A stretch of DNA of 64,000 nt from assembly GCF_035594765.1 (NCBI RefSeq), contig NC_085845.1:186326897-186390896 (forward strand). Reading direction: 5' to 3'. The notes beneath the pieces are model-generated. The model did not search any database. It was not told the DNA's origin and worked only from the letters and a program-made list of their open reading frames with translations. Shown here piece by piece: positions 1 to 64,000 of this stretch. This DNA is from Anolis carolinensis. Taxonomy: Eukaryota. Made by a program: the position numbers and the translations under genes. How positions within the stretch are numbered: position 1 is the first letter of the stretch; each line of letters starts with the position of its first letter.

Positions 1-100
1 GTATCAAGGTTGTTTTTGGTGATTATAGATTTGGAAGGGACCCCAAGGGCCATTCTTCCATGCAGGAAAGATGATGTACATAGGACGATAGTATACGCAG

Positions 101-228
101 CAGGCATGGGCAAACTTCGCCCCTCCAGGTGTTTTGGACTTCAGTTCCCACAATTCCTAACAGCCAGGCATGGGCAAACTTCACCCCTCTGGATCTTTTG
201 GACTTCAACTCCCACAATTCCTAACAGC
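101..228. mobile_element. Two tandem left arms (64 bp each) of the CAGGCATGGGCAAAC hAT MITE
   Basis: 101-164 and 165-228 are direct near-copies of the arm seen in the full MITEs at 11734 and 17506. Confidence 0.8.
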
Positions 229-265
229 ACATTGTATGAGGAAAGTATAAAAGAGTTGGGCATGT

Positions 266-430
266 GTTGTTGAAAGCTTTCATGGCTGGAATCACAGGGT
301 TGTTGTGTGTTTTCCAGGCTGTATGGCCATGTTCCAGAAAGCATTCTCTCCTGAGGTTTCATCCACATCTATGACAGGCATCCTCAGAGGTTGTGAGGTA
401 TATACCTCTGAGGATGCCTGTCATAGATGT
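266..430 (-). mobile_element. Penelope-like element end (left arm plus start of inverted arm)
   Basis: Same terminal sequence as the GIY-YIG-bearing copy at 54043. The remainder of the inverted arm lies at ~2708-2768 and ~2953-3015. Confidence 0.8.
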
Positions 431-657
431 TGTCATACAAACACCATGCCAACCTGTCTCCTGTGTCATCGGTTGGGAGCCCCTCCCCCCAAGGAATAAC
501 TGAGTGAAGAACGGGGGGTGGGGGGGCAGGAAGATATCATATCAACCTGAGGGCAAGGAAGATAGTTCCATCTTGTCTCCTGTGCCATAGCAACATGCTA
601 TGCTAATATATATATATAATGTATAATAATTTATCAATATATAATATATTGTATATA

Positions 658-980
658 CAGTAGAGTCTTGCTTATCTAACGTAAACGGGCCGGCAGAACG
701 TTGGATAAGCGAATATGTTGGATAATAAGGACAGATTAAGGAAAAGCCTATTAAACATTAAATTAGGTTATGATTTTACAAATTAAGCACCAAAACACCA
801 TGTTATACAACAAATTTGACAGAAAAAGTAGTTCAATACACAGTAATGCTATGTAGTAATTACTGTATTTACGAATTTAGCACCAAAATATCATGATATA
901 TTGAAAACATTGACTACAAAAATGCGTTGGATAATCCAGAACATTGGATAAGCGAGTGTTGGATAAGTGAGACTCTACTG
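658..980. mobile_element. Tc1/mariner (pogo/Tigger-like) MITE, 323 bp
   Basis: TIR CAGTAGAGTCT...AGACTCTACTG with TA target duplication. Confidence 0.85.
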
Positions 981-1074
981 TAAATATAATATTGATAATA
1001 ATATTATAATGTAATACAATATTATACTAATAATACAATATAATAATATTAATTAGTACAATATAGTACAATAT

Positions 1075-1813
1075 GGCCCCCTGGTGGTAGCGCAGTGTGC
1101 TAAAGCGCTGAGCTACTGAACTTGTGGACCAAAAGGTCCCAGGTTCAAATCCCGGGAGCTGAATGAGCGCCCGCTGTTAGCCCCAGCTCCTGCCAACCTA
1201 GCAGTTTGATAACATGCAAATGTGAGTAGATAAATACCCTGTTTTCCCTAAAATAAGACATCCCCAGAAAATAAGACCTAGTAGAGGTTTTGCTGAATTG
1301 CTAAATATAAGGCCTCCCCCTAAAGTAAGACCTAGCAAAGTTTTTGTTTGGAAGCATACCCGCCGAACAGAACACCAGAGCATACAGGATAGGTAAATGT
1401 ACGTACCATAGAGTGTTGTACATGGAAATAATGGTAATAACAAGTAATTCTTGATAGGATTCAGTTTGTCTGGTTATGCTGGTTTGTGATGACAACTACT
1501 GTAATAAATGTTCATTTTTTTGTTCAACAATAAATGTGAATTCTTCTTCATGGAAAAATAAGGCATCCCCTGAAAATAAGACCTATAGCATCTTTGGGAG
1601 AAAAAATTAATATAAGACACTGTCTTATTTTCGGGGAAACATGGTAGGTACCGCTCTGGTGGGAAGGTAACGGTGCTCCATGCAGTCATGCCGGCCACAT
1701 GACCTTGGAGGTGTCTACGGACAACGCCGGCTCTTCGGCTTAGAAATGGAGATGAGCACCAACCCCCAGAGTCGGTCACGACTGGACTTAACGTCAGGGG
1801 AAAACCTTTACCT
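1075..1813 (+). mobile_element. Sauria-type tRNA SINE, interrupted by a DNA transposon
   Basis: tRNA-like head, (ACCTTT) tail, TSD tagtacaatat at 1064-1074 and 1814-1824. Confidence 0.9.
1237..1644. mobile_element. Tc2/pogo-like non-autonomous DNA transposon, 408 bp
   Basis: TIR ccctgttttccctaaaataagaca...tgtcttattttcggggaaacatgg with TA TSD inside the SINE motif agataaaTAggtacc. Confidence 0.85.
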
Positions 1814-1903
1814 TAGTACAATATAGTAATGCTTATATTATGCTATGCTAATAATATATTGTATGTTCATTTGATTTGTAAGCCGCTCTGAGTCCCCTTC
1901 GGG

Positions 1904-2506
1904 ACTCTGGTGAGGCCCTGCTCTCGGTCCCGCCTGCCTCACAGGTGCAGCTGGTGGGGACGAGGGACAGGGCCTTCTTGGTGGTGGCTCCCCAGCTGTG
2001 GAACACCCTCCCCAGAGAAATACAGCAAGCCCCAACCCTTTTGAGTTTTAGAAAAGCCCTGAAAACATGGCTATGTGCCCAGGCTTTCAAAGATTAAATG
2101 ATAAAAACGACCTGGACTGATTTACGGCTACAGCACGAAGATTTTGGAGGAATGGATTTTAATCATATGTTTTAATCATATGTTTTATCTGCCCATTTTA
2201 TTTTATTTTATAATAGCCCCCTTTTCTGAGATGTTGCCAATGCTATTTTGCACTTTATTGTCCACATTCTGTTCTGGATTTTATGAATTAGACTCCTGTT
2301 TTAATATTGTATGTTTTTTGTATGCTTCTTGCTGATTTTAACAATTGTTTTATTGCTATTGATGTTTTACTGGTATAATTATTTTATAGTCGTGTTATTG
2401 ATATTGATTGTTTTATAGGGCTAGGCCCCATGTAAGCTGCCCGAGTCCCTTCGGGGAGATGGGGCGGGGTATAAAAATAAAGTTATTATTATTATTATTA
2501 TTATTT
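1904..2506 (+). mobile_element. L2 LINE 3' end
   Basis: ORF2 C-terminus SGEALLSVPP..RDRAFLVVAPQLWNTLP..FRKALKTWL..* (stop 2095-2097), followed by a 3'UTR stem-loop tail and (TTA)n. Confidence 0.85.
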
Positions 2507-2521
2507 TATATCTTTATATTG

Positions 2522-3031
2522 TTTTAATTGTTTTATTGGATTTTCATTGCTGTTTTAATTATGTGTAGGCATCGAATTGTTGCCAATTTTGTACGCCGCC
2601 CTGAGTCCCTTCGGGTGAGAAGGGCGGGATATAAATGTTGGAAATAAAATAAATAAATAAAATAAATAAATATAAATGTAGTAAATAAATAAATAAATAA
2701 ATAAATAACTTCAGGAGAGAATGCTTCTGGAATGTGGCCATACAACCCGGAAAACACACAACAACCCAGTTGGGCATGTCCTTTTTTAATTGTTTTATTG
2801 GATTTTCATTGCTGTTTTAATTATGTGTAGGCATCGAATTATTGCCAGTTTTGTATGCCGCCCTGAGTCCCTTTCGGGTGAGAAGGGTGGGATATAAATG
2901 TTGGAAATAAAATAAATAAATAAATAAAATAAATATAAATGTAGTAAATAAATAACGTCAGGAGAGAATGCTTCTGGAACATGGCCGTACAGCCCGGAAA
3001 ACACACAACAACCCAGTTGGGCATGTCCTTT
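2522..3031 (+). repeat. Tandem duplication (~262-bp period) of L2-type tail, Penelope arm and flank
   Basis: Units start at 2522 and 2784 and are near-identical. Confidence 0.85.
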
Positions 3032-3179
3032 ATTTCCACCTGTTCCGACTCCTCTGGGATATAAATTGATACTTTCAGAGAGATTTCTTGCCTCTCCTTC
3101 TTCTCAGGAGTCCTTCTCCTGCCCTTCCAGGATCAAAGAGTGACTTTCCTATCCTACAATAAACTTCATGTCTTTTCCC

Positions 3180-3702
3180 CCAAGCCAGTGACGCGTTTGC
3201 TCCTTTGGGTCTCTCACCGCTTTGTGTGCGCTCTGACAGCATAATAATAACCACAAAAGGGTCCCTCCGGTTGGGTTGGGATGACAGACAGGTGTGTGAG
3301 GCGGAGGGGAAAGAAAGAGACCTGAGTGACGCGAGGAGGAAGCAGGGCGGGCTTTTCCCTCCTTCCCTCCGTCCAGGTCCCTCCTTCTGCGCGTTTGTTT
3401 GCCTTGGAGGGAAAGAAGGAGTGAGTGAGTGAGTGAGTGAGTGTGGGAGGAAGAGGGAGAAGGCGCAGGAGAGGGAATGAGGAGCAGCAGGGAAGAAAGG
3501 AGCTGGAGGAGACGTCCAAGAATCTAGTGGAAGCCGGAGAAGATGGAACGGGAATAAAAGACAGGAGAGAAAAGTGTCAGATGCGGGGAAAACATTCCCA
3601 AGGCTTTTGAAGGAGGAAGAAGAGAAGAGCCCAGAGAGTCGGGCAAAAGTTTGGGCGCCCGACTTTGCAGCATGTTCTCCGCCCGGGACTGACTGAGTCG
3701 GG
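3180..3702 (+). promoter_or_regulatory. GC/CpG-rich promoter and 5'UTR region
   Basis: CpG-rich relative to flanks. TGACGCG half-CRE-like motifs at 3189 and 3327, GC box GGGCGGG at 3345, purine-rich leader. TSS not determinable. Confidence 0.65.
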
Positions 3703-3880
3703 ATGAGGTGCCGCCCGTTCCCGGTGCTGAAGGTCCTGCGGAGGAAGCGCGCCCGGTTCTGGCTGGCCTTGGGGCTCCTGGCCGGGGCTCTCTGGGCGGC
3801 CTCCCTGGAGCTGGCAGCTTTGGACAGCGGAGGAGGAGGAGGAGGAGGAGGAGGAAGAACAGGACACCCCTTGAGCCGCA
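3703..3880 (+). CDS. B4GALNT3: Beta-1,4-N-acetylgalactosaminyltransferase 3, coding exon 1 (cytoplasmic tail, TM anchor, start of stem)
   Basis: ATG at 3703 (gggATG). Translation MRCRPFPVLKVLRRKRARFWLALGLLAGALWAASLELAALDS(G9)RTGHPLSR resembles the remembered human N-terminus ([42 protein letters not shown]). Donor CA|GTGAGT at 3881, phase 1. The ORF track reads through into the intron. Confidence 0.9.
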
Positions 3881-3986
3881 GTGAGTGGACCCAAGGACAG
3901 GGAGGGAGGGTGGCAATGCTGTGGCTCCATGCTGGGGCGCTGGGAAGCTTCACAAAGTCTTTCTCCATCTCTGGATGCATCTACAC

Positions 3987-4172
3987 CAGCCATGGGCAAG
4001 GTTAAGTTCTCCAGATGTTTTGGACTTCTACTCCCACCCTTCCTAACAGCCTCAGGCCCCTTCCTTTTCCCGCTTAAGCGGCTGAGGGGGAAAAGGAAGG
4101 GGCCTGAGGCTGTTACGAAGGGTGGGAGTTGAAGTCCAAAACACCTGGAAAACTTAACCTTGCCCATGCCTG
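3987..4172. mobile_element. Palindromic hAT MITE
   Basis: Fold-back structure with 8-bp TSD atctacac (3979-3986 and 4173-4180). Confidence 0.9.
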
Positions 4173-4266
4173 ATCTACACTGTCACTGTCATGGCTCCAT
4201 GCATCCAACCTACAGTATACATGTGCTCCAGGAGTCTTCCCTAGGAGTCCTTCTGAGTGTATACAG

Positions 4267-5114
4267 CAGGGGTCCTCAAACGTTTTAAGTGGAGGGCCGA
4301 TTCACAGCCCGTCAAACTGTTGGGGGGCTGGACTATGATTAAATAGTCCAAAATTAAGATTGTTGTTGTTGTGTGCCTTCAAGTCATTGCAGACTTAGGT
4401 CAACCCTAAGTTTAGGATGGAGGCCAGGTCAATGACCTTAGAGGGTGGGCCTTAGTTTGGGGACCCCTGATCTAGACGATCTCATAACACCATAGGTAAG
4501 GAAAGGGACCCTCAAAGGCCACCTAGATGGTCTCATAGGACCATAGGTAAGGAAAGTGACCTCCAAAGGCCATCTAGATGATCTCATGACCATAGGTAAG
4601 GAAAGGGGCCCTCAAAGACCATCTAGATGATCTCATAAGGCCATCAGAAGACCATAGATAAGGAAAGGGACCCTCAAAGACCATCTAGATGGTTTCATAA
4701 AACCATAGGTAAGGAAAGGGTTCCCCAAAGGCCCTCTAGACAATTACCATAAGTACCATAAGTAAGGAAAGGGATCCTCAAAGGCCATCTAGACGGTCTC
4801 ATAGGACCACAGGTAAGAAAAGTGACCTCCAAAAGCCATCCATATCAATATTTGTATGTATGTATTTTTATCCTTTACAATTTTATCTTGTAAATCGCCT
4901 AGAGCATCGTGGATGGAGGGCGATTAATAAGTAATTAAATGATGATGATGATGATGATGATCTAGACGGTCTCATAAGGCCGTAGATAAGCAAAGAGACC
5001 TCCAAAGACCAGGTAGACTTAGGTCAACCCTAAGTCTAAAAGTTAGGACAGGGTCCAGGTAAACAACCTTGGAGGACCGCATCCGGCCCACGGGCCTTAG
5101 TTTGGAGACCCCTG
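4267..5114. mobile_element. hAT non-autonomous element (CAGGGGTCCTCAAAC TIR) with two 3' ends bracketing a minisatellite
   Basis: 5' TIR at 4267; 3' TIRs end at 4469 and 5114; imperfect TSD gtatacag/gtgtacaa matches the outer end. Confidence 0.65.
4470..5010. repeat. ~51-bp minisatellite, about 8 degenerate units, interrupted by an L2-tail fragment with (TGA)n at ~4845-4960
   Basis: Unit ATCTAGAYGRTCTCATARGACCATAGGTAAGGAAAGGGACCCTCAAAGGCC. Confidence 0.9.
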
Positions 5115-5255
5115 GTGTACAATCTGTCAAGCCCAGAGTCTCCCTCTGCAAATCAAGAGCAAAGGAAAGGAAAAGGCTCACACGCAGGAGCCTGTACCAC
5201 ACAACCAAACACCTGTACAGGCAGTTCTCAAGTTACAAACAACATAGGTTCTATG

Positions 5256-6084
5256 TGTTGTCGAAGGCTTTCATGGCAGGAATCTCTGGGTTCCTGTGAG
5301 TTTTCCAATCTATATGGCCCTGTTCCAGAAGCATTCGCTCCTTAATAACATATCTATGGAAGGCATCCTCTCAACCTCAGGGTGCAAGTTGCCAATGCCT
5401 TAAATTAAGAAGTAGTTTTCTAAGATCTACAGAGATACTCACAGGAACACCTCAGCAAGCAAGAGTCCAAAAGTGGCAGGCTAAAACCCAGAACCTCAAG
5501 CCATGGCTGAGACCGGATGAGAGACTCCCTCCTGGGCACACAGAAGACTGAACAGACTGCGCTCTGGCACCACGAGGTGCAGAGCCAATCTTAAGAAATG
5601 GGGCCACAAAGTGGAGTCCACAACATGCAAATGTGGAGAAGAGCAAACTACAGACCACCTATTACAATACAACCTGAGCCCTTCCACATGCACAATGGAG
5701 GACCTTCTTGTAGCAACACCAGAGGCACTCAGAGTGTCCAGCATCTGGTCAAAGGACATTTAGTATAATGCCAAGTTTTTAACTACGTTTGTGTGTTTTT
5801 AAAAAAATTATTTTATTAATTATTTGACACAAACAATCCAATATACAATAAGAAAATATACAGTACATTCAAAAGCAATGGAACGTGTCCAGATCCGTAC
5901 TCAAATGGCAACCTGTACCAAATAAATAAGTATAACATAAATACATTACAATGGTACCCTCGGTTCGCTTCTGGCACAATAAATAAAACAACCTCTGAGG
6001 ATGCCTGCCATAGATGTGGTCAAAATGTCAGGAAAGAATGTTTCTGGAACAGAGCCATACAGCCCGGAAAACTCACAGCAACCC
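5256..6084 (-). mobile_element. Fold-back Penelope-derived element split by a Vingi insertion
   Basis: Arms at 5256-5370 and 5989-6085; degenerate TSD aacataggttctatg/aagataggtgctgtg. Confidence 0.75.
5379..5988 (+). mobile_element. Vingi/Ingi-type LINE 3' end
   Basis: C-terminus NRLRSGTTRCRANLKKWG..TCKCGEEQTTDHLL..WSKDI* (zinc-knuckle-like, stop 5761-5763); tail gcttctggcacaataaataaa; TSD caacctc. Confidence 0.75.
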
Positions 6085-6347
6085 AAGATAGGTGCTGTGG
6101 GTTTATTCTTAAATGGAATTTGTCTGTAAGTTGCAACAGGTATATATTTTAAGGTTAACTTCAGCTCTCTCTCTATGCATTGGATGGCATAGAAAAGGGT
6201 TAACACCCCTGTGGAGTTTGTTTTGCTCTCTGTGTCCCTGTTCAGAAGATTTCACCTCACTTTCTGTCCCTGCGATGAATGTTTGGTTTGTTGTGGAAAC
6301 AAGGGTTGGCAATAAAGCTTCATTGGAGACACCTTTCCTTCACAATA

Positions 6348-6670
6348 CAGTAGAGTCTCACTTATCCAAGCCTTGCTTATCCAAGCCTCTGGATTATCCA
6401 AGCCATTTTTGTAGTCAATGTTTTCAATATATCATGATATTTTGGTGCTAAATTTGTAAATACAGTAATTACAACATAGCATTACTGCATATTGAACTAC
6501 TTTTTCTGTCACATTTGTTGTATAACATGATATTTTGGCGCTTAATTTGTAAAATCATAACCTAATTTGATGTTTAATAGATTTTTCCTTAATCCCTCCT
6601 TATTATCCAAGATATTCGCTTATCCAAGCTTCTGCCGGCCCGTTTAGCTTGGATAAGTGAGACTCTGCTG
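6348..6670. mobile_element. Tc1/mariner MITE, same family as 658-980 in opposite orientation
   Basis: TIRs, TA TSD, identical length of 323 bp. Confidence 0.85.
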
Positions 6671-6874
6671 TAACTCTTTCAGGAGTGAATTTTCTTTCCA
6701 AGGGGTAGATTTCTCTCACTTCATGTTGTCTCACCCCCTGATCTTAACTATGAGTCATTTGTAAGTAAGGTGCTTGTAACTCAGGGACGGCACAGGAGGC
6801 AGAGAATATAATGCCCATTCTGGATCCATTTACACATCCCAGAAAAGTGAAAGGAGCTCTGGAGAAAGCAGGTA

Positions 6875-7062
6875 CAGGTTGTGCATCCCTTATTCCCAAA
6901 TCTTCCAAATTGTCATCATGAGAGGCTGAGATAATGACACCTTTGTTTTCGGATGTTTCAGTGCACACAAACTTTGTTTTTGATGCACACAATTATTAAA
7001 ACACTGTGTATAAAATTACCTTCTGGCTTAGTGTATAAGGTGCATAAGAAACATAAATGAAA
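6875..7062. mobile_element. Degraded Tigger4/MER46-like DNA transposon fragment
   Basis: TA|CAGGTTGTGCATCCCT start and internal cacaaactttgttt..tataaaattaccttc..gtgtataaggtg..aaacataaatgaa, as remembered for MER46-type elements. Confidence 0.5.
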
Positions 7063-7999
7063 TACACCACGGGCAGAGAAAGGGAGCCTTACAGCACCCC
7101 GATCACCTTAACCCAGCCTTTGATAGTGTGTTGATAATACAGCTGTGGAGAACCAGCATGGTATAGCATTGGGACAACAATTCAGGAGAGTTTGAATCCC
7201 TGTCAGGCCATGGAAACCACTGGGTGAGCTTGAGAAATTCACACGTTCCCAGTCTCAAAGGAAAGCAAAGGCAACCCAACAACAAACAACAAGGAAGTAA
7301 TGGGTTGGACTGTAAGGCATACAACAACAACATAGCTGTGCCTTATAGAATGATTGCTATATATGTGAAGTACTTTAAGCACTTATGGAAAAGGCTATGT
7401 AAATGTGTATTAATTTTATTAAGATGTACTAAATCATCTAGTCTTCAAAGATCCACATGGATACAACATTTGAAATATAGTGTGAAATCTTTCTTGAGTC
7501 TAAATGGAAGCTTTCTCCAAAGAAGCTACTATTTTGGAGCAGACATTTTAAAAGCATAGAGGCTGGATGGTCATCTGTCAGGAGTTCTTTAATGGTTTAT
7601 TCCTGCATGGAAGGAATGGATGGGCCAGGTAGCCTCATCAAACTGTGATTCCACATATTCAAATACATTGACTTTGCTTAAGTTTGGAGTTGTCTTCCTT
7701 GGAGTTAAATGTGTTTTCAATCTCAACCCTGTTTTTCTCAAGGAGCTTCCCAAGATCATGATTAAAGAACAACAATTAAAAACTGACACTTTGATAATAT
7801 AGATTTTTGCTTTCTCATCAGACAATGAACTGAAATTAGCAGACTTAGAAGTGGCATATATTGATTCTTTCACTATGATAGAGAGCTTTTCTGTCTTTTG
7901 TTGTCAGACCATTAATTCATCCAGACTATGGTGTTTAACTCTTATTGGCTATATTTCTCCACTCTTATCAGGCTGGATTCTTTCCTAGTTGTACTTGAA

Positions 8000-8238
8000 T
8001 GTTTGTCAAAGGCTTTCATGGCTGGAATCACTGGGATGCTGTGAGTTTTCTGGGCAGTATGGCCATATTCCAGAAGCATTCTGTCCTGATGTTTCACCCA
8101 CGTCTATGGCAGGCGCCCTCAGAGGTTGCCTGCCATCCTTACAACCTCTGAGGATGCCTGCCAGAGATGTGGGTGAAACGTCAGGAGAGAATGCTTCTGG
8201 GACATGGCCATACACCTCAGAAAACTCACAGCAACCCA
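8000..8238 (-). mobile_element. Fold-back Penelope-derived element
   Basis: Arms ~8030-8128 and 8142-8238 are inverted copies; the left arm has a ~30-nt extra terminus. Confidence 0.85.
8145..8185 (+). ncRNA. Minimal type I hammerhead ribozyme motif (Penelope-type)
   Basis: CCU-CUGAGGA-U-GCCUGC(CAGAGAU)GUGGGU-GAAA-C-GUC-AGG: conserved boxes intact, 3-bp stem I, palindromic ACGU in place of stem III. Confidence 0.7.
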
Positions 8239-9856
8239 AAGATGATAATGCTTGGTTAGGCAGAAAGTAGTAGGAAAAAGGGATCGTCATGTTATTGTGG
8301 ATAGACCCAATCAAGGAAGCAATGGACTATAATTTGCAAGACTTGAGCAGGGCGATGTATGACTAGGGAACTTGTAGGTCTCTTTCACAGGGACAAGATA
8401 AATCAGTTTCAGGGCAGAAAAAATAAATGGATTAATCTCCTTAGACCATGGAATTGGAGACCAACTACAGTAAAGACGATTAATAGCCAATAATAAAGAC
8501 ACATCAAGGACTGGATAAATTTCCATTCTAAATAAAGTTCTCTGGAAATATACCCACTCAACACAATGAGACCTATATTATACTAAATGTACATGGGATT
8601 GCGTAAATGATTTATTCTTCTCCAGTGATTGTGTGAAGATCAGGAAGAGGTCAGCATAAGTTTAATAGATTTTCTTGCTGGTACTGCGCTTTGGATGGCT
8701 TAGCTTTCCATAAACCTTTTTTGTACTGTAAATGATCAGACAAGCAGTTTTATGAGGGGAGGTGTGTCAGCTTGCTCAGTTATATCTCTTTAAACTTTCA
8801 TATACATGGACTGTTCTGGTATGAATGTAGTGAAAATGTGGCCCTTGATCTACATCTTTGAAAAAGTCCTCCTCTCCCATAATTTCCAGGTGATTTCCTG
8901 CCCCTCCAACTGCAAGCAGACATTGCATTTTGCTGCCCAGAGAAGGATGTTTCTCAGCCCACAAACAATACACACTGTACCCTAAGCCAGTCAGAATATT
9001 GGTCCTTGTGTCAACAGAACTGACGAGTACCTCTCCTTGTTTTCCTGGCAGGAGAACTACTGTAAAAGCTAAATAATAACTAATTGTTTTGTAATAGTAC
9101 CTGGGACAGTTACATCTTTTTTGCCCAACCTTCATAGTTTAGTGTATGCAGTTGTTTCTGCTAAACAAGCTGTTGACAACTGTGTGGGATTCTGGACTAG
9201 ATACATCTTTGGCCTGATCCAGTATGGCTTTTCTTAAGTTCTTAGAAAAACGCTCTATTGAATTAAGTGAGTTCTACTATCAGATAGGTATGTATAGGAT
9301 TGCAGCATGCTGTATGTGTTTTAGTCAGTGGATTGTTAATTCCATTTGATAATCATATACTTGCATATAAAAATATATATAATAGTTGTAAATAAAAAAG
9401 CAAATACATGTTCAGATAGACAGGCATCATTTTCAAAAATGAATTTTCTCTTTTCTTTCACATAGGATAGATAACAGGCTCTTTTGAAATATGTTGTGTA
9501 ACTTTCTATAGAAAGTAGATAATACAATCACCCTCACCCTGACATTCATAGGTTTCTCTTTCATAGATTTGATTATTTGTGAGTTTGTGGTTGCTATTTA
9601 ATTAGCACAATCTCGGGATGCACCTGTAGGACTGAAGTAAATAGGCTCACTTCCATTGTATATGCATCAGTTTTATATTATTGACTGTCCTTGGAGGCAG
9701 AATTTCATAATTTTACACTTGAGCAAAAGCTAAACAGGGCCAGCATTTTATGATATATATGAATAATATATATACATGTGCACACAACATACATACATAA
9801 AAGTGGGTACATTCCCTTGCTCTAACACAGAGGTAGGCAAATCTAATGATCTAAGG

Positions 9857-10219
9857 CAGGAATCCTCAAACTTTTTAAGCAGAGGGCCAGTTCACAATCC
9901 TTCAGACTGTTGAGGGGCCGAATAATCATTTGAAAAAAACAAAACAAACCAACTCCAGAGCGCACTGCACATGTCTTATTAGTAGTGTAAAAAACAACAA
10001 CAGCAACAACAATGAAAGAACAATGCAATATTTAAAAATAAAAACAATTTTAACCAACATAAACCTATCAGTATTTCAATGGGAAGTGTGGGCCTGCTTC
10101 TGGCCAATGAGATAGTCAAGTTAATTAGGATTGTTGTTGTTGTGTGCCTTCAGGTCATTTCAGAATTTGGGCAAGCCTAAATCTAAAACTGAGGGTGGGG
10201 GCCAGTTTGAGGACTCCTG
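9857..10219. mobile_element. hAT non-autonomous element
   Basis: TIR caggaatcctcaaact/agtttgaggactcctg; perfect 8-bp TSD atctaagg. Confidence 0.9.
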
Positions 10220-11304
10220 ATCTAAGGAGTATAGTATTTTGTTCCTCATGCAATTGCTGAGCCATACTGCTTGACACTCCAGTTTGAATCCTCCCCACCA
10301 CCTTGCCCTTGTGTAAAACTGTCTCTACAGAAACACCCTTCTAACATATTTGAATCAGTTCTACTTTCTTTTTTTTTCTCCTGGCCTAAAGCATGCCGTG
10401 GAGCTGAAAGTTTAAAATATTTCTGGGAGTACAATATGCCATTTTGGGCCCATTTTGGTCACTCTACATTGCCCTGCTCTAAAGTACCATAATTGTAGTA
10501 AGATGCAATGCAGTTCTAGGTATGCTTACTCAGACGGAGGTTTGCCAGAGCTAAGCATCCCGGCTCCTCTGTTACAGTGGGCGGTGGAATCTCAGGGTGC
10601 TGGTTTGAATATAATTGCTATATGTTGTCGGCTCTTGCTTCTGCAGGCTGTTATAGGGTGACTACTGTAGACAGCCTAAGCCATCTCTTCCCCTCCCTCC
10701 TCCCACTCTCAAAAGTGTCTCAAGCAATGGCTAGCATCAGTGCTCTGCAGGAAAGAGCAGTTAAGAGTGTAAAAATACTGAGCGACCTCAGTGTCTGCTG
10801 CTTCAGACTACAGCACTCCAGAATTCATGCTTCGTGGTTTTTCCTGTGTTGTTGTTAACTTTCCTGGTTCAGTTTCCTTCTTCTTCCCACTATCTTAAAT
10901 GGTTGAAGCCACAATACCATTTCCTTTTTGGGTTGGGTTGCACTATTGTTAGCAGAAAGGGTGGTATCGGTCTTCCTTCTTTGGTTTTGGACAGGAATTT
11001 GATTTCTTTCTCTTTTAATCCATGAATTCACTTTTCTCTTTTTCTTTTTGGTTTTAATTCTCTTTCTTTCACCTGCTGTAAATCTCTTCCTTTCTTTTTG
11101 CCTTTTTTTTAATCAAAGCCCTTTTTGTTCTGTTTCCCGCTCCCACAACTCTTGCTCACACAAGAAGCATCATATTCTCCTCTGCTCCTTACTTCTACCA
11201 TCTTTTTCACTTGCTTCTCCTTCTTCTGTGACACCAACTCCTGGCTGAATATATTCTTGTGACACTATTCTCTTCTTCTCCCCCACCCGTCCACAACTCT
11301 TGGT

Positions 11305-11540
11305 ATTTTATTTATTATTATTATTTACAGTATTTATATTCCGCCCTTCTCACCCCGAAGGGGACTCAGGGCGGATCACATTACACATATAGGCAAACAT
11401 TCAATGCCTTTTAACATAGAACAAAGACAAGACAAACATAGGCTCCGAGCGGGCCTTGAACTCATGACCTCCTGGTCAGAGTGATTCATTGCAGCTGGTT
11501 GCATCTGGCTTGCTCTCCAGCCTGCGCCACAGCCCGAGCC
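11305..11540 (-). mobile_element. L2-tailed tRNA SINE (Anolis SINE2 type)
   Basis: Reverse complement of the element at 38500-38700. Confidence 0.85.
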
Positions 11541-11733
11541 TGTAAAACCTCTTCTCCTAACTTTCCTGCTTTGAGCCCCATCTCTGCACCTTCTGCTTCA
11601 AAGTAGGACAACTGGAGAAGGGCTGCGCAATTGTGCAAACTGCCCCCCACCCCGGGAGTTTTTAGAAATTCAAAATAAATGTAATATTATGTTGAATATG
11701 CAATCCAGTAAAATGTAAGTTCTCTTCCTAGGG

Positions 11734-11851
11734 CAGGCATGGGCAAACTTTGGCCCTCCAGGTGTTTTGGACTTCAACTCCCACCATTCCTAACAGCCTA
11801 CCGGGAGTTGAAGTCCAAAACACCTGGAGGGCCAAAGTTTGCCCATGCCTG
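11734..11851. mobile_element. Palindromic hAT MITE (CAGGCATGGG TIR)
   Basis: Long TIRs; TSD tcctaggg/ccctaggg. Confidence 0.9.
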
Positions 11852-12290
11852 CCCTAGGGAATGTTGATTGCCATGTTGATTGCCTTTTTATATACCTCCT
11901 CTAACTATTGAACTGTCTGGCATTTCATACTGCAGTTACAGAGTTGTAACCTATAGTTCCTGATCCATAAAATAAAGTTATAGAAACATATCTTCTCTAT
12001 AATTTGTACAGCTAAGCAGTGTTATTACATAGTTGCTAGCAGACACATTGGCAAACAAGTTCGATTCCATTAGCAGTCCAGACACAAAGTTTTTGCTGTT
12101 TCCAGTTCTTTAATATGGCTGTGATGAAGAACTAAGAAAGGAGTTCTGCTTCCGGTTTTCACAGCTTTGCTCACTGGTGGGAAAATGCTGGAATCATCCT
12201 CCTACTTTTCCCCAACTAGACTTCCTTCACCCAATGTAGCTGCTGGCTGTTAAAGTGGATTTTAGGAGTGATGTGTGGAAATGCTACTTA

Positions 12291-12592
12291 ACGTAAAGGT
12301 TTTCCCCTGACTTTCAGTCTAGTTGTGTGGCGGTTGGTGCTCATCTCAATCTTTAAGCCAAAGAGCCGGTGTTGTCCATAGATGCCTCTGAGGTCATGTG
12401 CCCAGCATGACTGCATGGAGTGCTGTTACCTTTCTGCTGGAGCGGTACCTATTGATCTACTCACATTTGTATGTTTTCAAACTGCTAGGTTGGCAGAAGC
12501 TGGGGCTAATAGCGGGAGCTCCCCCGCTCCCCCAATTCGAACCGCCAACCTTTTGGTCAACAAGTTTAACCTGCTGCGCCATTGGGGGCTCC
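12291..12592 (-). mobile_element. Sauria-type SINE
   Basis: Reverse complement of the other copies; TSD-like aaat(g/a)ctactta. Confidence 0.85.
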
Positions 12593-12850
12593 TAAATACT
12601 ACTTAGTTACGCATATATAATTAAGTAAATGATTTAGAATATTGGTGATTATTCCTGAAGTTGTTACATCACATATTTGTATAATCTCTGTCCTGGGTAT
12701 TTAATATGTATTTTATAGAAAAATGTTTTAATATGTATCTTTTATAGAACTACATTTTAATATGTGTGTTTATAGAATTTCTGCAATGTTTGTGTGTTTT
12801 GACTGTGCTGTGACCTGCCTCGAGCAACAGGGAGAGGCAGGTAAAAAAAT

Positions 12851-12891
<41 letters not shown>

Positions 12892-15632
12892 GGCAGTTTT
12901 ATTTTTCTATTCCTTTTAATGGATCTTATGTGGAATTTGCCTTTTTTATATCATGCATATGATTGAGGTTTCCATTGATGCCAGTATCTCTTTATCAGTC
13001 ATTCATTGCCATCTCAAAGTCCATCAATGCACAAGCGAAGTTCCATTATTTGGTACCAATTTGTGTGTTAACATTCAGAATAATCTCCAGAATAATGGAA
13101 CAGCGATACTTCCTGTAATCAAATACTCTTAAGAAATTTTTAATGCAAAATTTTTTAATTGCAGTCTATTAAACATAGAGTTTGTATAAGTAAGTATTAT
13201 CTAAATTTATAACACAATACCTCAATTTTCTATGTGCTCATTCAATAAAACAACAAAGAGTCTCGTAGCTTCTTCGAGATGAAAAGTCCACTTCAGAGAG
13301 AGGGCATCGTCAAATGCTTTCCTCCCTGGGAACTATTTCTACTGACTTTTGTGGTCATTTAAAAAGGTTTAAGATCTTTTGTGTTTTATAAATTAATATT
13401 ATTTAGAGTGAATTAGACTTTCAAATATGCAAATGTTCAAATATGAAGACAGTGTGGGAATGCCTTCAAATCTGCAATTACTTAGAATTTATTAGAGAAA
13501 GGATCTGCATTTCTAATTCTTCTGAACATACAGTATAAAACATGGAAATGAGTAGCATACAACTATAGCACCAAGTGAAATACATATAATGCAAAGAAGT
13601 AAAGGAAATGGATACTTCAAGCATTTTGTGAATATTTTAATGCATCTTTGTTTCTAGTTCTTGATGCATGTGTTGTCAGGTGTATGTGTAGATAATGAAA
13701 AATAGTCATTGTATTTTCTAATTGCAGGTTAGAGAGACAGGTTGTAATTTCATAAGAGAAACAGATCAATATGTGTTAAAGAAAAAGAAAATAAATATAC
13801 CCTATAATCAAGTTACAATTTGTGGACGGGATGGAATTAAAAGTATTTCTGTCTTCAAAAAGATATATATGTATAGTGTTTTGAGAAATTAATCACAGGC
13901 AGTCAATGAGACTTATAAAGTGTTGACTGGATCATATTTATACTAACAGAAGGAGAAAAAACACCACAATACAATACTTTTGAATCTAGGAAAGTAAGGC
14001 TTCTCTGTCTTTCAGATGCAATATATGCTGTCCTGTTATAAGCTCTACGTAAAACTAAAGAAAAATCCATCCTGTGGTTATAATTGAGGGTTGGATTTAT
14101 TTTAATTTTTTTGCTTCTTTTCCCTCTTGTGGCTTCTGGAAGCAGCCTTGAAAACTGCCAGGGCAGCCATGGTACCAATAAAAATCTATTTTGACTCATA
14201 GGAATGAAAAACAAGTCATTTATTTTCCTTTTACTATTTTAGTTCTGCCAAATGTCCACCTTTTCCAGGTAAAAGCAAGAACTAGTTGTTGTTTTTCTTT
14301 GTAGTTAAGGCAGTCTCAGCTGATGGGGACAGAGCCTTGGGAATGATGTTGTTCCAAAATATTTTTCTTTCTCTGAATATATTTTTTAAATCTTTCTGCG
14401 CAGTCTCCCAGGTGGGAAACCCAGTGACAGCACATAATTGGGCGCCAGCCAGAGTTTCTCTTGTTGCTTTTGCTGATGCAATAGCCTCCATCAACATTCG
14501 TTGTTCTAAAACCCAAAGGCCGCTTTCCCCTCCAGTAGTTTTCCAAGGCTGGAAGTAGACTTACAACAGATCATTATTTCCATTTATGTGTTTGCATTTG
14601 CAACAGAAAACCCTCTGTTCCAATTTCTCTGGAGGTATAGATGGCACTTTCGTACGTGTTAGGGCTGTACTCTGTGTGTTTACATCCTGTGTAAACACTT
14701 AAATTTTTCGCTCTGGATTAATTTATAAACGCTGCCACTTGTTTCTAATTCTGATCACAGGAACAATTCTGTAATGAGATAATCCTAATAGATCATCTAA
14801 AGGAGAAAGAAACCATCCTTTACCATTCTTTACCTAGAATGACTGAAAGAGGGCAACTAATTTGTCCTAAATAATTTTTCATATTCTTCTCTGGAAGCAC
14901 TGTTTGACTCTAATATGATAGTGCTAAGGTTTGGTTCCAGGACTTTATAAAATGTACAATTAATTGTAAACCTATATCATAGGATCCACACATATCAGTT
15001 TGACTTGCTAACCAAAGCTCCCCTTCCCAATGCTGCTAATTCTGCTGGACCTCTAGCAGGCATATGGATATTTTAGTTCAAATTGTAGTGCAATCAAGAA
15101 CCTGTCTGAAATTTTTGGAAGGGTAGAAGTGACAGCAGTCATTGACAAAGAGATGAGAGGAATCATAGGTGTCTGTCTGTGGTATATCACTCTCTGTGTG
15201 ATCTCCCCATCTTTAAAAAGATACTAAAGACCATGAAAGACCACACAAAAGAATCAGAAAATAGGCCCTCTTCCCTGCTGTTTGGCAGTGGAATATGCTC
15301 TGCCTCAGAGCAAGGTGGAGCCTCCTTCCTTAGAGATTTTAAAGCAGAGGCTAGATGGTCATCTGTCAGGAGTGTTTTGATTCTGTGCTCTTGCATGGCA
15401 GAATGTGATTGGCTTGAATGGCCCTTGTGGCTTCTTGCAACTCTATAAATCTTTGATTAATCCTTTCACCCCACGTTTTCAGCTGCTTTTAAATTGCCCC
15501 AGTTTCTCTTTTCTATTCCAACTTTTCCCTTTCATTGTCAATTTACAAAGGCAAATTGGTGTGTTATCTTTCATTAATTATGTATGCCATCTGGCCGCAC
15601 TCTGATATTGTTTGGCTAGCTACATGTATCTT

Positions 15633-15965
15633 ATAGGAATCCCTGTGGCCAGCGGGTTAAATCAGTGAGCTGCTGAATTTGCTGACCGAAAGGTCGGTGT
15701 ATCAAATCCGGGGAACAGGGTGAGCTCCCACTGTTAGACACAGCTTCTGCCAACTTACAGTTCAGAAACATGCAAATGTGAGTAGATCAATAGGTACTAC
15801 TCTGGCGGGAAGGTAACAGTGCTCCATGCAGTCATGCCAGCCACGTGGCCTAGGAGGCATCTATGGGCAACGTAGGCTCTTTGGCTTCGAAATGGAGATG
15901 AGCACGAACCCCCAGAGTCAGACACGACTAGACTTAATGTCAGGGGAAAACCTTTACCTTTACCT
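15633..15965 (+). mobile_element. Sauria-type SINE
   Basis: Full length, (ACCTTT)n tail, TSD tacatgtatctt. Confidence 0.9.
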
Positions 15966-15977
15966 TACATGTATCTT

Positions 15978-16072
15978 GGGATCTTGTGTGGTTTCTGAGC
16001 TGTATGGCCATGTTCTAGCAGCATTTTCTCCTGATGTTTCACCTGCATCCAGGGCTAGAATCTTCGAAAGAT
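15978..16072 (-). mobile_element. Penelope end fragment (variant subfamily)
   Basis: ctgtatggccatgttctagcagcattttctcctgatgtttc; flanked by catgtatcttgg copies. Confidence 0.7.
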
Positions 16073-16431
16073 CATGTATCTTGGTTTTTATCTGTGAATT
16101 TTCAAAGGGCATGGGATCTTTAACTTGGAAAACGTCAACAGGGATATTGTGATAGCACAGGACCAGAGAACGTATTGGTGGTCTATATTTCCCATGAGCC
16201 CTAGGCCACCTGTACACTGATGAGGATGTGATGGTGAAATTGGTCGAGCAGAAGATTCAGGACAAAGGTGCTCTTCTAGGCAGTGCACAATTAACCTATG
16301 GACTTTTATTGCCATAGGTGACTGACATTTAGATAGCTGTAAAATATGTATAACCAGACAAATCTATCAAGAACAGACATTTCAATAATTATGTCTGTTT
16401 AGTACCTTCCATGTTCCAAGGTAGCATATTT

Positions 16432-16462
<31 letters not shown>

Positions 16463-16924
16463 CAACACTTTATTTATATTCTGCCCTTCTCCCCGACTCA
16501 AAGCAGAGTTCAGCATATGAACAGACATGGGCAAACATTCAATGCCTTGTTACAATGAAATATAGTGAGACACAAATACACAGACAAAGGCAAAAGCTTC
16601 TCCTTTCATTTCCGGCTCTGGAGGCAGCGCTCATTTCTGGCTCTGGGGGAAGTACTCTCCTCCATTTCTATTTCCAAGCCCAGCAGCCTGCGTTGTCACC
16701 TCCTGGTCATGTGGCTGGCATGACTGCTTAGAGTGTCTTTTTGCCTTTTCTCATCGAAGCAGTACCTATTTATCTACTCAGATTTATATGTTTTCAAACT
16801 GCTAGGTTGGCAGGAGCTAGGGCTTACAGCAGGAGCTCACCCGATCCTGCGGATTCGAACTGCCAACTTTCAGGTCAGCAGTTCAGCAGCACAAGAATTT
16901 AACCCATTGCGCCACCGCAGCCCC
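16432..16924 (-). mobile_element. Chimeric SINE: Sauria-type head/body with an L2-type tail
   Basis: 16700-16924 matches Sauria SINE; 16468-16548 matches the SINE2/L2 tail including ggcaaacattcaatgcc. Confidence 0.7.
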
Positions 16925-17505
16925 TATTTTTAAAATGGGTGTTGCTGGAAAGCAAATTGTAGGAAAAAGTATAGTTTCTTCTGCTACTTCTGGGTTTCCC
17001 AGAAACATCTGTGAAATTTGATGCTATCTGTATAGAGCTTTGCTTGATCCAGCAGTTGTCTTCTTCTTTTTTAAAATCGTTTTCTTTTGTCATAAGACAA
17101 GACGAGACAGGTTAAAAGTAGAAAATGCTGGGTTCACATTCCATTTCAAGGAGAGTGGATTTCTGTGTCAGTTTTGATGGAATGAAAGCCACATGGAATT
17201 CTGCAGAATCAGTGCAAGAATTGCAATTTACAATGCTGAGCTTTGAAATGTGTTATTTGTGTCCTATGGAGAAAGCAAAGATCCTAGTTCTTAGATTTTT
17301 ATTTTGAGGTGGGGTTTGTTTTTGTTTTGTTTTTGTTTCAAATACAGTATCTTCAGTTTTATTTTTCTGGCCCTTTGGCTCTGAGCAACTCTCATTTCTG
17401 TTTGTACACTATAGATTGTTTGTGTACAATAGCAAAGTTAAATTGCAACTACGTATTTCCTTTTGCTGTTGTTATTGCAAGACACCTCAGAGAATTTCTA
17501 TAATC

Positions 17506-17639
17506 CAGGCATGGGCAAACTTTGGTTCTCCAAGTGTTTTGGACTGCAACTCCCACAATTCCTAACAGCCTATCGGCTGTTAGGAATTGTGGGAGTTGTA
17601 GTCCAAAACACCTGGAGGGCCAAAGTTTGCCCATGCCTG
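17506..17639. mobile_element. Palindromic hAT MITE (CAGGCATGGG TIR)
   Basis: Fold-back; TSD ctataatc/ctataacc. Confidence 0.9.
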
Positions 17640-17857
17640 CTATAACCACACTGTAGGACTAAAATACTAGATGTTACTGTGCAAGATATGCTTTAGGGAA
17701 CCTGAAATCAAGATACCTTTATGTAAAGCGATTTGAGCAAGAAGCATGTGGAAATCCCAAGGATGTGTTATAGACAAATTTAGGAAAATCAGCACTCTGC
17801 ATCAGAAGCAGGGAGAAAGTCCTTTGATTTTGTAATACTGCTTTAATAACAAAAAAA

Positions 17858-18180
17858 GCCCCTGATGGCGTAGTGGGTTAAACCGCTGAGCTGCTGAACT
17901 TGCTGACCGAAAGGTTGCCGGTTCGAATCTGGGGAGCAGAGTGAGCTCCCGCTATTAGCGCCAGCTTCTGCCAGTCTAGCAGTTTGAAAACATGCAAATG
18001 TGAGTAGATCAATAGGTACCGCTTCTGTGGGAAGGTAATGGCGCTCCATGCAGTCATGCTGGCCACATGACCTAGGAGGTGTCTATGGACAATGCCGGCT
18101 TTTCAGCTTAGAAATGGAGATGAACACCAACCCCCAGAGTCAGACACAATTAGACAATGTCAGAGGAAACCATTACCTTT
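17858..18180 (+). mobile_element. Sauria-type SINE
   Basis: Colinear with the 24406 copy. Confidence 0.9.
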
Positions 18181-19570
18181 AACATAAGAAGATCATTGAA
18201 CAAGAATACGGTACTGACAAAACTACATCTACTTGACAGATTTGCAGAATATGTTGTATGCAATTTTCAATGTTCAGCATCGTTCACTGTCATTACTTGG
18301 CTTGCATTGATAGTAATCCTGCAGATCAGGTCATATTATTTGAATAGTATTGGCATAAGAGCTGAGCTGGCACTTCACTTAAGGTGTGTTTCCCAAGACT
18401 GTAATAAGCGGTTCCCAACCAGTCTTAAATCTTGTTCAACTGCTAATCTGACAGATTAGTTGACAGATACCAAACATTTCTGGATCGCTTTTGATTTACA
18501 TTTGGAGACATGGGACCAATCCAAATATGACAAAACACCTTCATGAAAGCTACATTGCTATTGTGTAATCAATTGTGCACTGAGATTGCCACCTGCATCT
18601 TGCAGATTGGTAACCTGAGATGTTCCTCATAACAGGTTTTCAGCCTACGTGGAGCCAGTTAAATAGGTAAGGAAACTATCACACATTTGACAATCAGTAA
18701 ATGTGGTGAGATGTTTGCAACTATAGCAAATCTGTTGGCCAATTTTCTGTCTTCTGGTGTTGGCAAACATTACCCAATCCCTAAATGCCAAACAAAAAAC
18801 CCACACATGGAAGTTAATATCTTGTTTTAATATTTTAATATTAAACAAACTTCTTTAAAATGCCACTCCTAAAATATTCCAGGAAGGGGAAATCAGAAAG
18901 GGGGCATTTAGGAAATGTGGGGAGATCTATTAATTAGATATTTTAAAGTATAATTTCAAAGAAAGGGCAGAATGGAAGAAGAAGAAAAAGGATGAATAGA
19001 TTGTGATTATAAATTATATATTAATATAAGAATACCATCTTTCAAACACACATTTTCTTGCAGTTGATATCTAAAAATACATGTTCATATGTAGCCACAG
19101 CAGTAAGAACTTCTGGCCATTGAGGTGAATGAATGAGGTGCTGAATGTTTGTATTGCCAACTCTGGAGTCAAAGACTTTAAGCAAAAGTAAAAACCACAT
19201 TAACCATCAGTTACATTCCTTATTGGAGGAATATATTTTAACGTACACGTACATCTACAGATGCCAAAGATTTTTCTAACACAAAATTAGTATGTTATAA
19301 TAAACCCACCCAGAAAGAGGTAACCATCAAACACACCCACACCATATGGCACAGGGAAGCACTTCTATAATACTTTACCAGCATTTAGCTGATGGGGACA
19401 CTTTCTTTCCATGGAGGTATAATACAATCCAATATACCTGAAACATCAGTTTTTTGCTGGACCAAATGTAATTTTAGTTCTGTGAAAAAAAATGAGATAT
19501 TGAAACTAGGGCAATTTCTCAGTAGTTAATTTCTGTGGAACAAACCTTTATCCCACTCTATTCTTACTTT

Positions 19571-19903
19571 GGAGCTCCTGGTGGCACAGCGGGTTAAACC
19601 ACTGAGCTGCTGAACTTGCTAACCAAAAGGTCGGTGGTTTGAATCCCGGGAGCGGGGTGAGCTCCCACTGTTAGCCTCAGTTTCTGCCAACCTAGCTGTT
19701 TGAAAACATGCAAATGTGAGTAGATCAATAGGTACCACTCCGTCGGGAAGGTAATGGAGCTCCATGCAGTCATGCTGGCCACATGACCTTGGAGGTGTCT
19801 ATGGACAACACCGGCTCTTCGGTTTTGAAATGGAGATGAGCACCAACCCCCAGAGTCGGACACGACTAGACTTAATGTCAGCGGAAAACCTTTACTTTTA
19901 CCT
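19571..19903 (+). mobile_element. Sauria-type SINE
   Basis: Full length; TSD-like tattctta. Confidence 0.9.
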
Positions 19904-20039
19904 TATTCTTAATTCATGAACATTATTTATTGCATTTTCCAACAGAATTTAAAAACTAAATTTGTTGATTTCATTTTCTCTGAGGATTTCTTCATGGTTC
20001 CAACATGGCAATAGAAACGGCAGTGCTCAGGACTGATAG

Positions 20040-20339
20040 TACAGACCAACAAAAATATTTTTCTTTCTTGATGTCTTGTTTTTAGGCCTGTTCCTGGAGT
20101 TATTTGGGGCGCTGATTCAGAAAATTGCATTAGATAGTCCGATTCAGCTCTTGTTTCTTAGATATGATTATCATGATTCTTTATGGGCAAGCAGATGAAG
20201 ACTAGTATATGGACTATGTTCTGTATCTCAAAAACTAGAGCTGATAGGGGGAAACTGGTGCTATTTTTGAACTCAGCAAATCAAATATACCCAGAAACAG
20301 GTCTAACATTTAAGGCACCAAAATGTGTGTTGGCCAGTG
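20040..20339. mobile_element. Chapaev3-like non-autonomous DNA transposon
   Basis: 3' end GTTGGCCAGTG and subterminal tatctcaaaaactagagctgatag; 5' end degenerate. Confidence 0.5.
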
Positions 20340-20540
20340 TAGCCTATAAATAGATACTATATTTTGTAATAGTGCACCTATGGGTACCTGATTCATTACT
20401 TACCATATTGAAAACAATAAGAATTCTTCATCTGGATGTATCAATTGATCCAAAGTATAGCCACAGTCAATCCATTTCTTCCATAAGAAGGACTATCTTG
20501 CAGTCGTTAGCTTGGGTTATCTGATAAAGTTGGTTCAGCA

Positions 20541-20671
20541 CAGTGGTTCTCAACCTGTGGGTCCCCAGATGTTTTGGCCTTCAACTCTCCGAAATCCTAA
20601 CAGCTGGTAAACTGGGATTTCTGGGAGTTGTAGGCCAAACCATCTGGGGATCCACAGAATGAGAACCACTG
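20541..20671. mobile_element. Palindromic hAT MITE (CAGTGGTTCTCAACC TIR)
   Basis: TIRs; TSD gttcagca/gtttagca. Confidence 0.9.
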
Positions 20672-22129
20672 GTTTAGCATGACCAAATCGCACTGTCTCA
20701 GAGGAAGGCAAAAGGCAACCTCCCACTGTATAAATGCTGCCACGAAGATCCCATAATAGAATTACCTTAGAGTTGCCATGTCAGAAATTTACTTCAAGGT
20801 ATACAACAGCAACGACCTAATCTCAAGAGTCTTAAGGGATTTGTGGCCTCAGAAACAGCCTTGGGGCATGGACTTCCGGGTCTTTATTTTCCTACCCTTA
20901 GCCTATATAGAACTACTTCTTAGGTAGAAATCTTACCTGAGACCAGATATAACAGGTACACCATGGTTATAAAAGCTTTGTCTTAAAGGTTCTGCTCTCT
21001 TTTGGCATAGAATATATCATCTTGTCTACTGTTTGTTTGATGTGATTTATATCAGCATGAACTTTGTTTATGCTTACCAAGATTGCCCTAAGAACTGTTG
21101 GAGGCCACAGAGGTTACATCTTCGTTTGCAATTTGAGATGTGTGCTGATAGAAAGCTAATCCTCTTCAGAAATGCTGTGCTATCTATTGTCTGCTCAACC
21201 CATGCTGTCCTTCATTGCGACCAAGATTGCTAATCTTGGGGTCACTGGTGTTATCATTGCTTCTCACTTCTTAAGTTTCTTTCACTCTTTCAATGTGGAG
21301 GAGATATCTCGGCTTTCTCTAATGAGTAGCAGGTACAAGTATGGCTTCGTGTCTCTTCAACCCATTTGGTTAGGATTAGACCTATCTTATCTTTCCGTTT
21401 CAGTGTATTTTCCTTAATAAAAATTTGTTTTCTTACTTAAACAATAATGTGGACTAAATGTGAATGCATTTTGGGAGGGAAGGCAGGCTTTTTAGTTCAC
21501 CTGATGTTGAAAGGGTCTTGATTCACTTATACACAAGCTGTGAAGATCACATGTGGCTATCAAGAACCATGGTTTGAACCAATGTTTTAGAGTGAATATG
21601 CAAGTCATGGTGATGGGTGAACCTTCGGTAGCCTTAACTATGCTTGTGCCTATAGAATGACCAAGGTATGGCTAAGTCAGGTGTGAAAAAGAGGGGAAAA
21701 TTACAAAGAAGACAGACTGGGAACGATAACATGCGTGCCCACGATTTTGTAAATCATAATCCGCAAGTAGCTGTGTTATGTCTGCTCTTTTGCTTCACTG
21801 CTACAGTATGTAATGTCTGCCCCAAGTGTTACTGCTCTTTAGGACAGTGTCTCTTCTGACATATTTTTTTTTCTGATAATGATAAAATGGATTTCATCAC
21901 CATCTCTATTCCTAATCAGCAAATATCTATTTAGAGGACGGTTTGCAAAACATTTGTCAGCCTGTGAGACAGAATAAAACAGAAGTTATAAATACTATTT
22001 ATTATATGAAAATGAATCTTACATTGAGCTTTGGGTCTCATTGCACAAAGTGGGGTACTACAATAGAAATGATGTGCAGAGATTAAGGTCCCCAGTAGAA
22101 TGGCATGGGTGCAAATGGTGGCTTTTAAC

Positions 22130-22282
22130 TTTGAATTTGTTTTAATAGTTTTAACTGGGAATTTTAAAATCATTATTATATTTAATCCTCTTTTAATGTT
22201 CATATATTTGTATATTTTAAATGGTTATGATGCTGCTGTTATGTTAAGCTGCTTTGAGTCCCCTTGGGGGAGATAAAGTGGG

Positions 22283-22323
<41 letters not shown>
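22130..22323 (+). mobile_element. L2-type 3' tail ending in (AAT)n
   Basis: taagctgctttgagtccccttgggggagataaagtggga followed by (AAT)n. Confidence 0.65.
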
Positions 22324-22324
<1 letters not shown>

Positions 22325-22470
22325 GGCAGCAAAAGGCCACCCTACTCGGATCTGCCCGCATTATTCGCCAATAGATCATATAGCTGTAAACACTTGGGAA
22401 TTGTCTGACATGTGATGCAGTACAACAGCCAGTATAGTGATCTTGTTTGCTGTGTACTCATCTTGTTGTG

Positions 22471-22475
<5 letters not shown>
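22325..22475 (+). mobile_element. Dong/R4-clade non-LTR retrotransposon 3' fragment within (TAA)n
   Basis: QQKATLLGSARIIRQ C-terminal motif; (AAT)n on both sides. Confidence 0.7.
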
Positions 22476-22524
<49 letters not shown>

Positions 22525-23497
22525 GGAATCTCATGCATTTAAAATATGGAAGCAAAAGAGGCAGAACATTATATTGCATATATTTATTGGTAAAGAAAGT
22601 AGAATTAAATAATATTTCCAACAAAGAAATCAGTTTTGATGTTGGTGAAATCTTTAACAGCTTTAATGTTTAGTGCCACCTTGTACAGAAATGCTGAAAT
22701 GTTGTTTGCTGTCAAGTTGACTGAGTTATGACAATGCTTTGAATGAGATTTCTCTGGTTATCAACTTGCCCTGCATAAGTTTTGCAAGCTTTCTTACTGA
22801 ACCAATTCACCAATAGTGTGGTATCCCACTTTGCTTACTCTGCAGCAAAGGCAACTCTCTTTTTCTAAAGAGAAAATAAATGTGTGTGTATGGTACAGTA
22901 TTAGACAAAATGGTTCAGTAGTTACCAGTGGAATACATGTCCTCTGTCAGATGGCAAATTTCTGCCGTTGTGTTAATACAAAGAGATGTGCCACTTGCCA
23001 AGAAGGAAAAGTGAAATCAGTTACCTATATCGCCTTCAAATGTTATGGATAATGTTCCTTTTAGCTGTTCTCTTTCTTTTTTTGTGCTCTTTAAAACATC
23101 CCGTAGCAGCAACACCGAGGACTCAGAAAACTTAAGGAAAAACTTACTGCCGTGTCATTTGGACTGCATCCCTCCAGTTCTGATTAACACCTTGAAAAAT
23201 AAACAGAGGATTGTGCATCTGTCTGTCTCCCCATCACCACCCTGGAATATATAATTTTGCTAACAAAATGAAAGGGAAAGAAAGGACCCTGCCCAAATCT
23301 ACCCTTCCCTGCTTTCCACGACTTGTCTCTCCACATTTCTTTGAAAGGTGTGTTATTTTTTTCTGTCTGTCCTATGACAATCTGACTATTGAAAGCTTCT
23401 GCCTCATTTCCACATTTGAGCCACTGCTCACCTTTAATGCAGCCACACCCAGTCTGTCTGAAGGTTCATATAATTAAAAAAAAACATGAACAAGGAA

Positions 23498-23985
23498 GAA
23501 TCATAGACTCATAGAGTTGGAAAAGACCTAATGGGCCATCCAGTCCAACCCCCCTGCCAAGAAGCAGGAAAACTGCATTCAAAGTACCCCTGACAGATGG
23601 CCATCCAGCATCTGCTAAAAAGCCTCCAAAGAATGAGCCTTCACCATACTCTGGGGCAGAGAGTTCCACTGCTGAACAGCTTTCACAGTTAGGAAGTTCA
23701 AGTGGAATCTCCTTTCCTGTAGTTTGAAACCATTGTTCCGCATCCTAGTCTCCAGGGCAGCAGAAACAAGGTTGCTCCCTCCTCTCTATGACTTCCCCTC
23801 ACATATTTATACATGGCCCTCATTATGTCTCCTCTCAGCCTTCTCTTCTGCAGGCTAAACATGCCCAGCTCTTTAAGCCGTTCCTCGTGGGACTTGTTCT
23901 TCAGACATTCCAGCTTGTCAACATTTCCCTTAAGTTGCAGTGCCCAGAATTGGACACAATAATCCAGGCAGAATAGAGGGGTAGC
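23498..23985 (-). mobile_element. CR1 LINE 3' fragment
   Basis: Reverse-strand (ATTCTATG)-type tail and typical CR1 ORF2-end/3'UTR sequence. Confidence 0.85.
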
Positions 23986-24405
23986 ACGCTTGAAGAAAGT
24001 GCTAATGACATTGGATTACCCTGGAATTCCAGTCTCCTGATTCACAAACACACACTCTGCTAAGCAAGAACCTTCGTTTGAACCAATGTTTTAGGTGAGC
24101 CATGGTGGTAGGTGGGGTCAATGTATATCAATTTTCTCTTTCATAAGGCCTTCCTATATCAGGGTAGGGAAGCTTCCAAATATGAGCAACTGAACATTGA
24201 ATCTAATTTGTCCCCCAGGGATTTTGAACTCTCCCTTTGCAATTAGGAGTAGTGGGGAGGCCCCATTTTTGTAGATAGAACATCCCTGTCCCAAAAGCTC
24301 CATTGTCTCATAGGGGGGTCGTTTTAGCATCTGGAGAAAAGACTTACCTTTCCCTCATGTTCTGCCACCTTCTCCTGTAATTAGGAAAGTCTAATTACAT
24401 AATTG

Positions 24406-24733
24406 AGGGCCCCTGGTGGCACAGTGTGTTAAAGCGCTGAGCTGCTGAACTTGCAGACCGAAAGGTGCCAGGTTCAAATCCCGGGAGTGGAATGAGCGCC
24501 CGCTGTTAGCCCCAGCTTCTGCCAACCTAGCAGTTCGAAAACATGCAAATGTGAGTAGATCAATAGGTACTGCTCCAGCAGGAAGGTAATGGCGCTCCAT
24601 GCAGTCATGCCGGCCACATGACCTTGGAGGTGTCTATGGACAACGTTGGCTCTTCAGCTTAGAAATGGAAATGAGCACCAACCCCCCAGAGTCGGTCACG
24701 ACTGCACTTAACGTCAGGGGAAACCTTTACCTT
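24406..24733 (+). mobile_element. Sauria-type SINE, young copy
   Basis: Perfect 14-bp TSD taattacataattg. Confidence 0.92.
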
Positions 24734-25744
24734 TAATTACATAATTGGATTTTTCCCCTAACACTAATTGTTAGTTGCTGGTGGTTGGGAAAGAAGAGTA
24801 GAAAGAGAGGAAAGAGATGGAGATAGTAACAGAGAGAAAGCAAAATAGCAGGGAGCAAAGAGGGCTGGAAGGGGGAGAAGATGGTTAAGGGAAGGAAGAG
24901 AATGAAAAAGTAAGAGGTGCGAAAATTCTGTATTGTGTCTGAATTACAAAAATACGGACAATATCAAAACAAAGGGAAGCAAAATCACTCAAAACACATC
25001 TCTAATTGCCAGTGAGTTGGAAATTGGCCTCAGAGGAAAGTTGTCCTCTGAGGCCAGTTTTTCCTGCAAAGACGCAAAGTATAAAGATATATTTCCTGTG
25101 GGAGTTTAAAACACCTTTCGTAAGAGCAAGTAGGATTGGCTGTGAAGAAAGCAGACATTAAGTTGAAGACTATCTTGAATGTTGTCTATCTTTGGAAGTA
25201 TACTTCTGGAATTAAAGCAGATTTAGGAAAAATATATTTTCATGGAGACTTCCTGAAATAGGAAGCGTTAACTTCCTTATATGGCATACTCCCAAACTTA
25301 GAGCAAGCAAGAGGTGGTTTATTGTGGTGGTTTATTTACATTTTTAACTAGGTGTGGATCTAGTTTAATCTTAAATTTTCACAAGAATTTGAATATAAAG
25401 ACAGCCTTGTTAACTATGAAGTAAATTCCAAAGTCCATATTGTGATAGTTTCTTTATTAGACCGACCAAACAGCGCAGAAACCTCAGCTTTTGAAACAAT
25501 AGACATCTTCATCAGGCAAAGAAAAGCATATAGCAGGGGAAATAGGGTAAACAGATGTAAGCCTAAGTCATCTTGTTACTCCTGAGTACTCTTATCAATA
25601 GGAAAGCTAAATCAATAGGATTTACCTATATATGGAATCTCTATTCAATAATGGATTAATGGATCTACTTTAATGGTGATTGAACTAATAAGAGGCCACC
25701 AAGTTACTCTTTGAAACTTGGTGGTATGTTGTTAGTTCAATCAC

Positions 25745-26078
25745 TATCAAATATTAAATATTTGAAAGGCTGTCATAAGGGAGCAGGCATGTTTTCTGCT
25801 GCCCTGGAAACTAGGACTTGCAGCAATAGGCTCAAATTACAACAAAGAAGATTCCACTAGAACATCAGGAAGAACTTTGTGCTCTTGTGATCATAGGAGC
25901 TGTTCAACAGTGGAACTCTCTGCCTCGGAGTGTGGTGGAAACTCCTTCTTTGGAGGCTCTTAAACAGAGGCTGGATGTTCATCTGTCTGGGGTGTTTTGA
26001 TTGTGCTTTTCCTGGATGGCAAGGGATTAGACTAGATGGCCCATGTGTTCGCTTTCAACCCTATGATTCTATTATTCT
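25745..26078 (+). mobile_element. CR1 LINE 3' fragment
   Basis: aaatatttgaaaggctgtcat..gattccac..ctatgattctattattcta. Confidence 0.85.
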
Positions 26079-26880
26079 ACTGTATTTAATATTATGTTAA
26101 AGATTTAAGTGTGTTTAATTAAATTGTAGGTAACAGCTTTGGGGTGCTGAATGAGTTTTAAAGACCTTGATAGGCAATGAAGGTAAAATTAGTCCTCTTT
26201 TTGAAACCTGCCATGGAAACAACAAGAACTCATTTTTGAGTCGTGTACCAACATCATACTTGCTTTTATTAAGATCCTCGTACTTTAAAAAAAGTGGAAA
26301 TTCTATGGCAGAATTAATGAATTTTATAATGATTGTTTAGTTAGGAACATCTCTGGAAATTTATATGACTTTTGTCAGGGTCTTGCTTTTTTGTATATGC
26401 ATGTTAAGGCAGGAAAAGGGCATGACGGAGTTAGCTTTTGTTTATACTGCTGCTTTTACTCTGAAACTGTAAGTATTAGCATACTTTCTTCAACAGGTAC
26501 TGAGCCAGAACTGTCTGGGCATGTGAAATGGGAGGAGATTTCTTTTTGAAAAGATGTTTGATCTCCATTTTTAATAGCAAACACACACACACACAATTTC
26601 CTGGTATTTATCATAACAGCTTTCCCCATCTCTTTGAATAAAGAGCACTGGTGATGCAGAATTAATATTTCAGTGATGTATACAGTGTCTGTGAAGAAAG
26701 ACCAAAAGGTATGTTTCCAATAGAGAAAGGAATAGTCAAACCAGATCTCCCTCAACCAAGGCTCAAACTAGTCATGACGTGCCTTCACATATGTCTGTTC
26801 CAAATATTTAAAATAACAAGTAGCTTAGGGATTGCTAAACAATTAATTAAAATTAATTAATTGCATTTATATCCCGCATT

Positions 26881-27180
26881 GTCTAATTGTGTCCGACTCT
26901 GGGGGTAGGTGTTCATCACCATTTCTAAGACAAGGAGCCGGCGTTGTCCATAGACGCCTCCAAGGTCATATGGCCGGCATGACTGCATGGAGCACTGTTA
27001 CCTTCCCGCTGGAGCGGTACCTATTGATCTACTCACATTTGCATGTTTTTGAACTTTGGGTTGGTAGAAGCTGGGGCTAACAGCAGGAGCTCACCTCACT
27101 CCTCAGATTTGAACTGCCAACCTTTCCATACACAAGTACAGTAGCTCAGTGGTTTAACCTGCTGTGCCACCGGAGGCCCC
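26881..27180 (-). mobile_element. Sauria-type SINE lacking the normal tail
   Basis: Reverse complement of the other copies. Confidence 0.85.
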
Positions 27181-28074
27181 TAGTGTATCTCAAAATCTTA
27201 ATAGTATTTAGCTATTTTTGCATTGTTGAAATATTCTTTAACACCAGACTTATTTGATATGTGTAATTTACTGCTACTGATATAAATGCACATATGTGTA
27301 ATGATGACCATGGTCCCTAGTTTAACAATAAAGACACATGTGTGGTAAATAGTACTAGTAAGCTGCCAATAAGGGCAGCTGTGAATGTAGTATACTATGA
27401 TAATTTCTAAGCACTTGGAAAAATTACTTTTTGTACCATAGCTTCCAGAACTCTGTGTGTCTGTGTGCTTGTAGTCCAAAACCGATCCAGCCATATGCTT
27501 TCTCACTATATTTCAACAAGAGTCATGGATGACATCATTATCTGGAAAAGCTGGTGAAACTTCTGTCTAGTGGGCATCAAACCAGATTCCATGCTGGCCA
27601 GTCAACAGGCAAACTTGAAGGCTTGGATCCTGCCAGTCAGGAGGAATATTGTGTGCTTTGGCATTCCCTTGGGGCTGCATATCCTGCCCAGATGCAATGC
27701 TGTGAAAGTGGAGCAGAACGGTTCTGGAAGTCTGCTCTCATATATGTACATCCTGGAAGCTTTGCAAAATTCCATGGGTAGGTCTTGTTCCAGATTCTGT
27801 GCCAAAGGAAAAGCAATTAGAAAGCATTTGGATCCTTCAGTCCTGAAATAAGTTTGTAGAAGTGGCAAAGCAGATATAATTGTGAATGAAACAGTATTAT
27901 GTCTCTTTTGGGCAAAATGTTGGACTGCAGATGGAGAATTTGAAATCATCCATTTTTCTATGGTAAAATTCGGGGTTACACGCATTTTGTATGTTAGTGC
28001 CCCCTTCTTCCATTTTTCAGACAGAAATGTGGGTTGGAGACAGTACAATGAGTAAAATTTGTGTGTGTGTGTGT

Positions 28075-28297
28075 GTGTCAGAAGCATCTTGAGACACTGC
28101 AAGTTGCTTCTGGTATTAGGGAATTGTCTGTCTGCAAGAATGTTGTCCAGGGATGCCCAAATGTTTTGATGTTTTACCATCCTGGGGAAGCTTCTCATGT
28201 CCCCGCATGGGGAGCTGGAGCTGACAAAGGGAGCTCACCCGCTCTCCCCGAATTTGAACCGCCGACCGGTTTAACTCCTTGCACCACCGGGGGCGCC
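28075..28297 (-). mobile_element. tRNA SINE with Vingi-like tail
   Basis: Tail gcttctgacac resembles the Vingi 3' end at ~5965-5985; same family as the copies at 45050 and 59608. Confidence 0.7.
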
Positions 28298-29376
28298 AGT
28301 AAAATGGTGCCCTTCATTCATTTCCCACACTCTTGGATGTGAATTCTTCATCGGATACAAGATAAATCATTACAAGTATTGTTAAAGAAATGGAAGGCGT
28401 CATAATGTAGTGGTTTCAATATTCTACAACTCTGAAGAACAGGCCTTCAATAACCACTCAACCATGGAAACCCACTGGGCAAATTGGGCAAATTATACTG
28501 CCTTAGCCTCCATCTCGGATTCCTTCTGGATACTTTGAGAAACCGATGAAACTAGGAGGCTTCTACCTATGGTTTGTTTGGTGCCTTGTCTAAACCAGGA
28601 TCATTAAATTGTAGCTTTCTAATAATCAAGTATCATAAGCCAGGTTCTGTTTGCAGATTGCTACTACATGTATTTTCTGTGACAAATCTAGGTTAGGTTT
28701 TAGAAACGACCCTGAAAGCTGCTACACACCAAGCTTGTTTCCTTCTTCTGTGGTTGTGGCACCAGGTTTATATTTAGCTGATAGTATGTGGCCTTGTGGC
28801 CTGTGTAAAGACAGAAAGAATCTCTCCCGATCATTACCTCATATTGCCTGGCTTCCCAAAGCATTTAAGCTCCTGGGAGGAGAGTTGGGTGATAAATTTA
28901 GATGAGGAGTTTCTTGCCAAAGTGTTGTGTGCCTGATCCAGACAGGCGTTGGCAATACTGAAAAAGAAAAACGATATCAGATCTCCTTTCAGAATGCTCC
29001 AGGTTCCCTGATCCCTCTTTATTCCAAGTACAGTATTTACAGTGGGGGGGAAGTACCATTCTCAATTACATGAAGAAGAGCCGCATAGGAAAGCAACACA
29101 TAAGCTCTGTGGTAGTGATGGCGGACTTGTGTTTACAGTGGAATGGCCAAGCTATATCTGTCTTGCATAGCATGGAGTAAATACCTTTTCCACTGACCTC
29201 TTTAGCTATGCAGGAGGGCAGCTGATACACTTATGTGTGGAATGCTATAGGGCTTTCCTGAAAGAAATCTGACACAAGAGTAAATGCCTTCAAAGGCTGC
29301 CCCGAACTTCCAACCATTTGGAAGAATAAAATGTAAGGACTCCTCAAAGGAATATGGTTGCCTGTGTTATTCTGAG

Positions 29377-29701
29377 CTTACTTACTTACTTAGGCGATCC
29401 CTCGTAGTTCAAGGATGATGGTCCTCCATTTCTTGGAAGACGCCTGTGCGTGACTTTTTTTTTTTAATATGTGGAGGTCGGTGCACGGCCGGTCAACACA
29501 CAGTCTTCACAGAGTGAGGTCCCAGCAGTGTGATTAACACAACGAGAGTGGCTTCTCAATCTGTTGCAGCCTTCTTCCGCCTTCACAGCCGTTGTACCAT
29601 GTACCATACTATCCTCCGCCTGCTCCGCCGTTGAGGTCTTTGGGTCTTTGGATTGTTCTTGGTCTGGATCCTCCCCTGTGGCCACTCCTGGGAGTGTGTG
29701 A
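29377..29701 (-). mobile_element. RTE-type non-autonomous element with (TAAG)n tail
   Basis: cttacttacttacttaggcgatccctcgtag terminus; family assignment from memory. Confidence 0.5.
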
Positions 29702-30333
29702 CACCCGAGCGGAGTACAGGGAGCATACAACCCCCATGTTACATCAGCTCAACTGGCTGCTAGTCTGCTACCGAGCACAATTCAAAGGGATGGCTTTAGC
29801 ATATAAAGCCCTAAACGGTTCCGGCACACCTTACCTGTCAGAATGTATCTCCTCCATAAATCATCTCAGAGATTAGGATCGTCTGGGGAGGCCCTACTCT
29901 CGGTCCCACCTTCTTCGCATGCGCGGTTGGTGGGAACGAGAGACAAAGCCTTCTCAGTGGTGGCCCCTTGGCTGTGAAACTCTCTCCCCAGTGATATTAG
30001 ATCACCCCCCCCCCCCCCAGCCTTGAGAAGAAATGTAAAAACTTGGCTTTGAGATCAGGCTTTTGGTGAATATATACAATAACAGAATTGGGAATATATG
30101 AAAGGACTATGGAATGGCTTGGACTACGATTATGGATGGCATGATTTTAATTATGGAGTGTAATGTTTTTAAATATTTAATATGTTTTAATTTAATCTAA
30201 TTTTAACTGTAATTTTTGGAATTTTATTTGTTAAAGGCATTGAATAATTGCCTCTAAGTAAGCTGCCTTGAGCTCCTGTCAGGGTAGAGAAAGGCGTGGT
30301 ATAAGTAGAATAAGTAAGTAAGTAAGTAAATAA
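29702..30333 (+). mobile_element. L2 LINE 3' fragment
   Basis: REHTTPMLHQLNWL..RAQFK..LAYKALNGSGTPYL, plus 3'UTR and tail. Confidence 0.85.
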
Positions 30334-32184
30334 AAGGTAGTTCCTCTCTGTCAATTATACCTGTTCCAGTTCTCTTTCTCTCCTTATCCCAACGTAAGCA
30401 CAAAGAAGCCACAATTTCACAGCTATTTCCGTTTCTGTTTTTTAAGGGGTAATCCAGGTGTAACATATAATTTACCTAGTACTTACATATGGTATATACT
30501 TTGACTTTAAAGGGTAGATTTGGGGACCAGCATTCTAGATTTTGATATAACCAATGAGAATGTCAAGGGTTATTGCACAGGGAGGGAAAGGCACCAGGAC
30601 AGTTTAGGGGGACAGCCATTGCCATTTTCCCACCCAGGCAGCATTCGAAAAAGCTTTGTGCCACTCTCCTCAGAGAACAGAATGGTTCCTTTCTTGGTGA
30701 AAATTAAAGTGCAATATTAGCTCCTACTACAAAAAACTATCCCTTTTCTGAGTTGAATAGTGAAAGGTTATAGTCCATTTTGAGAGAACCTAAAGAAGCA
30801 GCAAACTTCTCCACAAAAGATCAGAAACAGCATCATAGTGGAGACTGGAGAGTAGACCTGCACAACCTGCGGCCCTCCAGCTGTTTTGGCCTCCAATTCC
30901 CAGAAGCTCTAGTAAGGTTGTCCAATGGCATAGGGTCAATGCTTCTTTTGGGTTCTCATTTTGCCATTTTACTCAGAGGTTGGGCTAGTAAAGTCCCTTT
31001 TTTGATAAGATACAGTACTTATATTGACCAATAAATAAGTTGAACAAAGTTTTTGAAGTTGATTTTTTTTGGACTAAAATTTCTAGTACTTTCAGTATAT
31101 CTCCTTATTATAATATTATGTTGCTTAAGGGGCCCTTGTTTCTATTTTTGTCCATATCCCTATGACCAACACCCTTTTCTCCTCCTCCATCTTCGAATCC
31201 AGCTAATGTGTCATAGGTATTATATGCGAGGCTTACTCAGTTTTTGACCTGCCTTGCCAACTAAACCCAGCCAATGAGCCACGTATTGTTACTTGTTAGA
31301 AGGTTGGCTAAATGGTCCCTACCACTCACTTGTGTTTGTTGTTGCTGCTGCGATCTCAAATGGGCAACCGCTACTGTGCTGCTGGTGGGGTGCCATATGT
31401 AACTCATGGGATACATTAAACCTGTTGAATCATAATTACGAGTCAGCTGCCTGTTCGATGTATTTAAAGCTAATTCTGTGCATTAACACACAGCCTTAAA
31501 CAAACACACATGCACTCACCCCAGCTCCACAGTTTAAAGATTTCTTAAACTTTAATTTTGCTACCCTCAATAATTTCTTTCCCTTTGTTAGGAAGCCAAA
31601 CTTGTAGTCCTTTAAATTAGAGCCAGCCGCAAGCGCAAGGGTGTGGTCGCAAGTCAGAACAAGAGACCGGGGCCAGCAATCCCAGCCATTTATATTTGGC
31701 TTGGCCAGTAATGTGCTGTGGGATGGCGAAGCCAGTTTACCTCACTTTGGCTCAAGAAGTTTGCATTAAACTTGTTTTTTCCTTTTAAAAATGAATACGT
31801 ATTTGTTCATCATTGAAAGAAGCTGTGTTATGCTTAAACATATGAAAGTTGAGTAAAACAAGACAAGGAAGCAGATGAAGATGATGTGTGATGGAGATTC
31901 AACCTTGGCCAGTTGAGTGGGAATCTGTCAGTCTTCATTGCTGTTTATATATATAAAAAAACTATTAGGCACTGAAATCTATTATCAGTGTGCTGGAAAC
32001 TACCAGTTAAAGTCATAGACATTCAAAATTTATTGCCTTTTTTGAGCCATCAGTCATGAAACTTGCAAGGAGATAATTTCATTTTTCAACAATAAAATTT
32101 TGTCCTTTAGATTACAGTGGAAAGCTTTTAAAATTGTCTGCAACATGCACCAGAAAAGCCCCAAAAGTAAAGGTCATATAAGGA

Positions 32185-33050
32185 TTTTTATTTATTTTAT
32201 TTATTTACAGTATTTATATCCTGCCATTCTCACCCTGAAGGGGACTCAGAGCGGCCTTACAATAGGCAGCAATTTCATATAAAACAGCTACATACAACAG
32301 ACATATAATAAATTAGTCATATACATAAAAAACATAAAATTAAAACATATAAACATTAAAACCAGCTTTTGAAAACCACATAATCTGAAATTATAGTCAG
32401 GAACTGTTCCAGTCATAATTGCATATATTCCATCTTCGCTTATTGCATTGCATTCATGTCCAAGGCTTGGTCCCACAACCATGTTTTTAGTTTCTTTCTG
32501 AAAGTCAGGAGGGAGGGAGGGAGGGAGCTGACCTGATTTCGCTGAGGAGGGAGTTCCACAGCCGAGGGGCCACCACTGAGAAGGCCCTGTCCCTCATCCC
32601 CACCAACCGCACCTGCAAAGGAGGTGGGACTGAGGGTAGGGCCTCCCCAGAAGATCTTAACCTTCGAGATGGTTCATAGAGGGAGATACATTCGGACAGA
32701 TAAGTTGGGCCAGGACCCACTCCAGTGAGAAATCTGGCTGTCGCTGGTTGGACCACTTGAAGCTTCAGAACAATCTTCAAAGGCAACCCCACGCAAACTG
32801 CTTTGAGGTAGTCTATTTGACTACCTCATGGCCATCATGGCCAAGTCTGGTTTCTCAAGGTACGGGTGCAACTGGCACACAAATTTTAATTGTCCAAAAG
32901 TTCCCCTGGCCACGGCCAAAACCTGGGGCTCCAGGCTCAGTGATGAATCCAGGATAACTCACAAGCTGCAAACCTGTGTCTTCAGGTGGAGTGTTACGCC
33001 ATCCAGCACAAGCTGTAACCCTATAACCTGTATGGCCATTTTTTCCTGAT
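32185..33050 (-). mobile_element. L2 LINE 3' fragment with internal deletions
   Basis: GLPLK..KLQVVQ..ARFLTG / PTYL..RLRSSGEAL..RDRAFSVVAPRLWNSL. Confidence 0.85.
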
Positions 33051-33073
33051 TATTAAAAATAGTAATGAAAAGT

Positions 33074-33658
33074 CAGTGATGGCCAACCTATGACACGCGT
33101 GTCAGCACTGACACGCCTAGCCATTTTTGCTGACACGCTGCCGCATGCAGATTGATTGGATGACTAATGTCTTTTGTGACCAAATTTGGTGTGATTTGGT
33201 CCAGTGGTTTTGTTGTTTACTNNNNNNNNNNNNNNNNNNNNNNNNNNNNNNNNNNNNNNNNNNNNNNNNNNNNNNNNNNNNNNNNNNNNNNNNNNNNNNN
33301 NNNNNNNNNNNNNNNNNNNNNNNNNNNNNNNNNNNNNNNNNNNNNNNNNNNNNNNNNNNNNNNTACTATTATATTATTATATTATTATTCATTATTCATG
33401 ACTACATTGAAACTACAATAGAGAGAAATCAGCATGGAAACTGCAAGAGGTACTATAGATTGTTGTATATGGAAATAATTGTAGTAAATAGTTTTTGATT
33501 TATTAAATACAGTTATATATTACAATTATATATTTTTGTTATTTAAACTATATATATTGTGAAATTATGATTTTTTTCTCGAAGTGACACACCACCAAGT
33601 CGTACTAGGTTTTTTGGTGAATTTTGACACACCAAGCACAAAATCTTGCCCACCATTG
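33074..33658. mobile_element. hAT element (CAGTGATGG TIR) spanning an assembly gap
   Basis: 5' cagtgatggccaacctatgacacgcgtgtcag and 3' ttgcccaccattg; TSD not matched. Confidence 0.6.
33222..33363. other. Assembly gap (142 N)
   Basis: Run of N. Confidence 1.
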
Positions 33659-35269
33659 GTCTAAATGGTACTCTTCTGGCATACCATGTTTCATCATTTA
33701 GGAGTGGGGCCTCTAAGAAAAAGCACAAGTGAGATACAAAGATGCACACAATAACTGATGATACTGAACTAAGAATGAGAGAAGTCACAGAAACAGACAG
33801 AAAACTTATGATCTTGTTTAAAATACATAAAGATGTTTTTAGTACAGATGTGACATTGTTAATTTGCATGCTTTCAGACAGAAATCACTATTGAAATACT
33901 GCTGAGTGTGGAGGCCAATATTATATATAAACTGAGCCTAAGGAGAAGTATGGATGTTTCTGAGTTAGACATGCATCTGTCTGGCTAGATAAAGGCATTG
34001 CCTTCCCAGTCGCAGCACTATATAATTTTCGTTCTCATTAACTAAAGGAAATCCTTTCATTTTCTTTGACAGCAACCAAGGGAGGAACCGTTAAGGTATT
34101 TATATCATGAAAAAGAAGAAAACAGTTTCACCACTGTCAGCCCCAGACATTCTAGTCTAAAATCAGATTCTTACAAATATCACACAACAGATGTTAACAT
34201 TATGGTATAAATAAGCAATGTTCCAATAGCTGCACTTCTTTGGAAAATTAAAGAAACCTTTTTATTGGCTGTCATTACCACGGAGAGAACGATCCCATGT
34301 TTTTGTGCAGGTCAAAAGAGCTTTTACTTCTGTAATTATGCAAAGTATACTGCACAAAGAGAAAGAGAAGAACAATAAAAGCAGTCAGAATTACAAACTT
34401 CATTTGCCTTTTAAAAGTTGTCAGTATGGTCTGCATTTGTGCTTAATTGGTAATATTAAGAGGAAAGATCAGACAAATCTCTCCTTTTCAAACAAGAAGA
34501 TGAGACAAAGTTCATGGCTACTTGAAGGATTTATTTCCAAACATATATGCTGCTCTATAAATTGACATAAGAAATCTATCCTTTAGAAATCATGTGTGTT
34601 CATATTAAGCACTTGTCTGTGTCATCAACTTTCACTGGTTTTTAGAAAATATTTCCTGTTCTTTGGTACATGTTTGGATTGTGTCTGGTGTGATCTGTTT
34701 GCCTAAGAAACCAGACTATGAATAGGAAATTGTACAGCTGTGTATGCCAGGTTTAATAAACTGCAGGACATATTTTGTGGTTATAGTTTGCACATCCAGT
34801 AGAGCAAACAAATTGATCTGGCTGGCACAGTTCTCAGATTTAGATTTCACAAAAATCATGCAAAAACACAATATCCATTTGTTAGCAGTCTTTTCAATAA
34901 GGGCTTCACAATCATAACAAAAATATATACCATACTTGTGTAAACAAACATACATTACAACCCTTTGTTATTGTTATGAAAAACCTGCAGTAGAAAATTA
35001 TTAATATGGATAGAAAAGAATCAAGGAAAAGTGACTAATTTTCATGTCTGAGTATTGATCAGTCTGGAACCAGCAGGAAGCCCTTTCATGTATAATATTA
35101 GAACCTTTATTAAAATCTTTATAAAACACAACTAAGTGCAATGGCTTCTGATGGTTCAATATATTATGCCTGAACCAAGCAATCCCATTGTGATTCATCT
35201 TTATCTCTGCAACAAGAGTTTGCTCCTTTTTTTTGCATAGGATAGAGAGGCATCTTGTCTAAGCAAGTA

Positions 35270-35902
35270 TGTGATGGCATGCCCGAGCCTTTGGGAAAAC
35301 TATAGTGTCTGGCTTTACTTGGGGGCTATCTGTATACCTTCTGTTAAGATCAAGACCCTTAACATACAGAGGCACTTTAGGTAAGGCGAAAAGATAACCA
35401 AAATGAGTTTACTCAAAACAAGATGAATAAAGGCTTAACTCCACCCGGAACTATTATAAGATAACTTCGAACAATACATTACAAAAAGAGATTTTGCTGG
35501 TTGTAGTCATCTCTCTGGAGTTTTTGAAAGTCCTCTGTCTCTGGTGCAAAGCAATGGCTCAGAAGCTGGAGCCCAAAGGCTGTCTCAATCTTCTTTCTTT
35601 GTGAAACCTAAGCTGGTCAGAGGCTTCTGTTGTCTCTGGGACTGGTGGTATAAGAATACTGCTGAATGCAAGTGTTTGGATTGCTTGGCCTAGGATTTCC
35701 AGACAATTCCCAAGCCTCTAGTTTTTCTGCAGAAAGAAGAGGGGCCTAGCAAGAAAGCTCTGAACAGGCAAATGGAACAGACCAACTAAGGCTGGCCTCT
35801 AGGCGGATTTTTATGCTCCACCCAAAAACTAATACAAATGGAGGTTTGGGAAAACCTAAACAGAGAGCAAAGGAGAGGAAAAGGCAAAGCCAAGACTTCA
35901 CA
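35270..35902 (-). mobile_element. Probable solo LTR (Gypsy-like), 633 bp
   Basis: TGTGA...TCACA termini; TSD aagta/aaata; reverse-strand CATAAAA (~35810) and AGTAAA (~35420). Confidence 0.5.
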
Positions 35903-36399
35903 AAATATGATCGTTATTGAGAGCAGATGTAGTGAATTTTATCACTTCTGACTTCTAGGTCCTTAGCAAGATCAAGTGGATTTTTAAAACCCCGTCAACA
36001 AAGTTGGAATTTTAGCTAGTCCTTTAATTCAATGTGTACATCGGTTTGAATAGAATCAAAAGCTAGGGTGTTTTCACACATGCATTTTCACAATTTGTAC
36101 TCTATGAATTATGGATTTCCAAGTCACCATAGTATTAACAGCTTTGCTCAGGTCTTCTACAGGGCTACAGCTTCCTAGATTAAGTCTATCTACCTGCAAT
36201 ATATTTATTCCTCTTACTTTGCTTTTCTAATATCTGTCACCATTAAGCAGGGTCTTTCCGGAAAACATAGACATTTTGGGTCACATTCTGTTCGTTTTGC
36301 TTGTGGCTGAAATTGTTACATTATGAGACAGATTGGATATATACCTCTGATACAGAAAGCAATACACAACCATCATGAGTCTGTGTGGGTACATACATG

Positions 36400-36605
36400 T
36401 GCATGCACTTTCAAGTTGCCTGTCAATTTCTGACAATCCCATGAATTTTTCATAGGATTTTTTTTTGCAAAGAATACTGTGAGGTGGTTTTCAAGTGCAT
36501 TCCTCTGAAATATGGCCTACACCTGGTATGCATTGGCAGTCTCTCTTCCAAGTACTAACCAGGGCTGACCCTGATTAGCTTTCAAGATCAGATGTGACTC
36601 TGTGT
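36400..36605 (-). mobile_element. 5S rRNA-derived SINE (SINE3)
   Basis: Reverse strand reads ctgatcttgaaagctaatcagggtcagccctggttagtacttggaagagagac, a 5S internal control region derivative. Confidence 0.75.
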
Positions 36606-38499
36606 AATATTTAGCCATTCATCCTGACTAGTACAACTTTAATCTCCTTTCCCAGAAAACCAAAAAACAACAAAACCCAAAACGTTTTGTTGCCCCTGCC
36701 TCCATTTCCACCTTTGAGGAAAGGGGACTAGTAACATAACCAGGCCTGCTACATTTTTCTCAAGAAGCTGCCACTCCACCATAGTATGAAACTTTAGAGA
36801 CGAAAGGTAAGGTGAGGGAGGACTGTGAGTTCTGTTACTGGACCTATGTGAATCTCTTGCAAAAAGCAGGTTACCAGGGGCTCAGAAAATGTTGCAAAGC
36901 TCTGGCCGCTTAGCTGGTCTGAGTTGGATGCCCTGGGAATGGTCGCAAGTGCAGTGTGGTTTGTCTGGGCAGCAAGAGCTTTACAATGTTCACTGGACCT
37001 GTGGAAATCAGATGCATCTGGATCTTCCCCTCCCTTGACAAAAAACGGTATTAATCAGCAAAAGGAAAACCATTTAAAGTAATACTTGCAAACGAAGTTT
37101 AAAAGCAATACAGCACCCTAAAAAGCCTTTCTGTTGTTAACAACTAGTTCCCAAACATTTTCTATAGTAGAAACTGTTCTCATCTTGCTTCTGGAAAGAC
37201 TCCTACCCACTCCAGCATTACTGTGGAATCCAGTCCTGCTATTCACTCAGTTGAACTATACACCATAACCACAAATTTATGGAACGTACACCATCATCAA
37301 TTTACTGTTTAAGCCAGTAGCATGGACAGTATTATTGTGATTATTTCCAGGTAAACACCTCATCCTCACTCATGTGCTGGTTTTTACCAGGATAATATGT
37401 GAATTGGGCTAATGAAGATGGATCATTCCAGTAAACAAGCAAACAAACAAAAAAACAGCAAAATGAAGAGATGGAAAACTACTGTCTCTGCTGCAAAAAA
37501 GTTTTAAAGAAAATTACAATGGCTCTCACATATATGGGGGACAACATTTGTGCATTCAGTATATAGAATAGTAGTTTTTGTAAAGTGACAAAAGTATTTC
37601 AATATGTTTTGGGTATTGCTTTGGAGGAAAATGTGACTTATCATTGCTTGCTATTGACGTTGTTTTCCTGCTTTAAATGTTGCACTCTGGAAGGGGAATG
37701 TGGATTATGTCCAGATAGTTTGATATCAAAAGTATTTATAAGGAAATACACAGAGTGGTTTTTCTTGATAAACTAGATAACTGCTTTCTGGGACAAGAAT
37801 ATTTTGCTATCTGTTTTGCAGTATCAGGATTATGGTACAGAGACAGCCTTAGGCTCAGTGCAAAAGTAGAAGTATTATTCATACCTGTTATTTTCCAGAT
37901 ATGGAGCAGGCCCTTGGAACAATTGCCAAGATATTGAAGTCTGGTTACAACCAGCCGTTTTGCAAGTTTCCCCACTTTTCCTTCTTTCCTTCCCTTATCT
38001 ATGGCTGCTTGTCGTAAATCTAATGCTCTGCTGTTTACAATTGTCAAGGAGTGGAAGAGAAAAAGGTATGTCGCCCTTGTGGTCTCTTCCAACTTCTATT
38101 ATTATTGGGCAAAAAAACAGAAAATACACAGGCACTGAGCCTCTTGGTTCAGTAGCAGATCTAAACCAAGTTTCTAAGCCAGCTACTTAGTGAAATATAT
38201 ACTATATACTTAAGTATGCTTAACTATATAGTTAAGCGTGTATAACTGTACATAACCTTATACCTAAGTATGTAATTATTGGTAAGTATATTTAACTAAG
38301 TTCCTCCTGGCCCACCCATCTGTCAGTTCTAAGTTACTGGGCAACAGCCATTGTGAGCAACAGTGTTCTACTGTCAATCAAATTGCAGCAGACTGACATT
38401 TTCACGCCACTCCCACAAGAAATCTCCAGTATGACCATCAGAAGCAAAATCCCTATCACAATTCCTCCTTGCACTTGAAATCATTGGAGCTTTTAGCTA

Positions 38500-38700
38500 G
38501 GCCGGGCTGTGGCGCAGGCTGGTTAGCAGCCAGCTGCAACAAATCACTCTGACCAAGAGGTCATGAGTTCGAGGCCAGCCCGTGTCTCTGTTCTATGTTA
38601 TGGCATTGAATGTTTGTCTTATATGTGTGAAATGTGATCCGCCCTGAGTCCCCTTCGGGGTGAGAAGGGCAGAATATAAATATTGTAAATAAATAAATAA
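38500..38700 (+). mobile_element. L2-tailed tRNA SINE (Anolis SINE2 type)
   Basis: A box-like tggcgcaggctgg, B box-like gagttcgaggcc, L2 stem-loop tail, (AAAT)n. Confidence 0.85.
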
Positions 38701-40603
38701 ACTGCTTTAATGCAGTACTGAGGTCTTCTACTCATGGTACGATGCTGGTTAGTGGTTGTGTGGCTTGCTGTAGCTTCCATTATGCATTGCTTGTTGGTTT
38801 GTAATAAAGACACACCTAAAACAAACAAATACCATATAAAATTATGGCTCTGTCATCAAGAAGATGATTTCACCCAGTTTATGGAGAAAAACACCAAACA
38901 AAGTGAAATATAGATGTGAATTTCTGTTTGTGGCACACTACGTTTGTCATGTCTCTAGTTTCAAATCAACCTATGTTTTTCTAAGGATCTCTTCTTGGTT
39001 GGCAGTCTTTACTTGCATGTTTTGAAATATCGGCAACAGGAGACATTTTTCTTCCGTGGGAAAGAACAATCTATACAAAGGTGTTTAGTGTCTCAATGTC
39101 TCTCTCTCTAGTTCACACACTCATATTCAGGACAGCGTGATCTGCATTGTTTTCAAATCAGTCACAAACTATTATGTTTGACATTCAGTGCTTCTTTTAA
39201 TGCTCTAAATATTTCTTCAGAGGGAGAAATCAATAATTCAAAGTGAGGGTCAAGCAAGGACTTGGGGAAAAGGTAAAGTAATCCGAAGCATAAACAGAGA
39301 AAATATTAGAATGACCAAGAAGGCAAAGCTGAAGCAAATGCTGCCTATGCCGCAAGCACTCTTTTCCTGCTTCTTTACGTAAAAACTTAAACAAGTATTC
39401 AGTAATCAGCCAGCACCACAGTTGTCCTGCAACCTGGAAACAAATACAGTACAAACAAGAATTGTAATGTGAAGTGTTTACTTTATTGATTGGTTGGATT
39501 TAGATCTCACTTTTATCCCAAAATATGATTCAAGGCACCTTTTAAAATATTTTTGCATAAAATAATCCAGACCTGAACTTGCTGAAGCAAATCAAATCAG
39601 GACCAGATTATCAGTGGTTAATATGGTACAACTGCTTCAGGGCCCACACTGGCTGGAGCTAGGTGCCAAAGGAAAAAGTTGGATCTTTGCTTCTTCCTCT
39701 TCCCCAGTTGCTTCCCAAATCTTTCAATATTTGATGTCTCATTAGAGTAGCTTGATAAAAATATGTTGGAAATGCCTGTTCATCTTGTGGAATTTCCAGG
39801 GCTGGAAAGGAGTTCACACAAGACTCTGTGCTATTGTCTACTGTGTGTTTTATTTTGTAGAGGACTATCTAGGACTTAGCTCCCCAAACTGTGTCGTGAC
39901 ACATTAGAGTTTCGGCAGCTGTGTGTAAGTGTGTTGCATGAATGTCTCCCCATGTGATGAGGTGGAGGGAAGTTGGAATGGTGTGGGGCACAAATGAGAT
40001 ACAACTGAAAACATATACCGAGGTTGCTTTTAGTTTTCCTATAATGAAATATCCATGTGTGCATACCTTCGGCTTAGTTGCATTACTAATGTAATCTTTT
40101 AACTTCTTCCAATAGAATGCATGTCTGGCAACTATGATTTCACCTGAAGATTTCCTTTTCTATTTGGTAAAGCGTAGGACTGAAGAATAAGTAGAGCAGA
40201 TACACCAGAACAGAGCTTTCCTAACATTTCTTTTGTGGAAACAAATTTTTTTCACGCCGATTTGGCAGGTTCATATTCCTGGATTTGGCAAATTGGCATG
40301 AACGACTTCGAATGGTCTTTTTACTTTGATCTTACTTTCTTTCACTATATCAACCATCCATTATCCCGACCTTGACAATTTCATGTTGGTGACATTCTTT
40401 TTATACCTGCGTCATTTCATGACACAGTAATTCAGTTTTACTAGCAAACCAAAGGTCAAACCAACCTCTTATAAGAGATACAGATATATATACATACATT
40501 GCAATATTAAAATGTATAGGACACAACAATCTCATGAAAACCTTTTTAAAAATATATGATTTGTATGATAACAACATACATTTTCAAGTTTTTTGTTGTT
40601 TCC

Positions 40604-40607
<4 letters not shown>

Positions 40608-40653
<46 letters not shown>

Positions 40654-41040
40654 TTTTTTAAAATTTATACCCCGCCCCCTCTCTCCGAAGGGACTCAGAA
40701 CGGCTTACAACAAATAATACAAAAATAGTATAGCAAAAATAAAAACAATAATAAACAATAAACAGTTATCAACTTAATACAATTGAAAATAACATAGGTA
40801 TTAATAAATAACAATTTAAAAGCTATTTGCCCTTTAAAACAATCTAGCTATAAATCAGTGTTTAAACCAGTCATTCCTATTATTGAATTATCCAGCAGTT
40901 ATGATTACAGTCTCATGGTCATTCAAGTCCTGTCCAATAGATACAGTCTAGCCATTCTCAAAGGCTTGCTTAAATAGCTAAGTTTTTAGCTCCTTCCTAA
41001 AAATTAACAAAGTGGGTGCTTGTCTTATTTCCTTGGGGAC
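40608..41040 (-). mobile_element. L2 3' end with (ATT)n tail
   Basis: Stem-loop tail at 40665-40710 and ORF2-end remnant at 40955-41040. Confidence 0.7.
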
Positions 41041-42514
41041 ACACCTACACACTAATGTGTCGCAATACAGTTTGGAAAGCTGTGCCCTAGAATTTGTTTG
41101 AATGTAGTTGCACAATTTCAGCAATTTTAAGAGGAAATAGATACATAAATAAAATGATTGGAGATAAGTATCTGTATGTACTTAGCAGCCCCAACATATG
41201 GGGAGGAGCATGACACGCATACAGTTACAAGGTAAATTAATACCTTTGCCTTCTGTAGAGCAGTTGCATTCATAGCAAACACTGTTTAAAGAGATTGTTG
41301 AATTCCTCTATCAAGTCTCTGGTACCAAAGTGTAAAGCTTGGAAATGTTACTTTGGGGACTACAACTCACCTATTATTTGAATTAGATATTTTCTAAAGC
41401 CATTTCATGTATTTGATTACAATTACAGTATCATAGAAGTGAATGTTTGTGACCATATACATTCTTCCTACCACCGTCACCACCTGTGAACCTTTCCAGG
41501 CAACCAAGAGCTCTTATTGATATTATCCTTCACTCCTTTGCCAATTCATTATGCCTACAAGTCAGACTTCACTGCTGTCACCCCACATCTGAACTGACCA
41601 GTTTAACAAGGCTTTCTTTCATAGCTGTGTCAGAATTAATCAAGGCATTAATTGAGGCAATAACAAATGAAGAAATGTTTTTGTTCACATTTTCCTTTCA
41701 TGTGAAGTGAATGACTATAAACTTCGAATGTGTAACAATGTACCATTGAAGTTGATTAAGCAAGAAATTGTTTCCTTGTTTGCTTAATCAAAGAAAACAG
41801 TGATAAGGAAATATAAAACTCCTTCCTTGATTCTTTAGCTGAATAAGACTCAATAGTTTGATTAGATCTTGATGTTTTCAAAGTAGCAAAGTAGTACAGA
41901 ATGTTATATGTTAACATCCAGTATCACACAGATACATCTCCTTTTGGGGCTGTATTAATCTTTGAAACAGGAAGATATAAACAGACAGAATGATTTAAAT
42001 TATTCACGATGCTGGTATACCTCCATTAATGAAGTGGATGTGTCCCTGGGCATTACTTCTTCAACAAAAAATTTGGCAGTAGAAACAGAAATGATATGGA
42101 AAGTTTTTAGGGAGGTTCCTATGTCATGAAAAAGAAGAACAGTTCAACATTGTTCAGGAAACTTTATATTCAGAACTGACAACCTGCACGTGCAAAATAA
42201 AACAACCAGATCAAATAAGTCTTGCCTACCAAATGAACTTTCAAGTGCTTGAAGGTTCTTCCAAAATGCATCCAGGGATGACGTGGTCTTTCACCACTCT
42301 TCATTTTCCTCATGATTTCCATTGTGGTGGCCAGACTTACTGATGTGTGTGTGTTTTAAATCTTCTGAGGATAGCTGGTGAGGCTGGCTTATCTGCTCTT
42401 TCATTATTTTCTCTGTTTTACTGTTCGTGGATGCTCAGTAAGGGATACTGGAGGCAGCTCTTTACCTTGTTTGTTGTAGGCAGGTCCACACTGACACAGA
42501 AGGATCATCTAGAG

Positions 42515-42857
42515 CACCACTTCTTAAACTGTGGGTCCTGGCCCCAAATGGGATCCCATTAGCACAATGTTGGAGTCATGAAAAATTTGGCAATAGTAAA
42601 AAGGTTTCTGAATGCCACGGATTTACACAAATCTGTTAGCAACATCATGCAGTGTTTACAGTGCACTCGGAAGAAAATGCTTCAGCTGTACTTCACAAAA
42701 AGGAAAATCAGTCTGTTTAGCAAGCCTTGCAAATGCTGATTTATTATCAGTAAATGTTTGATTTGTATACCTATTTTATATACCTATATACTCGAGGCTA
42801 GGTAAAAATTTCTAGAGCAAAAGCTTGGTCCCAAGTAGAAAAGTTTAAGAAGCCCTG
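42515..42857. mobile_element. hAT non-autonomous element
   Basis: TIR caccacttcttaaact/agtttaagaagccctg; TSD atctagag/atctagac. Confidence 0.8.
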
Positions 42858-44924
42858 ATCTAGACAGAATCCCATTCTTTTCTACATTGAGCTTTATTTC
42901 ATTGTTTACTGCAGACACACTAGTGCAACCCAGTACCAGAGGTCTGTATTTCTAGTTTTCATTAACCATCCTCTCAATTCTAATGCTGCTAAAAATGCCT
43001 CCCAGTTAGACAGAAGATAAGAAAGAAAAGGGGACATCGAGCAGCTGTGAAAAGATTTTGTCAGAGGCTTTGTTAACTAACGTATGGCTGTACTGTGCCA
43101 ACTGTATTTATTTCATGTTATGCTATTAGGACAAGACAACACACAGAACAAGGTTGTTTTGAGCTTGACTTTTTCGGTGTAATTTATCTTGCATGGAAGG
43201 GAATCATGTAATGGAACTAGTGCTAGTCTCCAAGCCATCTCTTGCCAGTCTCTGGAGAGCTTCCAAGAAAGACAACTGTAGCCAAGGGGTGCAAATATGG
43301 TGCCTGTCTTTAGCATATTTGGAGAAAGAGGCTGCTGGTCCCCAGTGTAAGATAGCTTGAGAAGCACTAAAGGATATTGTCCAAAAGATATGAAAGTGCT
43401 TGCAGAAATATATATGGAGCAAATCCACTCTTAACAAACCTTGCTAAGAAGACCCATAGGTTTGCCTTAGGATTGCCATAAATGGGAAATGGCTTGCAGG
43501 CCAGGCCACACACACTCCAGGTTTATGTCATACCAGGATACAACATTAAGTTTCACCTCTACAAATATTTTATAGACTTTCCAACCTTTTCTTGCCTCTG
43601 AGTAATTATGGAACAAACATGACAGAACAGTGGATACGGTATATTTACCTGGTTATAATCTTTAGACTGCTTGTTATTGCTAACAGGCGTATAGGTAGGC
43701 AAAGGAAGTTTCTCCATAGTTTGTTATGATTAGGAATTTGGTTATGTGAGCATATAAACTACATGCCTGAGGTATATTACTCTTAAGGATGAATTATATA
43801 TTTTGCTTCTCCACTATTACTACCTACTGCTAAGTCTGCATAGCATACCCAACAACCACAGTGTTTGTGCACCTGTGAATACATTATTCTAGGGATTACT
43901 GTTGTAAACAGACTGTCTTGTGCCTAACATAACTGAGTAGGTTATTTGCATGGAATAGCATGTCTTAATGCACTCCATCTCCTCATTTATGTTAAGCTCT
44001 TAAGGCATCTGTAATCTTAAAATGCGATTTCCTGTGTTACAATCAAATCCTAAATTTCATAAATCACATAATTACTCACAATTAAAATTGGTTATATCAA
44101 GAGGGTGTATATGTAAATGTTGATAGAGATCCTATTAAAATGTCATTTCCCTGTGGAAACAAATACAAAGAACTTCTACAGTAATTATTTTTAATGGTTT
44201 TCTTCAATTATTTGCATAAGAACAAATCAGCAGCAAACATGAAGATTAGTACTGTTATAGCTGAAGCCATTTGAGATTGAAGAAGTGTTTTTTCCAATAC
44301 TTGCTCTACATAAATTAAATATAATTTTTATAAATACAAGCACACTCATGATTATAGGGACTTAATTCCACAAACGGGGGAAAGCAGGTAGAATTGTCTT
44401 CTTTGCATGACATTTATTGGGGTTTTGTCTTTAAAGAAGACAGAGAATTTACTCACCCCATCACAAATGATCACCTCCTCCTGCTTCTTGGTCAGCCATC
44501 CATTTAATTCCCATCACACAGGTAGGCCATGTCTCTTCCAATTTCAAGGATGCCAGCACACTTTTTAAAACAGGGATCCTTCTTGAGACACCACTTTCCA
44601 TGGGATCCTTTTCCCTCAAGCCCCTTAAAGGAGACAAGGCACCCTTTTAAAAACACTTCTTTCCATGGGACCTATACCATCTTTAAACCACTAATAGAAA
44701 CAGAAGAAGCATTAGCAGACCACCCACAGGAACGCCCATTCCACCTTAAAATAAGTACCTTTAGCTGTTTCTACACAAATGTGGAGTTCTGGATTCAATT
44801 GGTTTCTGACTCCAAACACTTCAGTTTCTTCCCACGGGCCACCGACAGAAGTACTCTTGCTTCATTTGACAAGGTCTGTGAGACTCTGTCTTTACAATGT
44901 CTTTAAAGTGTGTAGAAATGGAGG

Positions 44925-45712
44925 AAAGCCAGCATATGATGAGGTCCTAGGCTGCATACTCAATAGGAGTATACTGTCTAGATTGGGAGGCAATCATGAC
45001 ACCACTGCTTTCTGTTTTGGCTACACCCCACCTAGAGTACTTGTGCCAGCAGGACTGCTGACGGACAGGTCAGTGGTTTGAATCTGGGGAGAGCAGGTGA
45101 GATCTTTCAGTCAGCTCCAGCTCCCCACACGGGGACATGAGAGAAGCCTTCCACAAGGATAGTAAAAAAAATCAAAACATCCAGGTATCCCCTGGGCAAC
45201 ATCCTTGCAAACAGCCAATTCTCTCACACCAGAAGTAACGTGCAGTTTTTCATGTGTCAGGAGAAATACTGTATCCAGTTCTGGGTAGTAATTCAAGAAG
45301 GATATTGAAAAGCTAGAATGTGTCCAGAGGAGGGTGAGCAAAATGATCAAAAATCTGGAAACCATGAAGACAGCATGAGGAGTTGGGTATGTTTAACCTG
45401 GAGAAAAGAAAGCTGAAGGGGGACATGATAGCCATGTTTAAATATTTGAAAGGATGTCGTATTAAAGATGGAGAAATCTTGTTTTCTACTGCTCAAGCAA
45501 TGGATTCAAACTCCAGGAAAAGGGATTCCACCTACACATTAGTAAGGACTTCTTGACAATAAGAACTGTTAATGGAGTATGTTGCCTTGGAGTGTGGCGG
45601 AGTCTCCTCTTCTGGAAGTTTTTAACCAGAGGCTGGATGGCCATGTGTTGGTAGTGCTTTGTGTGTTTCTGCATTGCAGGGGTTGGCCTATGTTGACTAA
45701 CTGTGATCCTAT
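44925..45712 (+). mobile_element. CR1 3' fragment interrupted by a SINE (~45050-45255)
   Basis: ctaggctgcat..aataggagtat; tgtgtccagaggagg; aaatatttgaaaggatgtc; gattccacct. Confidence 0.8.
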
Positions 45713-48254
45713 GACCACACAAGATTGCATATGCTGAAATGTATACATATTTCAAGTATGGTAGCATCATTGTAGTGTTGTACTTACATTATTATTTTTC
45801 TTACTTTCATAGCTGAACTGTTCCCTATCACACGTTGGACTTTCCATTGTGTAACACAGTAATAATGCCCTGCCTACCATGTTCTGCTTTGTTGGTTTTT
45901 TAATCGAAATTATTTTTAATAAAATAATTCTTACCTTACATCATTCTTCCTCTGCTCCCTACCTTCATAATGAGGTTTCTCTGTATTGTTTACCTAAGGG
46001 TGTTATGCACATCATGTAATGTAATTGGTTTAATAAGCCAAAGAGTTGGGTAGTTGTAAAGGAGGAGGGAAACAAGGGAGTAGCTGCTGAGATCTCTGTG
46101 GAGCCTTTTGAATGGAAACCTGTTCCATCATTTCCTTGGAAACTCTTGTAGTTAACCTGCCACCTGTTAGGAAGGGCCCTGTGTGCTTGAACTAAAGCAA
46201 AACTTTGGTAATGGGAGAGGAAAGTTATTCATGGTAACATGACTTCTGTCCTAGAAATGGTGCATAACTGCAATACCAGTATATTGCTTCTGGTGGGGGT
46301 GGGGGTTGGCAATAGCTGCCCTGAAACTCAGACCCATCCCTTCTGTTCTTGGTTTTAACTTTGCTGCTAAATGAACCAATGGAGCCTTCATGAGGATTTG
46401 ATCCTCGAACTTGGGACACATTAAAAGAATACATGCAGAACATTTAATTTATTTACACATAACTGATAGCATCAGATCACCCTGCTTTACTGACAGGGGA
46501 CTGATACTGATCAATATTGATTTGTCCAAGGCCCCTGCATCCCTGTCAAGTGAGGCTGAATGGTCTTCCTCCTTTTATCTGTTCATTGGACCACAACTAC
46601 CTAACCTGAGATAGATGTTACTGTAATTGCCTTGCAAACTGCAGACAACAAGAGGTGATACCATATATGGATTCTGTATAATCTGAGCCCCAAAGTTATC
46701 CCCGGTGGCCTATTTCTGAGCCAATAGGTGGTGATGAAAGACAAGTCTTGGCTTGTACTCCTACCTATTACTTTTCAGGTGCCAGCTCTGGTGAGGAGCT
46801 GTTTTGCAGCTTTTTCTATGAAGCATCTCCCTGTCATGGCTTTCACTTGGGTCATTGTTGGTGCTTTTACAAAGGCAGATCACTTACTCGCTTGAGAAGA
46901 GGAGATGACAGGGCAGTGAGGGGTCTGGCTATCATTTATTAATGCCACCCGTGTTGCATTTCCCTTTGACTCTTTCAAGATTTCTGTAGACTATGGAGAA
47001 AGATAGTGAAGTGATGATGATGTAAAAGAAAAAAAACTGTTGGAGCTCACAGAGAAACTTGAGAAAGGAGAGGGCTTCACAGAGGATCAGAAAGAAAAGA
47101 AAGCAGGGAGGGGGCCACATGTTGCTAGCAACAGAGAGAAGCGAGACAGATTAATACTTGTGTGTCTAATGTATGCTTAGATTCGCTGCCCTCATTTTTC
47201 TTTCTAAAAGTCCTCAAAGCATTTACAATAAAATGCTTTGAACTGGATCCAGATGTAGGTGTGTGCAACTAGACTGATGGAAAGGGACTTTTTGTCACTT
47301 TAACATGCCCAGTCAAAATGTTATGCAAAGGACCCTTTTAAATGGTGCAGGGGGGATGAGGATTCCTAAAAACCAGGTGAAAGTACTGAATGTACATCCT
47401 GGATACAACCCCTGATAGAATATAATAGGTAATAACATGATGAAGGACCTTTGCGGCAAAGAAAGCGAGAAGGAAGAAGAGTGCTGAGGATGAGAGAAAG
47501 GCTAACCAGGTGGCTTTGTGTGCTGAAGCCAAGAGGAAAATCCTGTTCTGTGGAGGACTACTTCCAGCTGCTTAATAACTTAAACAGTAATGCTGTGCAT
47601 TGCAGATGCTCAGTCATTTCCTTTAATTATTGGGCCTTGCTTCGCAAGAACTTGTCTGGTCATGAGAACCACACCCCTTTTCTGCATCTTTCACAAAACC
47701 AGGCCTAGTATGTCCATGTGCCCAGACATAATTCAAAGTTTGGCTTCAGCAATAGTTCAGGCAGAACCTATGTAGTTTCAGGATAGTAGTGGTGCACATG
47801 CTGACTTTCTCAAAGGCATGCTCAGCATTCAAGGAAGCAGCATATAGATTAGATATCCTTGTATAGAGGATATCCTTGTATACAGATACCCTTGTGTCAG
47901 ACCCATTTGTTTTCATCCCAGTGGAAGCAGGTGCTGTTTAGTATCATATTTCTTTCTTGGTATCTTTACTATTTCACTTTCAGGCTCCTTAAAAACCCTG
48001 TAGTATCATTTATCTGTACAACAGGGTTCTCAAATTGCTTTATAATATATACTTCAGTATACTTTCCTTCAGAGGCAGCTGGTAAATGTGCTTCAGAGTT
48101 TGGCACCAGCAGAGCTCCTATCCAACTTGAAGTAGCTCTAAGAAGAGCAGAGGTAAAATTAGGAGTGGATTCGCCATTGTCATAACCCAATCCAAGGCTG
48201 ATCCTGCGTTCTTTAAGTAAATTCTTGTTACTCAAAGAAACATTATCTTTGGTG

Positions 48255-48486
48255 TATTGTCGAAGGCTTTCATGGCCAGAGTCACTGGGTTGCTGTGAGT
48301 CTTTCGGGCTGTATGGCCATGTTCCAGAAGCTTTCTTTCCTGACATTTCACTTGTATCTATGGCAGGCACAGGTTGTGAGGTATACGTCACATCATCTGA
48401 AGATGCCTGCCACAGATGTGGGCTTAACATCAGAAGAGAAAGCTTCTGGAACATGGCCATACAGCCTGAAAGACTCACAGCAACCC
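48255..48486 (-). mobile_element. Fold-back Penelope-derived element with perfect TSD
   Basis: Inverted arms; TSD cattatctttggtg at 48241-48254 and 48486-48499. Confidence 0.9.
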
Positions 48487-49643
48487 ATTATCTTTGGTGA
48501 TCGGATGACCTTTCACACTACACAATTATATTAGAATCATAGTGTTGGAAGAATGCAGAACGGTCCTCAATTCCTACCCCCTGCATTGCTATGATTTTGC
48601 TTTATTGCCATGCAGTTGGTAGTTTGATGAGACACTGGAGTTCTTTGGCTCAAAATTCAAAGTGCCCTTCCTTGAACTCCAGATCACAAGATTTCATAGG
48701 ATGGAAGCATGTCAGTTAAAATGGAATTATAGTGCTATAATTATGTAATGTGAAATGTCTGTGAGGCAAAGGCTTGGTTCACCTGTCATGGAAAACTCAG
48801 TTAACTATGAATGAGTATTGGATGTATTTTGTGGTCTGGTCTTATCATGTTTTTTTTAAAAAAAATGTTTGTTCATTTTGTACATTGTTATGTTAAAACC
48901 TAGCAGAGAGATCCACAATTGTCTTTTCAACATCACCCTCAAACAAGCCAAATAAATCTTAAAATGAATTCTTGGGAGGGGGGGGCAGGGTTGTCAAGTT
49001 TATCAGAGGAGTAAGAAGGCTGAAAGCTGACTCCTGACAGTTTGAACAACATCATCAATATGCTTGAAAACTTGTGGCTTGTTTAGTTATTTCTGCTATA
49101 AGCCAAATAGCTTGATGTTAAGCCATAGCACTGCCCCCCCCCCCAAAGATTTATAGAACATCAAAAGATAACATGCAAGATGTATGTTTTTTTCCCTTAT
49201 TATTAAAACCTTCTCCGTGGCTCCAGATTTGCAAAAGGTCGAAGCGCTAGAGACGATGGAATGGACCTATCAGCAGCTGTACCCTACAGACTCTATCAAA
49301 GCTAACCCTACAATAAATATATAAACTTGAGATTTTATGTTAACTTGTATCTTTTATGCCCATGCATTTTACTAACACTATACTACTGAAATTAGATTGT
49401 GGTTTGAGATCATGAGAGCAGAGGCATTTGCCATGTTCTGCTTATCCTTGAATTGCAACAAGAGTTTCATGAATGAGGAAATGCAACATCACAGATAATC
49501 ATCAACATAATAATACTGAGACTTTACATAAAAGAATGGGTCAAAGGTTCAAGAATAAGCCAAGCAGTAAACTATTAGTCTACAAACAATACTGATTTTA
49601 TCAAATGCAATTTCACTATCTAGTTTTGCAAGTACACATCTTA

Positions 49644-49677
<34 letters not shown>

Positions 49678-49682
49678 AATGA

Positions 49683-49860
49683 TAAGTTGCCTGTTAACTT
49701 ATGGCAACCCCATGGATTTCATATGTTTTGCTTTTGTTTTTTGTAGAAAGGAATACTCAGAGGTGGTTTTATTAATCCCTTCCTCTGATATATATCCTAC
49801 ATTACCTAGTAATCACCAGGGCTGATCCTGTTTAGCTTTTGAAATCAGAGATTTGTGACC
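49683..49860 (-). mobile_element. Degraded 5S-derived SINE
   Basis: Similar to 36400-36605. Confidence 0.55.
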
Positions 49861-50101
49861 TTTACTAGTATGACCTTTAGTAATTGTAGTTTTGTAGCAG
49901 AGTTTTTTATTACGGATTTCAGCAGAAAATTATATGTAAATTTGATTCTTAAATGCTATGAATATAATCCCTTCTCTGTGCAACTATTGAGATTGTGAAG
50001 CAGTACTTAAAGTGCTGGAGTAAAAGTCACACTTTCTTTGGTCTTTGTTTTCTTGGCAGCTGTTTCAGATTGTTATCAAGAAATCAGACCCCGCAGCAAT
50101 A

Positions 50102-50103
<2 letters not shown>

Positions 50104-50147
<44 letters not shown>
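50104..50147. repeat. (AT)n microsatellite; others include (ATC)n at 12852-12890 and 16433-16461 and (TG)n at 49648-49674
   Basis: Direct inspection. Confidence 0.9.
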
Positions 50148-50150
<3 letters not shown>

Positions 50151-51131
50151 TTATTATATGTGGGTATACACTCAGCACTTTGGAGTTTCCTCTTTGCCTT
50201 CAAAGCAACCTTTCATGAATTTCATTGGAATGTTGCTTCACCACACCTTGGACTACAAGGAACAATGCCCCAGAATCACCACGATCACCTTGCAGTGGCT
50301 CCACACAAACCTAACAATGGAGCAAACCAGAAGTCACAGAAGATGCCCTATGTCCTCCTTTCTTCTCTCCCTGGAAACCCATTCAGGCTGACTAAGGGGT
50401 GAATCCATCGAACAGTGGGGCACATCGTCAGGCAGTGCCTCTCATTGCCCCCTTGCCATCCCACACAGAAACCCATCTGTCCCCAGCTTGGTCCATGTTG
50501 TCCCTGGCTTACTCTAATAGAACATGGGTAGTCACCTATGTTCTCAGGACTGCTGCTTAGCTTGCTGCCAAGACGCAGCATGCACGCAGCCAGCACATAG
50601 TCCTGCCGGAAGTAGTCTTGCGTCATACGATGGGCTCCGTCAGGCTCTGTCCTGGCTACTTCTCAGCAGCATCCTAGGATGGGGCTTAAAGCCCATGCGA
50701 TGAGGTCCTAATGTATTCTTCCGCTTATCTTTCTGCTTCTCTGTATCCCCTTTGACACACATTTTTCAATATTATTTCCTTGTGCAATGTCTTTTCCTCC
50801 ATGTATATATATATTGAAGCAAAGTGACCTCGCTGTTAACTCTGGCCAAACATGCCTTGAACTGGGTGTAACTGGCTTGCCCCAGGCTATGATCAAAGTC
50901 TCCATCGGCTCCTCCTTGCCCTGAACTCTGGCTTGCTTGACCATGCTGTGGACATTCAGTGAAACCCCTTGTCTCTTCCCTTGGATTCTGGACTTTCCTA
51001 TGAAACTTTATGAACTCATCCTGGACCTTTGGGTGGGTGGGAATGGGAAATATGATTTCTGACTTTATGAATGTATTCTATGTACCCCATATGCCCCTTT
51101 TTCCTTCATGTTCCCCAATGTATGAAATTAT

Positions 51132-51984
51132 TGTGAGCCACCTTGTTTGACCTTGCTGGCATGGAGTCATCCATCCGCATTCCTGGGAGAGGAAATCCTC
51201 TCACAAAAGGACACTACCAAATCCCTTGCATGGACAATAGACTTTTGGTCTCCCCCTTGAGTTTTGGAGCAGGCCACTCTAAAAAGAGATTTGACCGCTT
51301 GGATTCATTTATCACGTACATATCTGGGGTGATTGAAGCCTTCGGAAAGCCAAGATCGCCCCGCCTGATTATTCCTTTTGTCCATTTACCCAGCCGAACC
51401 CACTGACAAAGCAATCGCACACCTGATCAGCCTCCAGCTATATGACAACCGGAATCTGGCAAGCCACGCCAGACAAATATGTATATCTTCGCCCCGGAAA
51501 TAATCTTTGACACCTTGAGAGCTTTTTAAGCTATCGGTGCCATCATGTACAGATTAGACCCACTGATTCATTAACAAATTCACTCAGTCACCCTTTGTTG
51601 AAGACTCGGACCGCCTTCTCACTCTCCATTGGCTGAGGAGCCAGAGCAAGGATAGCTCCCTGATTGGACAGGACGTTCGCGCCTTCACTCCAGCAACCAA
51701 TTAACGTAGCACGGGCGGGGGAAGGCGGAGTGGGAAATTCAAACCTCTCCACCCCATTCTTTCCCTATAAAGGGTGCTGTATTCTATTGTATGTCATGTC
51801 TTCCTGATGAATGATTGCGGTTGACATCATGTCCCACTGGATCGCATTAAACATTTCGGTGCTCTTTCTTCAGCCTGCGGTGAGATTTATTTGGGACTGG
51901 TAAACTATGATTCTTAGCAGCTTTCTCTCCTTCTCACCAGTGGCAACGAACCCTTTGGAGGGTCTCAGGTCCCTTTCTGTTACA
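51132..51984 (+). mobile_element. LTR (ERV-like), sense to the host gene; left boundary uncertain (may extend to ~50400)
   Basis: Three CCAAT/ATTGG boxes (51628-51701), GC box 51713, TATAAA 51766, ATTAAA 51846, terminal TGTTACA at 51984; CpG-rich. Confidence 0.65.
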
Positions 51985-54042
51985 AGGAGACCTCCAAAAT
52001 CTAGTTTGATTTCACCAACACTCATTGCTATCCACTGTTTCACCAGTATGAACCATTGTCCTCTCCCAGGATGGGGAAACTACCATAATCACTATCTATT
52101 ATCTCAAATCCATCCACATTCTTTCCTTCCCACACTCCCTAGAGAAGTGGAATCATTAACAGCCAGAAAACCTCAAACTGAGCAATAAGAATTTATTAAA
52201 TTTTCTGCCTTGCCTTTGGTTGGCTCAGAGGCAGAAATAGACTCACGCCTTCTCCAATAAGGCTGCGGATCCTAGCCTGTACCCTCCAAGACCAATGGGA
52301 AGCCAGTACAGCAATTTTCAATTGTTCTGTACTGTTATAAATGCATTCACAGTTGGGATATGCCAGTACTTTGAGCCCTAGCTCTGCTGATATCCTCTTT
52401 GGCCATTGGGAATTAAATGACTCTCCTGTTATCTTCACACGTGTGTGCGTTTCTTTCAACCTTCTGGCTGCTTAGCACTCTGGGCTCACAAACCCTACAA
52501 TTAAGGGGAGCTGAAATCACATAGTGAAATATACCCTTTCATCAAAAATTGTTTTGTTTTATAAGTGATGCATTATTTCAAGGAAACAAAATACCATTTA
52601 TAAACCAATTCCTCATTTTCATTTCTTCACATTCACAACATGTTAAGAAAAATATATCTTTGTATGTATCTTATCTATCTATCCAAGATTATTGTAGTTG
52701 TCATCTTGATTAATAGTGCAAATCACTTGGAAGTTCAAACCCAGAATGGGGTTGAACAAACACAGCTTGGACATTCATGAGCAAATACCAAGCTGGAGGA
52801 ATAAAATCTTGAGTTCTATCAGAAATCCAATGCATGGGAGATAGATTCAGATAAATTCCACTCATCCCATTATTGCTACTTGCCCAAATAATAAGAGATG
52901 GGAGGTAAAATGGCAATCTCCATCTCAACTACCAGTAGTTTAGCCCAATAACATGTTAATCCATAGGTAGGCAGAGCAGGAAATATCCCATTTTATTTCA
53001 TGCATGGTTTTTCCAGTTGCTACATTGCTTATGTTAATTCATATCTCTCATTTCATAGGGAGTTGACATCTTGTCAAATGTCCAATTTAACACCGATAAT
53101 CTGTTTCCTAATACACAGTCATCAAACCCTCACTATGGATGGTGTACTACAGTTTTTACTATCTATTCTTTGCCATTCATTTTAGTGGGTTGATTTTCTT
53201 GTTGTTGTTGTTATATTTATATTTATACCCCACTTTATCTTCCCAAAGGAGAATCAAAGCGGCTTGACATAAAAACATTAGTATACAATTTAAAATATAC
53301 AAATATGCAGACATTAAAATAGAATTAAATACAAACAGCACTAAAAAATAACTTTCTGCCAGCCAGTTCTATGTTTTGTTTTCATATCTGTCTTTGAAAA
53401 ATAGCCCCAGGTTTTTTTAGTTGCCCCTGCCCCCAGTTCTTGGAGAACAAAATATCTAAGATGTGAAAATACCTTGTTCATCTTCATAAGACAGATTAAA
53501 AATAAGTAATTTGATTCTGTAGGCTTGTTTCTGTTATGCAACTTGAAATGATACTTGAAAGCATTGCATCTATTTTGTAATTATTATTCAGTAGAAGATA
53601 GGATAACACAGGAGCAATGAGAACTTCATTTCATCAGTGTGAACATCTGTACAAAATATATCTACCCTGAGGTAAATATAGGCACCCTGTGGTTTTGAAT
53701 TCCTGTTTTTAAACCCATAATAAGGAGCACATTGATTCTCTCAGGGAAGAAGTTCCAGAAGGTAGCCTAATGTAAGTCTAGGTCTCTTTGATGTTCAAAA
53801 TTTGCTTTTGATGTGCAAAAGTTGTCTTTCTGTTCCTCCTTCCCAAGATAGTAAGAGCCTACCAATGCACAGCTGTAGCTTTTTTCCAAAAACATTTCTG
53901 TGCTTCAGAAAATGAGTGAGAAACACCACAAAATCATTGTGGCCTGTTACAGCGTGGCCATATACGCGTCAGGTGCTGGTCACAAGAAGCCTAGAACAAT
54001 GCTAGCTAGATTGGAAACCTATTTCTCACATTGTCTTCTCTC

Positions 54043-54948
54043 TGTTGTCGAAGGCTTTCATGGCTGTGAGTGGGTTGCTGTGAGTTTTCTGGGCTGTATA
54101 GCCATTTTCCAGAAGCATTCTTTCCTGACGATTCACCTGTATCTTCAGAGTAATGGGGTCTGTTGGAAACTAGTCAAGTGGGGTTTATATATCTGTAGAA
54201 GATCCAGGGTAGGAGAAAGAACTCTTGTCTGTTTGAGGCAGGTGTGAATGTTTCAGTTGGCCACCTTGAATAGCAGTGAACAGTCTTTCAGCTTCAAGGC
54301 CTGGCTGATTCCTGCCTGGGGGTATCCTTTGTTGGGAGGAGTTATCTGGCCCTGATTGATTCATGTCTGGAATACCTTTGTTTTCTGAGTGGTGTTCTTT
54401 ATTTACTGTCCTTATTTTAGAGTTTTTTTAATACTGGTAGCCAGATTTTGTTCATGTTCATGGTTTCTTCCTTTCTGTTGAAATTGTCCACATGCTTGTG
54501 GATTTCAATGGCTTCTTTGTGTAGTCTGACATGGTGGTTGTTAGAGTGGTCCAGCATTTCTGTGTTCTCAAATAATGTGTTGTGTCTAGGTTGGTTCATC
54601 AGGTGCTCTGCTATGGCTGACTTCTCTGGTTGAGTTAGTCTGCAGTGCTCTTCATGTTCCTTGATTCATGTTTGGGCAATGCTGCTGCGTTTGGTGGTCC
54701 CTACCCTATGTATACTTGTCCACAGCTGCATGGTAAATGATAGACTCCTGCAGAGGTGAGAGGATCCCTCTTGTCCTTTGCTGAATGTAGCATTTGTTGG
54801 ATTTTCTTAGTGGGTCTGTAGATAGTTTGTAGTTTGTGTTTTTTCATCAGCTTCCCTATGCAGTCAGTGGTTCCCTTGATGTATGGTAAGAACACCTTTC
54901 CTCTGGGTGGATCTTTGTCTTGACTCTCGTGGCTTGTTCTTGGTCTTG
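54043..54948 (-). mobile_element. 5'-truncated Penelope-like element with frameshifted GIY-YIG endonuclease
   Basis: KVFLPYIKGTTD..AGVYHLPCSCGQVYIG and ..VRLHKEAIEIHKH..FNRKEE; the 3' terminus equals the fold-back element arms. Confidence 0.9.
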
Positions 54949-56158
54949 CCTGTTTTACAAGATGTAGGCTCAGCATTTGCTTCCTTTTTCCTCTTTTTTG
55001 TTCAGCTTCTTGCAGACCTACGGTATCAATGGAATATTTTTCATAAATGTTTAAATAGCATCTCAGCATGAGTGTATCTTCAAACTGTTTAATGTCCCTC
55101 ATCTTGGCTTCCATTTAAGCAGATCTTGCCCAAATTCATGAGGGAACCATGGTCTGTGTGCTTACTCAATCTATGATAATTAATGCCATATTTTTCACTT
55201 ATTTAGGTTGTGACGTTTTAACTGCAGTAGCCCTATGAAGAATCTAATATGCAATGTCATCATGCCAAAGATTGCTGGTTTATTCTAGCACCCTCGTATT
55301 TCATTTTCACTTTCTTGCTTTGTAGTAAAAAGAGTCCATTTGCCTCCAGTGAGTCTGTAAAACCAGTCCAGACACTTCTCTGGCAGATCTTCACACATGA
55401 ATCAGTAACCTTGAAGACATGAAAGTCTTGATGTTGTGGAAAGTATGGCTTAGTTTGATTATTTTTAAAAGAATGACTTACTTCTGGTCTTAATAGAGAA
55501 GAAGTCTTCAATCATATATCTTTACTACAGATGTTCTTTTGCATCCTCAGTGAACTTGAACAGCGTTAATTTTTTAAATAGGCCATCGGGTAGCAGGAAG
55601 TCTCAATTGGTAGCTCATTTTCTAGACTATTATTTCTGTTTGGTTTTCTAGCCATGCTGGAATTAAAGGCAAATTGCTATTAGACATACGAGGATCCTAT
55701 TTTGTGGCTTTACTCTCATTTTAAATCTGCATTAATGATGTCGTAGTAGGAATGTTTGGAAGGCCCAGAACACCATTTCACTCTTAAAGAGTTCAAACCA
55801 ATATTCCAGTTATGATCAAGTGTAGCCTTCAAGAACTGCAGGCAGAAAGTTGCTATTATGTAATTTCGATAATAATAGGATATGGAGTCCATTGGTAATC
55901 ACTACTTGCTAAAGAAGGAAGCCCCACCAATGCGTGTGTCTCACTATTTATAACTATTTATTTTAGTTGAGTTCTATCCCATCTGCAGCATGTGAGCATA
56001 GCTTCATTTCTTGCTGTACTAATTTGAGGTGAACCATGGTGCATTATATTATAGTCCAGCATTGTGTTTACACAGCAGCCAACCAGTTATCAAAACCAGT
56101 GAGTTGAATATAAGATCAAAAACTTCCTCCCAATCCTGTGCCCCAGCAACAGATAGAT

Positions 56159-56293
56159 CAGTGGTTCTCAACCTGTGGGTCCCCAGGTGTTTTGGCCTAC
56201 AACTCCCAGAAATCCCAGACAGTTTACCAGCTGTTAGGATTTCTGGGAGTTGAAGACCATAATATCTGGGGACCCACAGGTTGAGGACTACTG
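56159..56293. mobile_element. Palindromic hAT MITE (CAGTGGTTCTCAACC TIR)
   Basis: TSD agatagat. Confidence 0.9.
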
Positions 56294-56494
56294 AGATAGA
56301 TAGCTTGAGCTATGGATGCAGCATCTGGCATCGCTAAGAGCCATTTCCTTGTTAACAGCTTTATCCTTTATTTCATCAGCTTTCAAAGTTGTCCATGGTG
56401 GCAACCACCAGCACTTCTTTTGGGACTGAATGCCACAATTAACTGTGTATTTTGTGATTGAGGCATTCATTTTATTTGCCTTGAATCTCTCTTC

Positions 56495-56629
56495 CAGTGG
56501 TTCTCAACCTGTGGGTCCCCAGGTGTTTTGGCCTACAGCTCTCAGAAATCCCAGCCAGTTTACCAGCTGTTAAGATTTCTGGGAGTTGAAGGCCAGAACA
56601 TCCGGGGAATCACAGGTTGAGAATCACTG
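56495..56629. mobile_element. Palindromic hAT MITE (CAGTGGTTCTCAACC TIR)
   Basis: 135 bp like its siblings; TSD poorly matched. Confidence 0.85.
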
Positions 56630-57207
56630 CAGTCTTTGATCAGCTCCAATGGATGACCCCCATAATGGGTTTTACTAGTATGATAAAGGGAAGGAGAAGG
56701 AAAAGGAGTCAGAGAGAGGGGGGAGACTTTGGCTAGAATCCTGTTGGTGGTATGTTCAGGTGAAATTTTGCCATTTCAATACTCCTTTTCTGTGGTTGTT
56801 GCAGATGGAGATGTCCAGCATCTCAGTCTGTAACAACTCTCTTGTTTGCACCATTTACATCCATATTGCCTAGGCACCTCAGGGAAGGGTGACCCAGGCA
56901 ATCTCCAGTTGTATTGATGTAGCCAGATACTTCCTTGAGCATCCCCTGCCTTCTCCCAGCCACTAAATGAGAGTTTTCTGGGCTGCACAGAGGTACTTGG
57001 TAGTGTGGCATAGCTTTGTGCTGCCTTTCATCTGTGCAGGATTGCAGTCAAGGTCCATAGCCACCTGTCTATTGAATGAAGCCTGTTTGCTGGCCGCAGA
57101 AAGTTTGTTTGGTTTGTAGTTTTTGTGTGAACTGAATGGAAAGAGAGAGGCGTGTGCTAATAATATCATTTTTATATGATGCAATATTGACTTTGATTGG
57201 TGTAGAT

Positions 57208-57912
57208 CAGGGGTCCTCAAACTTTTGAAGTGGAGGGCCGGTTCATGGTCCCTCAGACTCTTGAAGGGCCGAATTATCATTTGAAAAAAAGTACGAACAA
57301 ATTCCTATGCACACTGCACATGTCTTATTTGTAGTGCAAAAAAACCCCAACAACAATTATTTATTTTTTTATTTACTACATTTATATCCCACCCTCTCTC
57401 ATCCCGAAGGGGAGTCAGAGCAGCTTACAAGTTGTATGTACATACAATATATTATATTATTAGCATAGCACAATATTAGCATTATATATTACTATATTGT
57501 ACTATACCACTATATGGTAATATTATTAGTAATATTAAATTTAATATATAATGTATAATTAATATTATATTGTATTATTATTAGTATTATTATATTGTAT
57601 GACATTATAATATTATTAACAATATAATAATATTTTATTATTACCATAGCACAATATTGGTAAATGAAAGAACAATACAATATTTAAAAATAAAAACAAT
57701 TTTAACCAACATAAACCTATCAGGATTTCAATGGGAAGTGTGGGCCTGCTTCTGGCCAATGAGATAGTAAATTAAGTAGGATTGTTATTGTTGTGTGCCT
57801 TCAAGTCATTTCAGACTTCGGGCGAGCCTAAGTCTAAAACTGAGGGCGGGGGCCATGTAAATGACCTTGGAGGGCCGCATCTGGCCCCCGGGCCTTAGTT
57901 TGGGGACCGCTG
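57208..57912. mobile_element. hAT element with a nested AT-rich L2-tailed element (57356-57660, minus strand)
   Basis: Same family as 9857-10219; perfect TSD gtgtagat. Confidence 0.9.
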
Positions 57913-58646
57913 GTGTAGATATTTGCTACACCAATCAATGGCAGTATCCACACTACAAAATTATAGCAGATTGACATTACATTAACTGTCATGGCTCAAT
58001 TCTATTGGATTATGGGATATTTTGTTTTGTGAGATATTTCTCATTCTATATCACAGTGCTCTGGTGTCACAACATATTGCATATTATTGAATCTTTGTTC
58101 TTAAAGTGGCATCAAACTGCTATAATTTTGCAGTATGGATGGTCTCGCTCTCAATGTCCTCCTCTGTCTTCTCTTAATGTGCCAGGTTGGTAAGTTCAGA
58201 GACACTTTGGAAAAACAACTTACATTCATTACAGAACCAGATGGAAAAATAAATAGTCAGTTAATCCAAGGACCAGTTGCTTCAGAGAACCTATTGATTT
58301 TTTAATTGTTTCTTCTGGGATTGTCATTATTTGACATTATGCTCTGCATCTGTCTTGAGTCAACAATACATTGGTACTTGACTCATGTCTTTATGGAGAT
58401 AAATTATATTTGTCCTTGTTAACCTTTCACATCCAAAGTTTCCAGAGACTCAGCTTTTGACTCAATTACCATATAGAGTTCTGTGGGTTTATCTCTTTAT
58501 CAGAAGACAGAGGACTAGGGAAATGTGCCTGATATTGAACATTACGTTGACTTTCAGTACTGTATATTGGATCCTTTTCTTGAAATCCATGGAAATCCAA
58601 TTGAAAAGTCAACCATGGGGGGAACTAACTTAGTCTGGATCTAATC

Positions 58647-58781
58647 CAGTGGTTCTCAACCTGTGGGTCCCCAGATGTTTTGGCCTCCAACTGCCAGAAA
58701 TCCTAACAGCTGGTAAACTGGCTGGGATTTCTGGAAGTTATAGGCCAAAACACCTGGAGACCCACAAATTGAGAACCACTG
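58647..58781. mobile_element. Palindromic hAT MITE (CAGTGGTTCTCAACC TIR)
   Basis: Perfect TSD atctaatc. Confidence 0.9.
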
Positions 58782-59607
58782 ATCTAATCCAATAGTTTTG
58801 TATCCAGATTATGATTGTGAAATGGATTCTAAAGATCCTTATGCACAAATACATTTCTGTGGGCTCTAGATCAACAAATTCAACTAATTGTGCTTTGTCA
58901 AATACACACTGAAGCATACACGTTGAATGTTGATATGCTGAAATATACACATTTACGTCACTGCCATTTAATAATATAGGATGCAATCAGTCCATGTAGA
59001 GTCCCAGAACCAGGGCTGTTATATATTGAAAATTTCTCTCCATCTTCATTATGATTTTTCTGTTGCAGCTATGTCAGAATATCCAACACAGTTGGCTATT
59101 TTTGATGTGCACATACTTCTTTCTGTGCTACACTGTTGCTTAATACGAGAAGAATACTCTTAACTACAGATTCCTAGATAAGCTCACCTCTTTCCAATTA
59201 GAATGTACTACTGATCTACCTATTTTCATGATCCTTACCTTGTTCTCCATCTGGAAATCTCTGTCCATTTCCTTTTTTTTTTTAACGTGGTGAAGGTTCT
59301 TGTGCCATTAATGTGTCACTCTTGTTCATTGTAGGATAATCACATTCAGCGTGCAACAGGATTTTTTTTATCATTATGTAGAGAGTTTTTTGTTTTTTGT
59401 TTTTGCAATGTCAGGAGAACATCTATACACCTCTATATACTGCTGTGCATCTCTTTCCCCACATTATTATTGTTACTAAATAATCAGATTTAATAAGTTA
59501 AATTTTGCGATTTTAATGTAAGGTGGACTGAATCAGTTCCAGAATTTTAAAAACTTTTTTGCTTTAACCAAACATTATTGTGTTTTCAAACATATCAGTG
59601 AGTTAGT

Positions 59608-59871
59608 TAGTTGCGGAGGCACAATGGGTTAAACCCTTGTGCTGTCTGGACTGCTGACCTGAAGGTTGGGGTTGCTGGCCTGAAGGTTGCCAGTTTGAAT
59701 CTGTGAGATGGGGTGAGCTCTCGATGGTTAGCTCTAGCTTGTGGAGACATGAGAGAAGCCTCCCAGCAGCATGATAACACATTCAGGCATCCCTGGGCAA
59801 TGTCTGTGTAGATAGCCAATTTTCACCAGAACTTGCAATATGTTCTCAAGTTGTTTCTGACATGACAAAAA
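59608..59871 (+). mobile_element. tRNA SINE with Vingi-like tail
   Basis: TSD agtgagttagt; tail gtttctgacatgacaaaaa. Confidence 0.8.
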
Positions 59872-59893
59872 AGTGAGTTAGTATCTAGCTATA

Positions 59894-60073
59894 CAGTACA
59901 GTCTCACTTATCCAAGCTAAACAGGCTGGCAGAAGCTTGGATAAGCGAATATCTTGGATAATAAGGAGGGATTAAGGAAAAGCCTATTAAACATCAAATT
60001 AGGTTATGATTTTACAAATTAAGCAGCAAAACATCATGTTGTACAACAAATTCGACAGAAAACGTAGTTCAAA
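59894..60073. mobile_element. Truncated copy of the 323-bp Tc1/mariner MITE
   Basis: Colinear with 658-836. Confidence 0.85.
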
Positions 60074-61647
60074 ATGAAACATTGGCAATACTAGTAATAC
60101 TTGCCACATATTCATACACACACACTGTCCTGGAGGAATATTATTTACTGAACCTTTTATTTCTGTAATGCATGCTGTATTTTTCCGGTTTGTGCTTTTC
60201 TTTTTTGTTAGTGTAGGATAAGGAAACTGGAAACTACCTCAATTACAGCACTGTCCTATTTTACATGAATAGAATATGAAATTGTTGCCACTGAGTCAAG
60301 ACTGCACACATTTCTGGGGGGGATAAAAGTACTGTAGACTTATTTAAATTGGCCAAATAAGCCCTTAATTAGTCTATCCTTAGGAAACAGTCATAGAACC
60401 AGAGGCATAAGAGAAGCTCAGCAGTTCAGCTGCTTTGGGGAAAATAGTTTCTAGAGATATTTTAGGAAATAGTACTGGAAGTATCAATGAAGATCTTTAG
60501 ATCAGAAACTGTCGCCCAAAATCTGGTTTGGGAAATGTGTGCAATGCTTCTTAGTGGGTTTAAAAGATGCGGATTTTATTTTTTCTGCTCCCTGGAGTAC
60601 ATCTGCATTATTCTGGTAATTCTGATCGATTTATTTGCCCTTTTTTTGGTAGCCCACTGTTTCTTTAAAACCTCCTCCAGCACCATATTTTTCCTGTCAA
60701 CATTGTTCTTTGCTGACCAGCTTTACAACCATATAAGAAAAAGGGTGCAGCATTTGCAGTGAGATCAAAAGCAAACATATGTTTTTCTGGCTGTATTTTT
60801 CCTAAGAAGTTTGGAGCAGTTTTTCTTGATTTAGTCCTTCTCATTTGATATTATCCTGATAAGCTTTTAAAGTGGTGGCAATAAAGTTATAATACCTGGG
60901 TGATTGTATTAGAATTTAAAACTGTGTGTGTGCGTGCGTGTGTGTGCATGCAGGAGTTTAATGTTTAACCCAAGCATCAATATGAAAGTCTCATTAAGAT
61001 CTGACCAGCAATGGTACTCACTAAGGCATATGTTCTGAATCCCTATACAAGGAGAAAGACAGGATAAACATAAATAAATAATTGCTTAATATACCCTACG
61101 AATTCCAAGGATAGTGTGCAACAGAGTCATCTGTTTGTTTTTTTGACAGCCCATTGTATCAGCAAAACTCTCCTACAGTACCACATTTCAAATACGTTTA
61201 TCTTTTTCTAGCTTTTTCAATATCCAGCTTTTATACCCATGCATAGAAAACGAAAGTACTCTGGAATAGACTTTGGTTACAACAACATTTGTTACAGTCC
61301 ATAAACCCATCCGTTTATGGAATAGACTTTGGTTACTGTAAATGATATGTCTTAACACTTGAGGATCTTACTTAGAGAGAAATATTGTGACTTTCCTCAA
61401 CCTTTGTTTCTGTTCACCAGCCCTGCCTAGCAATATCTTTTCCTGAACCTGAAGTAAAACAAAGTGCCGTGGCATTTTACAGGTTACTAGTTGAAGAAAA
61501 GAGTAGTGCATTACTACTTTAAAAACTAAAGCTTGCCATTTTGTAATTTTCAAGGCTCAGTTCAAACTCATTAATGTTTAGAAAGGATGGTCTACAAAAT
61601 TGACTCTTAGCCGTCTGTGCCCCATTAAGACTGAGTAGTATGTAAAT

Positions 61648-61961
61648 GAGGGGCCACAGATTAAACCGCTAAGCTACAGAGCTTGCTGACCAGAAAGTCG
61701 GGGGTTTGAATCTGTGGGATGGGGTGAGCGCCTGCCGTTAGCCCCAGCTTCTGCCTAGCAGTTTGAAAACATGCAAATGTGAGTAGATCAATAGGTACTG
61801 CTGTGATGGGAAGGTAACGGCACTCCATGCAGTCATGTCAGCCACATGACCTAGGAGGTAGCTATGGAAAACACCGGCTCCTCAGTATAGAAATGGAGAT
61901 GATCATCACCCCCCAGAGTCGGACACAACTAGACTTAATATCAAGGGGAAACCTTTACCTT
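61648..61961 (+). mobile_element. Sauria-type SINE
   Basis: Body plus (ACCTTT) tail. Confidence 0.85.
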
Positions 61962-62044
61962 TAGCAAGTAAATATGCATACAGATCATAGGATTGGTTTA
62001 TGCTTTGTTTCACTCTTATGTTTACACTTTTGTTGCTGCTGCTG

Positions 62045-62242
62045 CTGCTGTGTGCCTTCAAGTCATTTCTGAGTTATGGTAACTGTCACGGGGTTTTCTT
62101 GGCAAAGTTTGTTCAGAGGGGATTTTCCTTTCCCTACCTCTGAGGCTGAGAAAGAGTGACTTGCCCAGTGAGTTACCAGGGAATTCAAACTCTGGTCTCC
62201 AGAGTCATAGTCCAATGCTCAAACAATTGTACCAAACTGGCT
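62045..62242 (-). mobile_element. Old squamate CORE/MIR-like SINE
   Basis: gtgtgccttcaagtcattt..ctctgaggctgaga..gtgacttgccca; related fragments at ~7150-7330, 20680-20815 and 28400-28510. Confidence 0.6.
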
Positions 62243-62390
62243 TTCTGCATTCATAGCCTGACATCTTTAAAATACTGACAGCATCTTGCCAAGAGCACAG
62301 CACAGTTAAGAGATTTAAATGTATTTGACATTTCTGTTACTTTTTAAACTGTGGTTTTATTTTGATATCATTTTCTTTTTTTCTGTGCAG

Positions 62391-62494
62391 GGTATGAAAG
62401 TTGGGGTGAATTGATAAAAACTCTGAGAAAGCAAGACGCACCCATAGTGGATTCAAGTGTTCGGTTTAATCAGTATCCGAGGTTGAAGACTCAG
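62391..62494 (+). CDS. B4GALNT3: B4GALNT3 coding exon 2 (104 nt)
   Basis: Acceptor ttttctttttttctgtgcag|, donor CAG|GTAAGC. Spliced to exon 1 in phase 1 it reads RYESWGELIKTLRKQDAPIVDSSVRFNQYPRLKTQ, versus remembered human [35 protein letters not shown]. Not in the ORF track. Confidence 0.9.
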
Positions 62495-62705
62495 GTAAGC
62501 AGCTTTAATAAATACAACAGAAAAAAATTCCAGAAAAATGTCAGGCCAATTTAGTTCTCAGATGTTCTAACAGAATGATTTTCATAATCCTACCAGAGAA
62601 CTATATGTGTTAGATCCAGAATCAAGTTTAGGCTGGTGAAAGTAGATTATGACTGGGTCAATACATCTCATATGGTTTGAACTGCATTATATGGTCAGTA
62701 TAGTT

Positions 62706-62884
62706 CAGGCATGGGCAAAGTTGGGCCCTCCAGGTGTTTTGGACTTCAACTCCCACCATTCCTAATGGCCTCAAGCCCCTTCCTTTTCCCGCTCAGCCGC
62801 TTAAGCGGAAAGGGTTTGAGGCCATTAGGAATGGTGGGAGTTGAAGTCCAAAACACCTGGAGGGCCCAACTTTGCCCATGCCTG
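62706..62884. mobile_element. Palindromic hAT MITE (CAGGCATGGG TIR)
   Basis: Perfect TSD gtatagtt; internal core shared with 3987-4172. Confidence 0.9.
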
Positions 62885-64000
62885 GTATAGTTCAGTTCAT
62901 CATATGAGTTCAAGCTGCATTATATGGCAGTGTAGATCCAGCTTTCACCCCCTGCTCCCCATGATTTTCCCTTTGTCATCCTGAAAAGGAAATTGCACAG
63001 AGTGTTGGGGTTAATTTTGAAAGGAGAGATTCCCGCAAATTGGACAGGCTCACCTTCTCTGAGCAGGAAGCAGACTGTGGACTTGAAACATGTCCGTTTT
63101 ACAATTTGCATTCACATCATTGACATGGATATAAACTGAGGTACTGGCCAATGCCATTCTTTCAGAGCAGCGAATTCAAGCTGGGTATCTCTCCTGAACC
63201 TAAAATACCAGGAGCCTTTTCCTTGCACACAATCTTGAGAGTATTTAGGGGCAGCGTTTTCATCCCAAACCCATTGAGGAGGCTGAAACAACTGGGCAGA
63301 TATATGGGACTTAGTGAATTCTCCAAGAAGTCTGAGGTTAATAAAAGTCAATAAAATACCTTGCACCTATACATTATCTAATGTGACTACTTCAGAAACC
63401 TGCAAATGAACCTGTTTGAAGGTTTGCAAATGGACCACGAGGGAGGCCTTGGTAACCAGTGTAGCTGCTGCCTATTTTGCAACCTACTGTTGGCAGTGAT
63501 GTTTTCATCTTTACTTCTTTGGTTTGAATAGGGTGCTACATAAACCTTCTTGTCTTTGCTTTGTTGTTTAAGCATGGAAGAAAATTGAAGAGCAGGTTTC
63601 AGTTTTACTGACTTTATGTGGCGAGTTTGCATTGGCACAAGAAATAGTTAATTCAACCCGAAGTAACATTTGTTCTCTGCAATATTAACTACTTTTGTGT
63701 TTCCTGTACAAAGGTTCTTTGTATCCCAAGATTTTTCTCAGTAAAAGTATCTGTTAATCTATCATGCTACATTTTGGAAATGTGGTCATCTGTGGAGCCA
63801 AAAAGGAGGATAATGAACTGAATTATGCTCTATTCTATTGTTGTTACCGTATTCTCTTTGTCTGCTTGCTTGCTTGAAACTTTTAGTGGCTTATGGAGTA
63901 ATTTGACCATAAAAATTGATGGTTTTTTTTACACTGTCTAATTGCAGGGTATATATGCTCTCTTTGTTGATTGCTCAGCATCTGTCCAAGCATTTTATTG

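Follow-up and report, generated by a model that had tools for sequence, protein, structure and literature searches.

Minimal hammerhead ribozymes (min-HHRs) of metazoan Penelope-like elements were defined by Cervera and de la Pena in 2014 (PMC4209133). According to the accessible part of that paper, they number thousands per genome and mostly represent dispersed, single copies from truncated elements, with pairs on opposite strands also reported. The Schistosoma min-HHR showed no activity as a monomer and low activity as a dimer, and the pair G10.1-C11.1 is highly conserved among min-HHRs as a consensus trait that lies outside the search descriptor. A hammerhead has also been described in the Penelope-like element PAc (Poseidon_Ac), which is expressed in Anolis carolinensis (Frangieh et al. 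2024, PMC11167929). In the sections of that study available to us, the PAc ORF begins at stem II, cleavage occurs 26 nt past the start codon, and a downstream stem-loop is accompanied by a tail ending at +118. The PAc hammerhead did not cleave without the PAc protein and cut with the protein in vitro; the likely protein-binding region lies within the first 172 nt. Both DNA strands were cut and extended in vitro, insertion in vitro did not depend on cleavage, and the study reported no RNA-seq reads with a start or an end at the hammerhead cut site. Published insertions carry an adjacent inverted 5'-truncated copy, mostly in head-to-head orientation, and a 30-40-bp tail that is often present at one end only (accessible parts of PMC8557442 and PMC3846280).

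We analysed a 64,000-nt window of the Anolis carolinensis genome, in which a first-pass annotation had placed an intact hammerhead core in the sense strand of B4GALNT3 intron 1. The gene context was confirmed by tblastn of P0001, a B4GALNT3-family protein from Anolis carolinensis, which located exons 1 and 2 on the + strand (Table 1) and the remaining exons in further pieces of the genome (L048-L051). When the downstream exon was used as the query, it matched beta-1,4-N-acetylgalactosaminyltransferase proteins of Anolis carolinensis, other reptiles and birds (most named "3"), the best match being P0001 (97%). The hammerhead lies 4.3 kb into intron 1 in the sense orientation. A literature search found no study of this intron locus.

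Table 1. Features of the hammerhead locus and its host gene (positions in the 64,000-nt window)
Feature	Position	Strand	Basis or remark
B4GALNT3 coding exon 1, residues 1-59	3703..3879/3880	+	tblastn 100% to P0001; GT donor at 3881
B4GALNT3 intron 1, ~58.5 kb, 3' end approximate	3881..62392	+	no exon of P0001 matched between residues 59 and 61
B4GALNT3 exon 2, residues 61-94	62393..62494	+	tblastn 100% to P0001
Left arm, antisense PAc fragment, -12 to about +118/+123 of the ORF start	7995..8128	-	
Junction between the arms, 12 nt (hairpin loop region)	8129..8140	.	
Right arm, sense PAc fragment, -13 to +84/+85, without tail	8141..8238	+	
Minimal type I hammerhead	8145..8185	+	core-pattern match, folding, comparison with full-length PAc, anatomy in PMC4209133 (accessible part)
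PAc ORF start codon (A9, bulged U, G10.1)	8154..8156	+	cut position 26 nt past the codon, in agreement with PMC11167929 (accessible part)
RNA hairpin predicted between the two arms, 93 pairs, 13-nt loop	8027..8243	+	folding

Several other repeats were observed in and around the same intron. A GGA repeat in exon 1 (3829-3853) encodes a run of glycines that the Sceloporus protein lacks and that is different in Anolis sagrei. A direct duplication with a spacing of 247-263 nt (2607-3016), containing two PAc fragments (+24 to +87), lies ~700 nt upstream of exon 1, an irregular tandem array with a unit of ~50 nt (4482-5017) is located early in intron 1, and a PAc endonuclease-region fragment with ~92% identity to many genomic copies is present on the - strand of the intron (54701-54955). 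SINE-like repeats of ~300 nt were found at 1085-1814, 15635-15960, 17857-18182, 19573-19898, 24408-24733 and 61636-61961; some of these are inverted, and they could give rise to additional long-range duplexes within intron 1.

All of the motif coordinates given by the first-pass annotation proved correct, including the boxes CUGAGGA (8148-8154) and GAAA (8175-8178), the cleavage triplet GUC (8180-8182) and both stems. Stem I (8145-8147/8183-8185) consists of 3 bp and closes the motif, and stem II (8156-8161/8169-8174) consists of six pairs, three of which are G-U wobbles. A bulged U is present at 8155, between A9 and 10.1, a C is present at 8179, and the palindrome ACGU (8178-8181) constitutes one half of helix III. 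The motif contains all of the core boxes (C3-U4-G5-A6-N7-G8-A9, G12-A13-A14-A15.1 and U16.1-H17), the unpaired base and the long helix II, and its topology is type I, with a palindromic 15.2-16.2 and without a monomeric helix III; the cut site is predicted to follow C8182. The motif shares with min-HHRs the long helix II, the short helix I, the base between 9 and 10.1 and the palindromic 15.2-16.2, but it differs from them in the absence of G10.1-C11.1 and in a helix I of 3 bp, compared with 4-5 bp in Schistosoma (PMC4209133, accessible part). At this position, the pair G8156-U8174 (G-U) has replaced G-C; no report on the effect of G10.1-U11.1 on the cleavage rate was found in the literature searched, including the accessible part of PMC544870. 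The first-pass annotation had also described the motif as the only copy in the window with all core boxes intact. It is indeed the sole match to the core pattern on both strands of the window (142 N at 33222-33363 are unreadable), but "intact" applies to the catalytic boxes only and fails for the 10.1-11.1 pair, so that the copy is slightly decayed, and the rarity implied by the claim was not supported, as described below.

A loose core pattern yielded 28 matches in 100 shuffled windows (0.28 per window), and the case for the motif therefore rests on homology, which is strong. A scan with hammerhead models, which had been suggested as a check, was negative: no hammerhead family in Rfam matched at the motif with E values up to 10. 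Rfam miRNA matches were below the gathering scores and reflect the long hairpin described below, which led us to reject a miRNA interpretation. The conserved hammerheads in amniote introns are of the HH9/HH10 type, which are single-locus, conserved and fold as monomers. They resemble the B4GALNT3 motif in being hammerheads in a host intron, but the latter belongs to a high-copy repeat and shows no monomeric helix III, no stable monomer fold in the predictions and no match to an Rfam hammerhead model.

Sequence comparison shows that the motif is the hammerhead located at the pLTR/ORF start of PAc (PMC11167929, accessible part). It is identical at 39 of 41 nt to the hammerhead of a full-length copy with an 846-aa ORF, which bears out its initial assignment to the minimal type I hammerheads with a palindromic helix III that Penelope-like elements carry. 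At other places in the genome, two 846-aa ORFs begin in the same motif, with an ATG made up of A9, the bulged U and G10.1, and place it in the pLTR of an RT/GIY-YIG element. A Pfam scan of one of these ORFs detected RVT_1 and no endonuclease match; the GIY-YIG motif was recognised by eye. The PAc features found include the ATG at the start of stem II, the cut 26 nt downstream and a tail located between two RT start sites, one of which, at +84/85, is suggested by the ends of the copies. The letters past the cut site match by eye the stem-loop of Fig. S1B in PMC11167929, as far as that source is accessible. In the window, there were 18 BLAST matches to the 271-nt element, self-hits included. The B4GALNT3 copy thus shares with published PAc (PMC11167929, accessible part) the element and motif, the ORF start at stem II and the cut position. 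It differs in being a decayed fragment pair of ~240 bp without an ORF, with older-subfamily letters, and in having G10.1-U11.1, one change in loop II and an adjacent antisense arm. By these sequence features, the motif is a min-HHR of Penelope-like elements, specifically of PAc, that has lost G10.1-C11.1. Elsewhere in the genome, two partial tandems that mirror one another occupy C1:293255001-293272000 (L046/L047), and in each of them an open 846-aa PAc ORF begins in the hammerhead; judged from its sequence, this pair is a young insertion whose two ends differ in the tail as those of head-to-head pairs do.

The inverted arm that the first-pass annotation had placed upstream of the motif (~8030-8128) was recovered in the self-alignment as an inverted stretch at 8032-8128 with 87.6% identity. 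The left arm carries a tail of ~34 nt (about 8003-8037), and the hammerhead within it is disrupted at A9, the bulged U and G16.2; the right arm contains older-subfamily letters at +58 to +85. As in the insertions described in the accessible parts of PMC8557442 and PMC3846280, an inverted 5'-truncated copy lies directly upstream and the tail is one-sided, but both arms at B4GALNT3 are only ~100-130 nt long, and the whole insertion therefore constitutes one hairpin. The sequences flanking the insertion showed no evident target-site duplication. In contigs from four sequencing runs on 7300-9300, none of which is recorded as RNA, the element was swamped by other repeat copies, so that the contigs do not inform on ends, strand or level; the depths of the left/right flanks in these contigs were 14/11 (X1), 17/78 (X2), ~5/6 (X8, partial) and 8/12 (X15) and were given no weight as evidence. 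None of the joints listed represented an empty allele, and no listed joint skipped the whole element.

To place this layout in context, 1.244 Mb of sequence was surveyed, comprising an even sample of the genome, the gene region and the window. Fifty-two of the 107 PAc copies sampled were in head-to-head pairs, and the orientation of the pairs was divergent in 26 cases and convergent in one. In each of the 19 resolved pairs, one arm had the tail and the other lacked it (p = 2e-6 versus an expectation of 50%; 7 of 26 were unresolved). This suggests, from the sequences of the copies, that each PAc insertion may use both RT start sites, one per end. In the resolved pairs, one arm ends near +118 and the other near +84. 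Head-to-head pairs in the window are located at 262-430, 7995-8238 and 48253-48487, and more are present in L048-L165. The arm identity of 87.6% equals the median of seven pairs with at least 95 aligned letters (from a comparison of 15 rows, of which two at 100%, possible self-alignments, were left out), and a specially selected hairpin was rejected because this identity is typical of PAc pairs. Since either strand of a head-to-head pair reads the antisense arm and then the hammerhead, the order of the two at B4GALNT3 is a property of the PAc family.

A 35-nt core pattern with two degenerate places had 19,563 exact matches in the genome (9,859 + 9,704), compared with none for a backwards control pattern, and the 41-mer of the B4GALNT3 locus itself occurs at 28 places. 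In a survey of 100 evenly spaced 10-kb pieces of the genome, 12 of 31 core-spanning copies retained all boxes and the central CG, corresponding to 0.77 box-intact copies per 64 kb; a single such copy in a window of this size is therefore the norm. This first test of intactness considered boxes only and ignored stems, which were added in a second test: 8 of 13 pattern matches retained both stems, including seven with G10.1-C11.1, and seven of the eight were unmasked, whereas one was masked by an upstream arm. Better candidates than the B4GALNT3 copy are therefore common. In addition, short tandem runs of intact hammerhead cores were found at C1:1062636-1063873, C1:2664324-2664877 and C1:360781150-360781280, with spacings of 220, 173 and 90 nt, respectively; by sequence, these resemble retrozyme arrays and appear to be far better candidates for dimer cleavage. 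A non-LTR retrozyme at B4GALNT3 itself was rejected, because the locus is a single head-to-head pair rather than head-to-tail tandem repeats with hammerheads.

The decay of PAc copies mainly consists of CpG loss: 33 of 120 core CpG sites were changed, and T at the 11.1 CpG was observed in 9 of 31 sampled copies and in 24 of the first 100 matches listed. This dominance of CpG loss accounts for U11.1 at the B4GALNT3 copy. Non-CpG changes in the even sample affected 14 of 300 core positions (4.7%) and 46 of 719 flank positions (6.4%; p = 0.31), and those around the gene affected 9 of 187 and 38 of 456, respectively (p = 0.13); the two samples were kept separate and not pooled. The deficit of change in the core is not significant, although it is in the direction expected of constraint, and the requirement that alignments span the core may be its cause.

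The first-pass annotation had proposed that the arm transcribed first could sequester the motif in a ~95-bp hairpin. The folding predictions agree with this: 7995-8245 (251 nt) folds at -174.3 kcal/mol (z = -21.8), and the left arm pairs with 39 of the 41 bases of the motif in the predicted hairpin (Table 1). With stems I and II of the hammerhead forced, the energy was -117.7 versus -174.3 kcal/mol, a cost of ~57 kcal/mol. In transcripts ending at 8170 to 8195, the probability of stem II rounds to 0 at each tested length; without the left arm, it is 0.02-0.04. However, nearest-neighbour folding leaves out tertiary contacts, proteins and helicases, and it also disfavours the hammerhead fold of the young copy (-17.0 versus -25.3), which is nevertheless known to cut with the protein. 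The models therefore show masking and do not prove inactivity. Within these limits, the hairpin is predicted to be an off state rather than a switch.

Long intronic duplexes are typical ADAR substrates, and the 93 predicted pairs, the 13-nt loop and the z-score raise the question of whether the locus acts through its long double-stranded RNA, as a target of A-to-I editing or a source of small RNA, rather than through catalysis. Any editing of adenosines in the core would impair the ribozyme still more, and an effect of the duplex is compatible with the relic interpretation favoured below. Nevertheless, 18 such tight pairs were present in the 1.24 Mb sampled, meaning that the site is not special, and we consider this explanation unlikely.

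Whether the motif could find a partner for dimeric cleavage was also considered. Four other core-spanning sense copies exist in the gene body (at 5988, at 48390 and two in L050), all with core changes, and none of these four provides an intact sense dimer partner within B4GALNT3. The forced double hammerhead reached -13.5 versus -27.3 for the best dimer fold, and the duplex of the left arm and the motif reached -82 kcal/mol. Occasional cutting in trans with a free PAc transcript and the PAc protein, as a leaky by-product with no selected host role, could be envisaged, as the boxes and palindrome are intact, full-length PAc ORFs exist in the genome, PAc is expressed and its hammerhead cuts with the protein in vitro (PMC11167929, accessible part). 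These folding energies nevertheless argue against it, and the right arm covers only +1 to +85 of the ORF, compared with a likely protein-binding region within the first 172 nt in the same source, a shortness that would probably hamper protein-aided cleavage. Leaky trans cutting is accordingly rated as improbable, somewhat more so than an effect of the duplex.

The proposal of the first-pass annotation that went furthest, a conditional self-cleavage site in the host intron, is not supported by these results: the hairpin was predicted to be favoured at every tested length, the gene contains no intact sense partner, and the parent PAc ribozyme was reported to be inactive without the PAc protein (PMC11167929, accessible part). 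In its strongest form, in which a co-opted site would tune B4GALNT3 pre-mRNA when the hairpin opens, this idea draws on the sense orientation, the position early in a long first intron, the intact boxes and the precedent of conserved intronic hammerheads in amniotes (PMC6765202, accessible part). It is opposed by an energy gap far exceeding that of a switch, by the lack of special rarity or of excess arm identity, by an arm-first layout that is a family trait and by the decay of the 10.1-11.1 pair. A G10.1-U11.1 pair would be expected to lower hammerhead activity. We regard co-option as the least probable of all the readings considered. A variant extends the idea to the whole family: the antisense arm of head-to-head insertions would serve as a safety catch that silences the hammerhead, masked sense-strand copies in introns would survive while unmasked ones were purged, and the B4GALNT3 copy could be unmasked and would cut when PAc RNA and protein were abundant. 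This is also very improbable, if marginally less so, but if it were true, the output of host genes would be coupled to transposon activity in thousands of introns of the lizard.

The analysis showed that the motif is that of the PAc pLTR/ORF start, that it lies in a B4GALNT3 intron, that its copies are numerous and that the insertion is laid out head to head. From these observations, the locus is very probably an ordinary transposon relic, whose hammerhead is a likely silent passenger in the predicted hairpin. In the proposed sequence of events, the PAc protein would have cleaved the two strands of the DNA and started one short cDNA at each of its two internal start sites; we infer this double priming at two RT start sites from the ends of the arms together with the cutting and extension of both strands by PAc in vitro. 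The cDNAs would have ended at about +118 and +84, and their truncated ends would have been joined head to head, leaving B4GALNT3 intron 1 with two 5'-truncated PAc fragments in head-to-head arrangement. Both arms would then have decayed like other copies, mostly at CpG, the boxes of the right arm being kept by chance. In the pre-mRNA, the antisense arm would be made first and pair with each motif base on its emergence; lacking both a free intact partner and the PAc protein, the motif would stay uncut, and the intron RNA would be removed by splicing and broken down.

The ribozyme, the element and the inverted layout have all been published, and the locus is one of ~20,000 copies; it therefore matters little in itself. 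The one-tail rule bears on the open mechanism of Penelope-like transposition, although the one-sided tail was already known qualitatively. Related retrozymes are reported in a 2026 preprint to be mildly depleted from Xenopus introns (10.64898/2026.07.22.740005, accessible part), which makes a comparison of strand bias in the anole worthwhile. The anole genome represents a large natural test of whether latent intronic ribozymes are tolerated or purged, by strand and by masking.
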